From a candidate division WOR-3 bacterium (GTDB taxonomy: Bacteria > Hydrothermota > UBA3072 > B12-G15), in the NCBI GenBank assembly GCA_965649055.1, contig CBFGJG010000004.1:7654-71653 (forward strand): DNA of 64,000 nucleotides, written 5' to 3'. The notes beneath the pieces are model-generated. The model had not been told where the DNA came from. It saw only the letters and a program-made list of their open reading frames with translations, and searched no databases. This document shows positions 1 to 64,000 of the stretch, in pieces. The position numbers were made by a program, and so were the translations under genes. Numbering within the stretch: position 1 is the first letter of the stretch; each line of letters opens with the position of its first letter.

Positions 1-30
1 CTTTATAAATATTATTGACTTATTAAAATT

Positions 31-2016
31 ATGTATTATAATTTTATTGCATTTATGGAAAAGAAAAAGTTTATTTCTATAATGCTAAACAAAGAATTTT
101 TCTTTGTGATTATTCTTTTAATAATTTTTTCAACAATGAGACTCATATTTCTAAGGGCTGACCCACCTGCCAAACACTTTATGTGCTATGGTGTATATTT
201 GACAGATGAGGGATACAGGGTAACATCTGCAAGGGATAGGGCGCTTTTTGACCTTAAATATGAAACTATATATAAATTCAATAAAACTGTTGCAACATCA
301 ATAGTTATACATTTTATTTATTATGTTATTTTTAAGATATTTGGTGTTGGTTATCTTCAGATAAGAATTGTTCCTGCAATATTAAGTATATTCAGTCTTA
401 TAATATTTTATCTGATTGTGAGAAAATATTTTACATTATATCAATCTTTAATTATATTTTTTCTATTTGGTATAAATCATATATTTCTTTTCTATAACAG
501 ACTTGGATTAATGGAAACTTTCCTTGTCTTCTTTGTTTTGATTCCTATTTTTATTCTTTTTTATTCTGAAAACTGGAAACCATTTTTTCATATTTTCCCG
601 GGAATTTCTTTTGCACTTGCATTGTTTGTTAAACCACATGCGATTCCTTTCATAATTGTTTATTTGCTAATCCTGTTTATTTTTAATAAAAATAACCTTA
701 AAATATTCCTTATAAAATCCGCATACTTTCTATCAGGTCTTTTTATTATTGTTTTAATTTTTGTTTCTTATATTTATATTACAAAATCACAATTTCTTTT
801 TATTGAAAGCCTTAGCAGGGAAGTGGAAGCAAGAATTTTTTCGGGATTTAAAAATCTGTTCAATAATTTTGCTTTCTTCCCACCTTTGTATTATGTGAGA
901 CTTTCACCTTTATCGTTTTATCTTTGCATATTGTTATATTTTACATTGATATTGAAGTTAATTCAGGACTACAGGAATATTAATATTTTTGAGTATTTAA
1001 TTATATTTCTTTTACCTTTACAGGTTTTCTCTATTGCATTTGTTAAATACCAGCCAATCAGATATTTTATATCAATGATTATTCCTGTAAGTATTGGTTT
1101 AGGTATTCTTTCTTTACAGAAGTATGAATTTTTATCAGGTAAAAAAGAACTTTTATTAAAATCAATTCTCATATTTTTTATAACATTATTTACTTCTATT
1201 GGAGCAATGTTTATCTTTTTCCCTAAAACAGATAAAATATTTAAAGTTGTCCGTGATATTTATATCTCTTTAGATTATTACATAATAGCAGCATGTATTT
1301 CTTTTATATTCTCGATTGTAAATTTTTTGATAAATTATAAAATCTGGATTAAATATAAAAAGTTAAAAACCCTTGTAATCGTTTCTACTTTTTTTATTAG
1401 TTTTTTTATCTGTTTTGTAATACTAAAGGATATTCCTTTAATTTTAAAAGGTGTTTTAAAAATTTTACCTATATGGTATTTTTTTAATTATAATTTGATT
1501 ATCTCCGGAATTATCTCGATATTGTTAATTCCACTGTTTTTTATTCTTAATTCAAATTTACCGGCAGTAGAATTGAAAACTAATTTAAGGTTTAACAGAT
1601 TATTTCTTGTGCTTGTTTTGGTTACAACTTTATGGGATATTTATCCTTATTACAGGTGGATAAGAAATATAGATTATTCTGTTTATAACGCTTCAAAAGA
1701 GATTGGGAATCTAACACAGAATAAAGGTGTTATTTTTAGCAGGGCTGCAACGTCACTTGCAATTGAGAATAATTTAATGGCTGTAAATAATCTGAACTTT
1801 TTGTTAGACCTTGTGCCATATTTTAAAATAAGAAAAATACCAATATATATCTTATTTACAAGAATACAAGAATTTGAAGATTTTTACAAAAAGAATGAAT
1901 ATTTTTTAGTATCAATGGGTATTAAACAAATAGTTATGATAAAGGATTTTTTATTACTGCAAAATTATGACAGAGAATCTGACTGCTGTTTGTATTATTT
2001 AGAATTTGTATATTAA
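31..2016 (+). CDS. Polytopic membrane glycosyltransferase, GT-C fold (ArnT/PMT-like); start codon uncertain (internal Met candidates)
   Basis: At least 12 predicted TM helices. A 'YLTDEGY' acidic motif sits in the first extracytoplasmic loop, as is typical of GT-C enzymes. The long hydrophobic architecture is ArnT/PMT-like. Confidence 0.5.
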   Translation: MYYNFIAFMEKKKFISIMLNKEFFFVIILLIIFSTMRLIFLRADPPAKHFMCYGVYLTDEGYRVTSARDRALFDLKYETIYKFNKTVATSIVIHFIYYVIFKIFGVGYLQIRIVPAILSIFSLIIFYLIVRKYFTLYQSLIIFFLFGINHIFLFYNRLGLMETFLVFFVLIPIFILFYSENWKPFFHIFPGISFALALFVKPHAIPFIIVYLLILFIFNKNNLKIFLIKSAYFLSGLFIIVLIFVSYIYITKSQFLFIESLSREVEARIFSGFKNLFNNFAFFPPLYYVRLSPLSFYLCILLYFTLILKLIQDYRNINIFEYLIIFLLPLQVFSIAFVKYQPIRYFISMIIPVSIGLGILSLQKYEFLSGKKELLLKSILIFFITLFTSIGAMFIFFPKTDKIFKVVRDIYISLDYYIIAACISFIFSIVNFLINYKIWIKYKKLKTLVIVSTFFISFFICFVILKDIPLILKGVLKILPIWYFFNYNLIISGIISILLIPLFFILNSNLPAVELKTNLRFNRLFLVLVLVTTLWDIYPYYRWIRNIDYSVYNASKEIGNLTQNKGVIFSRAATSLAIENNLMAVNNLNFLLDLVPYFKIRKIPIYILFTRIQEFEDFYKKNEYFLVSMGIKQIVMIKDFLLLQNYDRESDCCLYYLEFVY

Positions 2017-2077
2017 TGGGGTCAGTCATAAACCTTCAACTTTTCTTGTAGAAAATTGAAAAAGATGAGATTCCCAC

Positions 2078-2137
2078 GGCTTTCTTCGAAAGCCTCGGAA
2101 TGACAAATAGAGGAAAATCGAAAGGCTCGGAATGACA
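2078..2137. repeat. Perfect 7-bp-stem hairpin (ggctttc-ttc-gaaagcc) overlapping two 19-nt direct repeats (cgaaagcctcggaatgaca / cgaaaggctcggaatgaca), between convergent genes
   Basis: Read directly from the sequence. Its position between convergent 3' ends suggests a bidirectional terminator or small regulatory element. Confidence 0.4.
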
Positions 2138-2155
2138 GAAATATTTTATATACAA

Positions 2156-3709
2156 TTAAATAATCTCGATGTCTAATATTCTATCAAGTTTGAAGTTTCT
2201 TACTTCTTTTGACTTACTATCAAGACCTGAAACACCTAAAAATTTATGACCATCATATTCAAGTTCACCTACTTCGTAAGGCTCTAAAATTCTCTTTGAT
2301 TTCTCATCTGTTTTTTTTAAGTATGTTATCTCTATTTTTTTCTTGTTTTTAATTGCATTTTTAATTAATTCCATTTTTTCATCAGTTCCCATCTTCTTAT
2401 CTGCTAATTTATATTGATATCCGGTTATAAATTTGACTATTTTCTTGTCGTTAAATATGTGTCCCTTCGATACTTTTGTTTTTAATATTACACCATCTAT
2501 AGAGGTGCATCTACTTATTGCAACATAAAACTGGCCCGGTGCAAATATGCCGCTCCCAATATCTATTATTATCTTTTCGAATGTCTTTCCCTGACTTTTA
2601 TGAATGGTTATTGCCCATGCAAGGATAATAGGATACTGAATATATGTCCCTATAGTTTCTGTATCTATTTTTTTCTCTTTCTCATTGTAGTAATATCTGA
2701 ATAATTCCCATTTTACCCGATTTACTTCAACAATATTTTTATTTGTAAGTTCAACAATTATTATATCATTATCATCGTCTTCTTCAACATTTACTACTTT
2801 ACCGACACTGCCATTTATCCATCTTCCTTTGGAGTCATTGTTAACAAGCATAACCTGTGCACCTTTTTTTAAAACAATTTCTTCCGGACAGGGAAGATTT
2901 TCTTTCTTTTCCTGTATATTTTTAAATTCACCTTCTATAATACCCAAATATTTATATTCCCTTCCTTTTAATTCATTTAATCTTTTATTATTTATTTCTT
3001 CAGCCTTTTTGTTTGTAGTAACAAGATATATGTATGAATCATTTTTTGAAGGTTCAAAATCTGGTTTAAATCTTTTATTCAAATATTTAATATCTTTATC
3101 TTCAACAGTATTATTTCTTATTCTGTTCAACACTTCAATAAATTCTTGGTCTTCCTGTCTATAAATCTTCTCAAGTTCTACAAATTGCATATTTAATTCA
3201 TCAAAGATTTTAGATGAGAAAAAATATGGACTATTGTATTCCTTTTCAAAAATCTCGCTCTCTTCTTTCTTAACAACTGGTTGTAGTTGATATAAATCAC
3301 CAAAACAGACTAACTGAACACCACCAAAGGGTTTATTTTTTTTTCTTCCAAATTTTTTCATAAACTCGTGCATACAGTCAAATAGATCAGCACGAACCAT
3401 TGATATTTCATCAATAATTAATATATCAATGTTTTTATATAGTTCTGTATTTTTTATCTTTAATTTTCTTACTTTCTCAATAGTTATATCTGGTTTAAAC
3501 CTGAAAAAAGAATGTATAGTTTGACCATTTACATTCAAGGCAGCAACACCTGTTGGTGCAAGAACAACTACGTTCTTATCAGTTTTTTCCCTGAAATATT
3601 TTAAAAGTGAAGATTTTCCTGTTCCAGCCCTTCCTGTAATAAATACATTTTTGCCTTCTTCAATCAATTTTAATGCTTCTTCTATCTTTTCATTTATCTC
3701 AAAAATCAT
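2156..3709 (-). CDS. PIF1/RecD-family 5'-3' DNA helicase with a C-terminal WYL-like domain
   Basis: Motifs 'GRAGTGKSS', 'APTGVAA', 'TIHSFF', 'IDEISM', 'FGG' and 'GDLYQLQPV' are present. The C-terminal ~90 aa carry 'RNFKLDRI', typical of WYL domains. Confidence 0.85.
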   Translation of the reverse strand: MIFEINEKIEEALKLIEEGKNVFITGRAGTGKSSLLKYFREKTDKNVVVLAPTGVAALNVNGQTIHSFFRFKPDITIEKVRKLKIKNTELYKNIDILIIDEISMVRADLFDCMHEFMKKFGRKKNKPFGGVQLVCFGDLYQLQPVVKKEESEIFEKEYNSPYFFSSKIFDELNMQFVELEKIYRQEDQEFIEVLNRIRNNTVEDKDIKYLNKRFKPDFEPSKNDSYIYLVTTNKKAEEINNKRLNELKGREYKYLGIIEGEFKNIQEKKENLPCPEEIVLKKGAQVMLVNNDSKGRWINGSVGKVVNVEEDDDNDIIIVELTNKNIVEVNRVKWELFRYYYNEKEKKIDTETIGTYIQYPIILAWAITIHKSQGKTFEKIIIDIGSGIFAPGQFYVAISRCTSIDGVILKTKVSKGHIFNDKKIVKFITGYQYKLADKKMGTDEKMELIKNAIKNKKKIEITYLKKTDEKSKRILEPYEVGELEYDGHKFLGVSGLDSKSKEVRNFKLDRILDIEII

Positions 3710-5056
3710 CTAATCAATTGAGTGCAGAGGTAAACCAATAGATTTTAAGAGAACTTCCTTTATACCTTCTGAATAAGTGGGATGCGGAAATATCAATTCA
3801 AGGGATTCTTCAGGCTTAATCTTTTTAGAAATGAATGTGGAAAATATTGTGATGAGTTCTGAAGCGGTTTCTCCAACTATTACAGAACCGAGAATATATC
3901 CTTCTTCGCTTAAAAGTATCTTTACACCACCCTGGGTTTTGTCTTCTGCAACTGCCCTTCCATTCCCGCTGAACTTGAATATTTCTTTTCTGTATTTTAT
4001 CCCTTTTGAATTTAAAGACTCTTCGGTTTCACCACAAGCTGCATATTCAGGTTTTGTATACACAACCCTTGGAACAACACTTTCATTGAATTTTTTGCCT
4101 TCTCCAAGGATATTATCAACTGCAATCTCTGCTTCATAATAAGCAGTATGTGCAAGCATATTTCCACCAATACAATCACCTGCTGCATAAATATTTTTTA
4201 TGTCTGTCATTAAATAATCGTCAACCTTGATAAATCCTTTATGAACACTTATTGAATCAGGAATACCTTCTTTAGAAAGTTCTCTTCCTACAGAAACCAT
4301 TATTTTATCAAAAGATAAACTTTTTTCATTTCCTTCTTCAAAGATAATTTCCTTTTTACCATTATTTGATTTTATTTCCAGAACCTTTGTTTTCAAATGA
4401 AATCTTACTCCTATTTTTTCCATTTCTTTTCTTAAAATTGAAGAAAATTCACGGTCTTCATTAGGTAAAACTTCTTCCATTATTTCAAAGACTTCAACAG
4501 GGACACCAAGGCATCTATAAATATAAGCAAACTCAAGGCCTATAACACCACCGCCAATAATACCTATTGATTCTGGCAATTCTTGAGAGAATAAAGCATC
4601 TGAACTTGTCCAGTAATCGTCTGCTTTAAAAGGTGGTTTTTTAGTAATCGAACCTGTTGCAATCATTATTTTATCAAATTTATATTCTTTATTATCAGAA
4701 ACAATTGTATCTTCGGAAACCAATTCTGCCTTACTATTTATTATATTCACATTTCTTTTCTTTAAAAGTAAATTGATACCACCCTGAAGCCTTTTAGTTG
4801 AAATTTGAGGTGTCCTTGAAATTTCCTTCCAATCAAATTTGACACCATCAAATGATATACCCTTATTTTTCAGTTTATTTATATTATCAATATTTGATAC
4901 AAGTTTTATAAGTGATTTTACGGGAATACAACCTTCATTAACACATACTCCACCTATTTTATCCTTTTCAAATAAAGTAACATCTAAACCCAATAAAGAT
5001 GCCTTCAATGCACCAAGATAACCTGCTGGTCCACCACCAATTATTCCAAGCTTCAT
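3710..5056 (-). CDS. lpdA: Dihydrolipoyl dehydrogenase (E3)
   Basis: N-terminal FAD motif 'GGGPAGY', redox-active disulfide 'GGVCVNEGCIPVK', and a C-terminal dimerisation region containing 'HPTYSE'. Confidence 0.9.
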   Translation of the reverse strand: MKLGIIGGGPAGYLGALKASLLGLDVTLFEKDKIGGVCVNEGCIPVKSLIKLVSNIDNINKLKNKGISFDGVKFDWKEISRTPQISTKRLQGGINLLLKKRNVNIINSKAELVSEDTIVSDNKEYKFDKIMIATGSITKKPPFKADDYWTSSDALFSQELPESIGIIGGGVIGLEFAYIYRCLGVPVEVFEIMEEVLPNEDREFSSILRKEMEKIGVRFHLKTKVLEIKSNNGKKEIIFEEGNEKSLSFDKIMVSVGRELSKEGIPDSISVHKGFIKVDDYLMTDIKNIYAAGDCIGGNMLAHTAYYEAEIAVDNILGEGKKFNESVVPRVVYTKPEYAACGETEESLNSKGIKYRKEIFKFSGNGRAVAEDKTQGGVKILLSEEGYILGSVIVGETASELITIFSTFISKKIKPEESLELIFPHPTYSEGIKEVLLKSIGLPLHSID

Positions 5057-5991
5057 ATTCTCTCCCTTAGGACTGATTTTAATTCTTTTATAAATTCAAA
5101 TATGTTTCTATTTTTTATTGTAAATCCTGCTGCATTTCTGTGGCCACCACCATTGTAAATTCCTGCTATTGCGTCTACATCAACATCATTTTTTGAGCGA
5201 AGGGAGATTTTTAATTCATCATCCCTTTCCTTTACTATTGCAGCGGCCTTTACTCCATCTATCATAAGCCCGTACTGGACAACTTCTTCTGTGTCTTCTT
5301 CTTCTGTGTCAAATTTAGCCATCATTTCCTTTGTTACATACATAATGCTGAAACCGTCTTCAACATCAAGGGTTTCAAGGATAGCACCAAGAAGTCTGAT
5401 TTTTCCAAGGGTCTCTCTATACCAGATTCTTTCAGAAACAAGACTCGCATCAACACCATAACTTAAAAGTTCTGATGCTGTGCTCAAAGATTCAGCTGTT
5501 GTATTTGAATACCTGAAAGAACCAGTATCAGTAACAAGACCAAGATATAAATATGTTGCTATCTCTTTGTCAATTTCGCAGAAATTTTTCAATATCTCGT
5601 AGGCAATTTCACAGGTTGAAGAAACCTGTGAGCGAATAATATTTATTGTTCCAAAGAATTCATTACTTATATGATGGTCTATATTTAGAACTGGTTTGGT
5701 GAAATCAATTTTGTTTCTAATCTTACCAATCCTATCGGGGCTTGCCGAATCAAGTATTATTACTGCATCATAATCAGAATCAGGTGGTTCTGTCTTTATA
5801 ATTTCAATCTTTTCAAAATGCCTGAATCTTTTTGGAACAGGGTCGATATTGTATATATATGCATTTTTGCCTTTTTTCTTTAATGCAAGTGCAAATGCTA
5901 TCTGGGAACCGACTGCATCACCATCAGGGTTTTTGTGAGACGATATAAGGAAATCATCATATTTCGAAAGGAATTCTAATACTTCATCCAA
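5053..5991 (-). CDS. nrnA: DHH/DHHA1 phosphoesterase, NrnA-type nanoRNase / pAp phosphatase
   Basis: 'DHH' motif ('IDHHISN') and DHHA1 motif 'GGGHRNAAGF'. Confidence 0.85.
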   Translation of the reverse strand: MDEVLEFLSKYDDFLISSHKNPDGDAVGSQIAFALALKKKGKNAYIYNIDPVPKRFRHFEKIEIIKTEPPDSDYDAVIILDSASPDRIGKIRNKIDFTKPVLNIDHHISNEFFGTINIIRSQVSSTCEIAYEILKNFCEIDKEIATYLYLGLVTDTGSFRYSNTTAESLSTASELLSYGVDASLVSERIWYRETLGKIRLLGAILETLDVEDGFSIMYVTKEMMAKFDTEEEDTEEVVQYGLMIDGVKAAAIVKERDDELKISLRSKNDVDVDAIAGIYNGGGHRNAAGFTIKNRNIFEFIKELKSVLRERI

Positions 5992-6298
5992 TAATTTCTT
6001 CTCCTATTGTATTTTCAGTATCGTCATAGTGAAATGAAAGTCTTGGTGTGTATTTAAGTCTCATCTTTTCACCAAGCCTGTGGCTTATAAATCCGCTTGC
6101 CTTATTTAATATTTCTTCCATTCTGTATTTGTTCTCATCCTGTGATTTAAAATAGACCTTTGCATTTTTTAAATCACTCGAACAATCAACATCTGTTATT
6201 GAAATAAAATTTATTCTTGGGTCATTAATATCCTTTGCAATGATAAGAGAAATCTCTTTTCTCAATGTTACATTTATTCTATCTAATCTGTTTTTCAT
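5984..6298 (-). CDS. rbfA: Ribosome-binding factor A
   Basis: Size, the sequence 'RINVTLRKEISLII…DPRI', and its conserved position downstream of infB. Confidence 0.85.
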   Translation of the reverse strand: MKNRLDRINVTLRKEISLIIAKDINDPRINFISITDVDCSSDLKNAKVYFKSQDENKYRMEEILNKASGFISHRLGEKMRLKYTPRLSFHYDDTENTIGEEIIG

Positions 6299-6579
6299 TT
6301 TTTTATCTCCGTTTTATAGTTTATTATCTGAACATTGAAATCTCTTTCTATCTCTTTAATGGCTTCGGAAAGAACAGAATTTACTATGCTTGCTTCATTC
6401 CCGACGGTTGTGATTGCTATCAGCGACCTTTGCCAGGTATCATTATAACCAACTTCACTTATAGAAACATTAAACTTATTCCTTATTCTTGACTTTAATG
6501 GGTTTAAAATTCTCCTTTTTTCCTTTAATGAAGAAGACAAAGGTATGTGAATATCTATTGTTGTTAAACCGACTATCAT
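6295..6579 (-). CDS. DUF503 (YlxP-like) protein
   Basis: Conserved small protein found between infB and rbfA. The 'IHIP…SLKEKR' pattern matches DUF503. Confidence 0.75.
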   Translation of the reverse strand: MIVGLTTIDIHIPLSSSLKEKRRILNPLKSRIRNKFNVSISEVGYNDTWQRSLIAITTVGNEASIVNSVLSEAIKEIERDFNVQIINYKTEIKK

Positions 6580-8753
6580 AGTTCTCTTGCTTTTTCTGTT
6601 ACTTCGATTATTTCAATTATATCATCTTCTTTAAAATCTTCAAAATTCTCAACACCTATTCCGCATTCAAAGCCTTCCTGAACTTCTTTCACATCGTCTT
6701 TAAATCTTTTTAAGGACGATACTTTTGATTCACAAACAACTTCGCCATTCCTTATAACCCTGCATTTGTATCCCCTTACTACTTTACCAGATGTAACATA
6801 AGAACCTGCAATAATACCAATCTTTGGTATCTTGAATGTTGCTTTCACCTTAACTTTTCCGATAGTTTTTTCAATCTGTTCAGGCTCAAGCATTCCAGAC
6901 AATGCCTTTCGGACATCTTCAATTGCATCGTAGATTATATCATAAGTTCTTATTTCTACTCCTTCTGCCTTTGCTATTTCTTTTGTTTTAGCATTTGGTT
7001 TTACCCTGTAACCAATTATTATGGAATCAGAAGCAGATGCAAGAAGAACATCATTTTCATTTATTTCGCCAACAGCTTTATGAACTATGTTTACTTTTAT
7101 TTCATCTGTTCCAAGTTCAATAAAACTATCTGAGATTGCATCAACTGCACCCATATCTCCACCTTTAACAATAACATTGAGTTCTTTTAATTGACCAGAC
7201 ATTAAATCACTCTGTATTTTTTCAAGTGAAATCTTTTTCTTTCTTACAAGTGATTCCATTCTCTGTATCTGTGCCCTTTTCTCTGCAATCTCTCTTGCTT
7301 TCTTCTCATCTTTTATAACCTGAATAAGTTCCCCTGCGTGTGGTAATTCTTCAAAACTGCATATTTTTAAGGCAAGACCAGGGGTTGCTTCATTATAAAA
7401 TCTATTTCTTTCATCGACAATTCTTTTTATCTTTCCATAAGATATTCCTGCTACTACTGAATCACCAATCCTGAATCTTCCTTTTTTTACAACAGCAGTG
7501 CAGATATTACCAAATCCCTGTTCTTTCTTTGCTTCAATAACATAACCTTCACCGGGACCTTCAAAAGGTGCTTTTAGATTTTGATGCTCTGCAACAAGTA
7601 AGATTGATTCAAGAAGTTCATCTATACCTTCACCGGTTTTTGCAGATATGTCGACAGCAATCACATCTCCGCCATATTCCTGAACAAGCAATTTCTGGTC
7701 CGCAAGTTGTTGACGAACCATAAGTGGATTTGCGGTCGGAAGGTCTATTTTATTTATAGCAACAATTATAGGAACTCCAGCTGATTTTGCGTGATTTATA
7801 GCTTCAATGGTCTGTTCCTTAACGCCTTCAGTTGCGGACACAACAAGAATAACAATATCGGCAACTTTAGCTCCCCTTGCTCTCATCTGTGTAAATGCCT
7901 TATGACCGGGAAGGTCAATAAAGGTGATTATTTTACCGTTATATTCAACATGATAAGCACCTATCTTCTGTGTAATCTTTCCTTTCTCAAGTGCTGTGAG
8001 ATTTATGTTTTGGATATATTCAAGGAGGGTAGTCTTCCCGTGGTCTACATGACCCATAACTGTTATTACAGGTGGTTTTTCCCTGTAATCGCTGTATTCT
8101 TCTTCGGATATTTCTTTTTCAAATTCTTCATGAAGTTCAACTTTGAGGCCATAATCTTCTGCAAGAAGTGTTATTGTTTCAAAATCAAGTCTTTGATTAA
8201 TAGTAACAGGTAGACCAAGCTCAAGACATTTTAATATTATCGTGTTTGGTTCAACTTCAAGAACTTCTGCAAGTTCACTTACTGTTAGTGAAGAAGGTAT
8301 TTTTAATTTTTCTTCGTCTATCTCTATATTTTCAGCTATTTTCTTCTTTTTATATTTTTTCTTTCTCCCTTCTATCTTTGCCTTTGTCTCTTTTATTCTT
8401 TTTTCAATCTCTTTTTCATCTATCTTCTTTTTCTCTTTTCTCTTTTTCTTTTTTACAATTCCTTCCTGAGGTGCGACATATATCTCAAGTATTTCTTCTT
8501 CGGGAGGTTCTTCTGTTGTGATTACTTCTTCAATTTCTTTTGCAGGTTCTTCTTTCTTTATTTCCTTTTCTTCTTTTATTTCTTCCTTTATTTCTTTCTT
8601 CTTTTTTAGAGAATCTATTATTTTTTTCTCATCTTCTTCAGTTAGACTTCCAAGATATCCTTTAACAGAAAGACCAAGTTCGTTTATTATCTCAAGTATC
8701 TTTTCTTTTGTCAGGTTTAACTCTTTTGCAAGTATGTAGACTCTTTTTTTCAT
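6576..8753 (-). CDS. infB: Translation initiation factor IF-2
   Basis: G-domain motifs 'GHVDHGKTTLL', 'DLPGH' and 'NKID', preceded by an E/K-rich N-terminal low-complexity region. Confidence 0.97.
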   Translation of the reverse strand: MKKRVYILAKELNLTKEKILEIINELGLSVKGYLGSLTEEDEKKIIDSLKKKKEIKEEIKEEKEIKKEEPAKEIEEVITTEEPPEEEILEIYVAPQEGIVKKKKRKEKKKIDEKEIEKRIKETKAKIEGRKKKYKKKKIAENIEIDEEKLKIPSSLTVSELAEVLEVEPNTIILKCLELGLPVTINQRLDFETITLLAEDYGLKVELHEEFEKEISEEEYSDYREKPPVITVMGHVDHGKTTLLEYIQNINLTALEKGKITQKIGAYHVEYNGKIITFIDLPGHKAFTQMRARGAKVADIVILVVSATEGVKEQTIEAINHAKSAGVPIIVAINKIDLPTANPLMVRQQLADQKLLVQEYGGDVIAVDISAKTGEGIDELLESILLVAEHQNLKAPFEGPGEGYVIEAKKEQGFGNICTAVVKKGRFRIGDSVVAGISYGKIKRIVDERNRFYNEATPGLALKICSFEELPHAGELIQVIKDEKKAREIAEKRAQIQRMESLVRKKKISLEKIQSDLMSGQLKELNVIVKGGDMGAVDAISDSFIELGTDEIKVNIVHKAVGEINENDVLLASASDSIIIGYRVKPNAKTKEIAKAEGVEIRTYDIIYDAIEDVRKALSGMLEPEQIEKTIGKVKVKATFKIPKIGIIAGSYVTSGKVVRGYKCRVIRNGEVVCESKVSSLKRFKDDVKEVQEGFECGIGVENFEDFKEDDIIEIIEVTEKAREL

Positions 8754-10039
8754 TATTCACCTAAATTCAAAGCCTTATGTATCTCCATAAATATCTTATC
8801 AACTGTTTTTTTACCAAGTCCCGGTAATTTTATGAGTTCTTCTTCACTTGAAGACATAATGTCTTTTGCTGTTTTAAATCCATGTTTCTTTAAAATCTCA
8901 ACAACCTTCTCGTTTAAACCAAGTTCTTCAATCTTCAATTTTTTTCTCTTAGCTTCTTCTACTTCCTTGTGATGTTCAGACTGTGAAACAATCTGGATAT
9001 TATATCCTGTTATTTCATTCGCAAGTTTAATATTTGATTCATCTTTTCCTATTGCAGTTGAAACCTGATCATCCGGGACAACACATATTGCTTTATTACC
9101 TGGCTTTTTTATCATGACTTTTAAAACCTTTGCAAGTGAAAGAGATCTTCCTATGAACACTACCGGGTCAGCACTCCATGGAATAATATCTATTTTTTCA
9201 CCACTTAATTCCTTTGATATTCCCTGAATCCTTGTTCCCCTTGGTCCAACACATGCACCGAGCGGGTCAATCTTTTCATTCTTTGAGTAAACTGCAATTT
9301 TGCATCTAACGCCCGGGATCCTTACAATTTTCTTTATCTCAACTTCGTTTTTAAGTATCTCGGGAATTTCAAACTCAAGGAGTTTTGCTACAAATTGCTT
9401 GCTTGTCCTTGTAAGATATACAACAGGTCCTTTTATCTTTACCTTTTCCCTGTCAGAAGGTCTTTCTTCTACCATCTTTACAATTGCTTTTATAGTCTTA
9501 CCTTTCTTAACAATCTCATTTGGAATCATATCTTCTTTATCAATGAAGGCTTCTATGTCTACAAGTTTCACATAACATCCGGCAGCATAATGATTGGTAA
9601 TTGTTCCTGTTACAAGTTCCCCGATTTTATTCTGATATTTCTTAAGCATAATTTCTCTTTCAGATTCCTTAAATTTCTGTATGAGATTATTTTTAACCTG
9701 ATTTATTGTGTATCTGCTGAATAGTTCCGAGACAGGGTAAGGATAATATATTTTATCACCAACCTTTGCGTCAGGATTTATATTCAATGCATCTTCAAGT
9801 GAAATTTCTTCAATCTCGTTTTTTACATCTGTTTTGTTTCTCACCACCTTCTTTTCGAGATAAAGCTTCACTTCACCTGTTGATTCGGAAATTTCACATA
9901 TAAAACCTTCTTTTTTGTTAAATTTAAGTTCTGCAGCTTTAAGGATTGAATCCTTTAAAGCCGAGACAACAAATTGTTTATCAAATCCCTTTTCCCTTGC
10001 AAGTTCTGTTAACATCTCTACAACTTCTCTATTTATCAT
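8753..10039 (-). CDS. nusA: Transcription termination/antitermination factor NusA
   Basis: NusA N-terminal domain, S1 and KH domains ('GPRGTRIQ…'), and the conserved nusA–infB synteny. Confidence 0.95.
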
Positions 10040-10310
10040 AGTGCCTCCTATTTATCCCAGGTGAAGATACTTCAAGTGTGTATCTTGTTTTTATTAAGTC
10101 TTCAACATCAAGCCTTGTGGATAGTTCCTTTGATATCTTTACACAATCATCAAGGGTAATTCCACCCGGCTTATCAACAAAAACCCTTAAAATTTTTACT
10201 GGATATTTCATCTCAATTTCTATAAGTTCATATTTTTCATCTTCAAAAATGCTCAATGTTTCAAGCACAATTTTCTTTATTTTTTCTTTTAATTCTTCAA
10301 TTCCTTCCAT
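10029..10310 (-). CDS. rimP: Ribosome maturation factor RimP, short form (N-terminal domain only)
   Basis: 'LDVEDLI…[12 protein letters not shown]' matches the RimP N-domain. The ORF ends inside the nusA start overlap and has no C-terminal Sm-like domain. Confidence 0.75.
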
Positions 10311-11989
10311 ATTTTTTCAACACTTTCCTTTACTTTTTCTGGTTCTGTTTTTATTATTTCCCTGTTATCCCTTCTCGAGATTTCAACCTTTCCTTCTTTC
10401 ATAACTTTTGGACCAATCGTAATCCTGATTGGAATTCCAATCAAATCTGCATCTTTAAATTTAGCACCAGGCCCAATGTCTCTGTCGTCTAAGAGTATTT
10501 CGTATTTCTCTCCTAATATTTTATAAAGATTTTCGGAAATTTCAAGTGATTTATTATCTTTTATATCAACAAGGGTTATTATTGCATCAAAAGGGGATAT
10601 GGAAACAGGCCATATTATTCCATCTTTGTCGTTGTAAATTTCAATTGCAGTAGCCATAATTCTTTCAACACCTATACCATAACTTCCCATCACTATTGGT
10701 TTTTGTCTTCCATCTTTATCTGTGAAATTTGCACCTATTGCTTCGGAATACTTTCTTCCGAGTTTAAAAATATGTCCAAGCTCGATTGTGTTTTTTAATA
10801 TTATTTTTGAAGAACATTTCTTACATATATCACCTTCTTTTACATTTCTTATATCAACAAATTTTAATGGCTTAAAATCTCTTCCAATCTCAATTCCCTG
10901 AAGGTGATAATCATCTTTATTTGCGCCGCTCACAAGGTTTCTTCCATCTCTTAAACTTATATCAACATACGAAGGGATATTTAATCCGACAGGACTTATA
11001 TAACCTTTAGTGGCACCTGTAAATTTTTTAATCTCATCATCACTTGCCGGTCTTGAATTCTTAAATAATTGCAAGAATTTGTTTTCATTTACTTCGTAAT
11101 CACCCCTTATAAGGACAAAGAAAGGATTCCCGTTTTCATCAATATATAATAAACTTTTCATAAGCATATATTCAGGGACTGAAAGAAACTGAGATACTTC
11201 TTTTACAGAACCTGTGATGGGTGTATGAATTAATTTAAGGGAAGAACTTTCACCAAAATCCACAGGCAAAGGCTCTGTTTCAGCAACATCAATATTTGAA
11301 GAATATCCACATTTTTCACAAAAGACAATGCTGTCTTCGCCTGCTTTTGACGGAACCATAAATTCGTGAGATTGTGAACCACCCATAATTCCGCTTGATG
11401 CTGAAACAACTATAGTATTTAATTTAACCCGACTGAAAATTTTTTCATAGGCTTCATAATGAAGTTTATAACTTTTGTCAAGACCTTCTTCATTAATATC
11501 AAAAGAATAGGAATCCATCATTATAAATGTTCTTGCCCTTAAAACTCCACCCCTTGGCCTTAACTCGTCCCTGTATTTTATCTGGATTTGATACCACATT
11601 TGCGGAAGGTCATTATAGGATTTGATATCAATCCTTGCAAGCTCGGTCATTATTTCTTCGTGTGTTGGAGCAAGTGCATAATCCCTTTGTTTTCTGTCTT
11701 TTAAACGAAACATCTCGTCTCCGTATTCTTCCCATCTCCCTGTTTTTTCCCAGAGTTCTTTCGGGGTTAATGCAGGAAGCAATAGTTCCTGTGCCCCAAT
11801 TCTATCCATTTCTTCCCTTATTATATTTATGATTTTCTTAAGAACCTTCCATCCTAAAGGAAGATAAACATATACACCACTTGATAATAATTTTATAAAA
11901 CCACCCCTTAAAAGTAAAATATGGCTTATATTTGTTGCTTCTTTCGGTGTTTCTTTAAGGGTTGGTATGTAGCTTTCAGTCCATTTCAT
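10289..11989 (-). CDS. proS: Prolyl-tRNA synthetase (bacterial type with editing insertion)
   Basis: Class II aaRS motifs, N-terminal '[13 protein letters not shown]', and a C-terminal anticodon-binding domain. Confidence 0.95.
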
Positions 11990-12049
11990 AAATATAAAAT
12001 AACAAAATGTTATAATATGTCAATAAAAATTTAAACTTAAAAAAAATCC

Positions 12050-12078
12050 TTGACAAAATTTTAAAAATCATTTATAAT
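12050..12078 (+). promoter_or_regulatory. Consensus sigma70 promoter (TTGACA-17nt-TATAAT) reading rightwards into the non-coding repeat region
   Basis: Exact -35 TTGACA at 12050-12055, a 17-nt spacer, and exact -10 TATAAT at 12073-12078. Confidence 0.6.
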
Positions 12079-12200
12079 AAAAATACAAAATAAAAATTAA
12101 ATTCGCTCTTTGAAATTAGAATAGTTTTTTATACCGGATTAAGGGATAATTTATTACAAATTACTAACTTTGTAATAATTTTCCTGAACGACGCCTGAAG

Positions 12201-12341
12201 TTTTCCACATTTTTTCCACAACGAGATAACAAGTTATTGATAATAATTGAGTTATAGCGAAAATTAAAAAAAATTTCAAACTCATCGTCGTTGTGGTTCA
12301 AAATGAATGAGTTATGAAAAATGTGGATAAAATGTGGATAA
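12201..12341. promoter_or_regulatory. Cluster of four DnaA boxes in inverted arrangement (candidate oriC / DnaA-regulated element)
   Basis: Two TTTTCCACA boxes at 12201-12209 and 12212-12220, one mismatch from TTATCCACA. Two perfect TGTGGATAA boxes (the reverse complement of TTATCCACA) at 12322-12330 and 12333-12341. An inverted repeat ccacaacga/tcgttgtgg lies between them, and an extreme-AT tract lies at 12000-12120. Confidence 0.55.
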
Positions 12342-12405
12342 TTTTTAGGTCTGTGTCGGAAATGCCCTTATAAGTTATTGGTGTTAAATAACTTTCAAGG
12401 GGTGC

Positions 12406-12705
12406 TGTAGCAATCGAACTCCCGTAAGATCGGGATTGCAACCGCATCGATGAAATCGCTCAACTTCATAGCGTTCCTCCTTTGTAGCAATCGAACTCCC
12501 GTAAGATCGGGCTCGAAATAATGGGGACTAGGGATTAGGCATTAGGGACTGGTATATAATAAGTTTATATTTCGATAAAGAATAGATGTGAGAATATAAA
12601 TAAAATGCTTACAAGACTTTATAAGTCTATTAAATAACTAATCCCCAGTCACGAGTCCCCAGTCCCTAAAACACTCCCGTAATATCGGGCTCGAAATAAT
12701 GGGGA
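12406..12705 (+). repeat. Short direct-repeat family with hairpin potential (CCCG-N6-CGGG). Two identical 29-nt copies are separated by a 48-nt unique segment, followed by a third 33-nt partial copy.
   Basis: TGTAGCAATCGAACTCCCGTAAGATCGGG occurs at 12406-12434 and 12483-12511. ACTCCCGTAA[G/T]ATCGGGCTCGAAATAATGGGGA occurs at 12494-12527 and 12673-12705. GC-rich inverted repeats (…TTAGGGACTGG / CCAGTCCCTAA…) flank a ~110-bp AT-rich loop at 12523-12681. Confidence 0.5.
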
Positions 12706-12730
12706 TTAGAGACTTGTGGAATATGGAATA

Positions 12731-12856
12731 ATGTTAGTAGATGATTTGGATGTTTTTAAATTATCACATGGAATTTTATTAAAGGTTTATGAGCTAACGA
12801 GAGAATTTCAAAAAGATAAGATATTTAATTTAACAATGCAATTAAGACGGATATAA
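12731..12856 (+). pseudogene. Truncated four-helix-bundle protein gene (PF05635 / '23S rRNA intervening-sequence protein' / DGR Avd-like family), with a possible further decayed remnant up to ~12930
   Basis: The 41-aa ORF 'MLVDDLDVFKLSHGILLKVYELTREFQKDKIFNLTMQLRRI*' matches the N-terminal half of that family (…LxVWkkA.eLv.eIYklT.kFPkeEkFgLTSQlRRAAvSi…). A stop codon cuts it off where the family continues. Downstream, 'IEGGQKKIERQLLI' may be a frame-shifted remainder. Confidence 0.45.
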
Positions 12857-13205
12857 AGTTCTATATCTATAAATTAAATTGAGGGTGGGCAAAAAAAGAT
12901 TGAAAGACAATTGTTAATAATTTTTTTGATAATTTGAATCCTTATATAAACATTTTATAAATTTCAATCAGGTATTATTAATAGTCTGGTTAAACTATTT
13001 TCCTTAGAGTGTTTTACAATTTATAAACTCATCTGGAATTTCATTATTCAAAATATCAAATAAGCCATTTATTAGAAGATTCACATTAGCAATATTAATT
13101 TGGTTTCTTTCTTATATACAGATTAACAAAAAGGTGAATGGGCAGATTTTTAATGGTTAAGATAGCAATATATTTTGGGAAAATTAAAAAATAACAAAGA
13201 TTTAT

Positions 13206-13234
13206 TTGACAAAAATTTTTTTAACTTTACAATA
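13206..13234 (+). promoter_or_regulatory. Near-consensus sigma70 promoter for the C25 propeptide/peptidase genes
   Basis: TTGACA at 13206-13211, a 16-17 nt spacer, then TACAAT/ACAATA. An AGGAGG RBS sits 7 nt before the ATG at 13256. Confidence 0.5.
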
Positions 13235-13255
13235 ATAAATAAACAGGAGGTATTT

Positions 13256-13843
13256 ATGATTCTCTTATTCGTTTTAATAAATACAGATTTCACCTATATT
13301 TTAAAGTGTTCAGAACCTGAAATTATCTCTGAAAATGGATATGTGAAACTATCTTTGACTGATTATAATTATTTAAGAATTCCTGGTAAACCTGAAATGC
13401 CGTTTAAACCAATTGTATTTCTTCTGCCACCTGATGCAATCTTTAAAACAATTTCTTTTGAATTACTTGATTCGACAATAATAGACCTTCATAACCTTAT
13501 ATTTCCTGCTCAAAGATATATACCATTTTTTAAAGATAGTAAGGTAGAAAGGGTTGAACCTGATAAAAATGTATACAGTTCGAATGAACCTTATCCCGGG
13601 ATATTAATAAAGAGTTTCGGAGAAAGCAGGAAAGGCGTCTTCAGACTTTTGACAATTAATATCTATCCAATCCAGTATATACCAGCGCTTAACAGGTTAA
13701 TTATATACGATATCAAGTTAAGAATTGAATATGAAAACTCTGACAAATTCGTGAAGATAAACAGAAATCAATTTGAATTCCATAAGAAGGGTGTTGAGAA
13801 GTTAGTAATAAATCCAGAAATGATTGATTATTACAGGAGGTAA
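13256..13843 (+). CDS. Stand-alone peptidase-C25 (gingipain-type) N-terminal propeptide-domain protein with signal peptide
   Basis: The start is placed at the Met with a strong RBS; the ORF track begins at 13175. 'ENGYVKLSL…IPGKPEMPFKPIVFLLPPDA…FPAQ…YPG…RLLTINIYPIQYIPA' follows the Propeptide_C25 pattern (G.PxLP…LPP.A…P…YP…R…L.I.P.qY.P). Confidence 0.65.
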   Translation: MILLFVLINTDFTYILKCSEPEIISENGYVKLSLTDYNYLRIPGKPEMPFKPIVFLLPPDAIFKTISFELLDSTIIDLHNLIFPAQRYIPFFKDSKVERVEPDKNVYSSNEPYPGILIKSFGESRKGVFRLLTINIYPIQYIPALNRLIIYDIKLRIEYENSDKFVKINRNQFEFHKKGVEKLVINPEMIDYYRR

Positions 13844-13845
13844 GG

Positions 13846-16719
13846 ATGAAAAGATTATTTCCGATATTTTTTATAAGCCTTTTCATATATCCACAAAGTT
13901 TAAAGATACTATATGAACCATTAGAGGGTGTTCCACTTTACCCGGCAAAAACCACACCTTTAATGAAAGAGATTAATGTCTTAGAAACAAGGCAAAGCCC
14001 TGTTAATTTTTATAGAACATCTTCTCATCATCCTGATAAAATTGGACATACAGATTTTAAAGAAATATACGGAAGACCTGTTGTAAATTACCCATTAGAG
14101 TTTTTAGATTCAAAGGTATCATACGATACACTCTCATACTGGAATACTGCTTCAACAAATTTCTTTTACTGGAATCAGCCGGATAACTATGGTGATATAA
14201 ATTATTCTGTCCGCTTCACACCCATTAACAATGGAACATTGAAAAGTGCGATATTCTGGTTCTATAATCTTGTAGGTTCTGGTAATATAAGGATTCATGT
14301 ATGGAATGATAATTGGGGTTATCCTGGAACAGAACTCGGGTATGTTGATTTTCCAACATCAGGTATAGCCGGCTGGCCTTATGGAACTATAATAGATCTT
14401 TCATCTTTAGGGATAAATGTTACAGCAGGGAACGATTTTTATGTTGGATATTCTTTATTATCAGGTGTCAGCACCTTAGGACTCGTTTATGATACATTTG
14501 GTCTTGCACCTGAAAGATGCTATGATTATTGGCCTACCTTTAGTATGTGGGAAACATCCGACTGGATTCATGATAATATTACATGGCTTATTGAGGCAGT
14601 TGTTGAGGTTGGTGCTGGTGGACAACCTAATCTCACATATTACACACCAACGGGATGGGATGGACCGATAGTTCCATCATCTGTATCAGGGACACACACA
14701 ACAGGTCCAAATCTTCAGGGCGGTGCTACGACATATATAGACTGGGCTATTATAAATAATGGAAGTGATACTGCACTGGCAACATTCTATATTTATCTTT
14801 ATTCAGATGGAATACCAATAGGAGGATGGTATACTGATTCACTTCCACCTAACTATTATACTTATGTTGAAGATTGGACATATACATTCTCATCAGGGAA
14901 TCATACACTTGGAATATTTGCAGATTCAACAAATACGATTTCTGAAAGCAATGAGACAGACAATAAATATTCGCAGGTCTTCTCATGGGGTGGAGGTGGT
15001 GGAGGAGGAATTTCAGGTGTGAAATATATTATTATCACAAGTCCGAGTTTTGTTTCATACTTTGAACCACTTGCATGGTGGAAGACCAAAAAAGGTGTCC
15101 CTGCAAAGATTGTAACTACTGATTACATATATGCAAATTATTCGGGAACTGATAACCAACAGAAGATAAGAAATTATATATCTGCACAGGCTGATTCAGG
15201 TGTATTGTATATACTCCTTGGTGGTCAGATGGACTGGGAACATGGTGAAGGTATAGTTCCAAGAAGGGATGTTTGGTGCATGCAAAGTGGAGGTGGAGGA
15301 TATCCAGATGAAGATACTATCCCAACAGATATGTATTATTCAAATCTTGATGGGAACTGGAATGGTGACGGGGATAATGTTTATGGTGAGATGGGTGATA
15401 ATGTAGACCTTTATTCAGATATTGCAATAGGAAGGGCACCTGTAAAAAATACATCACAGGTTACAAATTTTGTGAATAAGGTCTTAACTTATGAAAAGAA
15501 TCCACCAACAAGTTATATTAAGAAAATACTTCTTCCATCTGTGAAGCTTTTTGATTATTATTATCATGGAGTAAATTATTACGGATATGTTGTGAATAAT
15601 GCAATCTCAAATATAACACCAGCAGGCTGGCAGGATTCAAAACTTGAAGATAACAATAATTCGCAGTCATGGAATTTAAGACAGGCTATAAAAGATTCAC
15701 TTAATAATGGTTTCCATTTCTGCCATTTTGCAGCACACGGTGATGAATACGGACATTACTATCTCTTAGGAAACACTGTATACAATTATTCAGATGCACA
15801 AACAATGAACAATGGAACAAAATATTCAATCATAAATGCAATTTCCTGTTTTACAGGTGCTGTTGATGAGGCAGGTTCATCTGCAAGTTATGATTGTATC
15901 GCAGAACACTATGTGAACAGGGTTTCAAATGGGGCTGTTGCAACTATTATGAATACAAGATATGGACTTGCTTATCCACCGAGTATGGGACCATCAGAGG
16001 TTCTTGATACAACATTCTATCGCTTGATATTTCTTGAAGGGTTTTATCACCTTGGTGAAGCACATATGGAGGCAAGGGATAGATGGGCAAGCTCTGCACA
16101 ATCAGATCAGGGATTCAGATGGTGTGTTTATGAGTTAACACTTTTTGGTGACCCTGAAATGCCTATATGGACAGATACACCACAGAATATGAATGTATCT
16201 ATAAATCTTGATTCACTCATTGTTGGACAGAACAATAATCTTATAGTAACAGTCCAGACTGCGAAGGCACCTGTGCAGAATGCCCTTGTCTGTCTTGCAA
16301 CAAAAAACTATGATGTATATGATACATTATTAACAAATTCAAGTGGCCAGGCAAATTTCACTGTGAATCCTTCAGCTGAAGAGACAATATTTATAACTGT
16401 AACAAAACATAATTACATACCTTATGAGACATACAGACTTTCAAAAATCTCCACAGGTATCTCTGATGATACGGGAAAACTAAACTTCTATCTTTCTTTA
16501 AATTCCGGAAAAGGAATAAATGTGAATTATGATATTCCAGAAAAAGGCGAAGTGAAAATATCTGTTTTAGATATTGTTGGAAGGAAGAAAGAGATTTACA
16601 GAAATATTGTAGAAAAAGGAAAACATAATATTGTATATAAACCAGAAAAATTCGGTGTTTATTTCATTATGCTTGAATATAAGGAAAAATCTATTCTTAA
16701 GAAGATTGTTTATTTTTAA
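13846..16719 (+). CDS. Secreted multidomain cysteine peptidase, family C25 (gingipain-like). Domains in order: signal peptide, N-terminal beta/CARDB-like region, poly-Gly linker, C25 catalytic domain, Ig-like domain, T9SS C-terminal sorting domain.
   Basis: Catalytic-domain hallmarks 'YIIITSPSFVSYFEPLAWWKTKKG', His in 'AAHGDEYGHYY' and Cys in 'AISCFTG'. A G7 linker is present. The C-terminal ~80 aa, 'KGEVKISVLDIVGRK…YFIMLEY…KIVYF', is typical of a Por/T9SS CTD. Confidence 0.8.
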   Translation: MKRLFPIFFISLFIYPQSLKILYEPLEGVPLYPAKTTPLMKEINVLETRQSPVNFYRTSSHHPDKIGHTDFKEIYGRPVVNYPLEFLDSKVSYDTLSYWNTASTNFFYWNQPDNYGDINYSVRFTPINNGTLKSAIFWFYNLVGSGNIRIHVWNDNWGYPGTELGYVDFPTSGIAGWPYGTIIDLSSLGINVTAGNDFYVGYSLLSGVSTLGLVYDTFGLAPERCYDYWPTFSMWETSDWIHDNITWLIEAVVEVGAGGQPNLTYYTPTGWDGPIVPSSVSGTHTTGPNLQGGATTYIDWAIINNGSDTALATFYIYLYSDGIPIGGWYTDSLPPNYYTYVEDWTYTFSSGNHTLGIFADSTNTISESNETDNKYSQVFSWGGGGGGGISGVKYIIITSPSFVSYFEPLAWWKTKKGVPAKIVTTDYIYANYSGTDNQQKIRNYISAQADSGVLYILLGGQMDWEHGEGIVPRRDVWCMQSGGGGYPDEDTIPTDMYYSNLDGNWNGDGDNVYGEMGDNVDLYSDIAIGRAPVKNTSQVTNFVNKVLTYEKNPPTSYIKKILLPSVKLFDYYYHGVNYYGYVVNNAISNITPAGWQDSKLEDNNNSQSWNLRQAIKDSLNNGFHFCHFAAHGDEYGHYYLLGNTVYNYSDAQTMNNGTKYSIINAISCFTGAVDEAGSSASYDCIAEHYVNRVSNGAVATIMNTRYGLAYPPSMGPSEVLDTTFYRLIFLEGFYHLGEAHMEARDRWASSAQSDQGFRWCVYELTLFGDPEMPIWTDTPQNMNVSINLDSLIVGQNNNLIVTVQTAKAPVQNALVCLATKNYDVYDTLLTNSSGQANFTVNPSAEETIFITVTKHNYIPYETYRLSKISTGISDDTGKLNFYLSLNSGKGINVNYDIPEKGEVKISVLDIVGRKKEIYRNIVEKGKHNIVYKPEKFGVYFIMLEYKEKSILKKIVYF

Positions 16720-16797
16720 TGGTATTTTTTAAGTTTAAAAAGTAAAATTTTTAAAATGCTCAAAACATAGAATTTTACAGAATTTTAAAAAAAATAC

Positions 16798-16826
16798 TTG
16801 ACAAAATGCAAGATTTTATATATATT
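16798..16826 (+). promoter_or_regulatory. Near-consensus sigma70 promoter of the HU gene
   Basis: TTGACA at 16798-16803, a 17-nt spacer, TATATT at 16821-16826. A GGAGGTG RBS sits upstream of a TTG/GTG start. Confidence 0.55.
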
Positions 16827-16848
16827 TCAATCAACCAAAAGGAGGTGA

Positions 16849-17127
16849 TTGGTGAACAAAAAACAGATAATTGAACAAGTTGCAAAAGATGCAGGTATTT
16901 CCAAAAAACAGGCACAGAAGTCGCTTGACTCTGTTCTTGCAAACATTCAGAAGGCACTGAAGAAAGGTGACAAGGTTACATTTGTTGGATTTGGAACATT
17001 TATGGTTAGGAAGAGGAAAGCAAGGATTGCAAGAAATCCAAGGAATCCAAACCAGACTATTAAAGTTCCTGCAAAGAAAGTTCCTGTTTTTAAAGCTGGT
17101 AACCTGCTTAAAAAATCAGTATCTTAA
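16849..17127 (+). CDS. hup: DNA-binding protein HU (probable TTG or GTG start)
   Basis: 'GFGTF.V…R.ARNP.T' HU/IHF signature, 92 aa. Confidence 0.92.
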   Translation: MVNKKQIIEQVAKDAGISKKQAQKSLDSVLANIQKALKKGDKVTFVGFGTFMVRKRKARIARNPRNPNQTIKVPAKKVPVFKAGNLLKKSVS

Positions 17128-17131
17128 TGAT

Positions 17132-17158
17132 AGGGGGCTTTAAGCCCCCTTTTTTTTA
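17132..17158 (+). terminator. Rho-independent terminator after hup
   Basis: agggggctt-taa-gccccct stem-loop followed by a T9 run. Confidence 0.85.
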
Positions 17159-17487
17159 TGCAAAAAATTTTTTTAATATTCGCATTATCACTTGTTATTG
17201 AAAGGGCACTTGAACAGATAAGTGAATTTATCCCAAGAAAGAGAAGAAAAAAAGTTATGTGGTTACTTTCAATGGTATTATCACTTATAATTACTTTCAT
17301 ATGTAAGATAGGTGTGTTAAGAGAACTTGGGATAATTCAAGGTAATGGAATTGTCTATTTTCTTGATTATTTTCTTACAGGTTTGATAATTAGCAGTGGT
17401 TCCGAACCTGTTCATTCACTTATAATCGCACTTGAAAGCAAAAAAGAGGAATTGAAACAAAAAGTAAAAAAAATTGAGAAGAACTGA
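17158..17487 (+). CDS. Small hypothetical membrane protein (2-3 TM)
   Basis: Hydrophobic segments only. No recognisable family. Confidence 0.35.
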   Translation: MQKIFLIFALSLVIERALEQISEFIPRKRRKKVMWLLSMVLSLIITFICKIGVLRELGIIQGNGIVYFLDYFLTGLIISSGSEPVHSLIIALESKKEELKQKVKKIEKN

Positions 17488-18361
17488 AGAAGCAATCATA
17501 GATTTCATATATAAAAAATTCAAAAATTTTAGAAAGATTAAAAAAGGTATTGGAGATGATTGTGCAATTTTAGATGATTATGCAATAACAAAAGATATAT
17601 ATATTGAAGGAACTCATTTTACAAAATTATTGGAACCAAAGGCTATAGGATGGAGGACATTTGCAGGTGCTTTGAGTGATATTGCAGCAGTAGGTGGGGA
17701 ACCTTTTTATTTTTTATTCGGAATTGGACTACCACAGGATTACGATGAGAAATTTTTTAGAGCATTAATACAGGGGATTAAAGAATTGTCAGATATGTTT
17801 AAGGTTCAGGTAATAGGTGGGGATACTGTAAAAAGCGAAAAGATAGTTCTTTCTTATACTGTTATTGGAAGAATTAAAAAACCAATATACAGGATTGGTG
17901 CAAAAGAAAACGATAATATATACATTACAGGAAATATTGGTGGATCAAGGCTTGGATATGAATTTAATCTGAAGAATGAAAAGTTTTTATTCCCGATTCC
18001 AAGGATAAAAGAGATAAAAAATATTTTGAAAAAATATAAAATAAATTCAATGATAGATATATCAGATGGACTTGTACTAGATTCCATAAGGGTTTCAAAT
18101 GAGAGTAATGTCAGATTCAATCTGTTTTCCAATTTGATTCCTTTGAATAAAGAAGCTATAGATTATTGTAAAAAAAATAATCTGAATCCAGTGGAGTTTT
18201 GTATAAACAGTGGTGAAGAGTATGAAATACTTTTTACTTCACCTGAAAAAATAAATATGGAAGGTATTAGAATGATAGGATTTGTTTCAAAAGGAAAAGG
18301 TGTTTACCTTGATAACAGGAAAATAAAACATAGAGGTTTCAAGCATTTCGATGAAGATTAA
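17474..18361 (+). CDS. thiL: Thiamine-monophosphate kinase
   Basis: AIR-synthase-related fold, with 'GIGDDCAIL', 'YIEGTHF' and 'GGDTV'. Confidence 0.85.
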   Translation: MRRTEEAIIDFIYKKFKNFRKIKKGIGDDCAILDDYAITKDIYIEGTHFTKLLEPKAIGWRTFAGALSDIAAVGGEPFYFLFGIGLPQDYDEKFFRALIQGIKELSDMFKVQVIGGDTVKSEKIVLSYTVIGRIKKPIYRIGAKENDNIYITGNIGGSRLGYEFNLKNEKFLFPIPRIKEIKNILKKYKINSMIDISDGLVLDSIRVSNESNVRFNLFSNLIPLNKEAIDYCKKNNLNPVEFCINSGEEYEILFTSPEKINMEGIRMIGFVSKGKGVYLDNRKIKHRGFKHFDED

Positions 18362-19199
18362 AAATATCTGTATTCCCTGTGCATTGGATTTTGCATACAG
18401 AACCCTTAAATTTACAGGATTTGAAGATAATGAGAAAATTATGAAGGAAATTCTAAGGGAGGTTGCTTCAATTGATTATTCTTTAACACCTGCACACCTT
18501 GGAACTATTATATCAAGAAGGATAAAAAAACTAACAGGGATAGAAGACCCATATAAAGAAGAAAAGAAGAAACAGAATGAAATTGGGAAAAAGATATATA
18601 AGATTTTAAAAGAGATAATTTCAGGTTCAAAAAATTCAGTAGTTGATGCAATTAAAATATCATGTGTTGGAAATTCAATAGACCTTGGCGCAACTGGAAT
18701 TATAAATATAGATTTTGATAAAATAAAAAAAGAATTAAATTTTGAGCTTGAAGAGAAAAAACTAAAAGATTTTATAGAGAAACTGAAAAAAGCAAAGAGT
18801 GTATTTTTTATAAGCGATAATGCTGGTGAGATTATGTTTGATAAAGTATTCCTTGAAGAGATAAAAGATAAAAAACTATATGTGAGTGTAAAAACCAAAC
18901 CAATAATCAATGATATTACGATAGAAGAAATAGATGATACGGGAATAAAAGATTTTGCCGAGATTATAGAAACAGGAACTGATTCGATAGGTATAATGAT
19001 GGATGAAGTAACTGATGAGTTTAAAAAAATATTTTTCACAGCTGATATGGTTATTGCAAAAGGACATGGAAATTTTGAGACACTTGTTGATAGTAAAAGA
19101 GAAGTTTTTTTCATGCTTAAGGCGAAATGTGATTATGTTGCTCAAACACTCAAAATTTCTAAGTATTCATATTTTACAGGTAATAATTCTATTGATTAA
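18351..19199 (+). CDS. DUF89 / ARMT1-like damage-control phosphatase family protein
   Basis: 'ISDNAGEIMFD' and 'AKGHGNFE' match the DUF89 metal-binding motifs. Confidence 0.65.
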   Translation: MKIKNICIPCALDFAYRTLKFTGFEDNEKIMKEILREVASIDYSLTPAHLGTIISRRIKKLTGIEDPYKEEKKKQNEIGKKIYKILKEIISGSKNSVVDAIKISCVGNSIDLGATGIINIDFDKIKKELNFELEEKKLKDFIEKLKKAKSVFFISDNAGEIMFDKVFLEEIKDKKLYVSVKTKPIINDITIEEIDDTGIKDFAEIIETGTDSIGIMMDEVTDEFKKIFFTADMVIAKGHGNFETLVDSKREVFFMLKAKCDYVAQTLKISKYSYFTGNNSID

Positions 19200-19214
19200 T
19201 TTTTTAAAAAGATT

Positions 19215-21011
19215 TTATATAATATCCTGTTTGAAGAGTTCTTTATAAAGTTTACATTTTTTTATTAATTCTTTATGCCTTCCATCACAGACAATTTTCC
19301 CATCATTCATAACAATAACCCTTTCAGTAATGAGGATTGTCGAAGGTCTATGTGCTATAAGTATGAGCGTTTTTCCTTTAAAAAATTCCTTCAATATTTT
19401 AGTAAATTTTTTTTCCGATACGGAATCCATACTCGATGTTGGTTCATCCATAATTATTATATCAGGTTCTTTTAGCATTGTTCTTACTATTGATATCATT
19501 TGTTTTTCACCACCTGATAACATAGAACCTTTTTCACCAGTTTTTGAGTAAACATTCTCTCTGAGTTTTGATATTATTCTATTAAATTCAAACTTTTTGA
19601 GTGCTTCTTTCAATTCTGTTTCATTCATTTCGTCAATACCATATATTAAATTATTAAATAGTGTATCGTTAAAAAGAAAACTTTCCTGAGGTATTATCCC
19701 AATCTTTTTTCTATAACTTTCTGTCTCTATATTTCTTAAAGATATTCCATCAATTAAAATTTCTCCTTTATCAGGAATATAAAATTTAGAAAGTATATCA
19801 ACAAGTGTTGATTTTCCCGAACCTGATGGTCCTACGAGTGCTATCCATTCTCCTTTTTTTATCTCTAAGTTTATTCCTTTTAAAGCTTGATTCTCTTTAT
19901 AAGAAAAATGAACATTTTTAAATTCAATCTTATCGTTGAATCCTTTGAATTTTATTTTGCCATAATATTCTTTGTTCAGGTCAGATGAAAATAATTCGAG
20001 CATCCTTGTGGACGCTGTAATTGCCTGCTGGATATATGAATTTGCCCAGAAGATTCTTTTTAAAGGTCCCATAATTGAAGCTATTGAAGCTATAAAAACA
20101 AGAAACTGGTCAGCTGAAAGTGATTTTTCAATAAAAATAAGTCTTCCTCCGATTAAAAGGAATATAACACCAATAGCAGCTGTCAAGATCTCAACCGATG
20201 GGGATGATAAACCGCTTACAAAAATATATCTTATAGTTGAATAAAAATATGTTTTAACATTTTCCTTGAATTTCTCAGTCTCTTTATCTTCTTTTGAAAA
20301 TGCCTTCATAATCTTTATACCTGAGATTGCTTCTGAAAGATTTTGAGTAATAATTCCAAAGTTATCCTGGAGTTTTTTGGACCTTTTCCTTATCTTTTTG
20401 TTTATAAAATAAAAAAATATTGTTAAAACCGGAAAAAACAATAAAGCTAATATTGTTAGTTTCCATGAGATTATAATGGAGAGAAAAAGGTAAACGAATA
20501 AAAGAAAGATTTCCCTTGTGAATACTGCAATTCCATTCACATAACCTTCTCTCAGATAATTCGCATCATTAACAAATTTTGCAATTATATCACCTGAACC
20601 TTTTTCCTTAAAGAAGCTTAAAGGCTTTCTGAGTAGATTCTGGAAAAGTTCTATCCTTATATCTTTCAATATTGATTCACCAAAATAGAAATTCATTATA
20701 TTGTCAATATACATTATTAAAAATCTAAAAAGATAAATTATAACAACTATTATTGATATTTTCTTTAAGGCTTCAAAATTGGAATAAGAAAAAACAAATC
20801 TTTGGAGGAAATTCGCAATTGGATTTAAAAAGCCGTATCTTGAAAGAAAATCTGGAACGCCACCTATTCCAAATAAAACCCTGAGTAACGGTGATAAAGT
20901 TCCAAGTGTTAATCCTTCAGAAAGAGACCTTATGAAAAGGATTAAAATTAAAATAAGGAATTTATATTTTTCCCTAAATAAAAATCTTAGAATAAATTTT
21001 CTTTCTTCCAT
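19215..21011 (-). CDS. ABC exporter, fused permease-ATPase (MsbA/lipid A exporter-like)
   Basis: Six-TM N-terminal half. NBD with 'GPSGSGKST', 'LSGGEKQMISIVR' and 'IIIMDEPTSSMD'. Confidence 0.85.
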   Translation of the reverse strand: MEERKFILRFLFREKYKFLILILILFIRSLSEGLTLGTLSPLLRVLFGIGGVPDFLSRYGFLNPIANFLQRFVFSYSNFEALKKISIIVVIIYLFRFLIMYIDNIMNFYFGESILKDIRIELFQNLLRKPLSFFKEKGSGDIIAKFVNDANYLREGYVNGIAVFTREIFLLFVYLFLSIIISWKLTILALLFFPVLTIFFYFINKKIRKRSKKLQDNFGIITQNLSEAISGIKIMKAFSKEDKETEKFKENVKTYFYSTIRYIFVSGLSSPSVEILTAAIGVIFLLIGGRLIFIEKSLSADQFLVFIASIASIMGPLKRIFWANSYIQQAITASTRMLELFSSDLNKEYYGKIKFKGFNDKIEFKNVHFSYKENQALKGINLEIKKGEWIALVGPSGSGKSTLVDILSKFYIPDKGEILIDGISLRNIETESYRKKIGIIPQESFLFNDTLFNNLIYGIDEMNETELKEALKKFEFNRIISKLRENVYSKTGEKGSMLSGGEKQMISIVRTMLKEPDIIIMDEPTSSMDSVSEKKFTKILKEFFKGKTLILIAHRPSTILITERVIVMNDGKIVCDGRHKELIKKCKLYKELFKQDII

Positions 21012-22252
21012 TTCTCTATTTCAAGAATCTTACCAACAAGATAAAGAGAACCTGTTATAAGGTAAGGTGGTTTTAGTTTTTTTAAAAATTTATAAGCATC
21101 TCCAACATCTTCAAAGTATGAAAATTTTTTCCTGTTTTTTTTTATTTCCAAGATTAAATCTTCTTCATTTATCGCCCTTTCACCACCAATTTTTGCGAGT
21201 ATAAAGTTTTCTGTTAATTCAGAGAGTATTTTAATCATTTCTTTATAAGGTTTTCTTTTAAGACAGTAAAAAAGAACAACGGGTTTTTCTTTTATAACAT
21301 TTTTATAAGTCTTTGTTAAAATCTCTATAGACCTTTTGTTATGCGCTCCGTCGAGGATTGTAAGTGGATTTTTCTTTAAAATCTGGAATCTTCCCGGGAA
21401 TATTACTTCCTTCAATGCATCTTTTGTTTTCAGATAATCAAATTTAAAAGGTGATTGATTAACCGCTTCTATTGCAGTTGCTGCATTCCTTGCCTGATGT
21501 TCACCTGTCATTTTTATGAAATATTCATTTCCATTGTATGAAAATAGGGTTCCATCAAGCGAGATATTTTTTATTTTAACAGGTGTATCAATACCTACAA
21601 ATGTTACTTTTGATTTTGCTAATCCGCTGATATAATCCCTGACTATCTTTTTCTGTGGTGATGAAACAATCGGAACATATTCCCTTGTAATTCCCATCTT
21701 TTCTTTTGTTATATTTTTCAATGTTCTACCAAGTATATGTGTATGGTCATAGGATATTTCTGTTATAACTGAAACAACAGGCTCAACAACGTTTGTTGCA
21801 TCAAGTCTTCCACCAAGCCCCACTTCAAATACCGCAACATCTACTTTTTTTTCTTTAAAATATAAAAATGACATAAGGGTCAAAGTTTCAAAAACGCTTC
21901 TGTAACTTCCATTCCTTACCTTTTCCTTTATATAAGATATTAAATCAGCAAATTCCTGTTTCCCAATTAACTTTCCATCAATGCTTATCCTTTCCCTTAT
22001 ATCAACAAGATGAGGGGATAGAAAAAGGCCTGTTTTATAACCATTAGAATTCAAGATTTTTGCAATGAATAACGAAGTGCTTCCTTTTCCTTTTGTTCCT
22101 GCAACAATAAAAGAAGGAAAATATTTATGGGGATTACCAAAATCATTAAGTGTTTTCTTGAAATCATCAAGTGATTCAGGGTATTTTACCTTCGCTGATT
22201 TTTCTCTGTCTATCAGGGAATTTAGAAATCTATTTGCTTCTTCGAAATTCAT
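20987..22252 (-). CDS. folC: Folylpolyglutamate synthase / dihydrofolate synthase (Mur ligase family)
   Basis: 'VAGTKGKGSTS' P-loop and Mur ligase middle and C-terminal domains. Confidence 0.85.
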   Translation of the reverse strand: MNFEEANRFLNSLIDREKSAKVKYPESLDDFKKTLNDFGNPHKYFPSFIVAGTKGKGSTSLFIAKILNSNGYKTGLFLSPHLVDIRERISIDGKLIGKQEFADLISYIKEKVRNGSYRSVFETLTLMSFLYFKEKKVDVAVFEVGLGGRLDATNVVEPVVSVITEISYDHTHILGRTLKNITKEKMGITREYVPIVSSPQKKIVRDYISGLAKSKVTFVGIDTPVKIKNISLDGTLFSYNGNEYFIKMTGEHQARNAATAIEAVNQSPFKFDYLKTKDALKEVIFPGRFQILKKNPLTILDGAHNKRSIEILTKTYKNVIKEKPVVLFYCLKRKPYKEMIKILSELTENFILAKIGGERAINEEDLILEIKKNRKKFSYFEDVGDAYKFLKKLKPPYLITGSLYLVGKILEIEKWKKENLF

Positions 22253-22979
22253 CTAAATTTTTCCATCCAAGAAAGATATCTCCAAGATGTTTTTTTATAA
22301 CATTGATAAGTTTATCTTTAAATTCGCTGGCTTCTTTTATATCAAATCTTGGTGCTCCTTCGTTTTTCTTATAAATAATAATAGAACCAGGTATTGGGAC
22401 AGCATAAATGCCATCATTATAAAGATAAATATCTTCTTTTTTATAAAGATTCTTATCTACAAGTTCAGGGAAAATTGAATATATCATAGCGTTTTCATCA
22501 ACACCTGCATGTGAACCTGATTCACCAAAATATTCTTTTGTTAGTTCAGAACAAAGAATCCACCAGTGTATAGCTGCACAATAGACATTTCTTTCCCTGT
22601 ATATTTTGTACACTATTTCTTTTAACACATTATTGTTCCCACCATGACCATTAAAGATTATTATTTTCCTGAAACCTATCGATGATAATCCTTTTAGAAC
22701 TTCTAAAACATATTCTTCAAAAACCCTGTCATCAATTGTAATTGAACCGGGATATGGAAGAAGTGAATGTGTTATCCCGTAACTTATAGTTGGGCTTACA
22801 ATTGCATTGAATTCTTCGGCAAGGTTATTGGCAAGAAATTCGGGTATAATATTATCAGTCCCGAGTGGACCACACCCGTGTGCTTCGATTGTTCCTACAG
22901 GAAGAAAACAGGTATCAATTTTTTCTGGAACTAACCTGCTTAATTCCTTCCAGTTAATCCTTTCTAATCTTCTTTCCAT
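22230..22979 (-). CDS. Creatininase-family amidohydrolase
   Basis: 'LPVGTIEAHGCGPLGTD' and 'FNGHGGN' match creatininase family metal ligands. Confidence 0.7.
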   Translation of the reverse strand: MERRLERINWKELSRLVPEKIDTCFLPVGTIEAHGCGPLGTDNIIPEFLANNLAEEFNAIVSPTISYGITHSLLPYPGSITIDDRVFEEYVLEVLKGLSSIGFRKIIIFNGHGGNNNVLKEIVYKIYRERNVYCAAIHWWILCSELTKEYFGESGSHAGVDENAMIYSIFPELVDKNLYKKEDIYLYNDGIYAVPIPGSIIIYKKNEGAPRFDIKEASEFKDKLINVIKKHLGDIFLGWKNLDEFRRSK

Positions 22980-23686
22980 CTTCTGTAATACTCTATTTTT
23001 TCCTTCATCTCTCGAACTGCGTTCCCTAAACCTGTAATAACAGACCTTGCTACGATTGAATGCCCAATATTAAGTTCTATAATCTCCTGTATCTTTGCAA
23101 TTTCCCCAACATTCTGTAGGTTCAAACCATGACCTGCGTGGACTTCAAGACCCAAGGATAATGCTTTTCTTGCTGTTGATTCTATATCTTTTAATGTTTT
23201 TTTATCAAGTGTTTCTGCATACTTTCCTGTATTAATCTCTATAGCATTTGCTCCAATATCCTTTGAAATAATAGCAGCTTCTATATCCGGCTCAACGAAT
23301 AAAGTAACTTTTATGTTATTCTGTTTTAATCTTTCTATAACTTTTTCAACCGCTTTACTCATTTTTTTTAGGTCTAACCCACCTTCTGTTGTTATCTCTT
23401 CCATTCTTTCAGGAACAATACACACCCAGTGTGGTTTTACCTCGTTTATAAAATCCTGAATATTTTTATCGATAGAACATTCAACATTAAGATGGGTTTT
23501 TACAACCTGCTTCAACAATCTTATATCCCTTTCTTTTATATGCCTTCTGTCTATCCTTAAATGAACTGTTATACCATCTGCTCCATTTGACTCTGCTATG
23601 ATTGCGGCTTCAACAGGTTCAGGATAATTTACACCCCTTAATTCCCTTATTGTTGCTATATGGTCAATATTAACACCAAGCCTCAT
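22964..23686 (-). CDS. pdxJ: Pyridoxine 5'-phosphate synthase
   Basis: 'LGVNIDHIATIR' N-terminus and 'HAGHGL' are typical of PdxJ. Confidence 0.9.
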   Translation of the reverse strand: MRLGVNIDHIATIRELRGVNYPEPVEAAIIAESNGADGITVHLRIDRRHIKERDIRLLKQVVKTHLNVECSIDKNIQDFINEVKPHWVCIVPERMEEITTEGGLDLKKMSKAVEKVIERLKQNNIKVTLFVEPDIEAAIISKDIGANAIEINTGKYAETLDKKTLKDIESTARKALSLGLEVHAGHGLNLQNVGEIAKIQEIIELNIGHSIVARSVITGLGNAVREMKEKIEYYRRWKED

Positions 23687-24051
23687 TGCTGTGAGATTCT
23701 CCTGTCTGTCTCCCTTAATCTCTTAACAAGTGTGAGAATAAGTGCACCTATAAGGGGTTCTTCTTCCATTTTTTTTCTTAATGTTTCTGCATCAAGGACC
23801 TGAACAATTGTTTCTTCAATTGCTTCTGCAGTTGCAGAACGTGGTCTTCTGTCAAGAACTCCCATTTCACCAACAAAATCTCCACTCCTTAATTCTGCGA
23901 GGACAACATTGTTTTTTATTATCTTGACCCTGCCGCGCAGAATGAGATACATCTCATAAGATGGGTCACCTTCCTTAAAAATAATTTCTCCTTTTTTAAA
24001 GGATTTTTCCTTTGTCATTTTAATCTCCTTGATGGGAATTTTCTTTCCCAA
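23683..24051 (-). CDS. Cyclic-nucleotide-binding domain protein
   Basis: cNMP-binding fold 'FKKGEIIFKEGDPSYEMYLILRGRVKI…GDFVGEMGVL…RSATAEA'. Confidence 0.7.
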   Translation of the reverse strand: MGKKIPIKEIKMTKEKSFKKGEIIFKEGDPSYEMYLILRGRVKIIKNNVVLAELRSGDFVGEMGVLDRRPRSATAEAIEETIVQVLDAETLRKKMEEEPLIGALILTLVKRLRETDRRISQQ

Positions 24052-26432
24052 TCAGAGACTAAAGTTGCAACAACGAATATACTTGAGTAAGTTCCTGATA
24101 TAATTCCAACAAGAAGTGTAAAAGCAAAATCATGGATAACCCTACCACCAAAGAAGAAAAGTACAACAACTACAAACAAAGTGGTTAGAGCGGTTATAAT
24201 TGTCCTTCCAAGGGTTTCATTTAGGCTTCTATTGATAATTGTATCGTAGTTATCTTTCCTTAAGAGTTTTACATTTTCCCTTATTCTATCCGAAACGATG
24301 ATTGAATCATTTATTGAATAACCAAGTATTGTTAATATAGCAGCAATAACTGATATTGTTATTTCTTTGTTCGTTATTGATAAAAATCCAAGGGTTATAA
24401 TGAGGTCGTGAATGAGCGCAAGAACAGATGCGGTCCCTATTCTAAAAGTGAATCTTATAGAGACATATAATAGAATTCCAACCATACTTAAGATAACAAC
24501 CCAAAGAGTTCTTAATCTCAAACCTGCACTTGTGGAAGGTCCAACAAGTTCTTCCCTTGGATATTCAATCTTGTTATCTTTAAAACTTTCGCTTATCACC
24601 TTTTTTATGTTTTCCATTACCTTTGGGTCTGTTTCTTTAGTCCTTACAAGGAAGATATTTGTCCCGGAATACTTCTGGATATTACTTTCTCCAAGTCCAA
24701 GTTTACCCAGTGTTGCTCTTAATTCACCTATACTTACCGGTTTTTCAAATGAAACTTCAAATATGTATCCACCTGTGAAATCAACACCATATCTAAAACC
24801 TTTATGTGCGATAACAGAGCCTATTGAAATTAAAATCAGTGCTAATGAAAGATAGTAGGCTATTTTTCTTATCTTAATAAAATTTATATTTGGGTTTCTG
24901 AAAACAATGAGCATTTTTATTGATTTTATTCTTCCAAGAGAGACAGTATCAAGGATCATTCTGGATACGAATAATGCAGTGAAGAAAGATGCTACAAGAC
25001 CTAAAGAGAGTGTTATAGCGAAACCCCTGATAGGTCCTGTACCAAACCAGTAAAGTATAAGTGCGGTGAATATAGTTGTAACATTTGCATCAAATATCGT
25101 TATAAATACCCTTGAATATGCAGCTGCAATAGAAGTCCTTAGAGTCTTCCCAGCAGAAAGTTCTTCCCTTAATCTCTCATAGATTAAAACATTTGCATCA
25201 ACAGCCATACCAATTGTTAAAACAATACCTGCAATACCCGGTAGTGTTAATGTTGCCCTGAAAGCAGATAACATAGCAAGGAGGAATAAAACATTCAATA
25301 TGAGCCCAAAATCTGCTATAATACCAGGTATAAAATAGTAAATTATCATAAATATGAAAACAATTAGTGCTGCAATAATGAATGAAAAGCTTCCCTGTCT
25401 TATTGAGTCTATACCGAGTGAAGGACCAACAACCCTTTCTTCGACTATATTAAGAGGAGCAGGTAATGCACCTGCTTTTAATATGATTGCGAGTGTTTTT
25501 GCATCTTCAAGTGTAGAACCACCCATTTCAATAAGTGATTGCCCTGATGGGATTCTTTCTTTTACAACAGGTGCAGACTGAACAACACCATCAAGGACAA
25601 TAGCGATTCTTTTTCCAATATTTGCACCTGTTATCATTGCCCATTTTCCTCTTGCTTCCCTTGTCATGGTGAGTTCAACCCTTGGTGCATAAGGATTTCC
25701 TGGTGTTCCGAGACCCGGAATAGCATCAAGTATCGCATCACCGGTAAGAAGAGGTTCTGCCTTAACAAGGTATAAAGGGTAAAGGGAATATCCCTGCATC
25801 AAAATTTTTTCACCCCAGAGGAATTCATATCCATATGGTATAAGTTCTTTCACTTTTTGATCATTGAGTAATCTTTCAACATTAGTCCTATAGTTTTCTT
25901 CTATACCCTGCATTTCTGATACAAAATATCCTGAAAGTGTCATTGTATCACCGTATGTTTTCTTTAAATATTCATCTATTACACTTAAAGTATTTTTTAA
26001 GATTTCGGGATCTGCAACAAGTTTGAATTCAAGGAGTGCTGTTTTCCCTATAATCTCTTCAGCCCTTTCCTTGTTTATCACACCGGGAAGTTGTATAAGT
26101 ATTTTATCCGTTCCCTGTTTCTGTATAATAGGTTCTGATACGCCAAATTTGTCAATTCTGTTTCTAATAATCTCAAGTGCCCTATCAATAGCACCTGTCT
26201 GTTCTTCGGGTTTCAACTTCGATTTGTCTATCTCAAGAACGATATGCATACCACCCCTTAAGTCAAGACCAAGATGTAGCGCCCTTGAGGATAACTTTTT
26301 TAGCTGTAAAGGATCAAAATAACTTTTGTCTTCTTCAGTGAGTCTAAAATACCTATAAGAATAAGACAATTGCCAAATAGAAAGACCTATAAGGATTACT
26401 ACTAAAAGATATTTCCATTGTAGATTTCGCAT
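24015..26432 (-). CDS. secDF: Protein translocase subunit SecDF (fused)
   Basis: 805 aa with two 6-TM modules and a large periplasmic domain. SecD and SecF signatures are present. Confidence 0.9.
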   Translation of the reverse strand: MRNLQWKYLLVVILIGLSIWQLSYSYRYFRLTEEDKSYFDPLQLKKLSSRALHLGLDLRGGMHIVLEIDKSKLKPEEQTGAIDRALEIIRNRIDKFGVSEPIIQKQGTDKILIQLPGVINKERAEEIIGKTALLEFKLVADPEILKNTLSVIDEYLKKTYGDTMTLSGYFVSEMQGIEENYRTNVERLLNDQKVKELIPYGYEFLWGEKILMQGYSLYPLYLVKAEPLLTGDAILDAIPGLGTPGNPYAPRVELTMTREARGKWAMITGANIGKRIAIVLDGVVQSAPVVKERIPSGQSLIEMGGSTLEDAKTLAIILKAGALPAPLNIVEERVVGPSLGIDSIRQGSFSFIIAALIVFIFMIIYYFIPGIIADFGLILNVLFLLAMLSAFRATLTLPGIAGIVLTIGMAVDANVLIYERLREELSAGKTLRTSIAAAYSRVFITIFDANVTTIFTALILYWFGTGPIRGFAITLSLGLVASFFTALFVSRMILDTVSLGRIKSIKMLIVFRNPNINFIKIRKIAYYLSLALILISIGSVIAHKGFRYGVDFTGGYIFEVSFEKPVSIGELRATLGKLGLGESNIQKYSGTNIFLVRTKETDPKVMENIKKVISESFKDNKIEYPREELVGPSTSAGLRLRTLWVVILSMVGILLYVSIRFTFRIGTASVLALIHDLIITLGFLSITNKEITISVIAAILTILGYSINDSIIVSDRIRENVKLLRKDNYDTIINRSLNETLGRTIITALTTLFVVVVLFFFGGRVIHDFAFTLLVGIISGTYSSIFVVATLVSDWERKFPSRRLK

Positions 26433-26440
26433 TTAACCTC

Positions 26441-27064
26441 CTAAATGAATATTTTTTTGCCTTTACCAATTATTTCGTTTAATGCGTCTTTGAAATAGTT
26501 TGTTGTTTTTAGAACTTCAGGGTCAACTGATTCAGAATAAAACTTGTAAGATGTTTTTATCTCTTCGCCAAGAAGTTCTTTTAAGTTCCCTTCTGCAAGA
26601 CCCCTATCTATCTTTTCCTTATGATATAGAAGTAGGTCCCTTGCAAGTGAACGTGCAAGCCTTTTTGCATGTCTGTGTTTGTTTTTTTTCTCTTCAGGCC
26701 AGTCAGGTGGAAATTCTGCAGTATCTCCACCTATACCTAAAGAAGCCTTTAACCTTTCTGCTGCTGCGGCGAATTGTGAAGGTGTAGGTTGTGGCTTGGG
26801 AGGTGGTGTTGGTGTAGGTTTTGGTGTGGGTGTCGGAGTAGGAGTAGGTGTTGGTTGTGGTTTAACAAATGGAGGTGTTGGGGTAGGTTTTGGTGTCTCT
26901 ATAGTAGGTGTTTCAACTATAGGTTCAAGATGGATATTTAAAGGTTCTCTATATATTGTAAAAACATTTCCACATTTTGGGCATTTTACAGGTGCACCAC
27001 CAACAGGAACATCTGAATCATTTACCCTGTATTTTGTCTTACATTTAGGGCATTCAGTAAACAT
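26441..27064 (-). CDS. Zinc-ribbon (MJ0042-type, CPKC…CPKC) protein with a Pro/Thr-rich (PTPTPTPKP) linker and a conserved basic C-terminal domain
   Basis: 'CPKCKTKYRV…CPKCGNVF' four-Cys ribbon. Low-complexity PT repeats are visible as GGTGTNGG DNA repeats at 26790-26900. Confidence 0.5.
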   Translation of the reverse strand: MFTECPKCKTKYRVNDSDVPVGGAPVKCPKCGNVFTIYREPLNIHLEPIVETPTIETPKPTPTPPFVKPQPTPTPTPTPTPKPTPTPPPKPQPTPSQFAAAAERLKASLGIGGDTAEFPPDWPEEKKNKHRHAKRLARSLARDLLLYHKEKIDRGLAEGNLKELLGEEIKTSYKFYSESVDPEVLKTTNYFKDALNEIIGKGKKIFI

Positions 27065-27113
27065 ATTTTTCCTCCAAGTTTATAATATAAAAATAAAAGA
27101 ATTTGTAATTGTG

Positions 27114-27695
27114 TCAATAAAATTTTAAAAATAATTCCATTATAATAGCACCGCATATTCCTGTTGTGAAATTATCGTCTATTTTGTTTGGAAGCATCTC
27201 TATTATGCTTGAGGTTAATGCTCCTATAAAGATAACAATTAGAGGAAGATGAAAATAAAGATTAAGAATTAATCCAATAATAATGGATGAAGTGAAAAAG
27301 GCGAGACTACCTTCGATACTTTTACCCCATTTAAACCTGTGTTTACCATAAGGAATTCCTATGAGATTTGAAAATGTATCACCTATAATAAGATATGATA
27401 TTGATAATATTGCCACAGGTTTTGAAAAAATTCCAATGATAATCGAAAGGGCTATTAGGAAGAAAGTATCTCCAAGGAGGATACCGGGTTCTTTTTTTAA
27501 GACACCTTTTGAATGTTCATGCAGGACATTGTAAAAATTAGGTGTTATCTTCCGTATAACTTCTATTGGTGTAAGAATACCAAGAAGATAAAAGATTAGC
27601 ATCTGAACAGGTATCTTTGAGGGTGTAAAAAAATAAAGAACCGGGAAAACGCTTCCGGCAAGGATTCTATAAAGTTTTCTTGCTTTTATCTTCAT
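27114..27695 (-). CDS. CTP-dependent polyprenol/diacylglycerol kinase family membrane protein (dolichol/phytol kinase-like; often annotated as CdsA-like)
   Basis: Polytopic. 'GDTFSNLIGIPYGKHRF…KSIEGSLAFF' matches the GD…G..G…KS.EGS.A kinase-family motif. Confidence 0.55.
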   Translation of the reverse strand: MKIKARKLYRILAGSVFPVLYFFTPSKIPVQMLIFYLLGILTPIEVIRKITPNFYNVLHEHSKGVLKKEPGILLGDTFFLIALSIIIGIFSKPVAILSISYLIIGDTFSNLIGIPYGKHRFKWGKSIEGSLAFFTSSIIIGLILNLYFHLPLIVIFIGALTSSIIEMLPNKIDDNFTTGICGAIIMELFLKFY

Positions 27696-28266
27696 GTTTT
27701 TTCCTTATATTCATTTCTTTAATTGTATCTATATTTGCGATTGTTCCTAAGGATAAAAAGATAATAAAGAATGGAAGAACCCATTTTATATGTGACCAGT
27801 AGATAAGAAAAACTATAGAAAGACCAATACCAAAAATTGAGACTATAAGGAAGGGATTTCTTGGTGATTTTCTTGTTATGTAATAAAGAAGAAGTGCAAT
27901 GGGGAAGAATTTGGGAAATAGAAAAAGGAGTATACCACCTGATGTTGATGCACCTTTTCCACCTTTAAATCTTAAAAAAATAGACCAGCAATGTCCGGAA
28001 AGTGCTGCAATACCTGATAGCCCTGTATAGAATGGATGAATTTTAAAAATATATTTTGAAATGAGCATAGGTATAACACCTTTTATTGTATCAAGTATCC
28101 ATACTATTATTCCATAAATCTTACCAACTTCCCTTGAGACATTTGCTGCACCCGGATTTTTAGTTCCAACCTGAAGGATATTTACCCCTTTCAAACGTGA
28201 GATAATAATTGCAAAAGGTATTGAACCAAAAATATATCCAATTAGAAGGGATAAAACTATCTTCAT
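27667..28266 (-). CDS. plsY: Glycerol-3-phosphate acyltransferase PlsY
   Basis: 'TKNPGAANV', five TM helices and size (199 aa). Adjacent to lipid-metabolism genes. Confidence 0.85.
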   Translation of the reverse strand: MKIVLSLLIGYIFGSIPFAIIISRLKGVNILQVGTKNPGAANVSREVGKIYGIIVWILDTIKGVIPMLISKYIFKIHPFYTGLSGIAALSGHCWSIFLRFKGGKGASTSGGILLFLFPKFFPIALLLYYITRKSPRNPFLIVSIFGIGLSIVFLIYWSHIKWVLPFFIIFLSLGTIANIDTIKEMNIRKKHEDKSKKTL

Positions 28267-28349
28267 AATATAAAAATAAAAAATATTTATGTTTAGTCAA
28301 GTTTAAAGGTTTTTATTGACATTTTTTATTCGTTTTATATATATAATTT

Positions 28350-29516
28350 ATGAAATCAAACCTTGAGAAAATAGGAGTTATATTCATAGGTCTTTCAGGT
28401 CTTTTTTCAATTCATTCTGTGACAATTATGTCATTTTTTTTGATACTTACATTGATTATTCTCTTTATTACTATTGATAAGCAAAAGTTAAAAAAGATTA
28501 AAAATAACAGATTCTTTATACCATTTTTATTACTTTTCATTTATCTTTTAATCCAGATTTTTTTATCAAAGAACAAGATGGTAGCAGTTAATTATACAAA
28601 AGGGTGGTGGACAATAATCTATCTTTTTATAATACCATTATTTGTTAATGATAGAAAAAAAAGAAATCTAATTTTATTTTTTTATATAATAGGTGCAATA
28701 CTTGGAATAGTCTGGGGATTTTACAAATATTTTACTTACTACATAAATTCAATATATAGATTAAGAGGATTTGGCGTTGGTATTCTACCATTCGCATTAT
28801 TTATGGGATTTGGGCTCCTGTGTTTTGTTTATTTTTTTATAAAGAAGAAAAAATATCTTTTTTTAATACCTATAACACTTTCATCCCTTGTAATTAATTT
28901 CTCAAGGTCCATAGGTCCATTTCTTTCACTATTCCCAGCTATTAGCGTTTTTATATTAGGAAAAGATAAGAAAGAAAGATTTTTTCAGATTTTTTTATGC
29001 TTTATCATACTTATCCTGAGTTTCTTTTCTGTTGAAAAAACAATTGTTAAAGGTGTATCATATACAGAACCTGAAAAAATAACAAATGCAACTGCAAGAA
29101 AATTATACTGGAGATATTCATTGTATTGCTTTAAAAAATCACCAATTTTAGGTGTAAAAACAGGGGATTTCTGGACATATACTGATGATTTTATTTCAAA
29201 TAATATACTTACTGAATGGGAAATTAAACATATACAAAGAGCATTAAATACAAAGTTTCATGCTCATAATTTTTATATTGATACACTGGGTAGAACGGGT
29301 ATAATAGGTTTTACATTGATATTAATTTTTATAGTTACATTTTTTTACGAAATTCTAAGGTATTATAAAAAAGATAATGAAAGGTCCATTCTACTTTTAT
29401 CTTCTTTAGTTTATATTTTATTTTATTCATTTACAGAAGACCCGTTTTTTAAATCTGATATGGCTTTTCCGCTATATTACATTTTTTGTTCAAACACAGG
29501 ATATGATAATAATTAA
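28350..29516 (+). CDS. O-antigen ligase (Wzy_C)-family polytopic membrane protein
   Basis: At least 10 TM helices with a periplasmic loop 'FHAHNFYIDTLGRTGIIG' matching the Wzy_C/WaaL motif. Confidence 0.55.
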   Translation: MKSNLEKIGVIFIGLSGLFSIHSVTIMSFFLILTLIILFITIDKQKLKKIKNNRFFIPFLLLFIYLLIQIFLSKNKMVAVNYTKGWWTIIYLFIIPLFVNDRKKRNLILFFYIIGAILGIVWGFYKYFTYYINSIYRLRGFGVGILPFALFMGFGLLCFVYFFIKKKKYLFLIPITLSSLVINFSRSIGPFLSLFPAISVFILGKDKKERFFQIFLCFIILILSFFSVEKTIVKGVSYTEPEKITNATARKLYWRYSLYCFKKSPILGVKTGDFWTYTDDFISNNILTEWEIKHIQRALNTKFHAHNFYIDTLGRTGIIGFTLILIFIVTFFYEILRYYKKDNERSILLLSSLVYILFYSFTEDPFFKSDMAFPLYYIFCSNTGYDNN

Positions 29517-30249
29517 AACTGATGAAGAGATTAAAATAATAAGAAAGGCTTCAAGGATAACAGCAGAAACACTTGATTATTTAAAAGGATTTTTAAAGGA
29601 AGGGATAACAACAAAAGAATTGGATAGAATAGCAGAAGATTTCATTCTGTCAAAAGGTGCAAAGCCTGCATTCAAAGGATACAGAGGTTATCCTGCATCA
29701 ATATGTGCATCGGTGAACAATGTTGTGATACACGGAATTCCAAATAATTATAGACTAAAAGATGGGGATATAATATCAATCGATATAGGTGTAAATTACA
29801 AAGGTTATTTTGGTGATGCTGCAAAGACGTTTCCCATCGGTAGGATTTCTGAGAATGCAAAGAAACTTTTAGATGTTACTGAAAATGCACTTCTCATAGG
29901 AATAAAAAATGCATTACCAGGGAAAAGAACAGGGGATGTTGGAAGTGCGATTGAAGAATATGTGGAAAGTTTTGGTTTCAATGTTGTTAAGGATTTTTGC
30001 GGTCATGGGGTTGGAAAGATGTTACATGAAGAACCTGCAATACCGAATTTTGGGAAAAAAGGATTTGGTGTTGAGTTTCAGAAAAATATGACTGTAGCAA
30101 TAGAACCAATGGTTAATGAAGGTGTTTCTAATGTTATAATTTCTGAAGATGGTTGGACAGTCAGAACAATGGATGGACTTCTTTCAGCACATTTTGAACA
30201 TACGATATTGATAACTGAAGATGGTAATGAGATTCTAACAATTTTATAA
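29503..30249 (+). CDS. map: Methionine aminopeptidase type I
   Basis: Metal ligands in 'DIGV…GDAA', 'HGIP', 'CGHGVG' and 'FEHTILIT'. Confidence 0.92.
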   Translation: MIIIKTDEEIKIIRKASRITAETLDYLKGFLKEGITTKELDRIAEDFILSKGAKPAFKGYRGYPASICASVNNVVIHGIPNNYRLKDGDIISIDIGVNYKGYFGDAAKTFPIGRISENAKKLLDVTENALLIGIKNALPGKRTGDVGSAIEEYVESFGFNVVKDFCGHGVGKMLHEEPAIPNFGKKGFGVEFQKNMTVAIEPMVNEGVSNVIISEDGWTVRTMDGLLSAHFEHTILITEDGNEILTIL

Positions 30250-30257
30250 GAATTGTT

Positions 30258-31082
30258 CTAACATTCAGTCCAAAGTTTTTTCCTAAATCCTTCAAGAGGT
30301 TCTTCTGGAAGTTTTTTGAAGGTTGCGAATGTATTAAATTTTATCTCATCTAATGTATTTCTGAAATTTTCTTCCCTTGCTATATGATGGTCAATTATTA
30401 TATTTGGACAATCTTCCAATATCTTAAAAATATTATCTAAAAAGGGTCTTTTTAATCTCCTATCAATATATAATGGAGGTCCGTCAAGTATTAAAATATC
30501 AGGTTTTTTTGATATTATAAAGTCTGTCTGATTTTTGAATATTGGCCCGGATATATCCGATGAATAAAGCATCTTAAAACCATTCTCTTCTATTACCGTT
30601 GATATTACTGTTGCAGGTGTATTGCCGTGTGGCAATGGTTTTGAGAATGTAATTTTTGTATTCTTTATTTTGAAATCCTTACCATCACCTATTTCATATT
30701 CGTTTATAATGTTTGTTATTTCTTTTGAACGTTCTTTTTGCATATAATTTACATTTCTATAGTCCTTTAAAATCAACATCTTTCCCTTGAAAAGTGGTAT
30801 AAAATCTTTTGTGAAATGGTCATGGTGAAAATGTGTTATAATTACAATATCAGAAATTTTCAAATAATTTTTTATATTTTCTTTAAGTTCAAAGAATCTG
30901 TCTATTTCCATTTTATGTGGTGGGAGGGAAAATCTGTCAGGTGAAAGGTCAATACCGGGGTCAATAATTATTTTCAGGTCTTCTGTCTTTATGAATACAC
31001 AGAAACTTCTTACACCCATACTGTCTGATGCAAGAGGAACTATCTCCATATTAGTATAATAACAAGGAATTTTGATTTTCAA
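30258..31082 (-). CDS. MBL-fold metallo-hydrolase
   Basis: 'ITHFHHDH' metallo-beta-lactamase motif. Confidence 0.7.
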   Translation of the reverse strand: MKIKIPCYYTNMEIVPLASDSMGVRSFCVFIKTEDLKIIIDPGIDLSPDRFSLPPHKMEIDRFFELKENIKNYLKISDIVIITHFHHDHFTKDFIPLFKGKMLILKDYRNVNYMQKERSKEITNIINEYEIGDGKDFKIKNTKITFSKPLPHGNTPATVISTVIEENGFKMLYSSDISGPIFKNQTDFIISKKPDILILDGPPLYIDRRLKRPFLDNIFKILEDCPNIIIDHHIAREENFRNTLDEIKFNTFATFKKLPEEPLEGFRKKLWTEC

Positions 31083-31211
31083 AGAATTTTATATTTAATT
31101 GTATAAAATATTTTAAGCTAAATTTTACATAGAATTTGTAAAATTTGTGTTAAATAATCTGGGAAAAATTTACATATTGAAAATTTAGATTTTTTATTTA
31201 TAATTAGTAAT

Positions 31212-32072
31212 ATGAAAAAAGCTTCGGTTGTTATACCAGTTTACAATTCTGAAAAATTTATTTATCATACATTATCTTCTGCACTATCACAGAGTTATAA
31301 GAACCTTGAAATAGTTATAGTGGATGATACATCAAAAGATAATACCGAAAAAATTATAAAGGAAAATTTTAGTAATGAGTTAAATTCAAAAAAAATTATT
31401 TATATAAAAAATAAAGAAAACCTTGAAAGATGCGAAAGCAGAAATATAGGAGTAAAATATTCAGGTGGGGATTATATATTTTTTCTTGACCACGATGATA
31501 TGTATAAGGAAGATTATATTAAATCTGTTATACCATATTTCAATGAATATGATTTGATTTATTCAATCCCGAGAAGTTTCATAGATGAAGACAATAAGAT
31601 AATAAGGGTCTCTAAAATGAAGTATAAGGAAATTGGTGAAGAAATATTCTCCGGGAATATAGGCTACTCAATTGGAATAGCAATCAGGAAAGAGTGTTTT
31701 ACAGGATTCAATAAGGATTTTTTATACAGGGAAGACTGGGAGTTCATTATCAGAAATTATATGGAGGGGAAGAAGATAAAAATTCTTGATAATGATAAAA
31801 TCTTTATTAGAGAACATAATAAAAGGACTGGGAATGATTTTAGATATTGTGTTGCAACATTGAATATTCTGGAATCTTATTTTGAGAAAATAGAGAATAA
31901 ATACAGACCTTTTATGCTTTTCCATGCAGGAGAAACATGTTTAAGATTTGGTAGATTTCTTGAAGGTTGGAAGATGGTTATTTTGGCATCAATGATTAAC
32001 AGCGAAACATTGCTCAAAAAAAGACAATTAGGGAATTTGTTAAAATGGGGGTTGAGATTAAAGAGAATATAA
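31212..32072 (+). CDS. Glycosyltransferase family 2
   Basis: N-terminal 'SVVIPVYNSEKFI', 'VDDTSKDNT' and DxD 'LDHDD'. Confidence 0.8.
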   Translation: MKKASVVIPVYNSEKFIYHTLSSALSQSYKNLEIVIVDDTSKDNTEKIIKENFSNELNSKKIIYIKNKENLERCESRNIGVKYSGGDYIFFLDHDDMYKEDYIKSVIPYFNEYDLIYSIPRSFIDEDNKIIRVSKMKYKEIGEEIFSGNIGYSIGIAIRKECFTGFNKDFLYREDWEFIIRNYMEGKKIKILDNDKIFIREHNKRTGNDFRYCVATLNILESYFEKIENKYRPFMLFHAGETCLRFGRFLEGWKMVILASMINSETLLKKRQLGNLLKWGLRLKRI

Positions 32073-34831
32073 AGAAAGTCCTTGCTTCTGCAGGTGGAGG
32101 AAAGACAACAAGATTATCTACAGAATTTATTTCGATTTTGAAAAACAATCCTTATAGTTTAAGAAATATCCTTGCAATCACATTTACAAATAAAGCAGCA
32201 AATGAGATGAAGAAAAGGATATTGGAAAATTTGAAAGAAGAAGCGATTCAAAAAAAAGATAAATTAGCAGAAATCCTTGTGGATAATATAATTAATAATT
32301 TCAGTGATTTCTCAATTAAGACAATAGATAGTTTTATACATTCAATGATAAGAGCGTTTCAGTATGAACTGGGACTTAATCTCGAAACAGAGGTTAAACT
32401 TGATGTAGAGAGGTATTATGAAATTGCGTTTGAGAGGTTGATGGAACTTTCATTAGAAGACGAAAAAATAAAAGAGATATTTATCAAATATGCAGATTAT
32501 TATTTTGAAGACGCAAAAGGATTGCGTTTCTGGGAAAATATGTATGAAAAACTGAAAAAAATGTTAAAGGATATTTTTGATAAGGAAATTAAACTAAGAG
32601 GATTTGATAGAGCAGATGATTTAACATCTGTATCCAATTTTACATATTGTCTTCATAACCTGATAAATAAATACATTGGTTGCATAAATGAAATAGAGAA
32701 AGAAGAAAACATAATACTTATCGAAAGATTCGGGGACTATATAAGAAGGTTATTCGATATTTATCAAGATATACCATTTATATATTACAAGATAGGAAGT
32801 AGATTCAGACATATTCTTATAGATGAATTTCAGGATACAAGCATAGTTCAATGGAATAATATTGAACCTATAGTCCATAATATTATTTCTGAAGGCGGGA
32901 CATTTTTCTATGTCGGTGACCCAAAACAATCAATATACCAGTGGCGCGGAGGAACCCCTGCCCTTTTTGAAGAGGTGAAAGAGAAATTTAAAAATTACGG
33001 TGTTAAAGAAGAAAATCTTGATATAAACTATAGGTCAAGGGAAATTATAGTTAAATTCGTAATGGATATTTTTAATATTGAGAACATTAAAGATATAAAA
33101 AATAATATTAAAGATAAGGATATTTCTGAGAGTATTTTTGAAGAGTTTGAATTACATATACAACATTTCGAGAATGTTGAACAGAAAATTAGAGATGATA
33201 AAAAAGATAGTGGATATGTTGTTATTAAGAAAAAAAATGAATCAGAGATAGAAAATTCGATTGTTGAAGAATTGAAAGAGATAAATAAGAGAAGGAATTA
33301 TTCAGATATAGCAATACTGGTTCGAACAAATAAACAGGTAAGTGATATTGTAAAGATTCTGAGTATGAATGGAATACCATATTATACAAGGGAAAATCTT
33401 GATGTTTTTGAAAATGAAATTGTAAGGGAAATAATATCATTTTTGAAATTTATAAATACACCTAACGATAATCTCTCATTCTTTAATTTTATAACAGGGA
33501 AATGTTTTCTTAAGGTATCTGGTATTGAAAAGGATTTTATCATCGAAAAGTTTCTCGATTGTAAAGATAAATATTTCTATTCATACTTTCAGAAGATTTT
33601 TGAAAAAGAGTGGGAAAAATTTATAAAGCCATATTTTAATAGATTTGGATATATTCCTTTATATGAACTTATAATTGAATTTATTCGAGATTACAAAATA
33701 TATGAAAATTTTAAAAACGAGATAGGGTTTGTAGAGGCATTCCTTGAATATATTTATAAAATAAAAGATTATGGGAATGATATTTCTACTATTATAGAAA
33801 AAATAAATGAAGAAAAGGTTAAGATTAATCAGGGAATATATGAAAATGCAGTTACTGTATCAACCGTTCATTCTGTAAAAGGTCTTGAATTCCCTGTTGT
33901 TTTTTTACCTTATCTTGAATACACTTTGGATCAGAAGTATATTCCTAAAGAATTTTTTATTGGTGAAAATGATAAGATATTTGTAAGGTTTAAAGATGAA
34001 AATGAAAAAAACAAAGAAGAAACAGAATGTTTAAAAACTGAAGAAAACATTTATAAAGAAACCATAAAAAATGAATATTATAAAAATGCTGTCCGTATAC
34101 TTTCAGAAGAAATTAATTTGCTTTATGTCGCATTAACAAGGGCAAAGGATGAATTATATATTTATTATACAACCGCAGAAAAAAATGAAATAAAATTAAC
34201 TTATAAAGGTCTCGGGAAGTTATGGAACTTAATTATTAATAAGTATATGTCTGAAAAAGGCGAAGAATTAAAAATTGGAGACCCAATAACCAAGAAAAGT
34301 GAGGAAAAAGGAGTTGAATATTTTTACCCTGAAAGAAAATCAGGTTATGATGATATGATTAAGTCGATTGTAATAAAAAAGAAAGAAACTTTTATTGAAG
34401 AAGAAAAAATTGGAGAGGCATTCCACAAGGTCTTGGGAAATGTTTACAATATAAACGAGGAAGATATATTTAACGAACTTGAATACGTTGTTAATTGTAT
34501 GTTCCCAAAAAATAAAAGAGAATACTATAAAGAAAAAATAAAAGCGTTATTAAAAAGTTTAATTGAATGGCAAGAAATTAAAGAAATTTTAATGGGTGAT
34601 GAGATTCTTTTAGAGAAATGGGGTTGCGACGAAGATGGTATGTTAAGGATTGACAGAATTATATTTGATGGTGATAATATAAGGATTATAGATTTTAAGA
34701 CAGGAAAGGAAAATACAGAAGATAAAAAGCAGATTGAAAGATACAAAAGATTCATAAAAAGTGTTCACAAAGATAAAAAGATAAAAGGTTTCTTGATTTA
34801 TGTGTTAGATAGAAAAATCGAGGAGGTGTAA
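32045..34831 (+). CDS. addA: UvrD/Rep-type helicase with C-terminal PD-(D/E)xK nuclease (AddA-like helicase-nuclease subunit A)
   Basis: 'SAGGGKTTRL', 'ILAITFTNKAANEM', 'DEFQDTS' and 'VHSVKGLEFPVVFL'. The C-terminal nuclease domain has 'DRIIFDGDNIRIIDFKTGK…QIERYKRF'. Confidence 0.8.
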   Translation: MGVEIKENIKKVLASAGGGKTTRLSTEFISILKNNPYSLRNILAITFTNKAANEMKKRILENLKEEAIQKKDKLAEILVDNIINNFSDFSIKTIDSFIHSMIRAFQYELGLNLETEVKLDVERYYEIAFERLMELSLEDEKIKEIFIKYADYYFEDAKGLRFWENMYEKLKKMLKDIFDKEIKLRGFDRADDLTSVSNFTYCLHNLINKYIGCINEIEKEENIILIERFGDYIRRLFDIYQDIPFIYYKIGSRFRHILIDEFQDTSIVQWNNIEPIVHNIISEGGTFFYVGDPKQSIYQWRGGTPALFEEVKEKFKNYGVKEENLDINYRSREIIVKFVMDIFNIENIKDIKNNIKDKDISESIFEEFELHIQHFENVEQKIRDDKKDSGYVVIKKKNESEIENSIVEELKEINKRRNYSDIAILVRTNKQVSDIVKILSMNGIPYYTRENLDVFENEIVREIISFLKFINTPNDNLSFFNFITGKCFLKVSGIEKDFIIEKFLDCKDKYFYSYFQKIFEKEWEKFIKPYFNRFGYIPLYELIIEFIRDYKIYENFKNEIGFVEAFLEYIYKIKDYGNDISTIIEKINEEKVKINQGIYENAVTVSTVHSVKGLEFPVVFLPYLEYTLDQKYIPKEFFIGENDKIFVRFKDENEKNKEETECLKTEENIYKETIKNEYYKNAVRILSEEINLLYVALTRAKDELYIYYTTAEKNEIKLTYKGLGKLWNLIINKYMSEKGEELKIGDPITKKSEEKGVEYFYPERKSGYDDMIKSIVIKKKETFIEEEKIGEAFHKVLGNVYNINEEDIFNELEYVVNCMFPKNKREYYKEKIKALLKSLIEWQEIKEILMGDEILLEKWGCDEDGMLRIDRIIFDGDNIRIIDFKTGKENTEDKKQIERYKRFIKSVHKDKKIKGFLIYVLDRKIEEV

Positions 34832-34832
34832 T

Positions 34833-37679
34833 ATAGAAGTATTTGTTATTCCTTTTAAATCAAATTTTTTAAAAAACACTGCTAAATTTTTAATAGAGAG
34901 ATACGGAGATAAAATTTCAGATATAAAAATAATATTCCCCAATAAAAGACCAGGAATCTATATTCTTGAAGAAATAAAAAAAATATTAAAAAAGCCATTT
35001 TTTCCACCAGATGTATTATCAATAAATGAGTTTGTATTTAATCTTTATACCATAGATTTCAAGGATAAAAGACTTTGTGATAATGAAGAAGAACTGGTCT
35101 ATCTTATTTATAAATCAGCAAAAGAAATAGATGATGAGAAATTTTTTAATAAAGAGATACTTGAATCTTTTGATGATTTCTACCTTTTTGGGAAAGCACT
35201 TCTTGGTGTAATAAACGATATGGAAATATTTCATGTTGACTATAATAAGATTGAAGAATATACAAAGTATGAGGATGATAACATTAATAAATACACAATT
35301 AAACTTTTAAATAATATTTCAAAGATTATGAATAATTTCTATGATTATCTTGATAAGGAAAAAATTTTCTTCAGAGGCCAGGCATATAAGTATGTATCAA
35401 AAAATTTAAAAAATCAAAACTATAGAATAGCATTCTGTGGATTCAATGCTCTGAATAAATCCGAAGAGATAATAATGAAACATTTTCTTGAACAGGATTC
35501 AATAATGATTCTACAGAGCAATGTAGATGAATGGGAAAAAGATGTTAACTCTCCATTCTATTTCCATAACCTTCTTAAAGAAAAATGGGGATTTAATCCA
35601 GAGATTATTTGTGAGGAAGAGATAAAAGAAACAGAAATAAATATTTTTGAAGCACCTTATATTCACTCAGAGGTTCTCGCATTAAAAGATATTAATAAAG
35701 AAAACACTGCTATAGTTCTTCCTGATAATAATACATTATTACCTGTTATATATAGGGTAAAAGATTTATCAATAGATAAATTTAATGTATCAATGGGATT
35801 TCCCTTTGCAATGACTCCTGTCTATTCTCTTTTTAAGGTATTTATAAAGATTTTCTTAAATATGGATGATCGCAAGATATATATAAGAGATTATATTGAT
35901 TTTATCAGGAATCCCTATATTAAAAGATTAAAAATAAAAAATATTGAAATATCAGAAATTATTTACATTGTAGAAAGAAAACTGATGGATAACCATAAAA
36001 ATTTTGGATTGTCCTTTGCAAGCATTGAGGATATTGAAGATATCGTGCGTAATAATTTAGAAGAAAATAAAAGATTTGAATATTTTAAAGAATTTAATAG
36101 TAAATTCATAAAAATCTTCAAAAATGTTAAAAGCGTAAGAGAAATTACCGAGAATTTACTAAATGTTTTTAAATTCATTTTTGATAATCAAGATTACAAA
36201 GATAATATTTTTTTAAATCAATTTCTTTCTGTATTTTTTGATAAACTTGAAAATATTTCGAATTCTTTGATAGGGGAATATGTTTCCACGGATAAGAAGG
36301 GAATGTGGAATCTAATAGATATGATTGTAAAAGATATTACTATACCATTTTCAGGAGAACCACTTGTAGGGCTACAGATTCTTGGATTTCTTGAAACAAG
36401 GTGCCTTAACTTTGATAATGTTTATATGCTTGATGTTAATGAGGGTATAATACCTAAAAATAAAAAAATAGATCCTATTTTACCATTTGAATTAAGATGT
36501 GCTATTGGTCTTCCGGATTATAAACAGGATGAATCAATGTTTGCTTATAATTTTTACAGACTTATATACGGTGCAAAAAATGTCTGTCTTATTTATACAA
36601 ATGCAGAAACAGGTGAAACGGATAATTACAGGAGCAGATTTATTGAGAAGATTATATGGGAAAATGAAAAAATGAATAAAAAAATTGAAGTAAGTAATAT
36701 TGTATTACCAGCAAATTATATAAAGAAGGAAAAATATGAATATAAGAAAAACGAAAAATTGATGGAGATTCTTAAAAATGAAGTTTATTCAGGGACAAAA
36801 CTTGATACTTATCTTAGATGCCCAATGAAATTCTTGTTGAGATATGTTTTGAAAATAGAATCTCCGGTAGAGATAGAAGATGATATTAAAGGAGATAAGA
36901 TAGGTATTTTTGTTCATAAATTGTTTAAAGTTTATTTCGAGCCTTTCATCGGTAAGAAGGCAAATGAAAAAGATAAAAATGGATTCTTTTTAATTTTTGA
37001 CAATGAATTTGATGAATTTTTCAAAGAATACGATAAAACAAAAAAGATATTTCTTAAAGAAGCACTCAAACGGAGATTAGAAAAAATGTATCAGACTATT
37101 GATAATATTAATAGTGAAAAAATCTGTTATCTTGAGAAAGAAATAGAAAGCACAATTACCTTAAATGGTAAGGAAATAAAATTAAAAGGCATAATGGACA
37201 GAATAGATATGTCGGTTGATAATTGTTACATAATAATAGATTATAAGACAGGCTCTAATGTTGAAACGCCTAAAAAATTAGACAACATAAAAAAGGAAAT
37301 CGAAAAAGCAAATAAGTTTTTATCGAGAGAGGAAGTTGAAAAAAATATTAAAACATTACAACCTTCATGTTACATATATCTTTTTTCAAGATATAAAAAT
37401 ATCAGTCCTGAAAAAATAAAATTTTATTTTGTAAGATTCAATGAAATAAAAAAAGTAAGTCCTTGTAATAGCAATAAAGGTGAAAACAAAAAAGACGAAA
37501 ATGAATTTAAAGAATATTTAAATTATCCAGAATACCTTGGATATCTTGAAAATGGATTAAAATTTGTCCTTTCGGAAATATTAGACCCTGAAATACCATT
37601 TTATATGACGGATAATGAAAAAACCTGTTTAAATTGTGATTATGTGTATTTTTGCGGAAAGAAGAAAAAGGATTATTAG
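34833..37679 (+). CDS. addB: AddB-like helicase-nuclease subunit B (inactive-helicase N-terminus, C-terminal nuclease with 4-Cys Fe-S staple). The 5' end extends ~129 codons upstream of the first ATG (35220) with no canonical start.
   Basis: The in-frame protein-like translation from 34809/34833 reads 'IEVFVIPF…KRPGIYILEEI…'. GAGGAGG lies 6 nt upstream of ATA 34833, directly after the addA stop. The C-terminus has 'YLRCPMKF' and 'CLNCDYVYFC' (Cys-X…-Cys-X2-Cys-X5-Cys) around a RecB-type nuclease motif. Confidence 0.7.
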   Translation: MEVFVIPFKSNFLKNTAKFLIERYGDKISDIKIIFPNKRPGIYILEEIKKILKKPFFPPDVLSINEFVFNLYTIDFKDKRLCDNEEELVYLIYKSAKEIDDEKFFNKEILESFDDFYLFGKALLGVINDMEIFHVDYNKIEEYTKYEDDNINKYTIKLLNNISKIMNNFYDYLDKEKIFFRGQAYKYVSKNLKNQNYRIAFCGFNALNKSEEIIMKHFLEQDSIMILQSNVDEWEKDVNSPFYFHNLLKEKWGFNPEIICEEEIKETEINIFEAPYIHSEVLALKDINKENTAIVLPDNNTLLPVIYRVKDLSIDKFNVSMGFPFAMTPVYSLFKVFIKIFLNMDDRKIYIRDYIDFIRNPYIKRLKIKNIEISEIIYIVERKLMDNHKNFGLSFASIEDIEDIVRNNLEENKRFEYFKEFNSKFIKIFKNVKSVREITENLLNVFKFIFDNQDYKDNIFLNQFLSVFFDKLENISNSLIGEYVSTDKKGMWNLIDMIVKDITIPFSGEPLVGLQILGFLETRCLNFDNVYMLDVNEGIIPKNKKIDPILPFELRCAIGLPDYKQDESMFAYNFYRLIYGAKNVCLIYTNAETGETDNYRSRFIEKIIWENEKMNKKIEVSNIVLPANYIKKEKYEYKKNEKLMEILKNEVYSGTKLDTYLRCPMKFLLRYVLKIESPVEIEDDIKGDKIGIFVHKLFKVYFEPFIGKKANEKDKNGFFLIFDNEFDEFFKEYDKTKKIFLKEALKRRLEKMYQTIDNINSEKICYLEKEIESTITLNGKEIKLKGIMDRIDMSVDNCYIIIDYKTGSNVETPKKLDNIKKEIEKANKFLSREEVEKNIKTLQPSCYIYLFSRYKNISPEKIKFYFVRFNEIKKVSPCNSNKGENKKDENEFKEYLNYPEYLGYLENGLKFVLSEILDPEIPFYMTDNEKTCLNCDYVYFCGKKKKDY

Positions 37680-38953
37680 ATTTCTACAGGCATACCAAGT
37701 AGATATCCTTGACCATAAAGAATCCCGTGTTCCTTCAAAAATTCAAGGTCTCTTTCATTTTCTATTCCTTCTGCAATCATTATTGAACCAATTTTATTGG
37801 AGAACTCAAGCATTGATTTCAAAAGTTCCTGTCTAATAAGGTCTTCTGATATATTTTTTATGAGTGTTTTATCATATTTTAAATATTTAGGTTTTATCTC
37901 TGCTATCCTTTCAAGTGTTGAATAACCTGTTCCTACATCATCAAGTGCTATCTCAAAATTGAGATTCTTTAACTTGTCTATGAATTCACCATAAATATTT
38001 TTTTCATATATCACAAATTTCTCAGTTATTTCAAATACAATCTTTTTATCATTGGTAATTTCTTTAGAGAAATTTCTTAAAAAGTCCCCCTTGAACATAT
38101 TAGGTATAAAATTAGGTGTAACATTAAGAAATAATCTTTTATCTTTTTTTATGTTTTCCGTTTTCATTAAAGCCTTTGAAAGGCAGATTTTCTCAAGTTC
38201 GTTTATCAGCGTGGATTTTGCCGCAAGGCTGAATATAATATCAGGTTCAAAGAAATAAGAATTTTTAGGACCCCTTGATAGTGCTTCAAAGCCAAATATT
38301 TCATTATTAGAAAGTTCATAAATTGGCTGGAAGTAAGTAAAAATATTCTGTTTTTTAATAATATTTTTCAATTCGTTTAAAAGTTCTTCTTCACTTCTTT
38401 TTTCTTTAAAATATGCTGAGAATCTTGCATTTTCAGTTGCCTGATATATTATTCTCTCTATTCTCATCATAGGTTCAAAAGTAAATATCTTATAACCGAA
38501 ATAGAAAACTATTTTACTCCAAAGGTTTGAAATTTCTTGATTCACCTTTATATTCAAAAGACATTTCTGTATTTCAGAAATTGTTTTTTCCGCGAATTCT
38601 GAACTGATTTCTTCATTTGTATTTTCTTCCGAGAAGAAGATAAATAACCCGTCACTTTTTATTGATGATATTGCAATTATCGGCGGAACCTTAAATGATT
38701 TGGATAAGCATTCTTTTACATTTCTCGCAAATAACTTGATTGCATTGTCATAAGCTTCCCATCCATATATCTGCTCAAGCATATTCTCTCTTCCAATTGT
38801 CATATATATACAGCATATACTTCTATTTTTCGTAATCATTCTTCTCAGGTTTTCAAATTCTATGTTCAATGTTGGAAGAGATGTGTTTTCATCATAGAGG
38901 GCACTTTTAAATCGCAGAATATCCGCTTTTAATTTTAAAATTTCCTTATCCAT
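37676..38953 (-). CDS. c-di-GMP phosphodiesterase: degenerate GGDEF (SDGLF) followed by a catalytically intact EAL domain
   Basis: 'QPIYELSNNEIFGFEALSRGP', 'LDDVGTGYSTL' and 'EGIENE…QGYL' EAL catalytic residues. The GGDEF motif is replaced by 'KSDGLF'. Confidence 0.8.
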   Translation of the reverse strand: MDKEILKLKADILRFKSALYDENTSLPTLNIEFENLRRMITKNRSICCIYMTIGRENMLEQIYGWEAYDNAIKLFARNVKECLSKSFKVPPIIAISSIKSDGLFIFFSEENTNEEISSEFAEKTISEIQKCLLNIKVNQEISNLWSKIVFYFGYKIFTFEPMMRIERIIYQATENARFSAYFKEKRSEEELLNELKNIIKKQNIFTYFQPIYELSNNEIFGFEALSRGPKNSYFFEPDIIFSLAAKSTLINELEKICLSKALMKTENIKKDKRLFLNVTPNFIPNMFKGDFLRNFSKEITNDKKIVFEITEKFVIYEKNIYGEFIDKLKNLNFEIALDDVGTGYSTLERIAEIKPKYLKYDKTLIKNISEDLIRQELLKSMLEFSNKIGSIMIAEGIENERDLEFLKEHGILYGQGYLLGMPVEI

Positions 38954-39329
38954 TTTCTATCTTCCTGAAAATCTGTTCAATTCTTTTTATCAATTCATCA
39001 GAGGTAAAAGGTTTACAGATATAATCAATTGCACCTTCCTTAAGACCAATTATCTTATCATGTGCGTCAAGCCTTGCAGTGATAAAAGCAACAGGTATAT
39101 CTCTGAAATTTTCATCTGATTTTAACATATTTTTAAAACTGAAACCATCTATTTCAGGCAACATAATATCAAGTAATATCAAATCAACCCTGTTCTTTTG
39201 CAGTATCATCAAAGCATCATTCACATTTGTTGATGTGAATGTGGCATAATTTGCATCATTCAACACCATAGAAACAAAGTTTAAAATATCTTCTTCATCA
39301 TCAATTATTAGTATTTTTTTTCTTTTCAT
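38946..39329 (-). CDS. CheY-like response-regulator receiver (stand-alone)
   Basis: 'KILIIDDEEDI…LILLDIMLPEIDGF' with phospho-acceptor Asp, and conserved 'K' in 'YICKPF'. Confidence 0.85.
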   Translation of the reverse strand: MKRKKILIIDDEEDILNFVSMVLNDANYATFTSTNVNDALMILQKNRVDLILLDIMLPEIDGFSFKNMLKSDENFRDIPVAFITARLDAHDKIIGLKEGAIDYICKPFTSDELIKRIEQIFRKIENG

Positions 39330-40797
39330 AAATTTCTCCCGGTATCTTAAAAATAATATGGAATCCTATTTTATCATTTTTAGCCCAGATTTTACCATTA
39401 TGTGCTTCTATAATACTCTTACATATTGAAAGTCCGAGACCCATTCCACCATATTTTCTGCTTGAATCAACATCAATCTGGTAAAATGGTTCAAATATCA
39501 TACTGAGTTTTTTTTCTGGTATTTTTTCGCTATTGTTGTAAAAATCAAATAAAACAAATTCTCTGCCATTCTCATTCAATAATGAGTTATTAATCTTAAT
39601 AAACCCATTTTCAGGTGTGAATTTTGAAGCGTTAAGGAGTATATTTTCGAAGACATTCTTTATTTTTTCTTTATCAACTATACAATCTTTTACTTCAAGA
39701 TTAATCTCTGTTTTTATATTTTTATTTTCAAGATATGGTGAAAAATCCTGCAATGTATCTTTAATTATCTTTTCAATATTTGTTTTTTCAGGTTCTATTT
39801 TTACACCTTCAAGAAGGTATTGGGAGATTTGTAATAAGGAATGTATGTCTTTATTCAGTCTTTCAAGGTTTCTTTTTATAATCTCAAGACTTTTCCTCTG
39901 CTTTTCATTGGGTTCTCCAAGTTTACCCTTCAAAAGGTAATCAACATAACCTAAGGATGCAGTTAAAGGCGTTCTCAATTCGTGGGAAATATTCGCAATC
40001 ATCTGTGTCTTTTGCTTATCCCTTTCTTTCAGCTCGTTTACTAAGTTTTTTAAATCCATAATATTTATTCTTATCCTTTCAGACATAAAATTAAAAGTAT
40101 CGGCTAATTCCTGGAATTCATCATTTGTCTTTATCTTTATAACCCTGGAAAAATCACCTTTTGCTATTTCTTTAGCAGCGTTTTCAAGAATTGAAATATT
40201 AGAGGTTATAAGACCTGAGAGGAATATAGAGATTATTGCGCTTAGTATTAATATAATGAATAGGATTGTGGAAGAAATTTTTATAATGTTACTGATTTCT
40301 TTCTTTAACCTGTCATATGAGAAATAATAAACAATAGAAAATCTATGAACACCAAATCCATCAATATAAGGGTATATTATTCTAATATCTGAACTTTTTA
40401 ATGTTTTAGGTTCAAGCGATTTTAAGTTGTCTAAAACAAACTTATCGTCAGTATATCTTATTTTCTGGTTTGTTGGCATGCTTGACTCGGTAAAATCAGA
40501 ATCAAAGAGTATTTCACCATATAAATCAATAATCTGCAATTTTTTTAAGTCATTTGAAAGGGTAATATGTGTTATTATGAATTCTCTGAATTTGAAATAT
40601 AAACTATGGTAATATCTGATATACATATCGGCAAATTTATCATAAGTTATCCTTGAGAAAGTCTCAGCATTTTTATAAAATTCTTCCTTTAATTGTCTAT
40701 ATGATGAAAGTAAAAAAGATATATAAAGTATAACATATATAATTATCACTCCCAGAGTTATTATTATACTCACTTTGTATCTAAAAGGTATCTTCAT
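39301..40797 (-). CDS. Sensor histidine kinase (2 TM, ~150-aa periplasmic domain, HAMP, HisKA, HATPase_c)
   Basis: H-box 'ISHELRTPLTA', 'FEPFYQ' and G-box 'GGMGLGLSI'. Confidence 0.85.
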   Translation of the reverse strand: MKIPFRYKVSIIITLGVIIIYVILYISFLLSSYRQLKEEFYKNAETFSRITYDKFADMYIRYYHSLYFKFREFIITHITLSNDLKKLQIIDLYGEILFDSDFTESSMPTNQKIRYTDDKFVLDNLKSLEPKTLKSSDIRIIYPYIDGFGVHRFSIVYYFSYDRLKKEISNIIKISSTILFIILILSAIISIFLSGLITSNISILENAAKEIAKGDFSRVIKIKTNDEFQELADTFNFMSERIRINIMDLKNLVNELKERDKQKTQMIANISHELRTPLTASLGYVDYLLKGKLGEPNEKQRKSLEIIKRNLERLNKDIHSLLQISQYLLEGVKIEPEKTNIEKIIKDTLQDFSPYLENKNIKTEINLEVKDCIVDKEKIKNVFENILLNASKFTPENGFIKINNSLLNENGREFVLFDFYNNSEKIPEKKLSMIFEPFYQIDVDSSRKYGGMGLGLSICKSIIEAHNGKIWAKNDKIGFHIIFKIPGEIYEKKKNTNN

Positions 40798-42266
40798 TTT
40801 ATAACCTTTATTTCCTTTAACATTAATGTTTTATCCAGCCTTGGAGTCCATTTTATTCTTTTTGAAAGAACAAAAACATCCTTTTCCCAAACTATTGGTA
40901 TCTTTGGTATATCTTCAAGTATTAATCTCTGAACATATTGTAATCGTTCCAGAATGAGGTTTTCATCTGTTGTTCTTGAAAGTTCTTCCATAATACTATC
41001 AGCATATTTATTCGAATAACCAATATTATTCTGTGTCCCATATCCTTTTTCAGGTTCGTATGTGTGGAAAGAATTTGAAATAATGCTAATACCATCATAT
41101 GAAGTGGGAATCCTTGCAATAATATATAAATATGATTCTCTTTTTTCGACTTTTTCCCAGTACTTATCAGATGGGAGGGGATTCTTTTTTATTTTTAAAC
41201 CTATATTTTCAAGGTCTTCTATTATACCTTCTGCTATTGGTGCCCTTGCATACGAATAGTCAAATGTAAGTTCAGGAATATTGTTAATCTTAGATATAAT
41301 TTTTTTTGCTTCTTCAGGGTCGAATTTAATAGGTTCAATTGAAAAATCAAATCCGAAAACACCAGGAGTGAAAAATTGATTAGCAGGAGTTGCAAAACCA
41401 TTATATACAGTGCTGCATAATCTTTCCCTGTTTATACCTATATTTAATGCGTATCTAAAATCTTTCTTACTGAAAGGGTATTTTTTAAGGTTAAATTCAA
41501 GGAATCTTATTCCTATTCCCGGGGTTGTAACAACCTTTCCGTATTTTGAAAACTCATCAACCTGAGAAAGTGGAACATAAGATACAATATCAGCAATACC
41601 TTCTTTTAATAATCTTAACTTTTCATTGGAATCACGTATATAAAGATATTTTGCCCTTGAAACATCCGGTCTTTTATTCCAGTATTTATTATTCCTTATA
41701 AGTATGAGTTCTTTATCATCCATTTTTTCAAATCTGTAAGGGCCTGTTCCACAAGGGGTATTTTCCATTGGGTCATATCCTTCTGGAATTATAAATACGA
41801 TGGAAATATCAAATAAAAGCGTTGAGTATGGATATTTCGTCTTTATAACAATCTTATTTTCATTTATTTTATAAATTGTATCAACCCTATCTTTGTAAAT
41901 ATTAATCTCCGAGTTTGGAATTTTAAGAGGTCTTTTTAAAGAATAAATTACATCTTCAGGTTTCAATAATTTTCCATTATGAAAATATACGTTTTTTCTC
42001 AATGTGAATACCCAGGTCAAACTATCTTTCTTCTCCCAGTATTCTGCAAGGACACCTGTTATTTTCATATTTGCGTCAAATCCAACAATTGGTTCGTATA
42101 TATTCGAAAGAATTGAAATAACAGGTAGTTCACGGACTGCATGCGGTTCAAGGGTTGATGGCGGTGAATCTATAATGATAGTAATTTCATTTTTTTTATT
42201 GTTACATCCTGAAAAAATAAATATTATTAAAAGGATAAATAGATAATATCTCACAAATTCCTCCAT
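40794..42266 (-). CDS. Solute-binding protein family 5 (peptide/nickel-type) lipoprotein, probably an accessory sensor partner of the kinase
   Basis: The start is reassigned to Met 42266 (signal peptide + 'FSGC' lipobox); the ORF track extends to 42446. It has the SBP_bac_5 architecture and is translationally coupled to the HK, with TGA/ATG overlap at 40794-40797. Confidence 0.65.
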   Translation of the reverse strand: MEEFVRYYLFILLIIFIFSGCNNKKNEITIIIDSPPSTLEPHAVRELPVISILSNIYEPIVGFDANMKITGVLAEYWEKKDSLTWVFTLRKNVYFHNGKLLKPEDVIYSLKRPLKIPNSEINIYKDRVDTIYKINENKIVIKTKYPYSTLLFDISIVFIIPEGYDPMENTPCGTGPYRFEKMDDKELILIRNNKYWNKRPDVSRAKYLYIRDSNEKLRLLKEGIADIVSYVPLSQVDEFSKYGKVVTTPGIGIRFLEFNLKKYPFSKKDFRYALNIGINRERLCSTVYNGFATPANQFFTPGVFGFDFSIEPIKFDPEEAKKIISKINNIPELTFDYSYARAPIAEGIIEDLENIGLKIKKNPLPSDKYWEKVEKRESYLYIIARIPTSYDGISIISNSFHTYEPEKGYGTQNNIGYSNKYADSIMEELSRTTDENLILERLQYVQRLILEDIPKIPIVWEKDVFVLSKRIKWTPRLDKTLMLKEIKVIK

Positions 42267-42354
42267 TAATATTTTAATAATATTTTTTCTTATGTCAATA
42301 ATTTCCTTGAAAAATAAAAAATTTATCATATTATTTATAAAAAACGGAGGTTTT

Positions 42355-42582
42355 ATGAAAATTGCAATAGAGGATATTATAAAAAGAATAAACAGTAAAT
42401 ACAAGGCAACGGTTATTATAGCACTTGATGCAGAAAGATTGAACAAAATCAGGAAAGAAACAAATTTTATGAGCGAGGTTGAAACACCGGAAGAGAAAAC
42501 GATAATTCAGGCTATGAGAAGATTCATAGAAGGTAAGATACAATACAAATTTATTGAAGATGAACAGGATACTAAAAAATAA
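42355..42582 (+). CDS. Small hypothetical protein (75 aa)
   Basis: GGAGG RBS 7 nt upstream of ATG 42355. No recognisable family. Confidence 0.3.
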   Translation: MKIAIEDIIKRINSKYKATVIIALDAERLNKIRKETNFMSEVETPEEKTIIQAMRRFIEGKIQYKFIEDEQDTKK

Positions 42583-43726
42583 AAAAATACTGATAGGAAT
42601 TTCAGGCGGAATAGCTGCGTATAAAGTGCCTGAACTTGTAAGGAATCTTTTGTTAAACGGTGCAGAAGTAAAAGTAGTTCTTACTGAGAATGGTGCAAGG
42701 TTTGTTTCAAAATACACACTTGAAATACTTACCGGTGGAAATGTGTACACTGATATGTTCTCCGGAGGGATTCCACACATCAAATTTGCAGAAGAATCGG
42801 ACCTGATTGCGGTAATTCCAGCAACATACAATATAATAGGGAAAATAGCAGGTGGTATCGCTGACGACCTTCTTACAACGGTTATCTCAGCATCTAAAAA
42901 AAGTAAGATTTTATTCCCTTCAATGAATACAGCAATGCTTGAAAATCCAATATTTATAAAAAATATTGAATACCTTAAATCTCTGGGATACGAAATAGTC
43001 GAACCATCCGAAGGAATTCTTGCCTGTGGAGCTTCCGGGAAGGGCAGGTTACCGGATATGGAAATCATACTATTCCATATTTGCAGGGCACTTTCAGATA
43101 ACAGTTTTAAAGGTAAAAGGATAATGATAACAGCAGGGGCTACTTGTGAGAAGATAGACCCTGTAAGGATAATTACAAATTCATCATCCGGGAAAATGGG
43201 ACTGGAGATTGCAAAGACATTCACACTCCTTGGTGGAGATGTCCTGCTTATTATGGGAGGTCATTCTGTTCATATCCCCCCTTATATAAATGTCAAAAAA
43301 TACGAAAATTCAGATGAATTATACTCACTGGTGATGAATAATATAGGAAATACGGATATACTTATAATGGCTGCAGCTGTATCTGATTTCAAACCGGAAT
43401 TTCATCCACACAAGATAAAAAGGGATAAAGAGCTCATACTTAAACTTATACCAACCGTTGATATACTTAAGGAAGTTGCAAAAATAAGGGAGAAACAGAT
43501 TATAGTCGGATTCTGTTTAGAGGAAGAGGCAAATGTGGTAGAGGAAGGTTTAAGGAAGATGAAAGAAAAAAATTGTGATATAATGATAGCGAATACTACA
43601 AGTTCAATAGGAAGTGATATTGCGAAGGGGTATATTCTTTACAATAAAAATGAAGAATACTTTGAAATGACCAAGGAGGAATTGTCTTGGCACCTGACAA
43701 ATATAATCAGGCAATTTTATATTTGA
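42554..43726 (+). CDS. coaBC: Bifunctional phosphopantothenoylcysteine decarboxylase / phosphopantothenate-cysteine ligase
   Basis: Flavoprotein N-domain 'ILIGISGGIAAYK' and DFP C-domain 'ITAGATCEKIDPVRIITNSSSGKMG'. Confidence 0.9.
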   Translation: MKMNRILKNKKILIGISGGIAAYKVPELVRNLLLNGAEVKVVLTENGARFVSKYTLEILTGGNVYTDMFSGGIPHIKFAEESDLIAVIPATYNIIGKIAGGIADDLLTTVISASKKSKILFPSMNTAMLENPIFIKNIEYLKSLGYEIVEPSEGILACGASGKGRLPDMEIILFHICRALSDNSFKGKRIMITAGATCEKIDPVRIITNSSSGKMGLEIAKTFTLLGGDVLLIMGGHSVHIPPYINVKKYENSDELYSLVMNNIGNTDILIMAAAVSDFKPEFHPHKIKRDKELILKLIPTVDILKEVAKIREKQIIVGFCLEEEANVVEEGLRKMKEKNCDIMIANTTSSIGSDIAKGYILYNKNEEYFEMTKEELSWHLTNIIRQFYI

Positions 43727-44328
43727 ACTATTTAAAGACAATTGGAATGGAAGAAATTATTTTGAGAACAGATAAGATATCATTATACAAGGATTTAATT
43801 AGAAAGATAAACGAATGCAAAGATTGCGAACTTTATAAAGGAAGACTTAACGCAGTCCCCGGTTCAGGTTCAATTTTTTCAAAACTTATGGTAATTGGTG
43901 AGGCCCCAGGTGAAAAAGAAGATAATGTTGGTCTACCTTTTGTTGGTCCATCAGGACAGAAACTTACTTTATGGCTTAAAGAAATCGGGATACAAAGAGA
44001 AGATATATATATTACAAATGTTGTTAAATGCAGACCACCGCATAACAGGGAACCAACAATAGAAGAAGTTTCTAAATGTAGAAAATTCCTTGATTTTCAG
44101 GTTGAATTTATAAAACCAACTATTATTTTATTACTCGGGAATATTGCTCTTGAATATTTTACCGGTGAAAGAAAAGGAATTATGAAAAGAAGAGGAATTG
44201 TTTTTAGTTATAAAAATATTTTAGTTCTTCCCACATATCATCCTTCCTTTATACTTTCAAATCCAGATAGAGAAGAAGAAGTTAAAACAGATTTTAAAAA
44301 ATTAAAGGAATTATACTATGAACATTAA
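43687..44328 (+). CDS. Uracil-DNA glycosylase, family 4
   Basis: 'GEAPGEKEDNVGLPFVGPSGQKL' and 'HPS' motifs. The N-terminal Cys cluster is typical of UDG4. Confidence 0.85.
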   Translation: MAPDKYNQAILYLNYLKTIGMEEIILRTDKISLYKDLIRKINECKDCELYKGRLNAVPGSGSIFSKLMVIGEAPGEKEDNVGLPFVGPSGQKLTLWLKEIGIQREDIYITNVVKCRPPHNREPTIEEVSKCRKFLDFQVEFIKPTIILLLGNIALEYFTGERKGIMKRRGIVFSYKNILVLPTYHPSFILSNPDREEEVKTDFKKLKELYYEH

Positions 44329-45670
44329 ATCATTACCAAATGCTGTTGATATTGAAAAAATAGTTCTTGCATCTATGTTTATGGACATAGATGCAATTGG
44401 TAAAGTTGTTGAAATATTGCAACCCGAAGATTTTTATTCTGAACAGCATAAAAAGATTTGCAAAGCAATTTATAATCTTTACGAGAGGGGAAGACCTATA
44501 GATATGGTTCTTGTTATCGAAGAATTAAAAAGTGAGGGACAGTTTGAAGCAGCAGGCGGAAGCGCCTACTTTGCTGAAATTTCAGAGGCAGCAGTTTCAA
44601 GTGCAAATATTGAATCTTATGCTGAAATTATAAGGGAAAAGGCTATACTCAGAGAGATTATAAAATCAGGGAATCTGATGATAGAGGATGCATACAAAGA
44701 AAATTACGAGATAGAAGAACTCCTTGATAAAGCGGAATCAAGAATATTTAACATAAGAACAAAAAGGAAAAGAGGCGAAATAAAGAAAGTGAATGAATCA
44801 CTCAGTGAAATATTTAAAATAATTGAAAAAAGGAATAAGGAAAAATCTCATATAACAGGCATACCAACCGGATTTTCAAGACTTGACAACTGCACATCTG
44901 GTTTACAGAACGGTGAAATGATTATTATAGCAGGTAGACCTTCAACAGGTAAAACTGCTATTGCTTTGAATATGGCTTCAAGAATGGCCCTTGAGTCCCG
45001 TATACCTGTCCTTTTTTTCTCACTTGAAATGCACTATGAACAGCTTTTGTATAGGCTCATATCTTCTGAATCAGGTGTTCCCAGCTTAAATATAAGGACA
45101 GGATATTTTACAGAACAACAATTCAAAGATATATCTTTTGCTATTGCTAAACTAAATAAAGCACCAATATGGATTGATTCAACACCCGGGATTAATATTT
45201 TTGAGTTCAGGGCAAAGGCAAGAAGAATGAAAAAAAACGAGAATATAGGAATTATTTTTGTTGACTATCTACAATTAATATCAGGACCTAAGGCTGAAAA
45301 TAGAACCCAGGAGGTTTCTGCGATATCAAGGGCTCTAAAAGGTATTGCAATGGAGCTTAATATTCCTGTTGTAGCAATATCACAACTTTCAAGAGCACCA
45401 AAGGAAAAAATTTCACGAAAAGGTGAAGAACCACCACCTGTTCTTTCAGACCTGAGAGAATCCGGTCAGATAGAACAGGACGCAGATGTTGTTGTTTTAC
45501 TACACAGGGAAAGAATTGAAGGTGAAAATGTTGATCAAATTCCCGAGATGATCAAGATAAAAGTTAATATTGCAAAGAATAGAAATGGCCCTATTGATAT
45601 GTTTGAACTTGGATTTATAAAGAATATAGTTCAATTTAGAGAAATTGCAGAATTAGCAGGAGAAGAATAG
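44318..45670 (+). CDS. dnaB: Replicative DNA helicase DnaB
   Basis: N-terminal 'AVDIEKIVLASMF', Walker A 'GRPSTGKTA', 'DYLQLI' and 'SQLSR'. Confidence 0.95.
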   Translation: MNIKSLPNAVDIEKIVLASMFMDIDAIGKVVEILQPEDFYSEQHKKICKAIYNLYERGRPIDMVLVIEELKSEGQFEAAGGSAYFAEISEAAVSSANIESYAEIIREKAILREIIKSGNLMIEDAYKENYEIEELLDKAESRIFNIRTKRKRGEIKKVNESLSEIFKIIEKRNKEKSHITGIPTGFSRLDNCTSGLQNGEMIIIAGRPSTGKTAIALNMASRMALESRIPVLFFSLEMHYEQLLYRLISSESGVPSLNIRTGYFTEQQFKDISFAIAKLNKAPIWIDSTPGINIFEFRAKARRMKKNENIGIIFVDYLQLISGPKAENRTQEVSAISRALKGIAMELNIPVVAISQLSRAPKEKISRKGEEPPPVLSDLRESGQIEQDADVVVLLHRERIEGENVDQIPEMIKIKVNIAKNRNGPIDMFELGFIKNIVQFREIAELAGEE

Positions 45671-46399
45671 GTGATAAAGATAGAAAATGTTCATAAATCA
45701 TTTAATGATAATTATGTTTTAAAAGGGGTAAACCTTGAGATAAAAAACGGCGAGACTATTGTTATTATTGGTAAAAGTGGATGCGGAAAGAGTGTTCTCT
45801 TAAAACATATCATGGGTCTTATAAAACCTGACAGGGGTAAAATTATTGTCGATGATATAGATATCACATCTGGCAAGAATAACCTTTTTGAGATTAGAAA
45901 AAAGTTTGGGCTTGTTTTTCAGAGTGCTGCATTGTTTGATTCATTGACAGTGGCAGAGAATGTTATTATAGGCCTTATTGAACAGAGAAAACTGAAAATG
46001 GAAGAAATGATGAAGATAGCAAGCGAAAAGTTAAGACTCGTTGGTTTAAATAATATTGAGTCTTTAAAGCCGGCTGAGCTATCTGGTGGTATGAAAAAAA
46101 GGGTAGGTATTGCAAGGGCACTTGCACTTGACCCTGAATATATTCTTTATGATGAACCGACAACAGGGCTTGATCCAATTATGGCTGATAAGATAAATAT
46201 GCTTATAATAGATTTGAAGAAAAGACTCAATAAAACAACCATTGTGGTTACACATGATATGCATAGCGCATTTAAAATCGGTGATAGAATTGCAATGCTT
46301 AACGATGGAAAGATAATATTTGAGGGAAAACCGGAAGAACTTCTAAAGTCAAAGATTGAAGAAGTAAGAGAGTTTATACAGAGTTCATCAGTCGGTTAA
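45671..46399 (+). CDS. ABC transporter ATP-binding protein, MlaF-like (GTG start), with no adjacent permease
   Basis: 'GKSGCGKS', 'LSGGMKKRVGIARAL' and 'LYDEPTTGLD'. Confidence 0.8.
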   Translation: MIKIENVHKSFNDNYVLKGVNLEIKNGETIVIIGKSGCGKSVLLKHIMGLIKPDRGKIIVDDIDITSGKNNLFEIRKKFGLVFQSAALFDSLTVAENVIIGLIEQRKLKMEEMMKIASEKLRLVGLNNIESLKPAELSGGMKKRVGIARALALDPEYILYDEPTTGLDPIMADKINMLIIDLKKRLNKTTIVVTHDMHSAFKIGDRIAMLNDGKIIFEGKPEELLKSKIEEVREFIQSSSVG

Positions 46400-47736
46400 T
46401 GAAAGAAAAAAAGACATTCATCTGTCAGAACTGTGGATATGAAAGCCCTAAATGGCTTGGAAGATGTCCTAATTGTAATGAGTGGAATACATTTGTTGAG
46501 GAAATCCAAAGAAGGAAAGAAGTAAAAAATGTTAGAAATGTTTTTCCTTTAAATTTTAAAGAAGTAGAAAGTGTATCTGTAGAAAGGATAAAAACAGGTA
46601 TTGGGGAGTTCGACAGGGTTCTCGGCGGTGGAATAGTTAAAGGTTCCCTTGTTCTTATAGGTGGTGATCCTGGAATAGGAAAATCTACACTTCTTACGAG
46701 TATCAGTGGTTCGTATTCTTCTATGAATAGAAAGGTTCTTTATGTATCAGGTGAAGAATCTATATATCAGGTTAAAATGAGGATAGAGAGGTTAAAAATT
46801 CATAATGAAAATGTTTTTTTCCTTTCGGAAACAGAGATTAACAGTATAATAGAAGCAGTGAATAGATTTGGCCCTGAACTTTTAATAATAGATTCAATAC
46901 AAACTATGTATTCGGAAGAGATTGACCTGCCGGCCGGAAGTGTTTCACAGGTCAGGGATGTGACTTTTAAATTGATGAATCTTTCAAAGAGTTCCGGAAT
47001 AACAACAATGATAATTGGTCATATAACAAAAACAGGTGTTATTGCTGGACCGAAAACACTTGAACATATGGTTGATACTGTTTTATACCTTGAGGGTGAT
47101 ACAAACTATTTATTCAGAATATTAAGGACCGTGAAGAATAGATTTGGTTCTACAAACGAGATAGGTGTTTTTGAACTAACAGAAGAAGGTTTAAAAGAGG
47201 TTACAAATCCATCTTCTTATCTAATTGAAAATAGAGTGAAAGATGAACCGGGAAATACTATTGTTCCAACAGTTCAAGGGACAAGACCAATATTGATAGA
47301 GATACAATCACTTGTGATACCGGCAAGATACGGAGTTCCAATGAGGGTAGCGACTGGGATTGATTACAAAAGATTGAATATGCTTATCGCAATAATTGAA
47401 AAAAGACTTGGTTATAATATAGGCACCAACGATATATTCTGTAATATTACCGGTGGTTTAAAGATTCTTGAACCTGCAATTGATACCGGGCTTATATTCT
47501 CTATTGTCTCAAGCTATCTTGGGAAAAAAATAGATGAAAATATATCAATGATAGGAGAAGTTGGTCTTTCAGGAGAAGTAAGGGCTGTTCCTTTTATTGA
47601 AAAAAGAATACAGGAATGTGAAAGAATGGGTGTTAAAAATTTTATTATGCCAAACCAGAATGTAAAGATAAGAGATGGAATAAATTTGATAAAGGTAAAG
47701 AATATAAAAGAAATTAAGGAGGAACTTAAACTTTGA
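46399..47736 (+). CDS. radA: DNA repair protein RadA/Sms
   Basis: 'CQNCGYESPKWLGRCPNCNEW' zinc finger, RecA-like 'GGDPGIGKST' and a Lon-like C-domain. Confidence 0.95.
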   Translation: MKEKKTFICQNCGYESPKWLGRCPNCNEWNTFVEEIQRRKEVKNVRNVFPLNFKEVESVSVERIKTGIGEFDRVLGGGIVKGSLVLIGGDPGIGKSTLLTSISGSYSSMNRKVLYVSGEESIYQVKMRIERLKIHNENVFFLSETEINSIIEAVNRFGPELLIIDSIQTMYSEEIDLPAGSVSQVRDVTFKLMNLSKSSGITTMIIGHITKTGVIAGPKTLEHMVDTVLYLEGDTNYLFRILRTVKNRFGSTNEIGVFELTEEGLKEVTNPSSYLIENRVKDEPGNTIVPTVQGTRPILIEIQSLVIPARYGVPMRVATGIDYKRLNMLIAIIEKRLGYNIGTNDIFCNITGGLKILEPAIDTGLIFSIVSSYLGKKIDENISMIGEVGLSGEVRAVPFIEKRIQECERMGVKNFIMPNQNVKIRDGINLIKVKNIKEIKEELKL

Positions 47737-48218
47737 GGAAAAAATATTACTTAATACATTTATCTGCAATTCTCGATGGAAGGATATTTATACTTATAAA
47801 AAATGGAATAATAGATGGGATTCCTTTAATTTCAGAAGAAGATGCTAAAAATCTTCCTGATGATATGAAGAAAAAAATAGAGAAAATAAAGATAATAAAA
47901 GGTAATATATTTAATGTCTCAAGAAAAATAAAATGTAAGGTTTTTATATGCAATGACAAAGAAACAGAATTAAAATTGAAATCAATAAGGGTTGATGTTG
48001 TAGACCTGTCAATTTTATCTGTTCTTTGCAGAAAGCCTTTAAAGTTAGGTGATGTTATAGATGTTCAAATATATAATAATAAAAATAGAATTTTTCTCGA
48101 TGACGGCACAGAGGTCTTTATTGAAGAGGTTTTACCTGAAGGTAGATTTAAATGCAGGATAACAGGGATTCTTGAGACAAATGATTCAAGAAAGATTAAT
48201 TGCGAGGTAATTAGATGA
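47733..48218 (+). CDS. Hypothetical protein, possibly a degenerate PilZ-like beta-barrel domain
   Basis: No strong motif. 'VDLSILSV' loosely resembles the PilZ D.S.GG element. It sits between radA and ispF, where PIN-TRAM (YacL) proteins are often found. Confidence 0.3.
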   Translation: MRKKYYLIHLSAILDGRIFILIKNGIIDGIPLISEEDAKNLPDDMKKKIEKIKIIKGNIFNVSRKIKCKVFICNDKETELKLKSIRVDVVDLSILSVLCRKPLKLGDVIDVQIYNNKNRIFLDDGTEVFIEEVLPEGRFKCRITGILETNDSRKINCEVIR

Positions 48219-48685
48219 GGATAGGAATAGGATACGATATTCACAGACTTGTCGAAGGAAGAGAATTTGTTCTTGGTGGAATTATTATACCTTCAAGAAA
48301 AGGTATGCTTGGTCATTCTGATGGTGACCCGTTAATACATTCAATCATTGATGCAATACTTGGTGCAACTTCACTCGGTAATATTGGGATTTATTTCCCT
48401 GATACTGACCCTAAATATAAGAATATTAAAAGCACGGAGTTACTAAAAGAAACTATGAAAATTATAAAAGGATATAAAATTATAAATATTGATTCGGTTG
48501 TGATATGTGAAGAACCCAAACTAACAGATTTTGTGGAGAGGATGAAAGAGAATCTCGGAAAGATAATGGGTATTTCTAAAAATTTAATTTCTGTTAAACC
48601 TAAAAGAAAAGAAGGTCTTGATTCAACCGGAAGGAATGAATCAGTTGAAGTTATTTCTGTATGTCTTTTGGAGGAGGAAAAATGA
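48215..48685 (+). CDS. ispF: 2-C-methyl-D-erythritol 2,4-cyclodiphosphate synthase
   Basis: 'RIGIGYDIHRL', 'HSDGDPLIHS' and 'DSVVICEEPKL'. Confidence 0.92.
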   Translation: MRIGIGYDIHRLVEGREFVLGGIIIPSRKGMLGHSDGDPLIHSIIDAILGATSLGNIGIYFPDTDPKYKNIKSTELLKETMKIIKGYKIINIDSVVICEEPKLTDFVERMKENLGKIMGISKNLISVKPKRKEGLDSTGRNESVEVISVCLLEEEK

Positions 48686-51384
48686 TACTGTTATTTCTTT
48701 TGATGAATCCTTTACAGGATTTTAAAGTTGCTAAGGGATTGTTCGATGATGGGATGTATGAACTTGCAGAAAAGGAATTAAAAAATTTTATCGTTAACTA
48801 TAAAGATAGCGAATATGCAAAAGAAGCAGCATTGCTTTACTTGAAAGCACTTTACGCCCAGGAAAAGTATGAAACTATAATAGGTGAGAGTAAAAAACTA
48901 ATACTTGATTATCCGGAAAATAGGGAAGAAATCCTTATAATAAAGGGAAAAAGTGAGATTAAAATCAATAGATTTAGTGATGCAGAAAGGACATTCAACC
49001 AGTTACAGGACAGAAAGAAAAAATATTCAATGATCGGTGATATGTATTATGGAAAGGGTGATTATAAAAATGCAATCATATATTATCAGAAACTAAATGA
49101 TGATTATGGTAATTTTTCTATCGGGTGGTGCTACTATAAATTAAAAAGATGGGATGATGCAATGAGATATTTCAAAATGGTGAAAGAAAAAAAATATATT
49201 GAAGAGTCCGAATATATGATTTCCAAGATTAATATTATTAAAACAGGAAAGACTGATGAGTTAATAAAATTTTTAAAGAACTATCCAAAAAGTAAATTCA
49301 GAGCTAACGCACTTCTAACACTCGGAGAATATTACGAAGATAAGAACATACAGGAATCACAAAACTATTATATCAAAGTTGTTAATGAAAAACTTGAATA
49401 CTCAGATTATGCACTTTATAGAATAGCACTAAACTATTTTAAGAGTGAAAAATATGACTCTTCACTTTATTATTTTAATCTTGTAGAACCAACATCAAAG
49501 TATTTTGGAGATTGCCTGTATTATATTGCAAGAATAAATTCTTTAAAAGGTGAATATGATATTGCAATAAATTTATTCAAGCAGGTGGCTAATGATTATA
49601 AGGAATTAAGGGAACAGAGTATATTCAGGATTGCTGAAATATATAAAAAGAAAGGAGAAATAGATAAAGCTGTTGAAAATTTCAAGATTGTAACAGGTGA
49701 ATTAAAAACAGGTGCTAATATAGAAATAGGAAACATATTCCTGTCAAAAGGCCAGTTCGACAGTGCTTTATACTATTTTTCGTTAAGTGATGATGATAAG
49801 ATGGTTTTTTTAAAGAGTATAACATATTTTAAAATGGGAAATTACGATGAGGCTATTTCAAACTGCCAAAAAATAATAAAGAGATCAAAAGACACAGAAT
49901 TAGTTTTAAAGTCAAAACTCCTTCTTGGAGATACCTATCTTGAAAAGAAAAGTTATGATGAGGCAATCAATTTTTATACAGAGGTTTTAAATAATAATAT
50001 GAGAATCCTTTATCCTTCAGCACTTGAAGGATTGGGATGGGCTTATTACGGGAAGAAAGATTACAATGCTGCATTCAATTACCTTGACAGGTTATCAAAA
50101 GAATTCCCGGATTATCAGGGAAAAGGTAAAATATTTCTCACTATGGGCGATATTGCGTATTCAATGAAAGATTATGAAAGGGCTATTGAATATTACAGCA
50201 AAGTTAAAGGAGAGGAAGAACCTGAATCTTTTTATAAAAAAGGGCTTGTTCTCTTTGATAAAGGTGATTACACAGGTTCAATAAAAATATTGAATGAACT
50301 TAGGAAGAAGTTCCCATTATATGAAAAATCAGATGATGCATTATATCTTATTGCACTTGCTTCAAGGAAGGCAAACGATATTTACGCATCTATAAACAAT
50401 ATACGTGAATTATTAAAGATGTCTGTATCTAAAGAATTAAAGGCTAAAGCAACCCTACTTCTGGCAGACAACTTTTTTGACCAGGGAAGATTTGATTCTT
50501 CTCTATACTATTATGAAAGATATACTTATATTTTCACACAACCACAAAAAGAGATGGTTCCCGGAATAAGAGGTATAGTTTATTCTGTTTATAAATTGAG
50601 GGGAGAGAAAGAGTTTGAAAATATAATTAATGATTACATGAGAAGATATAAGGAAACAATAATATATCAGGATATCGCAGTTATGTTTGCAAGGCTCTAT
50701 CAAAATATTGGTAATTCAAAGAAGGCAATTGAGTTACTTGAAGGCATAAATACAATAGATTCGAAAATAGCACTTTTAGATGTATACAAGAAAACAGGAA
50801 ATCAAGAGAACCTGATAAAATTATTGAATGAACTTTTGACAGATGAAAGGACTAAGGAAAAGGCATCTTTTGAACTGGCAAGTTATTATTTTAAAAGAAA
50901 AGAATTTTCAAAAGCAATTGAATATTCAAAAAATATAAATAAACCTGATATTAACTATATCTATATTATGTCACTTATTGAGAATAAAAAGATAGAAGAA
51001 GCACTTGATGAACTTGAAAAAAGAAATACAGAGGATTATAAAGAACTCCTGAAAGGTATTATATTAATCAGAAAGGGGGACGAAACCGGTGTTCAATACC
51101 TTGATAATGCTATGAAGAATGAAAATACAGCACCAATTTCCATTTATGAAAAAGCAGTATATCTTATTGGTAAAAATAAAGACAACGATGCAAAAGAGAT
51201 ACTTTTGAAAATGAGATATCTATATCCTGAAAGTGAGTATTATTCACCATCTATGATTATACTGTCAAAGATATTGATAAAGGAAGGAAAAAAATCAGAA
51301 GCAAGGAAAATTCTTGAAGAAATTATAGCAAGAAAGGATGGATATGAAAAAGATGCAAAAGCTATTCTTGATAGTATTCGTTAG
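48661..51384 (+). CDS. Large tetratricopeptide-repeat protein (secreted/periplasmic?)
   Basis: Many W/Y-x-x-A-x-x-Y TPR-like repeats along its length. N-terminal hydrophobic segment. Confidence 0.7.
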   Translation: MSFGGGKMILLFLLMNPLQDFKVAKGLFDDGMYELAEKELKNFIVNYKDSEYAKEAALLYLKALYAQEKYETIIGESKKLILDYPENREEILIIKGKSEIKINRFSDAERTFNQLQDRKKKYSMIGDMYYGKGDYKNAIIYYQKLNDDYGNFSIGWCYYKLKRWDDAMRYFKMVKEKKYIEESEYMISKINIIKTGKTDELIKFLKNYPKSKFRANALLTLGEYYEDKNIQESQNYYIKVVNEKLEYSDYALYRIALNYFKSEKYDSSLYYFNLVEPTSKYFGDCLYYIARINSLKGEYDIAINLFKQVANDYKELREQSIFRIAEIYKKKGEIDKAVENFKIVTGELKTGANIEIGNIFLSKGQFDSALYYFSLSDDDKMVFLKSITYFKMGNYDEAISNCQKIIKRSKDTELVLKSKLLLGDTYLEKKSYDEAINFYTEVLNNNMRILYPSALEGLGWAYYGKKDYNAAFNYLDRLSKEFPDYQGKGKIFLTMGDIAYSMKDYERAIEYYSKVKGEEEPESFYKKGLVLFDKGDYTGSIKILNELRKKFPLYEKSDDALYLIALASRKANDIYASINNIRELLKMSVSKELKAKATLLLADNFFDQGRFDSSLYYYERYTYIFTQPQKEMVPGIRGIVYSVYKLRGEKEFENIINDYMRRYKETIIYQDIAVMFARLYQNIGNSKKAIELLEGINTIDSKIALLDVYKKTGNQENLIKLLNELLTDERTKEKASFELASYYFKRKEFSKAIEYSKNINKPDINYIYIMSLIENKKIEEALDELEKRNTEDYKELLKGIILIRKGDETGVQYLDNAMKNENTAPISIYEKAVYLIGKNKDNDAKEILLKMRYLYPESEYYSPSMIILSKILIKEGKKSEARKILEEIIARKDGYEKDAKAILDSIR

Positions 51385-52516
51385 CATTGTTGTCTTTGGC
51401 CAGTATCTTGATATACCTGATGTTACTGTTTATGGTGAAAAAGAGATAAACATTATTCCACCAAAGAAAAGCACACTTTTTTTTGTTGTAAAACCAGATT
51501 CTTTCGTCCTGAAAGATAAAGAAATAGAAATATCGGAAGGAAAGGATATAGAAAAATACGAGATGAAAAATTTTGGTTTTTACACAAAATTTTCCATTGG
51601 TTCTTTCTTTGATACTTCCCTTGTTTCTTTTGATGAAAGATTCAGTTTCTTTGCTCAAAAAGAGTATCTGCCTATACTTTTTGATGCCTTCATAAGAAGG
51701 GATTTTAAGTTTTATGATTATGATGTTTCAGGTAATCTTTCTTTCCATCCATACGATGGACATTCTTTTTTCGCGGAATACTCTAAGTTAAAATCAGATT
51801 CTATAGAAGAAATATTTGGTTTGAACTATCTTTTTTCAAATAGATTTGGAGATTTCAAGATAGGATTATTTACAGGAAATAGTGATATATACATTCTCTC
51901 TAACCTTAATTTTAGATTTAGAAATTATAACATTTCATTCAATATTTTCGACCTTTTCTTTCCTGATTCAAATTTTTTTCTTTCATTATCATACGATTTA
52001 AATGAATTTTCAAGAATAGGATTTTGTTTTAAAAAATATCCGTTACCGGTCTTTACATACATTATACCTGTAAATGATTTTTACCTAAAAGGAGAGTTTT
52101 CAAGTAGCAGGTATCCGTTTCTTCAAAATATTATTATATCGTATTTTGAACAATTTTTCATATGCGATAAATACAGAATTTCATTGGGGTATAAATTATT
52201 AAAATCTGGATATGCAGCCATTTTTATGAATGATAGTGTATTCCATGGATTTTCATTCTCAATATATAAGCCTTTTAACTTTAATATATATTATATATTT
52301 GATAATAAAATCTTCATAAATTCCGATATGGAATTAAATCTGATGGACAGATTCATTTTTACACTCCTTTTTTCATATCGAAATGGTGTAAATGTAAAGG
52401 CAGAGGCTGAATTCATTATAAATGAAATGCTCTCTCTTTTTATTGAATCCATATCATCATATGAAATTGACTCTTATAATATTAGAACAGGATTAAAAAT
52501 AAGGAAGGTTTTCTAA
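51338..52516 (+). CDS. Putative outer-membrane beta-barrel protein
   Basis: Signal peptide 'LFLIVFVSIVVFGQ', alternating amphipathic strands rich in F/Y/S, and a C-terminal '…KIRKVF' aromatic terminus. Confidence 0.45.
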   Translation: MDMKKMQKLFLIVFVSIVVFGQYLDIPDVTVYGEKEINIIPPKKSTLFFVVKPDSFVLKDKEIEISEGKDIEKYEMKNFGFYTKFSIGSFFDTSLVSFDERFSFFAQKEYLPILFDAFIRRDFKFYDYDVSGNLSFHPYDGHSFFAEYSKLKSDSIEEIFGLNYLFSNRFGDFKIGLFTGNSDIYILSNLNFRFRNYNISFNIFDLFFPDSNFFLSLSYDLNEFSRIGFCFKKYPLPVFTYIIPVNDFYLKGEFSSSRYPFLQNIIISYFEQFFICDKYRISLGYKLLKSGYAAIFMNDSVFHGFSFSIYKPFNFNIYYIFDNKIFINSDMELNLMDRFIFTLLFSYRNGVNVKAEAEFIINEMLSLFIESISSYEIDSYNIRTGLKIRKVF

Positions 52517-52517
52517 T

Positions 52518-53243
52518 ATGGAAAGAAGGATACTTTTATCAATTGCTGGTTTTGACCCGACAGGGCTTGCAGGTATATTAAGGGATATTCAGGTTTTTAA
52601 TTCTCTTGGTTTTCATGGTTGCGGTATGGTAACATCTTTAACCATTCAAAGTTCAAAAAAAGTATTCAAAAAAAAGGATATTCCACAAAAATATATATTT
52701 GAATCACTTTCAAAAATAAACCTTGATATATCCGGGATAAAAATAGGTATGTTAAATAATGAGAAGAGTGCTATGGAGGTCTTAAAATACATTGAACATT
52801 CAAGGATTAAAAATATAGTATTAGACCCTGTCCTTTTTTCAACTTCAGGTTACAGGCTGATAAACGAAAAGGGTATTAAATTTATGAAAGAAAGAATTTT
52901 TCCTTTTGTTTTATCTATTACCCCCAACCTTTTTGAGGCAAAAGCCCTTACCGGTGAGAAAAAAATAGAGAAGATTTTAGAAAAACTTAAAAGATTAATC
53001 AGTGGTTTTGTGATACTTAAAAATATCGATGGGGTCGATATATTTTTTGATGGTTCAAATCTTGTAGAGATAGAACCCTATCATAGGTTGAAAGATGCAA
53101 AGATGCATGGTTCTGGATGTGTTTTTTCTTCTGCATTGCTATCGTATCTTTCAAAAAATATGAATCATTTACAGGCTGCAAAAATGGCAAAGAAATATAC
53201 TGAAGAAGAAATAATTAGTTTTTTAAAGAAACCTGTTGACTAA
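52518..53243 (+). CDS. thiD: Hydroxymethylpyrimidine/phosphomethylpyrimidine kinase-family (ThiD/PdxK-like) protein
   Basis: 'SIAGFDPTGLAGILRDIQVFNSLG', 'ITPNLFEAKAL' and 'HGSGCVFSSAL'. Confidence 0.75.
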   Translation: MERRILLSIAGFDPTGLAGILRDIQVFNSLGFHGCGMVTSLTIQSSKKVFKKKDIPQKYIFESLSKINLDISGIKIGMLNNEKSAMEVLKYIEHSRIKNIVLDPVLFSTSGYRLINEKGIKFMKERIFPFVLSITPNLFEAKALTGEKKIEKILEKLKRLISGFVILKNIDGVDIFFDGSNLVEIEPYHRLKDAKMHGSGCVFSSALLSYLSKNMNHLQAAKMAKKYTEEEIISFLKKPVD

Positions 53244-53282
53244 AATTTATGTTGTTTTAATATATAAAAAAGAGAGGTAAAT

Positions 53283-53753
53283 ATGAAAATAGAGTTTATA
53301 AAAAAGCTTATTGAATTACTTGAAAATAGTAATATTAATGAGATAGAGATAAAGAGGTTCGGGACATCTCTAAGAATAGTAAAATTAAAAAATCAGATTA
53401 TCACAAATTTTCAGGAAACACCAAATCCGGTGAAGGTTCAGACACATCAGGTGAAAGAAAAGGAAGAAAAGGTAGAAACGAAGAAAGAAGAAGTAAAAGA
53501 GAAGAAAGATTATCTTATGATTAAATCTCCGATGGTTGGAACATTTTACAGGGCACCGGCACCAGATGCCCCACCTTTTGTTGAACTCGGTGATATTGTA
53601 AAACCAGGCCAGACTGTTTGTATTATTGAAGCTATGAAGATAATGAATGAGATAAAATCAGAATTTAGCGGTAAAATTGTTGAAATACCTGTTAAAAATG
53701 AACAACCGGTTGAATTTGGGCAGGTTTTATTCCTTCTTGAACCATTAAAATAG
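53283..53753 (+). CDS. accB: Acetyl-CoA carboxylase biotin carboxyl carrier protein
   Basis: Biotinyl-lysine motif '[10 protein letters not shown]' in the C-terminal lipoyl-like domain. Confidence 0.9.
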
Positions 53754-53761
53754 GAGGGAAA

Positions 53762-54856
53762 TTGGAGCTTAGACCCATTCTTGAAAAGATGGTAAAGATG
53801 GATGCTTCAGACCTGCATTTAAAAGTAGGTCTTCCACCTATTTTAAGGGTGCATGGAAGACTTACCCCTTTAAATATGCAGCCGCTTACCAATGATGACC
53901 TGAAGGAAGCTGCTGCTTCACTTATGACAAAACAACAACAGGAAGAATTTGTAAAGAGGAAGGAAGCTGATTTTGCTGTAGGATTGAAAGGTCTTGCAAG
54001 ATTCCGTGTGAACTGTTATGTCCAGAGGGGAAGTATTGCAATCGCGATGAGGACAATACCACACGTGATAAGGTCAATTGATGAGTTAAACCTTCCTCAA
54101 ATCCTGAAAGATATTTCCCTTTATCCAAGAGGGCTTATACTCGCAACGGGAACAACCGGTTCAGGTAAGTCAACAACACTTGCTGCAATGATTGAATACA
54201 TAAATCAGAATGTCTCGAAACATATCATAACAGTTGAGGACCCTATAGAGTATCTTTTCAGGGATAAAAAATCAGTGATTTCTCAAAGAGAGGTAGGAAC
54301 AGATACATATTCTTTTGCAGATTCACTGAGGTATATTTTAAGGCAGGACCCTGATGTTATAATGATAGGTGAGATAAGGGACGTTGATACAATGGATACT
54401 GCTCTAAAAGCAGCTGATACAGGCCATCTTGTTCTTTCAACATTACACACCTTAAATGCTGCTGAAACAATAAACAGGATTATAAGTTTTTATCCACCAC
54501 ACCAGCAACAACACATAAGGGTTTTACTTTCTGCAACACTTGTAGCTGTTGTATCATTGAGACTGCTCCCGCTTAAAGATAAAACTGGAATGATACCTGC
54601 AACAGAGATTCTTATCTCAACACCTACAATAAGGGAATATCTACTTGACCCTGTTAAAACATTGAAGATTCCACAGGCAATTACGGAAGGCAGTCAGTAT
54701 GGAATGCATTCATTTGACCAGTGTATAATGGATTATTATAAAAGGGATTTGATTGATTATGAAACAGCTATAAACAATTCGACTAATCCTGATGAATTCA
54801 AGATGAAGTTGAAAGGAATAGAAACATCCACTGAAGCAGGTTGGGGCGGGGCTTGA
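53762..54856 (+). CDS. pilT: Type IV pilus retraction ATPase PilT (TTG start with GGAGGG RBS)
   Basis: '[10 protein letters not shown]', 'ITVEDPIEY', '[16 protein letters not shown]' and '[10 protein letters not shown]'. Confidence 0.9.
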
Positions 54857-56196
54857 GTATAAAAAAATTACTTGTTGCAAACAGAGGTGAAATAGCGGTA
54901 AGAATTATAAGGGCTGCAAAAGAACTCGGAATAAAGACTGTTGCAGTATTTTCTGAAGGTGATGAGAATTCCCTCCATATATTCCTTGCAGATGAGTCCG
55001 TAAGAATAGGTCCAGCAAACCCAAAGAAAAGCTATCTTAATATACCAATGATAATAAGTGCAGCTGAGGTTTCAGGAGCTGATGCAATCCACCCGGGATA
55101 TGGTTTTCTTGCTGAAAATCCCGTTTTTGCAGATACATGCATTGATAGTGGTTTTATATTCGTTGGTCCTTCCCCTGATGCAATAAGAAAAATGGGTGAT
55201 AAATCAGAGGCAAAGAAGACAATGAAGCAAGCTGGTGTTCCTGTTGTCCCGGGGAGTGAAGAACCTTTAAAAAATGTTGAGGAGGCAATAGAGATTTCAA
55301 AAGAGATTGGTTTCCCTGTAATTCTAAAGGCAGTGAGCGGTGGTGGCGGAAAGGGTATGAGGGTTGCTTACAATGAAAAAGAACTTTATGCTAATTTTAG
55401 AATGGCTTCTTCAGAGGCAGAAGCAGCATTCGGTGACGGAAGAATATATATAGAGAAGTATATTGAGAACCCAAGACATATTGAGATTCAGGTCATGGGT
55501 GATATGATGGGTAATGTTGTTCATCTTGGAGAAAGAGAATGTTCAATCCAGAGAAAGCATCAAAAATTACTCGAAGAGGCACCTTCCACCATTGTGGATG
55601 AGAAAATGAGGGAAGAAATGGGAAGGATAGCTGTGAAAGGTGCAAAGAAAATAGGATATTATTCAGCAGGAACAATGGAATTTATTGTGGATAAGAATAA
55701 AAATTTCTATTTTATGGAAATGAACACAAGAATACAGGTTGAACATCCTGTTACTGAAATGGTGACAGGTTTTGATCTTGTAAAAGAGCAGATACTGGTT
55801 GCAATGGGAGAGAAACTGAGTTTTACTCAGAAGGATATAAGATTTAAAGGACATGCTATTGAGGCAAGGATAAATTCTGAAAGTCCCGAGAATGGTTTCA
55901 TACCCAGTGTCGGAAAGATAAATTCAATTCATATACCGGGTGGTAATGGTGTAAGGATTGACACACATCTTTATCATGGATACAATATTCCACCATATTA
56001 CGATTCCCTTATAATGAAGATAATTACACACGGAAGGGATAGGAATGAGGCGATTCTGAGGATGAAAAGGGTTCTTGATGAAATAATTATAGATGGTGTC
56101 CAGACAACGATAGGACTTCATAAAAAAATTCTTGAAAACGAAAACTTTCTAAAAGGTGAAATAAATACAAATTTTCTACAAACTATGGGTATATAA
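54841..56196 (+). CDS. accC: Acetyl-CoA carboxylase biotin carboxylase subunit
   Basis: '[17 protein letters not shown]', ATP-grasp 'GGGGKGMR' and '[14 protein letters not shown]'. Confidence 0.95.
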
Positions 56197-56792
56197 TGTC
56201 TATAATAAGATTTGGTTCAAGGGAAATAACCTGTAAGATAGTTTACTATGGACCCGGAAGGGCAGGAAAGACCACCAATCTCCAGTATCTTTATTCGAGG
56301 ATTCCAGCAACAAGAAGGAGCGAACTTGTATCCCTTGCAACGGAAACAGATAAAACGCTTTTTTTCGATTATATGCCAATAGATGTAGGCAATTACAGGG
56401 GTTTTACAACAAAATTTCAGCTTTATACAGTTCCGGGACAGGTTTTTTATGAGGATACGCGAAAACTTGTTCTAAAAGGAGCTGATGGTATCGTTTTTGT
56501 AGCAGATTCTCAAAGAGAAAGATTAGAAGATAATATTTTCAGTCTTGAGAACATGTTTCAAAATATGGAAGAAAATGGAATAGATATAAACGATACCCCT
56601 ATCGTTCTACAATATAACAAGAGGGACATGAACGATATTTGCACTATAGATGAGTTACAGGAAATATTAAATAAGAATTTCCTGTATGAATACTATGAGG
56701 CAATAGCAATAAAGGGAGTGGGTGTTCCTGAAACTTTTAAGGCAATAGGAACACTTGTTCTTAAAAATTTAAGGGAGAAATTAGGTCTATGA
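56196..56792 (+). CDS. mglA: Ras-like small GTPase MglA (mutual gliding-motility protein A family)
   Basis: 'CKIVYYGPGRAGKTTNLQYLY', 'LYTVPGQVFYEDTRKL' and 'GIVFVADSQRERL'. Almost co-linear with Myxococcus MglA hallmarks. Confidence 0.9.
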   Translation: MSIIRFGSREITCKIVYYGPGRAGKTTNLQYLYSRIPATRRSELVSLATETDKTLFFDYMPIDVGNYRGFTTKFQLYTVPGQVFYEDTRKLVLKGADGIVFVADSQRERLEDNIFSLENMFQNMEENGIDINDTPIVLQYNKRDMNDICTIDELQEILNKNFLYEYYEAIAIKGVGVPETFKAIGTLVLKNLREKLGL

Positions 56793-58519
56793 TTGAGGAT
56801 ACAGGACAATTTGATGATTTAAGGGTAGTTTTATCAAAACCCGAAAATTATGGTGTTGTTTATATTTACGGGGTAAACCAGGAAATTCTTTCGAATATAG
56901 AATATTTTATAAATTCTTCAAAGATAGTATTTTTAAAAATAAATGCAGAAAAATTAAAAGAAATTGACTTTTCGGGTATTGAATTACCAAAAGTTGTTCT
57001 GCTCCAGGATATTGAATATTTTGTAAGGAATCCTGAGGAGGAAAAATATTTTATCACATTAATTGAGAAATGCCTCAGGGAGAAAAAACAACTATTGATA
57101 ACAGGTATGTTTTCACTATCGGAGATAAAATTATCTGATAACGCAATGTTATATCTAAAACATATCTTCACGATTAAATTTGAACATAAAGACAAAAAAG
57201 GTGATCAGTTCACTGAAATTATAAAGACAATAGAACCTGATATACCTGAAATAAAACCCGAAAACAATATTGTTGAGGAATTGAGAGAAGAATATAAGGC
57301 AAAAATGTATATTTGGAAGATGAAGGGGTTTAACACATCAAGGATTGAAAGTGTTATTGATGGTAATATAGAGGCGATAACGAGTGAATTCATTTCTTTC
57401 ACAGCAGATATACAGAGGCTTATTGAACTGCAGAAAAGGTATGGAATATTGGAACTTCACATGATACCCGAGAAGGAAAAAATAGATATAGAGAAAAAAT
57501 TGTTTGACCCTGATAGCATATCAGAATTAGAGTACAAGATTTCTTTCTATGAGAAGAGGGCAACATTAAGAAACCAATTTAAATTAATGCTCTCCTGGGA
57601 TGAAAGAATGAATAGTGTTGAAGTTGATGAGAGCAATTCACAAATAGTTAGATTTATAACAAGCTTCTCACTTGAACCATATAAATATAAAGGTTTGAAC
57701 CTTATAAGGGGCGATAGAGGATTTGGTAAATCCACATACCTTAATATTACAGGAATACAATTATTTGAAAATTTTAGAAATCTTGTTATAGCATTTATAA
57801 CACCACATTCAATATTAAATATTGATGATTTTCTAAATGACCTTTCATATTTTGATATCGCACTTTTCGATGATATTGATAAGGTAATTTTTAGATATCA
57901 AAAGATTTTTTCAGATGATATACTCAGAATAATTTTTGACATGCCTGTCCTTGCTACTTTTACAAGCAAAGGATTTATCGATACTGTAAAACATTTTGAA
58001 ATAAAGAATAATTTTGAAATTAAAGAACCCGGGATTAAAATAAAAAGAAAGATGATAGAAAAAATAACAAACGATAGCAAGATTATTGAAATGGCAAACG
58101 AAGAAGTCCAGAAGATAAAAGGCGGTTTTTATGAAATAGAAAACCTGATATCAAATTTATATTACGAAAAGAAAGAAGAATTACCCTCAAAGGAAATAAT
58201 TGAAGAAAAAAAGGAAGTCGTTGAGATTAAGACAGAAGGTGAAGAAACGATAACAGAAATTCCAGAAAAAATAGATTTTAAAGAAGAAATCAAAGAAGAG
58301 ATAAAAGAAGAAATAGAAGAAAAATCGGAAGTTTCTGAAAAAATTATTGAAGAGAAGAAAGAAATTCAGGTTCCAAAGATCGAAAAGATAGAAGAAGAAT
58401 TACTCGAAGAAAAAGTAGCACCTGAAGAAACTAAAGAAGTTAAGAAAATAGAGTTTGTTAGCGAAGGTATAGTAATGGATATAGAAAATTATAGTTTAAG
58501 GATACAGAAGGAGCTGTAA
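56789..58519 (+). CDS. Protein with two tandem DnaA/Hda-like AAA+ modules (the first with a degenerate P-loop, the second with Walker A 'GDRGFGKST') and an E/K-rich repetitive C-terminus. Start overlaps the mglA stop (ATGA).
   Basis: The second module reads 'GDRGFGKSTYL…VIAFITPHS…DIALFDDIDKVIFRYQKIFSDDILRIIFDMPVLATFTS…NNFEIKEPGIKIKRKMIEKI'. It parallels DnaA domain III 'GGTGLGKTHLL…VVYMHSERF…[40 protein letters not shown]…GLTVAIEPPELETRVAIL'. The first module repeats the D-I-x-F…F…L…Q-L-L-I-T pattern without a Walker lysine. Confidence 0.5.
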   Translation: MIEDTGQFDDLRVVLSKPENYGVVYIYGVNQEILSNIEYFINSSKIVFLKINAEKLKEIDFSGIELPKVVLLQDIEYFVRNPEEEKYFITLIEKCLREKKQLLITGMFSLSEIKLSDNAMLYLKHIFTIKFEHKDKKGDQFTEIIKTIEPDIPEIKPENNIVEELREEYKAKMYIWKMKGFNTSRIESVIDGNIEAITSEFISFTADIQRLIELQKRYGILELHMIPEKEKIDIEKKLFDPDSISELEYKISFYEKRATLRNQFKLMLSWDERMNSVEVDESNSQIVRFITSFSLEPYKYKGLNLIRGDRGFGKSTYLNITGIQLFENFRNLVIAFITPHSILNIDDFLNDLSYFDIALFDDIDKVIFRYQKIFSDDILRIIFDMPVLATFTSKGFIDTVKHFEIKNNFEIKEPGIKIKRKMIEKITNDSKIIEMANEEVQKIKGGFYEIENLISNLYYEKKEELPSKEIIEEKKEVVEIKTEGEETITEIPEKIDFKEEIKEEIKEEIEEKSEVSEKIIEEKKEIQVPKIEKIEEELLEEKVAPEETKEVKKIEFVSEGIVMDIENYSLRIQKEL

Positions 58520-60117
58520 TGGCTATAAAGGGTTCATTAAAGGCAGCTTCTCTACCAGATGTGATACAGATGCTTTCTGTTGGAAGAAAATCAGGTGTTC
58601 TTAGTGTAACAAATGGAGAAATATTCATATTCATATATTTTGAAAAAGGTAAAATTACAGGTCTCGATTCAGTTAACAGACAATACAGGATAGGGGAATT
58701 GCTCATAAAGAATGGTAAGATAACAGAGGAACAGCTTGAAAGTGCACTATTAGTTCAGAAAGAAAACAAAGATAAATTACTTGGCGAGATATTACTTGAG
58801 ATGAAATTTATCGATGAGGATATATTAAAAAATGCAATAACAGAACAGGTTAAAGAAGGGCTTTACAGTGCATTTTCATGGGAAGATGGATATTTCAGCT
58901 TTGAACCAGGGGAAAGCAAGGTAAAAAAAGTAGGTAAAATCTCAATTGATGCACAGGACCTTTTACTTGAAGCAGCAAGGATAGTTGACGAGTTAAGTAT
59001 AATAGAATTACCTGGATATTCTGATATCCTTTTAAAGACAAAAACAGATACTGATGGTCTTAACGAAAAAGAGAAAGAGATTATAAATCTTATAGATGGG
59101 AAAAAGACTATGGAAAATATCCTTGATGAGACAAGAATTGATGAATTTGAAGCGATGAAGATTATTGGCAAATTATTACAAAAGGGATATATAAAAGGCT
59201 TGAAACAAACTTCTATACCGATAGAAAAGGCAATGGCGAAGATATCAGAGCATGAAAACCTTGGTATAGCATTTTTATATATGGAGATGTTCACCGAGGC
59301 GGAAAGAGAGTTTAGAAGAATACTTGAGATTGATCCTTTAAATGTTAAGGCAAAATTCTTCATAAGTATAATAAAATTTTTCAAAAATGATATTGATTCT
59401 GCTATTAGTCTTACTAAAGAGATAATAAATATGAACAATTTTTATCCATCTGTTTATGCAAATCTTTCTGTTTTTTATGAAAAGAAAGGCGAACTTGATG
59501 AAGCATTAAATATTATTGATGAAGGGCTTAAAAATTGGCCAGAAAATTCTAAGTTATTATTAAATAAGTTAATTATAAAAATAAAGAAAAACGAGATTGA
59601 GAATTTAAAAGAGATATTTGAGAAAATAAAAGAAACGGAGATAAACAATCCTGTTTTCTATTTTTATTACGGAATATATGAATGGAAGAATAAAAATTTG
59701 AATAATGCAATAAATATAATGCTTGAAGGTCTCAAGATTAATCCACAATTTCCCGAATATTACAATAATCTCGGCAGGTTCTACGAAGAAAGTGAAGAAT
59801 ACGAAAAGGCTGAAGCAATGTTTAAAAAGGCAATAGAAATAAAAAGTGATTACATCCCCGCAATTAAGAATATAGGTGATTTTTACTATAAAAATGGATA
59901 CTATTCACTTGCAAATGAGCAGTATGAGAAATTGACCAGTCTAAACTACAGTGATGCAGAGGTTTACTTTAAGATGGGAAACATTGCTCTTAAGAAGGGC
60001 GATTTCCACGATGCATATAAATTATGGAGTGAAGGATTAAATGTTGAACCTGATAATGAACTTTTGAAAAGGAATATAGAAATTCTTAAGAAAGATTATG
60101 GATTTGGAACTATATAG
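58519..60117 (+). CDS. DUF4388-like N-terminal domain + TPR-repeat protein
   Basis: 'SLPDVIQMLSVGRKSGVLSV…IYFEKGKI' fits the DUF4388 pattern. The C-terminal two-thirds consists of TPR-like repeats. Confidence 0.5.
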   Translation: MAIKGSLKAASLPDVIQMLSVGRKSGVLSVTNGEIFIFIYFEKGKITGLDSVNRQYRIGELLIKNGKITEEQLESALLVQKENKDKLLGEILLEMKFIDEDILKNAITEQVKEGLYSAFSWEDGYFSFEPGESKVKKVGKISIDAQDLLLEAARIVDELSIIELPGYSDILLKTKTDTDGLNEKEKEIINLIDGKKTMENILDETRIDEFEAMKIIGKLLQKGYIKGLKQTSIPIEKAMAKISEHENLGIAFLYMEMFTEAEREFRRILEIDPLNVKAKFFISIIKFFKNDIDSAISLTKEIINMNNFYPSVYANLSVFYEKKGELDEALNIIDEGLKNWPENSKLLLNKLIIKIKKNEIENLKEIFEKIKETEINNPVFYFYYGIYEWKNKNLNNAINIMLEGLKINPQFPEYYNNLGRFYEESEEYEKAEAMFKKAIEIKSDYIPAIKNIGDFYYKNGYYSLANEQYEKLTSLNYSDAEVYFKMGNIALKKGDFHDAYKLWSEGLNVEPDNELLKRNIEILKKDYGFGTI

Positions 60118-60868
60118 TCTTATGAAAACTATAAAAAATTTACTGGATTTCGATCCTATGAATTATAAGGAAAAACCTTTTAAAAGAAGAATAAGGGTAA
60201 GAATGAGGGCACTTGGGTTTGAAACATACAAAGAGTACGAGGAATATCTTAAAAATAATATAGAAGAACAGATTAAACTTAAAGATACCCTTACCATTAA
60301 TGTTAGTAAATTTTTCAGAAACTTAGAGGTATTTGAGATTATAAAAGATGAAATTATACCTAAGATTAAAGAACCTGTAAGATGCTGGAGTGCTGGATGT
60401 TCTACAGGTGAAGAACCTTATACAATTGCTATAATACTTAAAGAACTTGGTAAAGAGGGAAGAATAATAGGAACAGATATAGATACAGACGCACTTAAAA
60501 AAGCGAGGGAAGGCGTATACACTATTTTTTCTATGGACGAGATACCATACCAGTATATTAAAAAATACTTCGATGAGAAAGATGGAAAATATATAATAAA
60601 AGATTTTATAAAAAATTATGTTACATTCCTTGAACTCGATTTTAAAGATATTGAAAAATTTACAATGAAATTTGATATTATTCTTTGCAGAAATGTTCTT
60701 ATATATCTTACAAAAGAATTTCAGGAAAAATTAATAACAAGATTCTATGAATTGCTTGATGAAGGTGGTTTTTTAATACTTGGTATGGCTGAGACACTTG
60801 GTATTGGTAAATATGAATATTTTTTACCTTATAAATTAAAAGAAAGGATTTACAGAAAAAATGGATAA
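60098..60868 (+). CDS. cheR: Chemotaxis protein methyltransferase CheR (start possibly at Met 60122)
   Basis: 'RIRVRMRALGFETYKEY', SAM-binding 'RCWSAGCSTGEEPYTIAI', and 'ILCRNVLIYL'. Confidence 0.85.
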   Translation: MDLELYSLMKTIKNLLDFDPMNYKEKPFKRRIRVRMRALGFETYKEYEEYLKNNIEEQIKLKDTLTINVSKFFRNLEVFEIIKDEIIPKIKEPVRCWSAGCSTGEEPYTIAIILKELGKEGRIIGTDIDTDALKKAREGVYTIFSMDEIPYQYIKKYFDEKDGKYIIKDFIKNYVTFLELDFKDIEKFTMKFDIILCRNVLIYLTKEFQEKLITRFYELLDEGGFLILGMAETLGIGKYEYFLPYKLKERIYRKNG

Positions 60869-61337
60869 GATATTTGTCAAGATAGCAGAGATGAAAGCAG
60901 GTAAAGCCCCGAGTGTAATTATAACAATGGGGCTTGGTTCATGTGTAGCAGTTTCTTTATATGACAGAGCAAATAAATTTGGAGGGTTGCTTCACTTTTT
61001 ACTACCGGAAAATCCTTCTAATGATTCAAATTATTTTAAATACGGGGATAGTGGCATAAAAGAGATGATAAAATATTTTAGAAATAATGGCTCAAAATTA
61101 GAAAATATAGAGGCAAAAATAGTGGGTGGTTCAATTATGTTCACTCAACTTCTAAAAAGCACAGAGAATGCAGTTGGACCAAGAAATGTTAAGATAGCAA
61201 AAGAAATTCTTGAAAAACATAATATAAGGATTGTGAGTGAAGATACTGGCGGTGATTACGGTAGAAGTGTGGAATTTTATCTTGAAACAGGAGAATTAAA
61301 AGTTAGCTCTTATAAAACAGGTATAAAGATTATATGA
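60861..61337 (+). CDS. cheD: Chemoreceptor glutamine deamidase CheD
   Basis: 'GLGSCVAVSLYD' catalytic Cys motif. Size 158 aa. Confidence 0.85.
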   Translation: MDKIFVKIAEMKAGKAPSVIITMGLGSCVAVSLYDRANKFGGLLHFLLPENPSNDSNYFKYGDSGIKEMIKYFRNNGSKLENIEAKIVGGSIMFTQLLKSTENAVGPRNVKIAKEILEKHNIRIVSEDTGGDYGRSVEFYLETGELKVSSYKTGIKII

Positions 61338-62362
61338 AAACAATAAAGGTCCTTATCGTTGACGATTCTTCTTTTATGAGAAAACTTTTAAGAGATATAC
61401 TTGAGGCACATCCTGAAATAAAGGTTGTAGGGATGGCTAAGAATGGGGAAGAGGCAATACAGTTAAACGAAACACTCGAACCCGATGTTATTACAATGGA
61501 TGTAGAAATGCCTGTTATGAACGGAATAGAGGCAGTCCAGAAGATTATGGAATCAAATCCAAAACCAATAATAATGTTAAGTGCACATACAAGAGAAAAT
61601 GCAAAGATAACAATTGAGGCACTTGAGAAAGGTGCGTTTGATTTTGTCCCCAAGCCTGGAGGTGAGGTTTCTACAAACCTTATAAACATAAGTGAAGAGA
61701 TTACCGAAAAGATAAAGGCAGCATACTATGCTAATCTTCCAGCTTTGAGGGAGTCAGTATATTTGTCAAAGATTGAAAAACCAAGGGTATCTTCATCCCA
61801 AAAAGTTGTTGTTATTGCAAGTTCAACAGGAGGACCAAAAGCTTTATCATACATAATACCTAAAATACCAAAGGATTTTAATTCACCTATTATAGTTGTT
61901 CAGCATATGCCAGAAGGATTCACATCTGCATTTGCAGAAAGGCTTAAAAGTATAAGTAAATTGAATGTGAAAGAAGCAGAAGATGGTGATACAATAAAAA
62001 GAGGGAACATATACATTGCACCTTCCGGTTTCCATACAATAATAAACGAAGAAGAAAAGATAGTTCTTACGAGGGATAAACCTATACATGGTGTGAGACC
62101 TGCAGCTGATAAAACCATGGTATCCGCTGCTAATGTTTTCTTAAATAATACAATCGGAGTTGTTCTCACCGGAATGGGTAAAGATGGCGCTGTTGGTGTA
62201 AAAAGGATTAAAGCAGTAGGTGGTAAAAATATAGCACAGGATGAAAAAACATCAATAATATATGGTATGCCAAAAGCAGCATATGAAACAGGATGCGTTG
62301 ATGAAGTGCTACCACTTGAGAAGATACCGGAGGGCTTGCTCAGGATGGTTTCAGATGATTAA
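61334..62362 (+). CDS. cheB: Protein-glutamate methylesterase CheB (receiver + methylesterase)
   Basis: Receiver 'KVLIVDDSSFMR…DVITMDVEMPVMNG'. Esterase 'IASSTGGP', 'VVQHMPEGFT' and 'GMGKDGA'. Confidence 0.9.
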   Translation: MKTIKVLIVDDSSFMRKLLRDILEAHPEIKVVGMAKNGEEAIQLNETLEPDVITMDVEMPVMNGIEAVQKIMESNPKPIIMLSAHTRENAKITIEALEKGAFDFVPKPGGEVSTNLINISEEITEKIKAAYYANLPALRESVYLSKIEKPRVSSSQKVVVIASSTGGPKALSYIIPKIPKDFNSPIIVVQHMPEGFTSAFAERLKSISKLNVKEAEDGDTIKRGNIYIAPSGFHTIINEEEKIVLTRDKPIHGVRPAADKTMVSAANVFLNNTIGVVLTGMGKDGAVGVKRIKAVGGKNIAQDEKTSIIYGMPKAAYETGCVDEVLPLEKIPEGLLRMVSDD

Positions 62363-63116
62363 AGAGATAGAAGATATTGTAAGGAAAATAAAGAATTCAA
62401 AGGATAAAATGGAAATATCAGAAAATATAAAAAGATTTAAAAATCTTTATAACAAATATTTACAGTATCTTGAAGATATGAAAAAAGATGTAAACAAGAT
62501 AGAAGCAACTTTGTCAAGTTCAACTTTCGCTGAAAAACTTGTATTCTCACCTGTTGACGTTCAGACATTGATAGAAAAGGCAAAGAACGATATTGTGAAG
62601 GGAAATTACAACGATGCAATGAAGAATCTCCATCTCGCTAAAAAAATAGAACCGGAAAATATAAAAGTCTACTCATTACTCGGATGGGTTCTTCTTGAAC
62701 TTGAAAAATACGATGAAGCACTTGCAGTATACCAGAAGGTTTTGAAGTTAGATCCATCAAACGAAATAGCAATGGTTCATATTGGTTTTGTTAATTATAA
62801 ACTTGGAATTTTTGGTGAAGCAATTGAGAAACTCTCAAGGATAAATAAAGAGGGAAGAAATAAGGAAGCAGTCCTTTATTCCCTACTTTATCTTGGCAGG
62901 ATCTATTTTGAAAGGGAGATGTTCAACGATGCAATAGAGATACTTGAGGAGGCAATATCTTTAGGGCCAAATCTTTTTGAGGCTTACTATCTCTTGGGAA
63001 AGGCATACCTGGAAAAGGGGGATAGGAAAAAATGTGATGAGATTTGGGAGAAAGCCATTAGTAAAGGTATACAAGATAAATGGGTGGATAAGATAAAGGA
63101 GGAAAAAAATGGTTGA
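62355..63116 (+). CDS. TPR-repeat protein (start at ATG 62355 overlapping cheB stop; ORF-track N-terminal extension rejected)
   Basis: Several 34-aa TPR units ('YNDAMKNLHLAKKIEP', 'YDEALAVYQKVLKLDP'). Confidence 0.65.
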   Translation: MIKEIEDIVRKIKNSKDKMEISENIKRFKNLYNKYLQYLEDMKKDVNKIEATLSSSTFAEKLVFSPVDVQTLIEKAKNDIVKGNYNDAMKNLHLAKKIEPENIKVYSLLGWVLLELEKYDEALAVYQKVLKLDPSNEIAMVHIGFVNYKLGIFGEAIEKLSRINKEGRNKEAVLYSLLYLGRIYFEREMFNDAIEILEEAISLGPNLFEAYYLLGKAYLEKGDRKKCDEIWEKAISKGIQDKWVDKIKEEKNG

Positions 63117-63915
63117 AGAATACTGGGGTTTAAGGAGCAAACCATTTTTAAATACGCCTGATTTAAAATTCCTTTTTAGAAGTGAAGATTTTAAAGAGGG
63201 ATATGCAAGGATTATTTATAACATAAACGAGATTAGTGGTGGACTCACCCTTATTACAGGTGAAATTGGTTGCGGGAAAACATATCTTGCAAATGCGTTG
63301 AAAAAAGACCTTACTGAATTCGGTCATAAGGTGATATTTGTAACTAATCCTATATTTACACAGACTGGTTTTGTGAGATGGATTGCTGAAAATTTTCTCG
63401 AACAGGAAAAAGTTCCTTATCAGAAAGTTAAAATTTTTACAGCACTTGAGAATATGCTTAAAGAAAATGCAAATAAGGATAAAAAATATATAGCGATAAT
63501 AGACGAGGCTCAGATATTAAAGGCTAAGGTCCTTGAAGAAATAAGATTACTGTTGAATATTGAATCAGATGAAAAGAAATTAATTCAGATAATATTGCTC
63601 GGTCAACCTGAAATAGAAAAAAAGATTGAGAAGATGCCACAGATAAGACAGAGGATTAATATAAGATACCATATAGAACCAATGGATGAAGAAGAGGCTA
63701 TATTGTATATTGAACACAGATTAAAGGTTGCAGGTGCAAAAAAGGAAATATTCAATGATGAGGCTAAAAAAACATTGTATAAATTAAGTGGTGGTATACC
63801 CAGGAATATAAATACTCTTGCGCAAAACTCTTTATTTGTAGGCTATAGCCTGAAAAAAGATGTTATAGACAAAGAAATAATAGAAGCAGTTGCTGAAGAT
63901 TTAAGGATGGTGTGA
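63109..63915 (+). CDS. ExeA/GspA-like AAA ATPase (AAA_16 family)
   Basis: 'LITGEIGCGKTYL', 'IIDEAQ' and 'LLGQPEI…L…RI' are typical of ExeA/MshM-type ATPases. Confidence 0.7.
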   Translation: MVEEYWGLRSKPFLNTPDLKFLFRSEDFKEGYARIIYNINEISGGLTLITGEIGCGKTYLANALKKDLTEFGHKVIFVTNPIFTQTGFVRWIAENFLEQEKVPYQKVKIFTALENMLKENANKDKKYIAIIDEAQILKAKVLEEIRLLLNIESDEKKLIQIILLGQPEIEKKIEKMPQIRQRINIRYHIEPMDEEEAILYIEHRLKVAGAKKEIFNDEAKKTLYKLSGGIPRNINTLAQNSLFVGYSLKKDVIDKEIIEAVAEDLRMV

Positions 63916-63916
63916 T

Positions 63917-64000
63917 ATGAAAAAGAAAAAAATAAGTTTCCAGAAAGCAGTTGAAGAAACAAAAAAGGAAGAAGTAGTAGAAAAAGAAGAGTTAAAAGTT
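63917..64000 (+). CDS. Partial ORF (5' end only), Lys/Glu-rich; unknown
   Basis: ATG right after the previous stop. Runs off the window. Confidence 0.25.
   Translation, partial: MKKKKISFQKAVEETKKEEVVEKEELKV

Follow-up and report, generated by a model that had tools for sequence, protein, structure and literature searches.

A protein family with DnaA-type AAA+ modules in mglA and chemosensory gene clusters of candidate bacterial phyla

The mglA locus and its operon

The window analysed here is a stretch of 64,000 nucleotides from a candidate division WOR-3 bacterium, in which a gene for a pilT-like type IV pilus retraction ATPase (53762..54856, plus strand; PF00437 T2SSE, E=3e-47) lies between accB upstream (53283-53753) and accC downstream (54841-56196), an accB-pilT-accC order that is kept in most related loci of the synteny comparison. 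Three genes of the plus strand follow: mglA (56196..56792), encoding a Ras-like polarity GTPase of 198 aa; the gene for a 576-aa protein with DnaA-derived tandem AAA+ modules and a WKMKGF domain (56789..58519); and the gene for a 532-aa PATAN (DUF4388)/TPR protein carrying an MshEN-type c-di-GMP motif insert (58519..60117). The latter protein matches PF14332 (E=1e-32; 113 bits, cut-off 25) as well as TPR families, and its c-di-GMP motif scores 54.5 bits on NF053729 (cut-off 38). The genes cheR (60098-60868), cheD (60861-61337) and cheB (61334-62362), assigned by tblastn synteny and by Pfam matches in the related loci L001, L002 and L045, come next on the same strand, and the operon continues with a TPR protein gene (62262-63116, plus strand) and an AAA_22 ATPase gene (63109-63915, plus strand), after which relatives have cheW genes; in the L045 and L003 contexts it runs on through TPR, AAA_22, cheW and an MCP gene. 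The order of the cluster is (mglB)-mglA-AAA gene-PATAN/TPR-cheR-cheD-cheB-TPR-AAA_22-cheW. All open reading frames and motifs named in the sequence-only reading are present, including the overlap of the mglA stop codon TGA (56790-56792) with the ATG at 56789 of the 576-aa frame (ggtctATGAttgag), and the end of this frame overlaps in turn the start of the PATAN/TPR gene (TAATG, 58517-58521).

The product of the gene at 56196-56792 matches M. xanthus MglA (PDB 5ymx) over residues 1-194 with E=1.9e-71 and T. thermophilus 3t12 with E=3e-64, contains the YTVPGQ signature and NKRD, and keeps the catalytic Q82. By similarity and motifs it has the features of MglA with a sole deviation, the intrinsic arginine finger R53 being replaced by K. 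In a motif table across relatives, R53 and Q82 are retained in MglA of MglB-less relatives, while Q53 occurs in the MglB-containing loci L031-L033 and L039. These distributions rule out R53K as a mark of MglB loss, and the substitution is a quirk of the window sequence, since the MglB-less relatives keep both residues.

Modules and motifs of the 576-aa protein

Module 1 (aa 10-133; 56816..57187, plus strand), recognised in alignments against relatives, is a degenerate DnaA-type alpha/beta core. Its Walker A motif is deleted (VVYIYGV----NQEIL), the gap of four residues falling exactly at the relatives' GxxGxGK[ST], and the ablated P-loop proposed earlier for this module is thereby borne out. 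The box VII arginines and the lid, both found in relatives (RxxSR plus lid), are lost as well, and a Walker-B-like VVLLQDIEYF is kept. The family profile over this module matches DnaA 8bv3 with E=1e-28.

The central helical WKMKGF domain (aa 159-267; 57263..57589, plus strand) holds all the residues that are invariant in the family alignment, namely E168, Y169, K172, W176, K177, M178, K179, G180 and F181 in its first part and L211, I212, L214, Q215, G219, E230, E235, L238, F239 and P241 in its second part. Module 2 (aa 283-465; 57635..58183, plus strand) comprises an AAA+ core and a lid and contains Walker A GDRGFGKST at aa 308-316 (57710-57736), Walker B IALFDDIDKV at aa 357-366 (57857-57886), PVLATFTS at aa 386-393 and FEIKEPGIKIKRKMIEKI at aa 409-426; the motif alignment contains no recognisable box VII arginine finger or sensor II arginine in this module. 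Judged by its residues, module 1 fails to show the features of an active AAA+ domain and module 2 shows Walker A and Walker B, from which it is inferred that module 1 is a pseudo-ATPase in the lineage of the window and that module 2 alone is predicted to bind ATP. Module 2 would probably act as a slow switch or be purely structural, because its arginine finger is not recognisable.

The linker that follows (58184..58465, plus strand) was previously described as a long E/K-rich repeat. Its composition agrees with the first half of this description, as residues 465-560 are 54% E+K, whereas TRF finds a single short repeat, a 12-nt unit in 3.9 copies (58280-58325); with pLDDT below 50 in the predicted structure, the segment is better described as low-complexity and disordered than as a long repeat, since it contains only this one repeat. 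The protein ends in a conserved peptide, GIVMDIENYSLRIQKEL (58466..58516, plus strand), which is shared by most family members, stands at the extreme C-terminus of most short and long forms, and has the family consensus [FW]xxxx[ED]R[LI]x[EK][ED][FYL]-COOH. In members it is acidic/aromatic (e.g., IFEDF, LIEDF, and LMEDF), and in the clade of the window it ends in RIQKEL. The sequence-only reading overlooked the two parts that define the family, the helical domain in the centre and the peptide at the C-terminus.

Descent from DnaA domain III

The matches of the window protein itself are sub-threshold, with E=0.51 and 11 bits on PF00308 (cut-off 23) and E=0.025 and 14 bits on Hda TIGR03420 (cut-off 194.8 bits), and a profile built from its close clade alone retrieves no DnaA among the PDB matches. 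Its link to DnaA is transitive, through distant homologues and a structure model. The window protein matches P0004 with E=3e-55 over 84% of its length, and relatives at 24-34% identity score 55-150 bits on PF00308, in some cases with both modules; the DnaA/Hda-like nature that had been read from the motifs thus holds by way of these relatives. Relatives match TIGR00362 with E=1.5e-63, and the best of them reaches 215 bits against an equivalog cut-off of 343.9, over DnaA positions 100-336 only; on Hda TIGR03420 they score 50-113 bits against the cut-off of 194.8. The family profile searched against the PDB gives E=1e-28 for DnaA and E=1e-10 for Hda, and DnaA domain III is the top structural match to the predicted model of the window protein. 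A second word-index homologue search, with alignment, gained only two ordinary DnaA proteins. The derivation of the 576-aa protein from DnaA/Hda-type AAA+ modules is supported, with both modules descending from domain III; in the relative L037 the DnaA motifs are almost verbatim, with a DD Walker B, LLSRFQGG as box VII and SNVRELEGALNR as sensor II.

Differences from DnaA and Hda are equally marked. Domain I and domain IV (PF08299/Bac_DnaA_C) give no profile match in any family member, and the position of domain IV is occupied by the WKMKGF domain. Because domains I, II and IV are absent, the family would not be expected to bind DnaA boxes. The stretch between beta2 and beta3 that holds the initiator-specific motif is shortened, the AAA+ module is fused to the helical domain, the disordered tail and the terminal peptide, and the gene belongs to a motility operon. 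In the window copy, one module is dead and the other has no recognisable arginine finger. No member has a beta-clamp motif (QLxLxL or QL[SP]LPL-like) within its N-terminal 30 residues. The 576-aa protein therefore falls outside DnaA (TIGR00362) by score, domain I and domain IV, and outside Hda (TIGR03420) by score, clamp motif and the single module of ~230 aa, the family being larger than Hda/HdaA, of another architecture and in a non-replicative genomic context.

These differences bear on the idea that an Hda- or DnaA-like regulator couples polarity to the status of replication, which had been raised together with a cluster of DnaA boxes at 12.2 kb. The ancestry in DnaA domain III speaks for it, and annotation sources name relatives "chromosomal replication initiation ATPase DnaA" or "DnaA domain-containing protein". 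Against it stand the missing domains and clamp motif, the shortened initiator-specific stretch, scores below the equivalog cut-offs (DnaA 215 versus 344; Hda 78-113 versus 195) and the surroundings of the AAA gene, which in all loci consist only of motility and chemosensory genes. The four DnaA boxes at 12.2 kb lie within 140 bp of an intergenic gap where the GC skew changes sign, and across the window such boxes are about as common as chance predicts (26 observed, 24 expected). The cluster is most simply the chromosomal origin, because it coincides with the GC-skew switch; it is 44 kb away from the AAA gene, and replication coupling through these boxes is rejected. A role in replication control is, on this evidence, scarcely credible.

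An undescribed family in a conserved gene cluster

The 576-aa frame evolves fast and belongs, as judged from its sequence, to a bacterial protein family for which a literature search found no description. In this family a helical WKMKGF domain of ~90 aa occurs together with one or two DnaA-domain-III-type AAA+ modules, a linker that is disordered and a conserved, acidic/hydrophobic peptide at the C-terminus. The central domain was defined by the pattern E-Y-x-x-K-x-[YF]-[IV]-W-[KE]-M-K-G-F ... L-I-x-L-Q-x-x-[YF]-G ... L-F-x-P, and membership further by one or more DnaA-type AAA+ modules, no more than one such central domain, the disordered linker, the C-terminal peptide and a PATAN/TPR gene directly after it; the window protein has every one of these features. 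A single central domain occurs in 57 of the 164 retrieved proteins. Most members retain Walker A, Walker B and the box VII RxxSR, and the signature of the family is the WKMKGF domain with the linker and C-terminal peptide, not the ATPase.

A GTDB scan recovered 38 species-level loci, all with the WKMKGF motif, which was forced by the scan pattern. An mglA gene lies upstream of the AAA gene in 33 of the 35 informative species-level MAGs, across at least six candidate phyla (the carrier MAGs are labelled WOR-3, TA06, Stahlbacteria, Cloacimonadota, Edwardsbacteria and UBP2), and in 25 loci the gap between the codons of the two genes is -8 to +2 nt. The AAA+ relationship and the pairing in other genomes, on which the sequence-only reading had staked its case, are accordingly both found. 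All carriers found are uncultured. The gene for the 576-aa protein is a fixed element of the pilT-adjoining cluster in these candidate phyla.

The mglA gene is missing from L040, L047, L048 and the P0025 contig, and L023 has a remnant only. MglA is thus not an obligate partner, as some clusters do without it; L047, L048 and the P0025 contig keep the AAA gene, the PATAN/TPR gene and cheRDB. In every locus with downstream sequence, PATAN/TPR and then cheR, cheD and cheB come after the AAA gene, and the PATAN/TPR gene is a more constant neighbour than mglA. The protein might therefore be an accessory of the chemosensory array or of the PATAN/TPR protein, with these as its real partners and MglA as a frequent passenger of the operon, and its C-terminal peptide might be akin to the CheR/CheB-recruiting pentapeptide of MCPs or to TPR-bound EEVD-type peptides. 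The presence of PATAN/TPR and cheRDB even in the mglA-less loci (L040 included), the overlap of the AAA gene stop with the PATAN/TPR start, and the flexible linker leading to a conserved acidic/aromatic end all favour this reading, whereas mglA stands directly upstream in nearly all informative loci, with codons overlapping or abutting, and the RIQKEL end of the window clade is unlike the xWxxF pentapeptide pattern. It is a real, if minority, possibility, which overlaps the scaffold model set out below and does not exclude it.

The window protein is 59% identical to its L045 orthologue, against 81-94% for its operon neighbours, which suggests that constraint has been relaxed in the lineage of the window. 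Such divergence could mean that the gene is decaying in this lineage and retains little if any function, the AAA gene being the fastest-evolving of the operon, with Walker A, arginine finger and lid gone from module 1 and its own profile matches below threshold. However, the frame of 576 codons is intact and recurs in four members of the clade with identities of 59-72%, the central domain, the Walker A and B motifs of module 2 and the C-terminal peptide are conserved within the clade, and start and stop codons still overlap, so that decay is highly unlikely.

Relation to MglB

The observation that no Roadblock gene lies in the 64-kb window was upheld by tblastn and by two HMMs for MglB and Roadblock built from related loci (best E 0.35 and 0.86). 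In 27 related loci (L003-L029), the surrounding ±8 kb is likewise free of MglB-like genes. Together with the translational coupling of the AAA gene to mglA and the K in place of R53 in the window MglA, this absence is compatible with a replacement of MglB, in which the AAA+ protein, in lineages that lack a Roadblock GAP, would act as a GAP or GEF of MglA, possibly supplying an arginine in trans. The earlier wording "instead of MglB" fails in the wider comparison, as MglB-like or Roadblock genes stand beside the AAA gene in 11 clusters, L030-L040, in the orders mglA-mglB-AAA or rbl-mglB-mglA-AAA. Short and long forms of the family each occur with and without MglB, the R53K exchange is confined to the window sequence among MglB-less relatives, and the window protein itself has no box VII arginines, all of which make a replacement unlikely. 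Since MglB/Roadblock genes and the AAA gene coexist in these clusters, the family protein would be a candidate additional partner of MglA and not a substitute for MglB. Both proteins are encoded beside mglA, often with translational coupling, but the Roadblock fold of MglB is unrelated to the AAA+ modules and helical bundle of the family, the 576-aa protein has no match to Roadblock/LC7 (PF03259), and coexistence in 11 loci indicates that the two are not equivalents.

Comparison with other MglA-associated and repeat proteins

In bacteria, front-rear polarity driven by a small GTPase has its principal model in MglA polarity modules, whose known parts are Roadblock GAPs, RomR/RomX and TPR effectors; to our knowledge, no AAA+ ATPase has so far been counted among their components. 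The family resembles RomR-RomX, SgmX and Bd2492, MglA-associated polar scaffolds or effectors, in joining a folded module to long stretches of disorder and to terminal segments that are conserved. Bd2492 of Bdellovibrio is reportedly, from work by Milner et al. in 2014, a TPR effector of MglA. We know of no AAA+ ATPase in the RomR-RomX, SgmX or Bd2492 systems. SgmX and Bd2492 are TPR-type partners, and here a PATAN/TPR gene lies directly downstream of the AAA gene; SgmX of M. xanthus is an MglA-linked regulator of pili (PMC7519303, PMC13408092). No sequence or fold similarity of the family protein to RomX or RomR was detected.

The helical domain, present in one copy in the window protein, recurs in giant archaeal-type proteins (P0036, P0041, P0056, P0071 and others) as 5-11 tandem WKxxG[FY] repeats, to which some of these proteins add a DnaA ATPase domain at the C-terminus, with a double zinc ribbon; on PF00308, P0036 scores 236 bits. 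They share with the family both the helical domain and a DnaA-type AAA+ module, and differ in the many copies of the repeat and in a context that in L043 is archaeal (S6e, aIF2-gamma, SRP54, and RFC), without mglA or che genes. Their N-terminal domain was compared with PATAN by hhalign, since a PATAN domain there would be a fusion connecting PATAN with this family; the probability over the expected segment was 7%. These giant repeat proteins are likewise uncharacterised.

Proposed function and significance

At a rough probability of 0.5, the protein serves pilus polarity as a nucleotide-dependent scaffold or adaptor, linking MglA with the pilus-control module made up of PATAN/TPR and Che proteins, and is not concerned with replication. 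The AAA+ part would give ATP-dependent self-association, with module 2 as the sole ATP binder in the lineage of the window, and the invariant WKMKGF domain would form the docking surface for MglA. A lead for such docking comes from the WEMKGF subgroup, in which all three clusters examined (L047, the P0025 contig and L048) lack mglA while most WKMKGF loci carry it, a correlation that concerns three loci only, probably of one clade, under a scan pattern that favoured WKMKGF. The tethered C-terminal peptide may plug into the TPR domain of the PATAN/TPR protein, or alternatively contact CheR/CheB, and would in this way connect the PATAN domain with the switch of the GTPase and with the enzymes of chemosensory adaptation. 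In Synechocystis, PATAN regulators bind the type IV pilus motor ATPase PilB1 (bioRxiv 10.1101/2021.06.11.447907), and MglA and MglB are recurrently neighboured by PATAN (PMC4316618). In a tentative and rather unlikely version, the DnaA-derived AAA+ protein would represent a new class of MglA partner, an ATP-state-dependent oligomer that marks the pole or regulates MglA in the manner of a GAP or GEF in MglB-less operons; such a partner would wire an ATP switch to the GTP switch and, through the tail, to PATAN/TPR and CheR/CheB. In that version DnaA-type modules would have an old role outside replication in cytoplasmic scaffolds, the giant archaeal-type proteins having the same combination of a DnaA ATPase with WKxxGF repeats.

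The labels of "replication initiator" on this family mislead analyses of origins and replication in candidate-phylum MAGs. Stripped of DNA binding and set firmly between mglA and a PATAN/TPR gene in several phyla, a DnaA-derived ATPase of this kind would bring a new, ATP-binding type of component to bacterial polarity control, and the family would be a clear case of a replication-initiator fold reused outside replication.

Gene organization around the 576-aa ORF

Between 52.5 and 63.9 kb, the window carries an unbroken row of + strand genes, composed of a thiD-like gene, accB (53283-53753), a pilT-like T2SSE ATPase gene (53762-54856), accC (54841-56196), mglA (56196-56792), the 576-aa ORF (56789-58519), a gene for a 532-aa PATAN/DUF4388 and TPR protein (58519-60117), cheR, cheD, and cheB, followed by genes for a TPR protein and an AAA_22 ATPase (62262-63915). 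The GTPase at 56196-56792 is, by sequence, a true MglA; it matches M. xanthus MglA with E = 1.9e-71 and possesses both TVPGQ and NKRD. The overlap with mglA described in the sequence-only reading is present, the mglA stop sharing ATGA with the start of the ORF, and every motif cited there was found in its position. The ORF stop overlaps the PATAN/TPR start in TAATG.

The intrinsic arginine finger of MglA, R53, is K in the window copy and Q in four related loci (L031-L033 and L039); it is kept by all remaining relatives, and Q82 by every one. The replacement may alter GTPase kinetics. The pilT-like gene lies between accB (biotin carboxyl carrier protein) and accC (biotin carboxylase) at 53283-56196, and this odd accB-pilT-accC order is found 5' of the cluster in the majority of related loci and in several candidate phyla. 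Within the PATAN/DUF4388 domain, the helical insert (aa 57-110) scores 54.5 bits (cut-off 38) against NF053729, the MshEN-type c-di-GMP-binding motif, a match that suggests c-di-GMP input into the module. The TPR and AAA_22 pair may resemble MshN/MshM of MSHA pilus operons; two cheW genes come after it in the homologous locus L045.

Ancestry of the AAA+ modules

The protein had been read as DnaA/Hda-like. Taken alone, it reaches E = 0.51 with PF00308 and E = 0.025 with Hda TIGR03420, both far under the cut-offs, and DnaA is absent from the PDB matches of a profile of the four-member window clade (the window protein and P0001-P0003). Among its relatives, P0004 aligns with 84% of the window protein at E = 3e-55, and the matches of others reach down to E = 1e-19. 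These relatives score 55-150 bits with PF00308 (cut-off 23; P0006 via both modules) and up to E = 1.5e-63 with the DnaA model TIGR00362, confined to DnaA positions 100-336, which constitute domain III. In the family profile, module 1 matches DnaA domain III structures (E = 1e-28) and Hda (1e-10), while module 2 matches the helicase loaders DnaI (4e-6) and DnaC (2e-5). On this chain of sequence matches, the link is solid, and both modules are descendants of the DnaA branch of AAA+. The AAA+ ancestry stands through relatives and the family profile, but the protein's own matches are sub-threshold, and the family is, judged by its domains and motifs, neither DnaA nor Hda. It differs from DnaA in scoring under the equivalog cut-off, in that domains I and IV were not found, and in the shorter beta2-beta3 stretch (site of the DnaA initiator-specific motif) of all members; it also scores under the Hda equivalog cut-off, and the clamp-binding motif of Hda was not found.

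Four DnaA-box-like 9-mers, two perfect TTATCCACA and two TTTTCCACA, lie within 140 bp at 12201-12341 of the window (intergenic gap 11990-13174). This stretch is probably the chromosomal origin because the boxes coincide with a GC skew sign change and a flip in gene orientation. Window-wide, DnaA boxes are at chance level (26 found, 24 expected).

Motif decay and family signature

Across 40 aligned members, module 1 shows a graded loss of DnaA motifs. Loci labelled Edwardsbacteria or UBP2 have them near verbatim (GVGLGKTHL, DDLHL, LLSRLLGG, and SNVRELEGALNR); in short forms of the WOR-3/TA06 type, Walker A, Walker B, and RxxSR persist but the sensor II arginine has been lost. In the window clade, a 4-residue deletion takes out Walker A, in agreement with the ablated P-loop proposed earlier, and both box VII arginines and the entire lid are also gone. 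Window module 2 retains Walker A (GDRGFGKST), Walker B (FDDID), and the lid, with no recognisable arginine finger, and it alone is a plausible candidate for ATP binding in this lineage. The 576-aa protein shares 59% identity with its L045 orthologue, compared with 81-94% for PilT, MglA, AccC, CheB, and PATAN/TPR; therefore, its ORF is the fastest-evolving gene in the operon.

What defines the family is not the ATPase. The last AAA+ module is followed by a disordered linker, 54% E+K with pLDDT <50 in the window protein and proline-rich in other clades, and by a conserved peptide at the very C-terminus, [FW]xxxx[ED]R[LI]x[EK][ED][FYL] (for instance, SFRLIEDF, NERIFEDF, and DRLMEDF; SLRIQKEL in the window). 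When 1.84 billion representatives were searched exhaustively with an HMM, 171 proteins matched at E≤1e-30. The bacterial family, with one central helical domain, comprises 57 of 164 retrieved proteins; its members are either short (380-500 aa), with a single AAA+ module, or long (570-1170 aa), with two. Another 20 of the 164 have 2-11 tandem central-domain copies, several being giants of 1,100-1,400 aa whose C-terminal end holds a full DnaA ATPase domain (236 bits with PF00308) together with a double zinc ribbon; hhalign gives their N-terminal domain a 7% probability against PATAN. Giants with 5-11 tandem WKxxG[FY] helical domains are P0036, P0038, P0041, P0056, P0071, P0078, P0100, P0109, and P0115 (loci L041-L044), and L043 has the archaeal neighbours S6e, aIF2-gamma, SRP54, and RFC. 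The giants are an uncharacterised DnaA-domain protein family of archaea-like genomes.

Conservation of the gene cluster

When one genome was scanned for each GTDB species, with a search pattern that required WKMKGF, 38 loci emerged. All are in MAGs, which bear the labels WOR-3, TA06, Stahlbacteria, Cloacimonadota, Edwardsbacteria, or UBP2, or no label. PATAN/TPR, cheR, cheD, and cheB come after the AAA+ gene in every locus with downstream sequence, and the operon continues with TPR, AAA_22, and cheW genes (in L003, also an MCP gene). The pairing of mglA with a dnaA-like gene recurs in other genomes: mglA is 5' of the AAA+ gene in 33 of the 35 loci with upstream sequence, and 25 loci (L001 and L002 counted) have a gap of -8 to +2 nt. 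Chance adjacency is ruled out because this order is maintained at 24-34% protein identity.

The most constant neighbour of the AAA+ gene is, nonetheless, not MglA. L047, L048, and the P0025 contig have thiE, the AAA+ gene, and PATAN/TPR (then cheRDB where sequence allows) without mglA. In L023 (7142-7320), from a Cloacimonadota MAG, only the first ~18 mglA codons (MALTKYATRKIICKIVYY...) are left between accC and the AAA+ gene, either by real deletion or as an assembly artefact. WEMKGF replaces the otherwise invariant WKMKGF in the subgroup P0020, P0022-P0025, P0028, and P0030, and mglA is missing from all three clusters examined for this subgroup (L047, L048, and the P0025 contig). That the WKMKGF surface may be tied to MglA is a lead from three probably related loci, and the GTDB pattern itself demanded WKMKGF.

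The proposal that the AAA+ protein takes the place of MglB fails, since MglB-like genes share its cluster in L030-L040. In the window, HMMs for MglB and for Roadblock matched no ORF (best E 0.35). A 135-aa MglB-like gene lies between mglA and the AAA+ gene in L031-L033 and L039; in L030 and L034-L038, mglA is preceded by two genes whose products match PF03259, one Roadblock (E = 3e-8) and one MglB-like (E = 6e-5); and in L040 the AAA+ gene overlaps at its start with an MglB-like gene. The two proteins thus coexist, and the MglB-less clusters (window and L003-L029) look as if mglB was lost or relocated from an older, richer cluster. The additions in L030 and L034-L038 (Edwardsbacteria/UBP2 labels), ~1-3 kb upstream of mglA, are an extra PATAN protein, a ~340-aa protein with a Roadblock-like segment (E ~1e-10 with the Roadblock HMM of this analysis), and two smaller proteins, one Roadblock (113 aa) and one MglB-like (190 aa).

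Proposed role of the family

As the best-supported reading, we infer that the family acts, within the module for pilus polarity and chemosensing, as a nucleotide-dependent scaffold or adaptor. Its DnaA-type part would supply ATP-dependent self-association, MglA would dock at a putative site on the helical domain, and the tethered terminal peptide would be a candidate ligand of a TPR domain or CheR/CheB. PilB1, a pilus motor ATPase of Synechocystis, is a binding partner of PATAN domains (bioRxiv 10.1101/2021.06.11.447907); such domains are among the recurrent neighbours of MglA and MglB (PMC4316618), and TPR proteins such as SgmX are known MglA effectors or partners (PMC7519303). A survey of prokaryotic Ras-like GTPases described group 1 MglA neighbourhoods as variable, with PATAN the sole neighbour mentioned (PMC4316618), and our full-text literature search found no account of the AAA+ family or its pairing with MglA. 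We regard the DnaA-derived component as a previously unrecognised part of an MglA/Che/type IV pilus module.

Follow-up and report, generated by a model that had tools for sequence, protein, structure and literature searches.

A reduced Che-MglA gene cluster in a candidate division WOR-3 bacterium, probably belonging to a conserved supercluster for the control of type IV pilus motility

The window analysed here is a stretch of 64,000 nucleotides from a candidate division WOR-3 bacterium, which ends in a string of genes on the + strand. The string is headed by pilT (53762..54856), located between accB and accC, and contains mglA (56196..56792), encoding a Ras-like polarity GTPase, followed by the gene of a tandem AAA+ protein termed 'DnaA-like' (56789..58519). 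Positions 58519-63915 encode, all on the same strand, a PATAN (DUF4388) protein with a C-terminal TPR array (58519..60117), CheR (60098..60868), CheD (60861..61337), CheB (61334..62362), a soluble TPR protein of 253 aa, referred to as TPR2 (62355..63116), and an ExeA/MshM-like AAA_22 ATPase of 268 aa that comprises the cytoplasmic domain only (63109..63915). A long cheW gene (CheW1) is cut by the window end, which leaves its 5' end at 63917..64000. Both the coordinates and the domain matches agree with the gene order given in the original prediction. The same-strand arrangement with overlapping stops and starts was also confirmed, as the junctions from mglA to the window end are -4, -1, -20, -8, -4, -8, -8 and +1 nt, and the receptor-modification enzymes are, as claimed, physically joined to mglA in one tightly packed run. 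All ORFs of the module are intact. The best reading places the region in the middle of a single operon that extends at least from mglA to a second cheW gene just past the window end. Housekeeping genes are present in the same string (accB, accC and thiE upstream; cinA, ligT and recA downstream), and pilT is the sole pilus gene, with no pilB, pilC or pilM-Q nearby.

PilT, the type IVa pilus retraction ATPase, was matched above the family cutoff by TIGR01420 (pilT_fam, 4e-137), and the order accB-pilT-accC-mglA is retained in 23-24 of the 38 related loci. The GTPase aligns over residues 1-194 with structures of M. xanthus MglA (E=2e-71) and with those of T. thermophilus MglA (3e-64), and on the strength of these matches it is judged to be a genuine MglA. 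Its P-loop and its G3 motif TVPGQ, in which Thr replaces Asp, are kept among the 35 sequences aligned. The position of the intrinsic arginine finger (R53 in M. xanthus numbering) is occupied by Lys (TETDKTLFFD) in the window and in the two closest relatives, and by Arg in most other orthologues. A gene for the Roadblock (MglB) GAP was found neither in the window nor in WOR-3-type loci; Stahlbacteria and Edwardsbacteria-type loci do carry a Roadblock gene.

For the tandem AAA+ protein of the window itself, neither Pfam and NCBIfam nor the PDB sequences gave a match, although its orthologues match PF00308 (Bac_DnaA). The N-terminal Walker A is degenerate or lost and the second P-loop is intact, and the protein has a conserved, un-annotated helical middle domain of ~95 aa. 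Alignments contain the invariant motif EY..K..WKMKGF ... LI.LQ...G. The AlphaFold model has a pLDDT of ~90 over residues 160-460, and the Foldseek matches are tandem AAA+ ATPases. Both the Lys at the MglA arginine-finger position and the loss of the first AAA+ P-loop may alter how the switch works.

In the PATAN/TPR protein, PF14332 (1e-32) spans residues 4-159 against a profile of 122 positions, which implies an insertion in the PATAN domain. This helical insertion carries a putative c-di-GMP-binding motif of the MshEN type (NF053729, aa 57-110, 54.5 bits against a cutoff of 38); residues 55-112 also match T. thermophilus PilF (6f8l, 8.5e-8), and the strict 24-aa form of the motif is present in 20 of 37 aligned sequences. 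No Response_reg match was obtained for this protein, the C-terminal part being a TPR array with Pfam TPR matches.

CheR, the predicted receptor glutamate methyltransferase (PF01739 2e-52, PF03705 3e-8), is 256 aa long without a TPR fusion, and its SAM-binding motifs are kept across 38 sequences. The receptor glutamine deamidase CheD (PF03975 5e-29; NF041119 6e-43) is closest to the T. maritima type, matching T. maritima CheD (2F9Z, 6e-30) with conservation of GLGSCVAV and the His, and the Cys/His residues are kept in 36 sequences. CheB contains a receiver domain (2e-25) and a methylesterase domain (2e-65) and scores 422 bits with NF001965 against a cutoff of 293; 33 aligned sequences show no variation in the DD/D/S/KP pocket of the receiver or in the Ser-His-Asp triad. 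The dN/dS values against the related locus L004, which itself has no cis MCP, were 0.03 for mglA, 0.06 for cheR, 0.04 for cheD, 0.05 for cheB and 0.03-0.13 over every gene, all of these being approximate as dS is saturated (1.2-1.8). The che enzymes are under strong purifying selection, and from their conserved residues CheR, CheD and CheB look like active enzymes.

The conserved core ends with TPR2, which has TPR matches in Pfam and no detected TM segment. Judged by the gene calls of relatives, its true start is probably 62355 and not 62262. The AAA_22 ATPase (PF13401 8e-23) was considered as an ExeA/GspA or PEP-CTERM-associated ATPase, and this was rejected: it scores 213 bits with TIGR03015, under the cutoff of 324, has no hydrophobic segment in its 268 aa where ExeA has a TM segment and a periplasmic peptidoglycan-binding domain, and neighbours TPR and CheW genes rather than the gsp or xrt genes of a secretion or exosortase context. 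In most contexts in the other lineages examined, a long cheW comes immediately after the AAA_22 ATPase gene, also outside the MglA cluster. One Hydrothermales locus contains the TPR-AAA_22 pair only.

The original prediction that the window lacks CheA, CheW and MCP stands for complete genes, none of which occurs across the whole 64 kb, although the last 84 nt (63917-64000, MKKKKISFQKAVEE...) are the start of a long cheW whose product matches the CheW proteins of loci L001 and L004 (208-221 aa) at their N-termini. The closest relatives (78-82% nucleotide identity) have this CheW (208-221 aa), then a CheW of 135 aa, and then cinA-ligT-x-recA-recX; the flagellar chemotaxis operon that had been considered as a possible continuation does not follow. 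Their CheW1 scores 79 bits in Pfam and matches CheW structures; CheW2 is divergent (33 bits, no PDB match). More distant WOR-3 relatives have an MCP between the two cheW genes, and this cis MCP has been lost in the present lineage. The MCPs of relatives have about six hydrophobic (TM) segments, and most of the WOR-3 cis MCPs have few or no strict methylation motifs. CheA, CheY, CheC, MCP and MglB were not found in the window or in the 10 kb downstream in the closest relatives, CheA is absent from -56 kb to +10 kb of the cluster (the downstream part being read in the closest relatives), and neither CheA nor CheY lies within +-10 kb in ~30 loci of the WOR-3/TA06/Cloacimonadota type. A dual-receiver gene is likewise missing from the window and from the surrounding +-10 kb. 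The expectation that the signalling core would be found just past the window end was thus borne out for CheW, of which there are two, and failed for the MCP and for CheA. We infer that CheA is encoded elsewhere in the genome because the CheB receiver is intact and the clusters of sister lineages contain CheA.

The core MglA - AAA+ - PATAN/TPR - CheR - CheD - CheB - TPR is common to 38 species-level genomes (38 loci, one per GTDB species) belonging to WOR-3, TA06, Cloacimonadota, Stahlbacteria, Edwardsbacteria and UBP2, and its order is the same in at least six candidate lineages whose flanking genes are entirely different. The cluster had been described as lineage-specific, which this distribution contradicts. 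The AAA+ gene is present in all 38 loci, PATAN/TPR in 37, CheR in 34, MglA and CheD in 33 each, CheB in 31 and TPR2 in 27 (many of them truncated), and most of the absences coincide with the ends of contigs. MglA is a direct neighbour in 33 of the 38 loci, nearly all of the others being cut by contig ends, and the linkage to mglA is thus conserved in relatives.

The fullest version of the cluster is that of the Edwardsbacteria/UBP2 type, in which the upstream part of the cluster encodes CheW-CheY-CheA-CheC as well as Roadblock proteins resembling MglB. CheA (P2, dimerisation, HATPase and P5 domains) and CheC are located upstream of MglA in L035, L039 and L040, and L051 has CheW-CheY-CheA(Hpt-P2-dim-HATPase-P5)-CheC, in which CheA has no receiver domain and is adjoined by a single-domain CheY. 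In this version the Roadblock/MglB-like genes adjoin MglA, the che cluster encloses the MglA/MglB/PATAN genes, which stand between CheA-CheC and CheR, and two MCPs with heptad-spaced EE/QE methylation motifs are encoded downstream. As this cluster holds CheA, the system descends from a kinase-dependent pathway. No flagellar genes were found in the window or among the annotated flanking genes of related loci.

The locus had been called Frz-like and F-class. The Frz system is of the ACF class, not the F class, and has a FrzE-type CheA fused to a receiver, FrzZ as a dual-receiver output, a cytoplasmic FrzCD receptor without TM segments, and CheR fused to TPR (FrzF), and it is not known to include CheD or CheC. 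The cluster resembles Frz and MglA/MglB of Myxococcus xanthus in that chemosensory genes, including those for CheR- and CheB-type enzymes, are associated with the control of motility polarity by MglA. TPR proteins also occur in both, the closest relatives have one canonical and one divergent CheW (like FrzA/FrzB), and the likely output is pilus polarity. By gene content, however, the locus is not a member of Frz: the window has CheD, and related loci have CheC, MCPs with about six TM segments and a CheA without a receiver. CheR here also lacks the TPR fusion, there is no FrzZ-like dual-receiver protein, and the tandem AAA+ protein, PATAN/TPR and AAA_22 ATPase are additional conserved parts. 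Furthermore, frz and mglBA are separate loci in Myxococcus (PMC4316618), whereas here the che genes and mglA form one operon or supercluster.

Other known systems share individual features with the cluster. As in the cyanobacterial Tax/Pix systems, where PatA-type (PATAN-REC) regulators occur, a PATAN protein is encoded with the che genes, and it too has a helical insertion in the PATAN domain. In contrast to the PatA type, PATAN is here fused to TPR repeats and not to a C-terminal receiver, contains the MshEN-type c-di-GMP motif, and has MglA adjoining. The T. maritima-type CheD, the presence of CheC with CheD in the full version, and a relatives' MCP C-terminal arm that aligns gap-free to Tm1143 are shared with the CheC/CheD systems of the Thermotoga/Bacillus type and hint indirectly at an F1-like origin, although those systems control flagella and are not known to contain MglA, PATAN or AAA+ genes. 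ParC/ParP of Vibrio is an array-positioning system consisting of an ATPase and a CheW-domain protein with an N-terminal extension. Here too an ATPase gene and, directly after it, the gene of a CheW-domain protein whose N-terminal extension is long recur as a unit, but the ATPase is AAA_22/ExeA-like and not ParA-like, and the likeness is architectural only, with no known sequence relationship.

We consider it probable that the locus represents a reduced version of a Che-MglA supercluster which is conserved, has apparently not been described before and governs type IV pilus motility. The cluster has the parts expected of a circuit steering pilus-driven movement, and the original suggestion of a polarity or motility control island fits pilT, MglA and PATAN as parts of a pilus role. 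In such a circuit membrane receptors, encoded elsewhere in this lineage, would form arrays with the two CheW proteins, and would be adapted through methylation by CheR, deamidation by CheD and demethylation by phospho-CheB. A CheA/CheY pair encoded elsewhere in the genome would relay the signal to the MglA switch, and MglA-GTP, possibly aided by the AAA+ protein, would recruit the PATAN/TPR adaptor through its TPR array. The PATAN domain could then act on PilB/PilC, the motor of the type IV pilus, while c-di-GMP would supply a second input, and this would set which pole extends or retracts pili; pilT belongs to the same string. Positioning or scaffolding of the array is the probable role of the AAA_22 ATPase and the long CheW. 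The PATAN domain of cyanobacterial regulators binds PilB1/PilC and acts as the output of chemosensory systems directed at pili (bioRxiv 10.1101/2021.06.11.447907), and it is known that PATAN genes can have MglA/MglB genes as neighbours (PMC4316618). The MglA-TPR, PATAN-PilB and AAA_22-CheW contacts are putative. The observation behind the original prediction was confirmed, and its interpretation was right in part.

An unlikely alternative is that the WOR-3/TA06/Cloacimonadota type has lost CheA, CheY and CheC altogether and operates without a phosphorelay, with the CheW-bound AAA_22 ATPase, PATAN/TPR and the tandem AAA+ protein reading the receptor state set by CheR, CheD and CheB and acting on MglA. 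Receptor methylation would then be hard-wired to MglA and pilus polarity. The hitherto unrecognised connectors would be the tandem AAA+ protein, whose helical domain of 95 aa is un-annotated, the PATAN/TPR adaptor that binds c-di-GMP, and the pair of AAA_22 ATPase and long CheW. This would agree with the lack of CheA and CheY around the ~30 loci and in the window, the divergence of CheW2, the scarcity of strict methylation motifs in most WOR-3 cis MCPs, and the finding that in several lineages a long CheW comes straight after the AAA_22 ATPase, including cases where no other che genes are present. The absence of CheA and CheY, however, covers 10 kb around the loci and not the rest of the genome, the homologous cluster of sister lineages contains CheW-CheY-CheA-CheC, and the phospho-acceptor pocket of CheB is invariant in 33 of 33 aligned sequences, which implies a kinase. 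We also know of no role for CheW without CheA.

The supercluster reading was also weighed against two less probable explanations. That the che genes serve ordinary chemotaxis, flagellar or other, and adjoin mglA by chance or neutrally is improbable. Che genes are often dispersed among separate loci, and the unrelated accB, accC, thiE, cinA, ligT and recA share the string, so in this lineage the genes of one operon need not have a common function; yet the core keeps its order in at least six candidate lineages with wholly changed flanks, the fullest version embeds MglA/MglB/PATAN genes among its che genes, and no flagellar gene accompanies the window or the annotated flanks of related loci. Least probable is a non-functional module eroding in this lineage after loss of its receptor gene. 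The missing MCP between the cheW genes, the lost N-terminal Walker A and the Lys in MglA would fit such decay, but every ORF is intact, catalytic residues are kept, and this explanation is already largely refuted by the low dN/dS of all genes against the MCP-less L004, even with dS saturating.

Genes run uninterrupted on the + strand from 52.5 kb to the end of the window (G+C content ~30%). The string opens with thiD (52518-53243), accB (53283-53753) and pilT (53762-54856), the latter two from profile matches, and accC (54841-56196, domain match). It continues with mglA (56196-56792, match to MglA structures), a tandem AAA+ protein of 576 aa (56789-58519), a PATAN (DUF4388)/TPR protein (58519-60117; PF14332, 1e-32), CheR (60098-60868, 2e-52), CheD (60861-61337, 5e-29), CheB with a receiver domain and esterase (61334-62362; NF001965, 422 bits, cutoff 293), a TPR protein termed TPR2 (probably 62355-63116, from its TPR domains and with the start taken from gene calls in relatives), an AAA_22 ATPase (63109-63915, 8e-23) and, at the window end, 84 nt (63917-64000) coding for the start of a long CheW (CheW1), recognised by its match to relatives. 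Junctions from mglA onward are −4, −1, −20, −8, −4, −8, −8 and +1 nt. The six-gene content of the original prediction, and its 'DnaA-like' neighbour, were borne out by domain matches, by the Bac_DnaA matches of orthologues and by an AlphaFold model. The window gave no match to Rfam families and no tRNA, and a promoter and terminator scan was uninformative on operon boundaries as site counts equalled those of shuffled sequence. A sigma-70-like site at 55958-55986 (TTGACA-17 nt spacer-TACAAT, 11/12 positions), inside the 3' end of accC and ~210 nt upstream of mglA, is a lead only, with regional counts at the shuffled level. The pilT gene lies between the biotin carboxyl carrier gene accB and the biotin carboxylase gene accC (53283-56196), an order kept in 23-24 of the 38 related loci described below (WOR-3, TA06 and Cloacimonadota; L005-L034). 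This placing of a pilus motor gene among genes of fatty-acid synthesis is odd yet stable.

No feature of the locus is more conserved than the linkage of che genes to mglA. When an alignment of the AAA+ protein was scanned against GTDB genomes, 38 species-level loci were retrieved from genomes labelled WOR-3, TA06, Stahlbacteria, Cloacimonadota, Edwardsbacteria and UBP2, unlike a scan with the single protein sequence, which gave no match. Loci were mapped by blastp and unlabelled ORFs checked with Pfam. The AAA+ protein is present in 38/38 loci, PATAN/TPR in 37, CheR in 34, MglA and CheD in 33 each, CheB in 31 and TPR2 in 27, and contig ends account for most of the absent genes. Linkage to mglA in relatives, on which the original prediction depended, is thus clearly kept. 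Three architectures were recognised. Type W (WOR-3, TA06 and Cloacimonadota, including the window) reads accB-pilT-accC-(thiE)-MglA-AAA+-PATAN/TPR-CheR-CheD-CheB-TPR-(AAA_22)-CheW-(MCP)-CheW-cinA, and Type S (Stahlbacteria) reads MglA-Roadblock-AAA+-PATAN/TPR-CheR-CheD-CheB-TPR. Type E (Edwardsbacteria/UBP2-like) holds a full CheA pathway within the cluster: CheW-CheY-CheA-CheC-large TPR-second PATAN/TPR-TPR/Roadblock-Roadblock-Roadblock-MglA, then AAA+-PATAN/TPR-CheR-CheD-CheB-TPR-CheW-MCP-MCP, followed by a small unknown gene and a Ser/Thr kinase. Its CheA lacks a receiver domain and is built of Hpt, P2, dimerisation, HATPase and P5 domains. A 907-aa TPR protein in the window (48661-51384) was considered as an orthologue of the Edwardsbacteria-type 895-aa TPR protein and rejected, the similarity being generic to TPRs.

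Some Type E clusters carry foreign genes with the gene order otherwise unbroken (L035 13884-15924; L046 1-5457; L043 2370-5275). These include LVIVD/FlgD_ig or FG-GAP/Por_Secre_tail proteins encoded immediately 5' of cheB (in the cheD-cheB gap in L035) and, upstream of the second PATAN gene, a restriction-modification set of NotI type accompanied by Mrr and TIR genes. In Edwardsbacteria-type clusters (L046 and L047, 11752-13849) the pair of MCP genes precedes genes for an unknown protein of 124-126 aa and a PEGA-domain Ser/Thr protein kinase, with overlapping stops and starts.

The original prediction placed the kinase, coupling protein and receptor beyond the window or elsewhere, and this holds for the coupling proteins. 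Exact-protein look-ups with the window AAA_22 and CheB returned no record, and close homologues were used instead; the nearest AAA_22 homologues (84-91% identity) are on candidate division WOR-3 metagenome contigs, four of which share the gene order of the window, with a nucleotide identity of 78-82%. Past the window end these carry two cheW genes (208-221 aa and 135 aa), cinA, ligT, an unknown gene, recA and recX, and there is therefore no flagellar chemotaxis operon downstream. Neither CheA nor an MCP occurs within 10 kb of the window end in these contigs. Within the window, a Pfam scan covering all ORFs of 120 aa or more found no CheA, MCP, CheC or Roadblock; CheA, CheC and Roadblock queries in phmmer were also negative, and there was no match to a CheA N-box pattern. 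More distant WOR-3 contigs (AAA_22 identity 51-59%) have the same order, with the two cheW genes separated by an MCP of ~560 aa, and the MCP has been lost from this position in the sub-lineage of the window and in one TA06 genome.

The MCPs of relatives have ~6 hydrophobic segments, a canonical hairpin tip and a C-terminal arm that aligns without gaps to Tm1143, and those of Type E have several EE/QE sites at heptad spacing. The core non-MCP proteins were considered as CheR/CheB substrates and rejected, as none has the methylation consensus. In Cloacimonadota a ~1,110 aa protein combining an MCP signalling domain with SBP_bac_5, a solute-binding domain, is encoded divergently upstream of accB (L017 2094-5453, − strand; also L028, L031 and L034); in the window, SBP_bac_5 occurs as a protein of its own (40794-42446). 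CheW1 is canonical and the second, short CheW is divergent. The AAA_22 ATPase has the long CheW directly 3' in most contexts examined, also outside the MglA cluster, and one Hydrothermales locus has the TPR-AAA_22 pair only. The AAA_22-long CheW pair recurs away from MglA in L048 (8001-9602) and L049 (10001-13733); in a Gemmatimonadetes MAG the pair is on its own, and in the other MAG the order is AAA_22-CheW-MCP-CheW-pgpA-cinA. Assignment of the AAA_22 protein as a PEP-CTERM ATPase was rejected on a score below cutoff and the wrong gene context.

Judged from its matches to MglA structures of M. xanthus (E=2e-71) and T. thermophilus (3e-64), the GTPase is a true MglA. At residue 53, the position of the intrinsic arginine finger, the window and its two closest relatives have Lys (TETDKTLFFD), four loci have Gln and all others Arg. 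Using phmmer, no MglB/Roadblock gene was found in cis in the cluster type of the window. The 576-aa AAA+ protein has no sequence match of its own, only its orthologues matching Bac_DnaA; the AlphaFold model is a tandem AAA+ with a helical middle domain (pLDDT ~90 over residues 160-460). Its N-terminal Walker A is lost (IYGVN--QEIL vs IYGxxGSGKT) and the second P-loop is intact. The middle domain (~95 aa, in the region 57251-57598) has an invariant WKMKGF ... LI.LQ...G and no Pfam model. It is matched at E<=1e-3 by 133 cluster representatives of 1.84 billion, some being large proteins with 5-11 tandem copies and some of those scanned with Pfam carrying Bac_DnaA and/or zinc-ribbon domains.

PATAN domains bind PilB1/PilC and are an output of pilus-directed chemosensory systems (10.1101/2021.06.11.447907), and PATAN genes are known, only occasional, neighbours of MglA/MglB genes in a 2014 survey of prokaryotic small GTPases (PMC4316618). 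Residues 55-112 of the window protein form a helical insertion that matches an MshE-related c-di-GMP motif (NF053729, 54.5 bits, cutoff 38) and T. thermophilus PilF, and deviates at one residue from the strict MshEN-type motif. The strict 24-residue motif occurs in 20/37 aligned PATAN/TPR sequences, and as a fully canonical tandem pair in three Type E loci. The insertion is predicted to be an MshEN-type c-di-GMP-binding motif. At 37676-40797 (− strand) a HAMP histidine kinase shares an operon with a lone receiver protein and an EAL-domain protein; the c-di-GMP signal that PATAN/TPR would read may come from here.

Sorting of pilus motors to the poles depends on MglA, whose effectors include TPR proteins such as SgmX (cf. 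PMC11580455). In the model that we propose, receptor arrays adapted by CheR/CheD/CheB would signal to the MglA switch via CheA/CheY, presumably encoded elsewhere in the genome; MglA-GTP would recruit PATAN/TPR, which would act on the pilus motor with modulation by c-di-GMP, and the AAA_22 ATPase and long CheW may scaffold or position the array. As a whole, we regard this reading as reasonably probable. With neither CheA nor MCP nearby, the system could be a variant that works without a kinase, which is rather unlikely: in 33 aligned CheB sequences neither the receiver residues (DD, D, S and KP) nor the Ser-His-Asp triad varies, and this CheB expects a kinase.

The genes could also simply be adjacent with no functional coupling. 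This we consider unlikely; co-encoding is conserved for the adaptation enzymes, CheW scaffolds, MglA (with MglB in some lineages), the PATAN adaptor and the AAA+ proteins. A decaying remnant that has lost its receptor is very improbable, being largely excluded because dN/dS is 0.03-0.13 for all genes, with dS saturated, against L004, a relative that is likewise without the cis MCP. The SAM motifs of CheR and the Cys/His of CheD are kept in alignments, and the Che-MglA module is, to judge from these sequences, in use. Under the array-to-pilus model, the tandem AAA+ protein, PATAN/TPR with its c-di-GMP motif and the TPR protein would be candidates for the connections, so far missing, from the array to the GTPase and the pilus motor.

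The cluster probably works like Frz with MglAB. Membership of Frz itself was not upheld, since CheR here lacks a TPR fusion, CheD is present, and in related loci CheC, receptors with several TM segments and a CheA not fused to a receiver occur as well. An F1-like origin is hinted at by the presence of CheC and CheD and by the likeness of CheD and the MCP to those of Thermotoga. In Myxococcus, crosstalk of chemosensory arrays with the MglA/MglB polarity switch is still under study, and the systems are encoded apart. The 2014 survey found mglA not to be encoded near chemosensory partners in Myxococcus or Bdellovibrio (PMC4316618). Here chemosensory and polarity genes are kept in one conserved cluster across several uncultivated candidate lineages. 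Literature searches on MglA and che linkage and on chemotaxis in WOR-3/Cloacimonadota found no description of this supercluster, and none of the papers searched described motility in WOR-3, TA06, Cloacimonadota, Stahlbacteria or Edwardsbacteria, for which the cluster may serve as a genomic marker of pilus-based taxis.

Elsewhere in the window, a propeptide-like ORF precedes the gene of a gingipain-type C25 peptidase that carries a CARDB domain (13175-16719), and a PIF1-type helicase is fused to a WYL domain (2156-3709).
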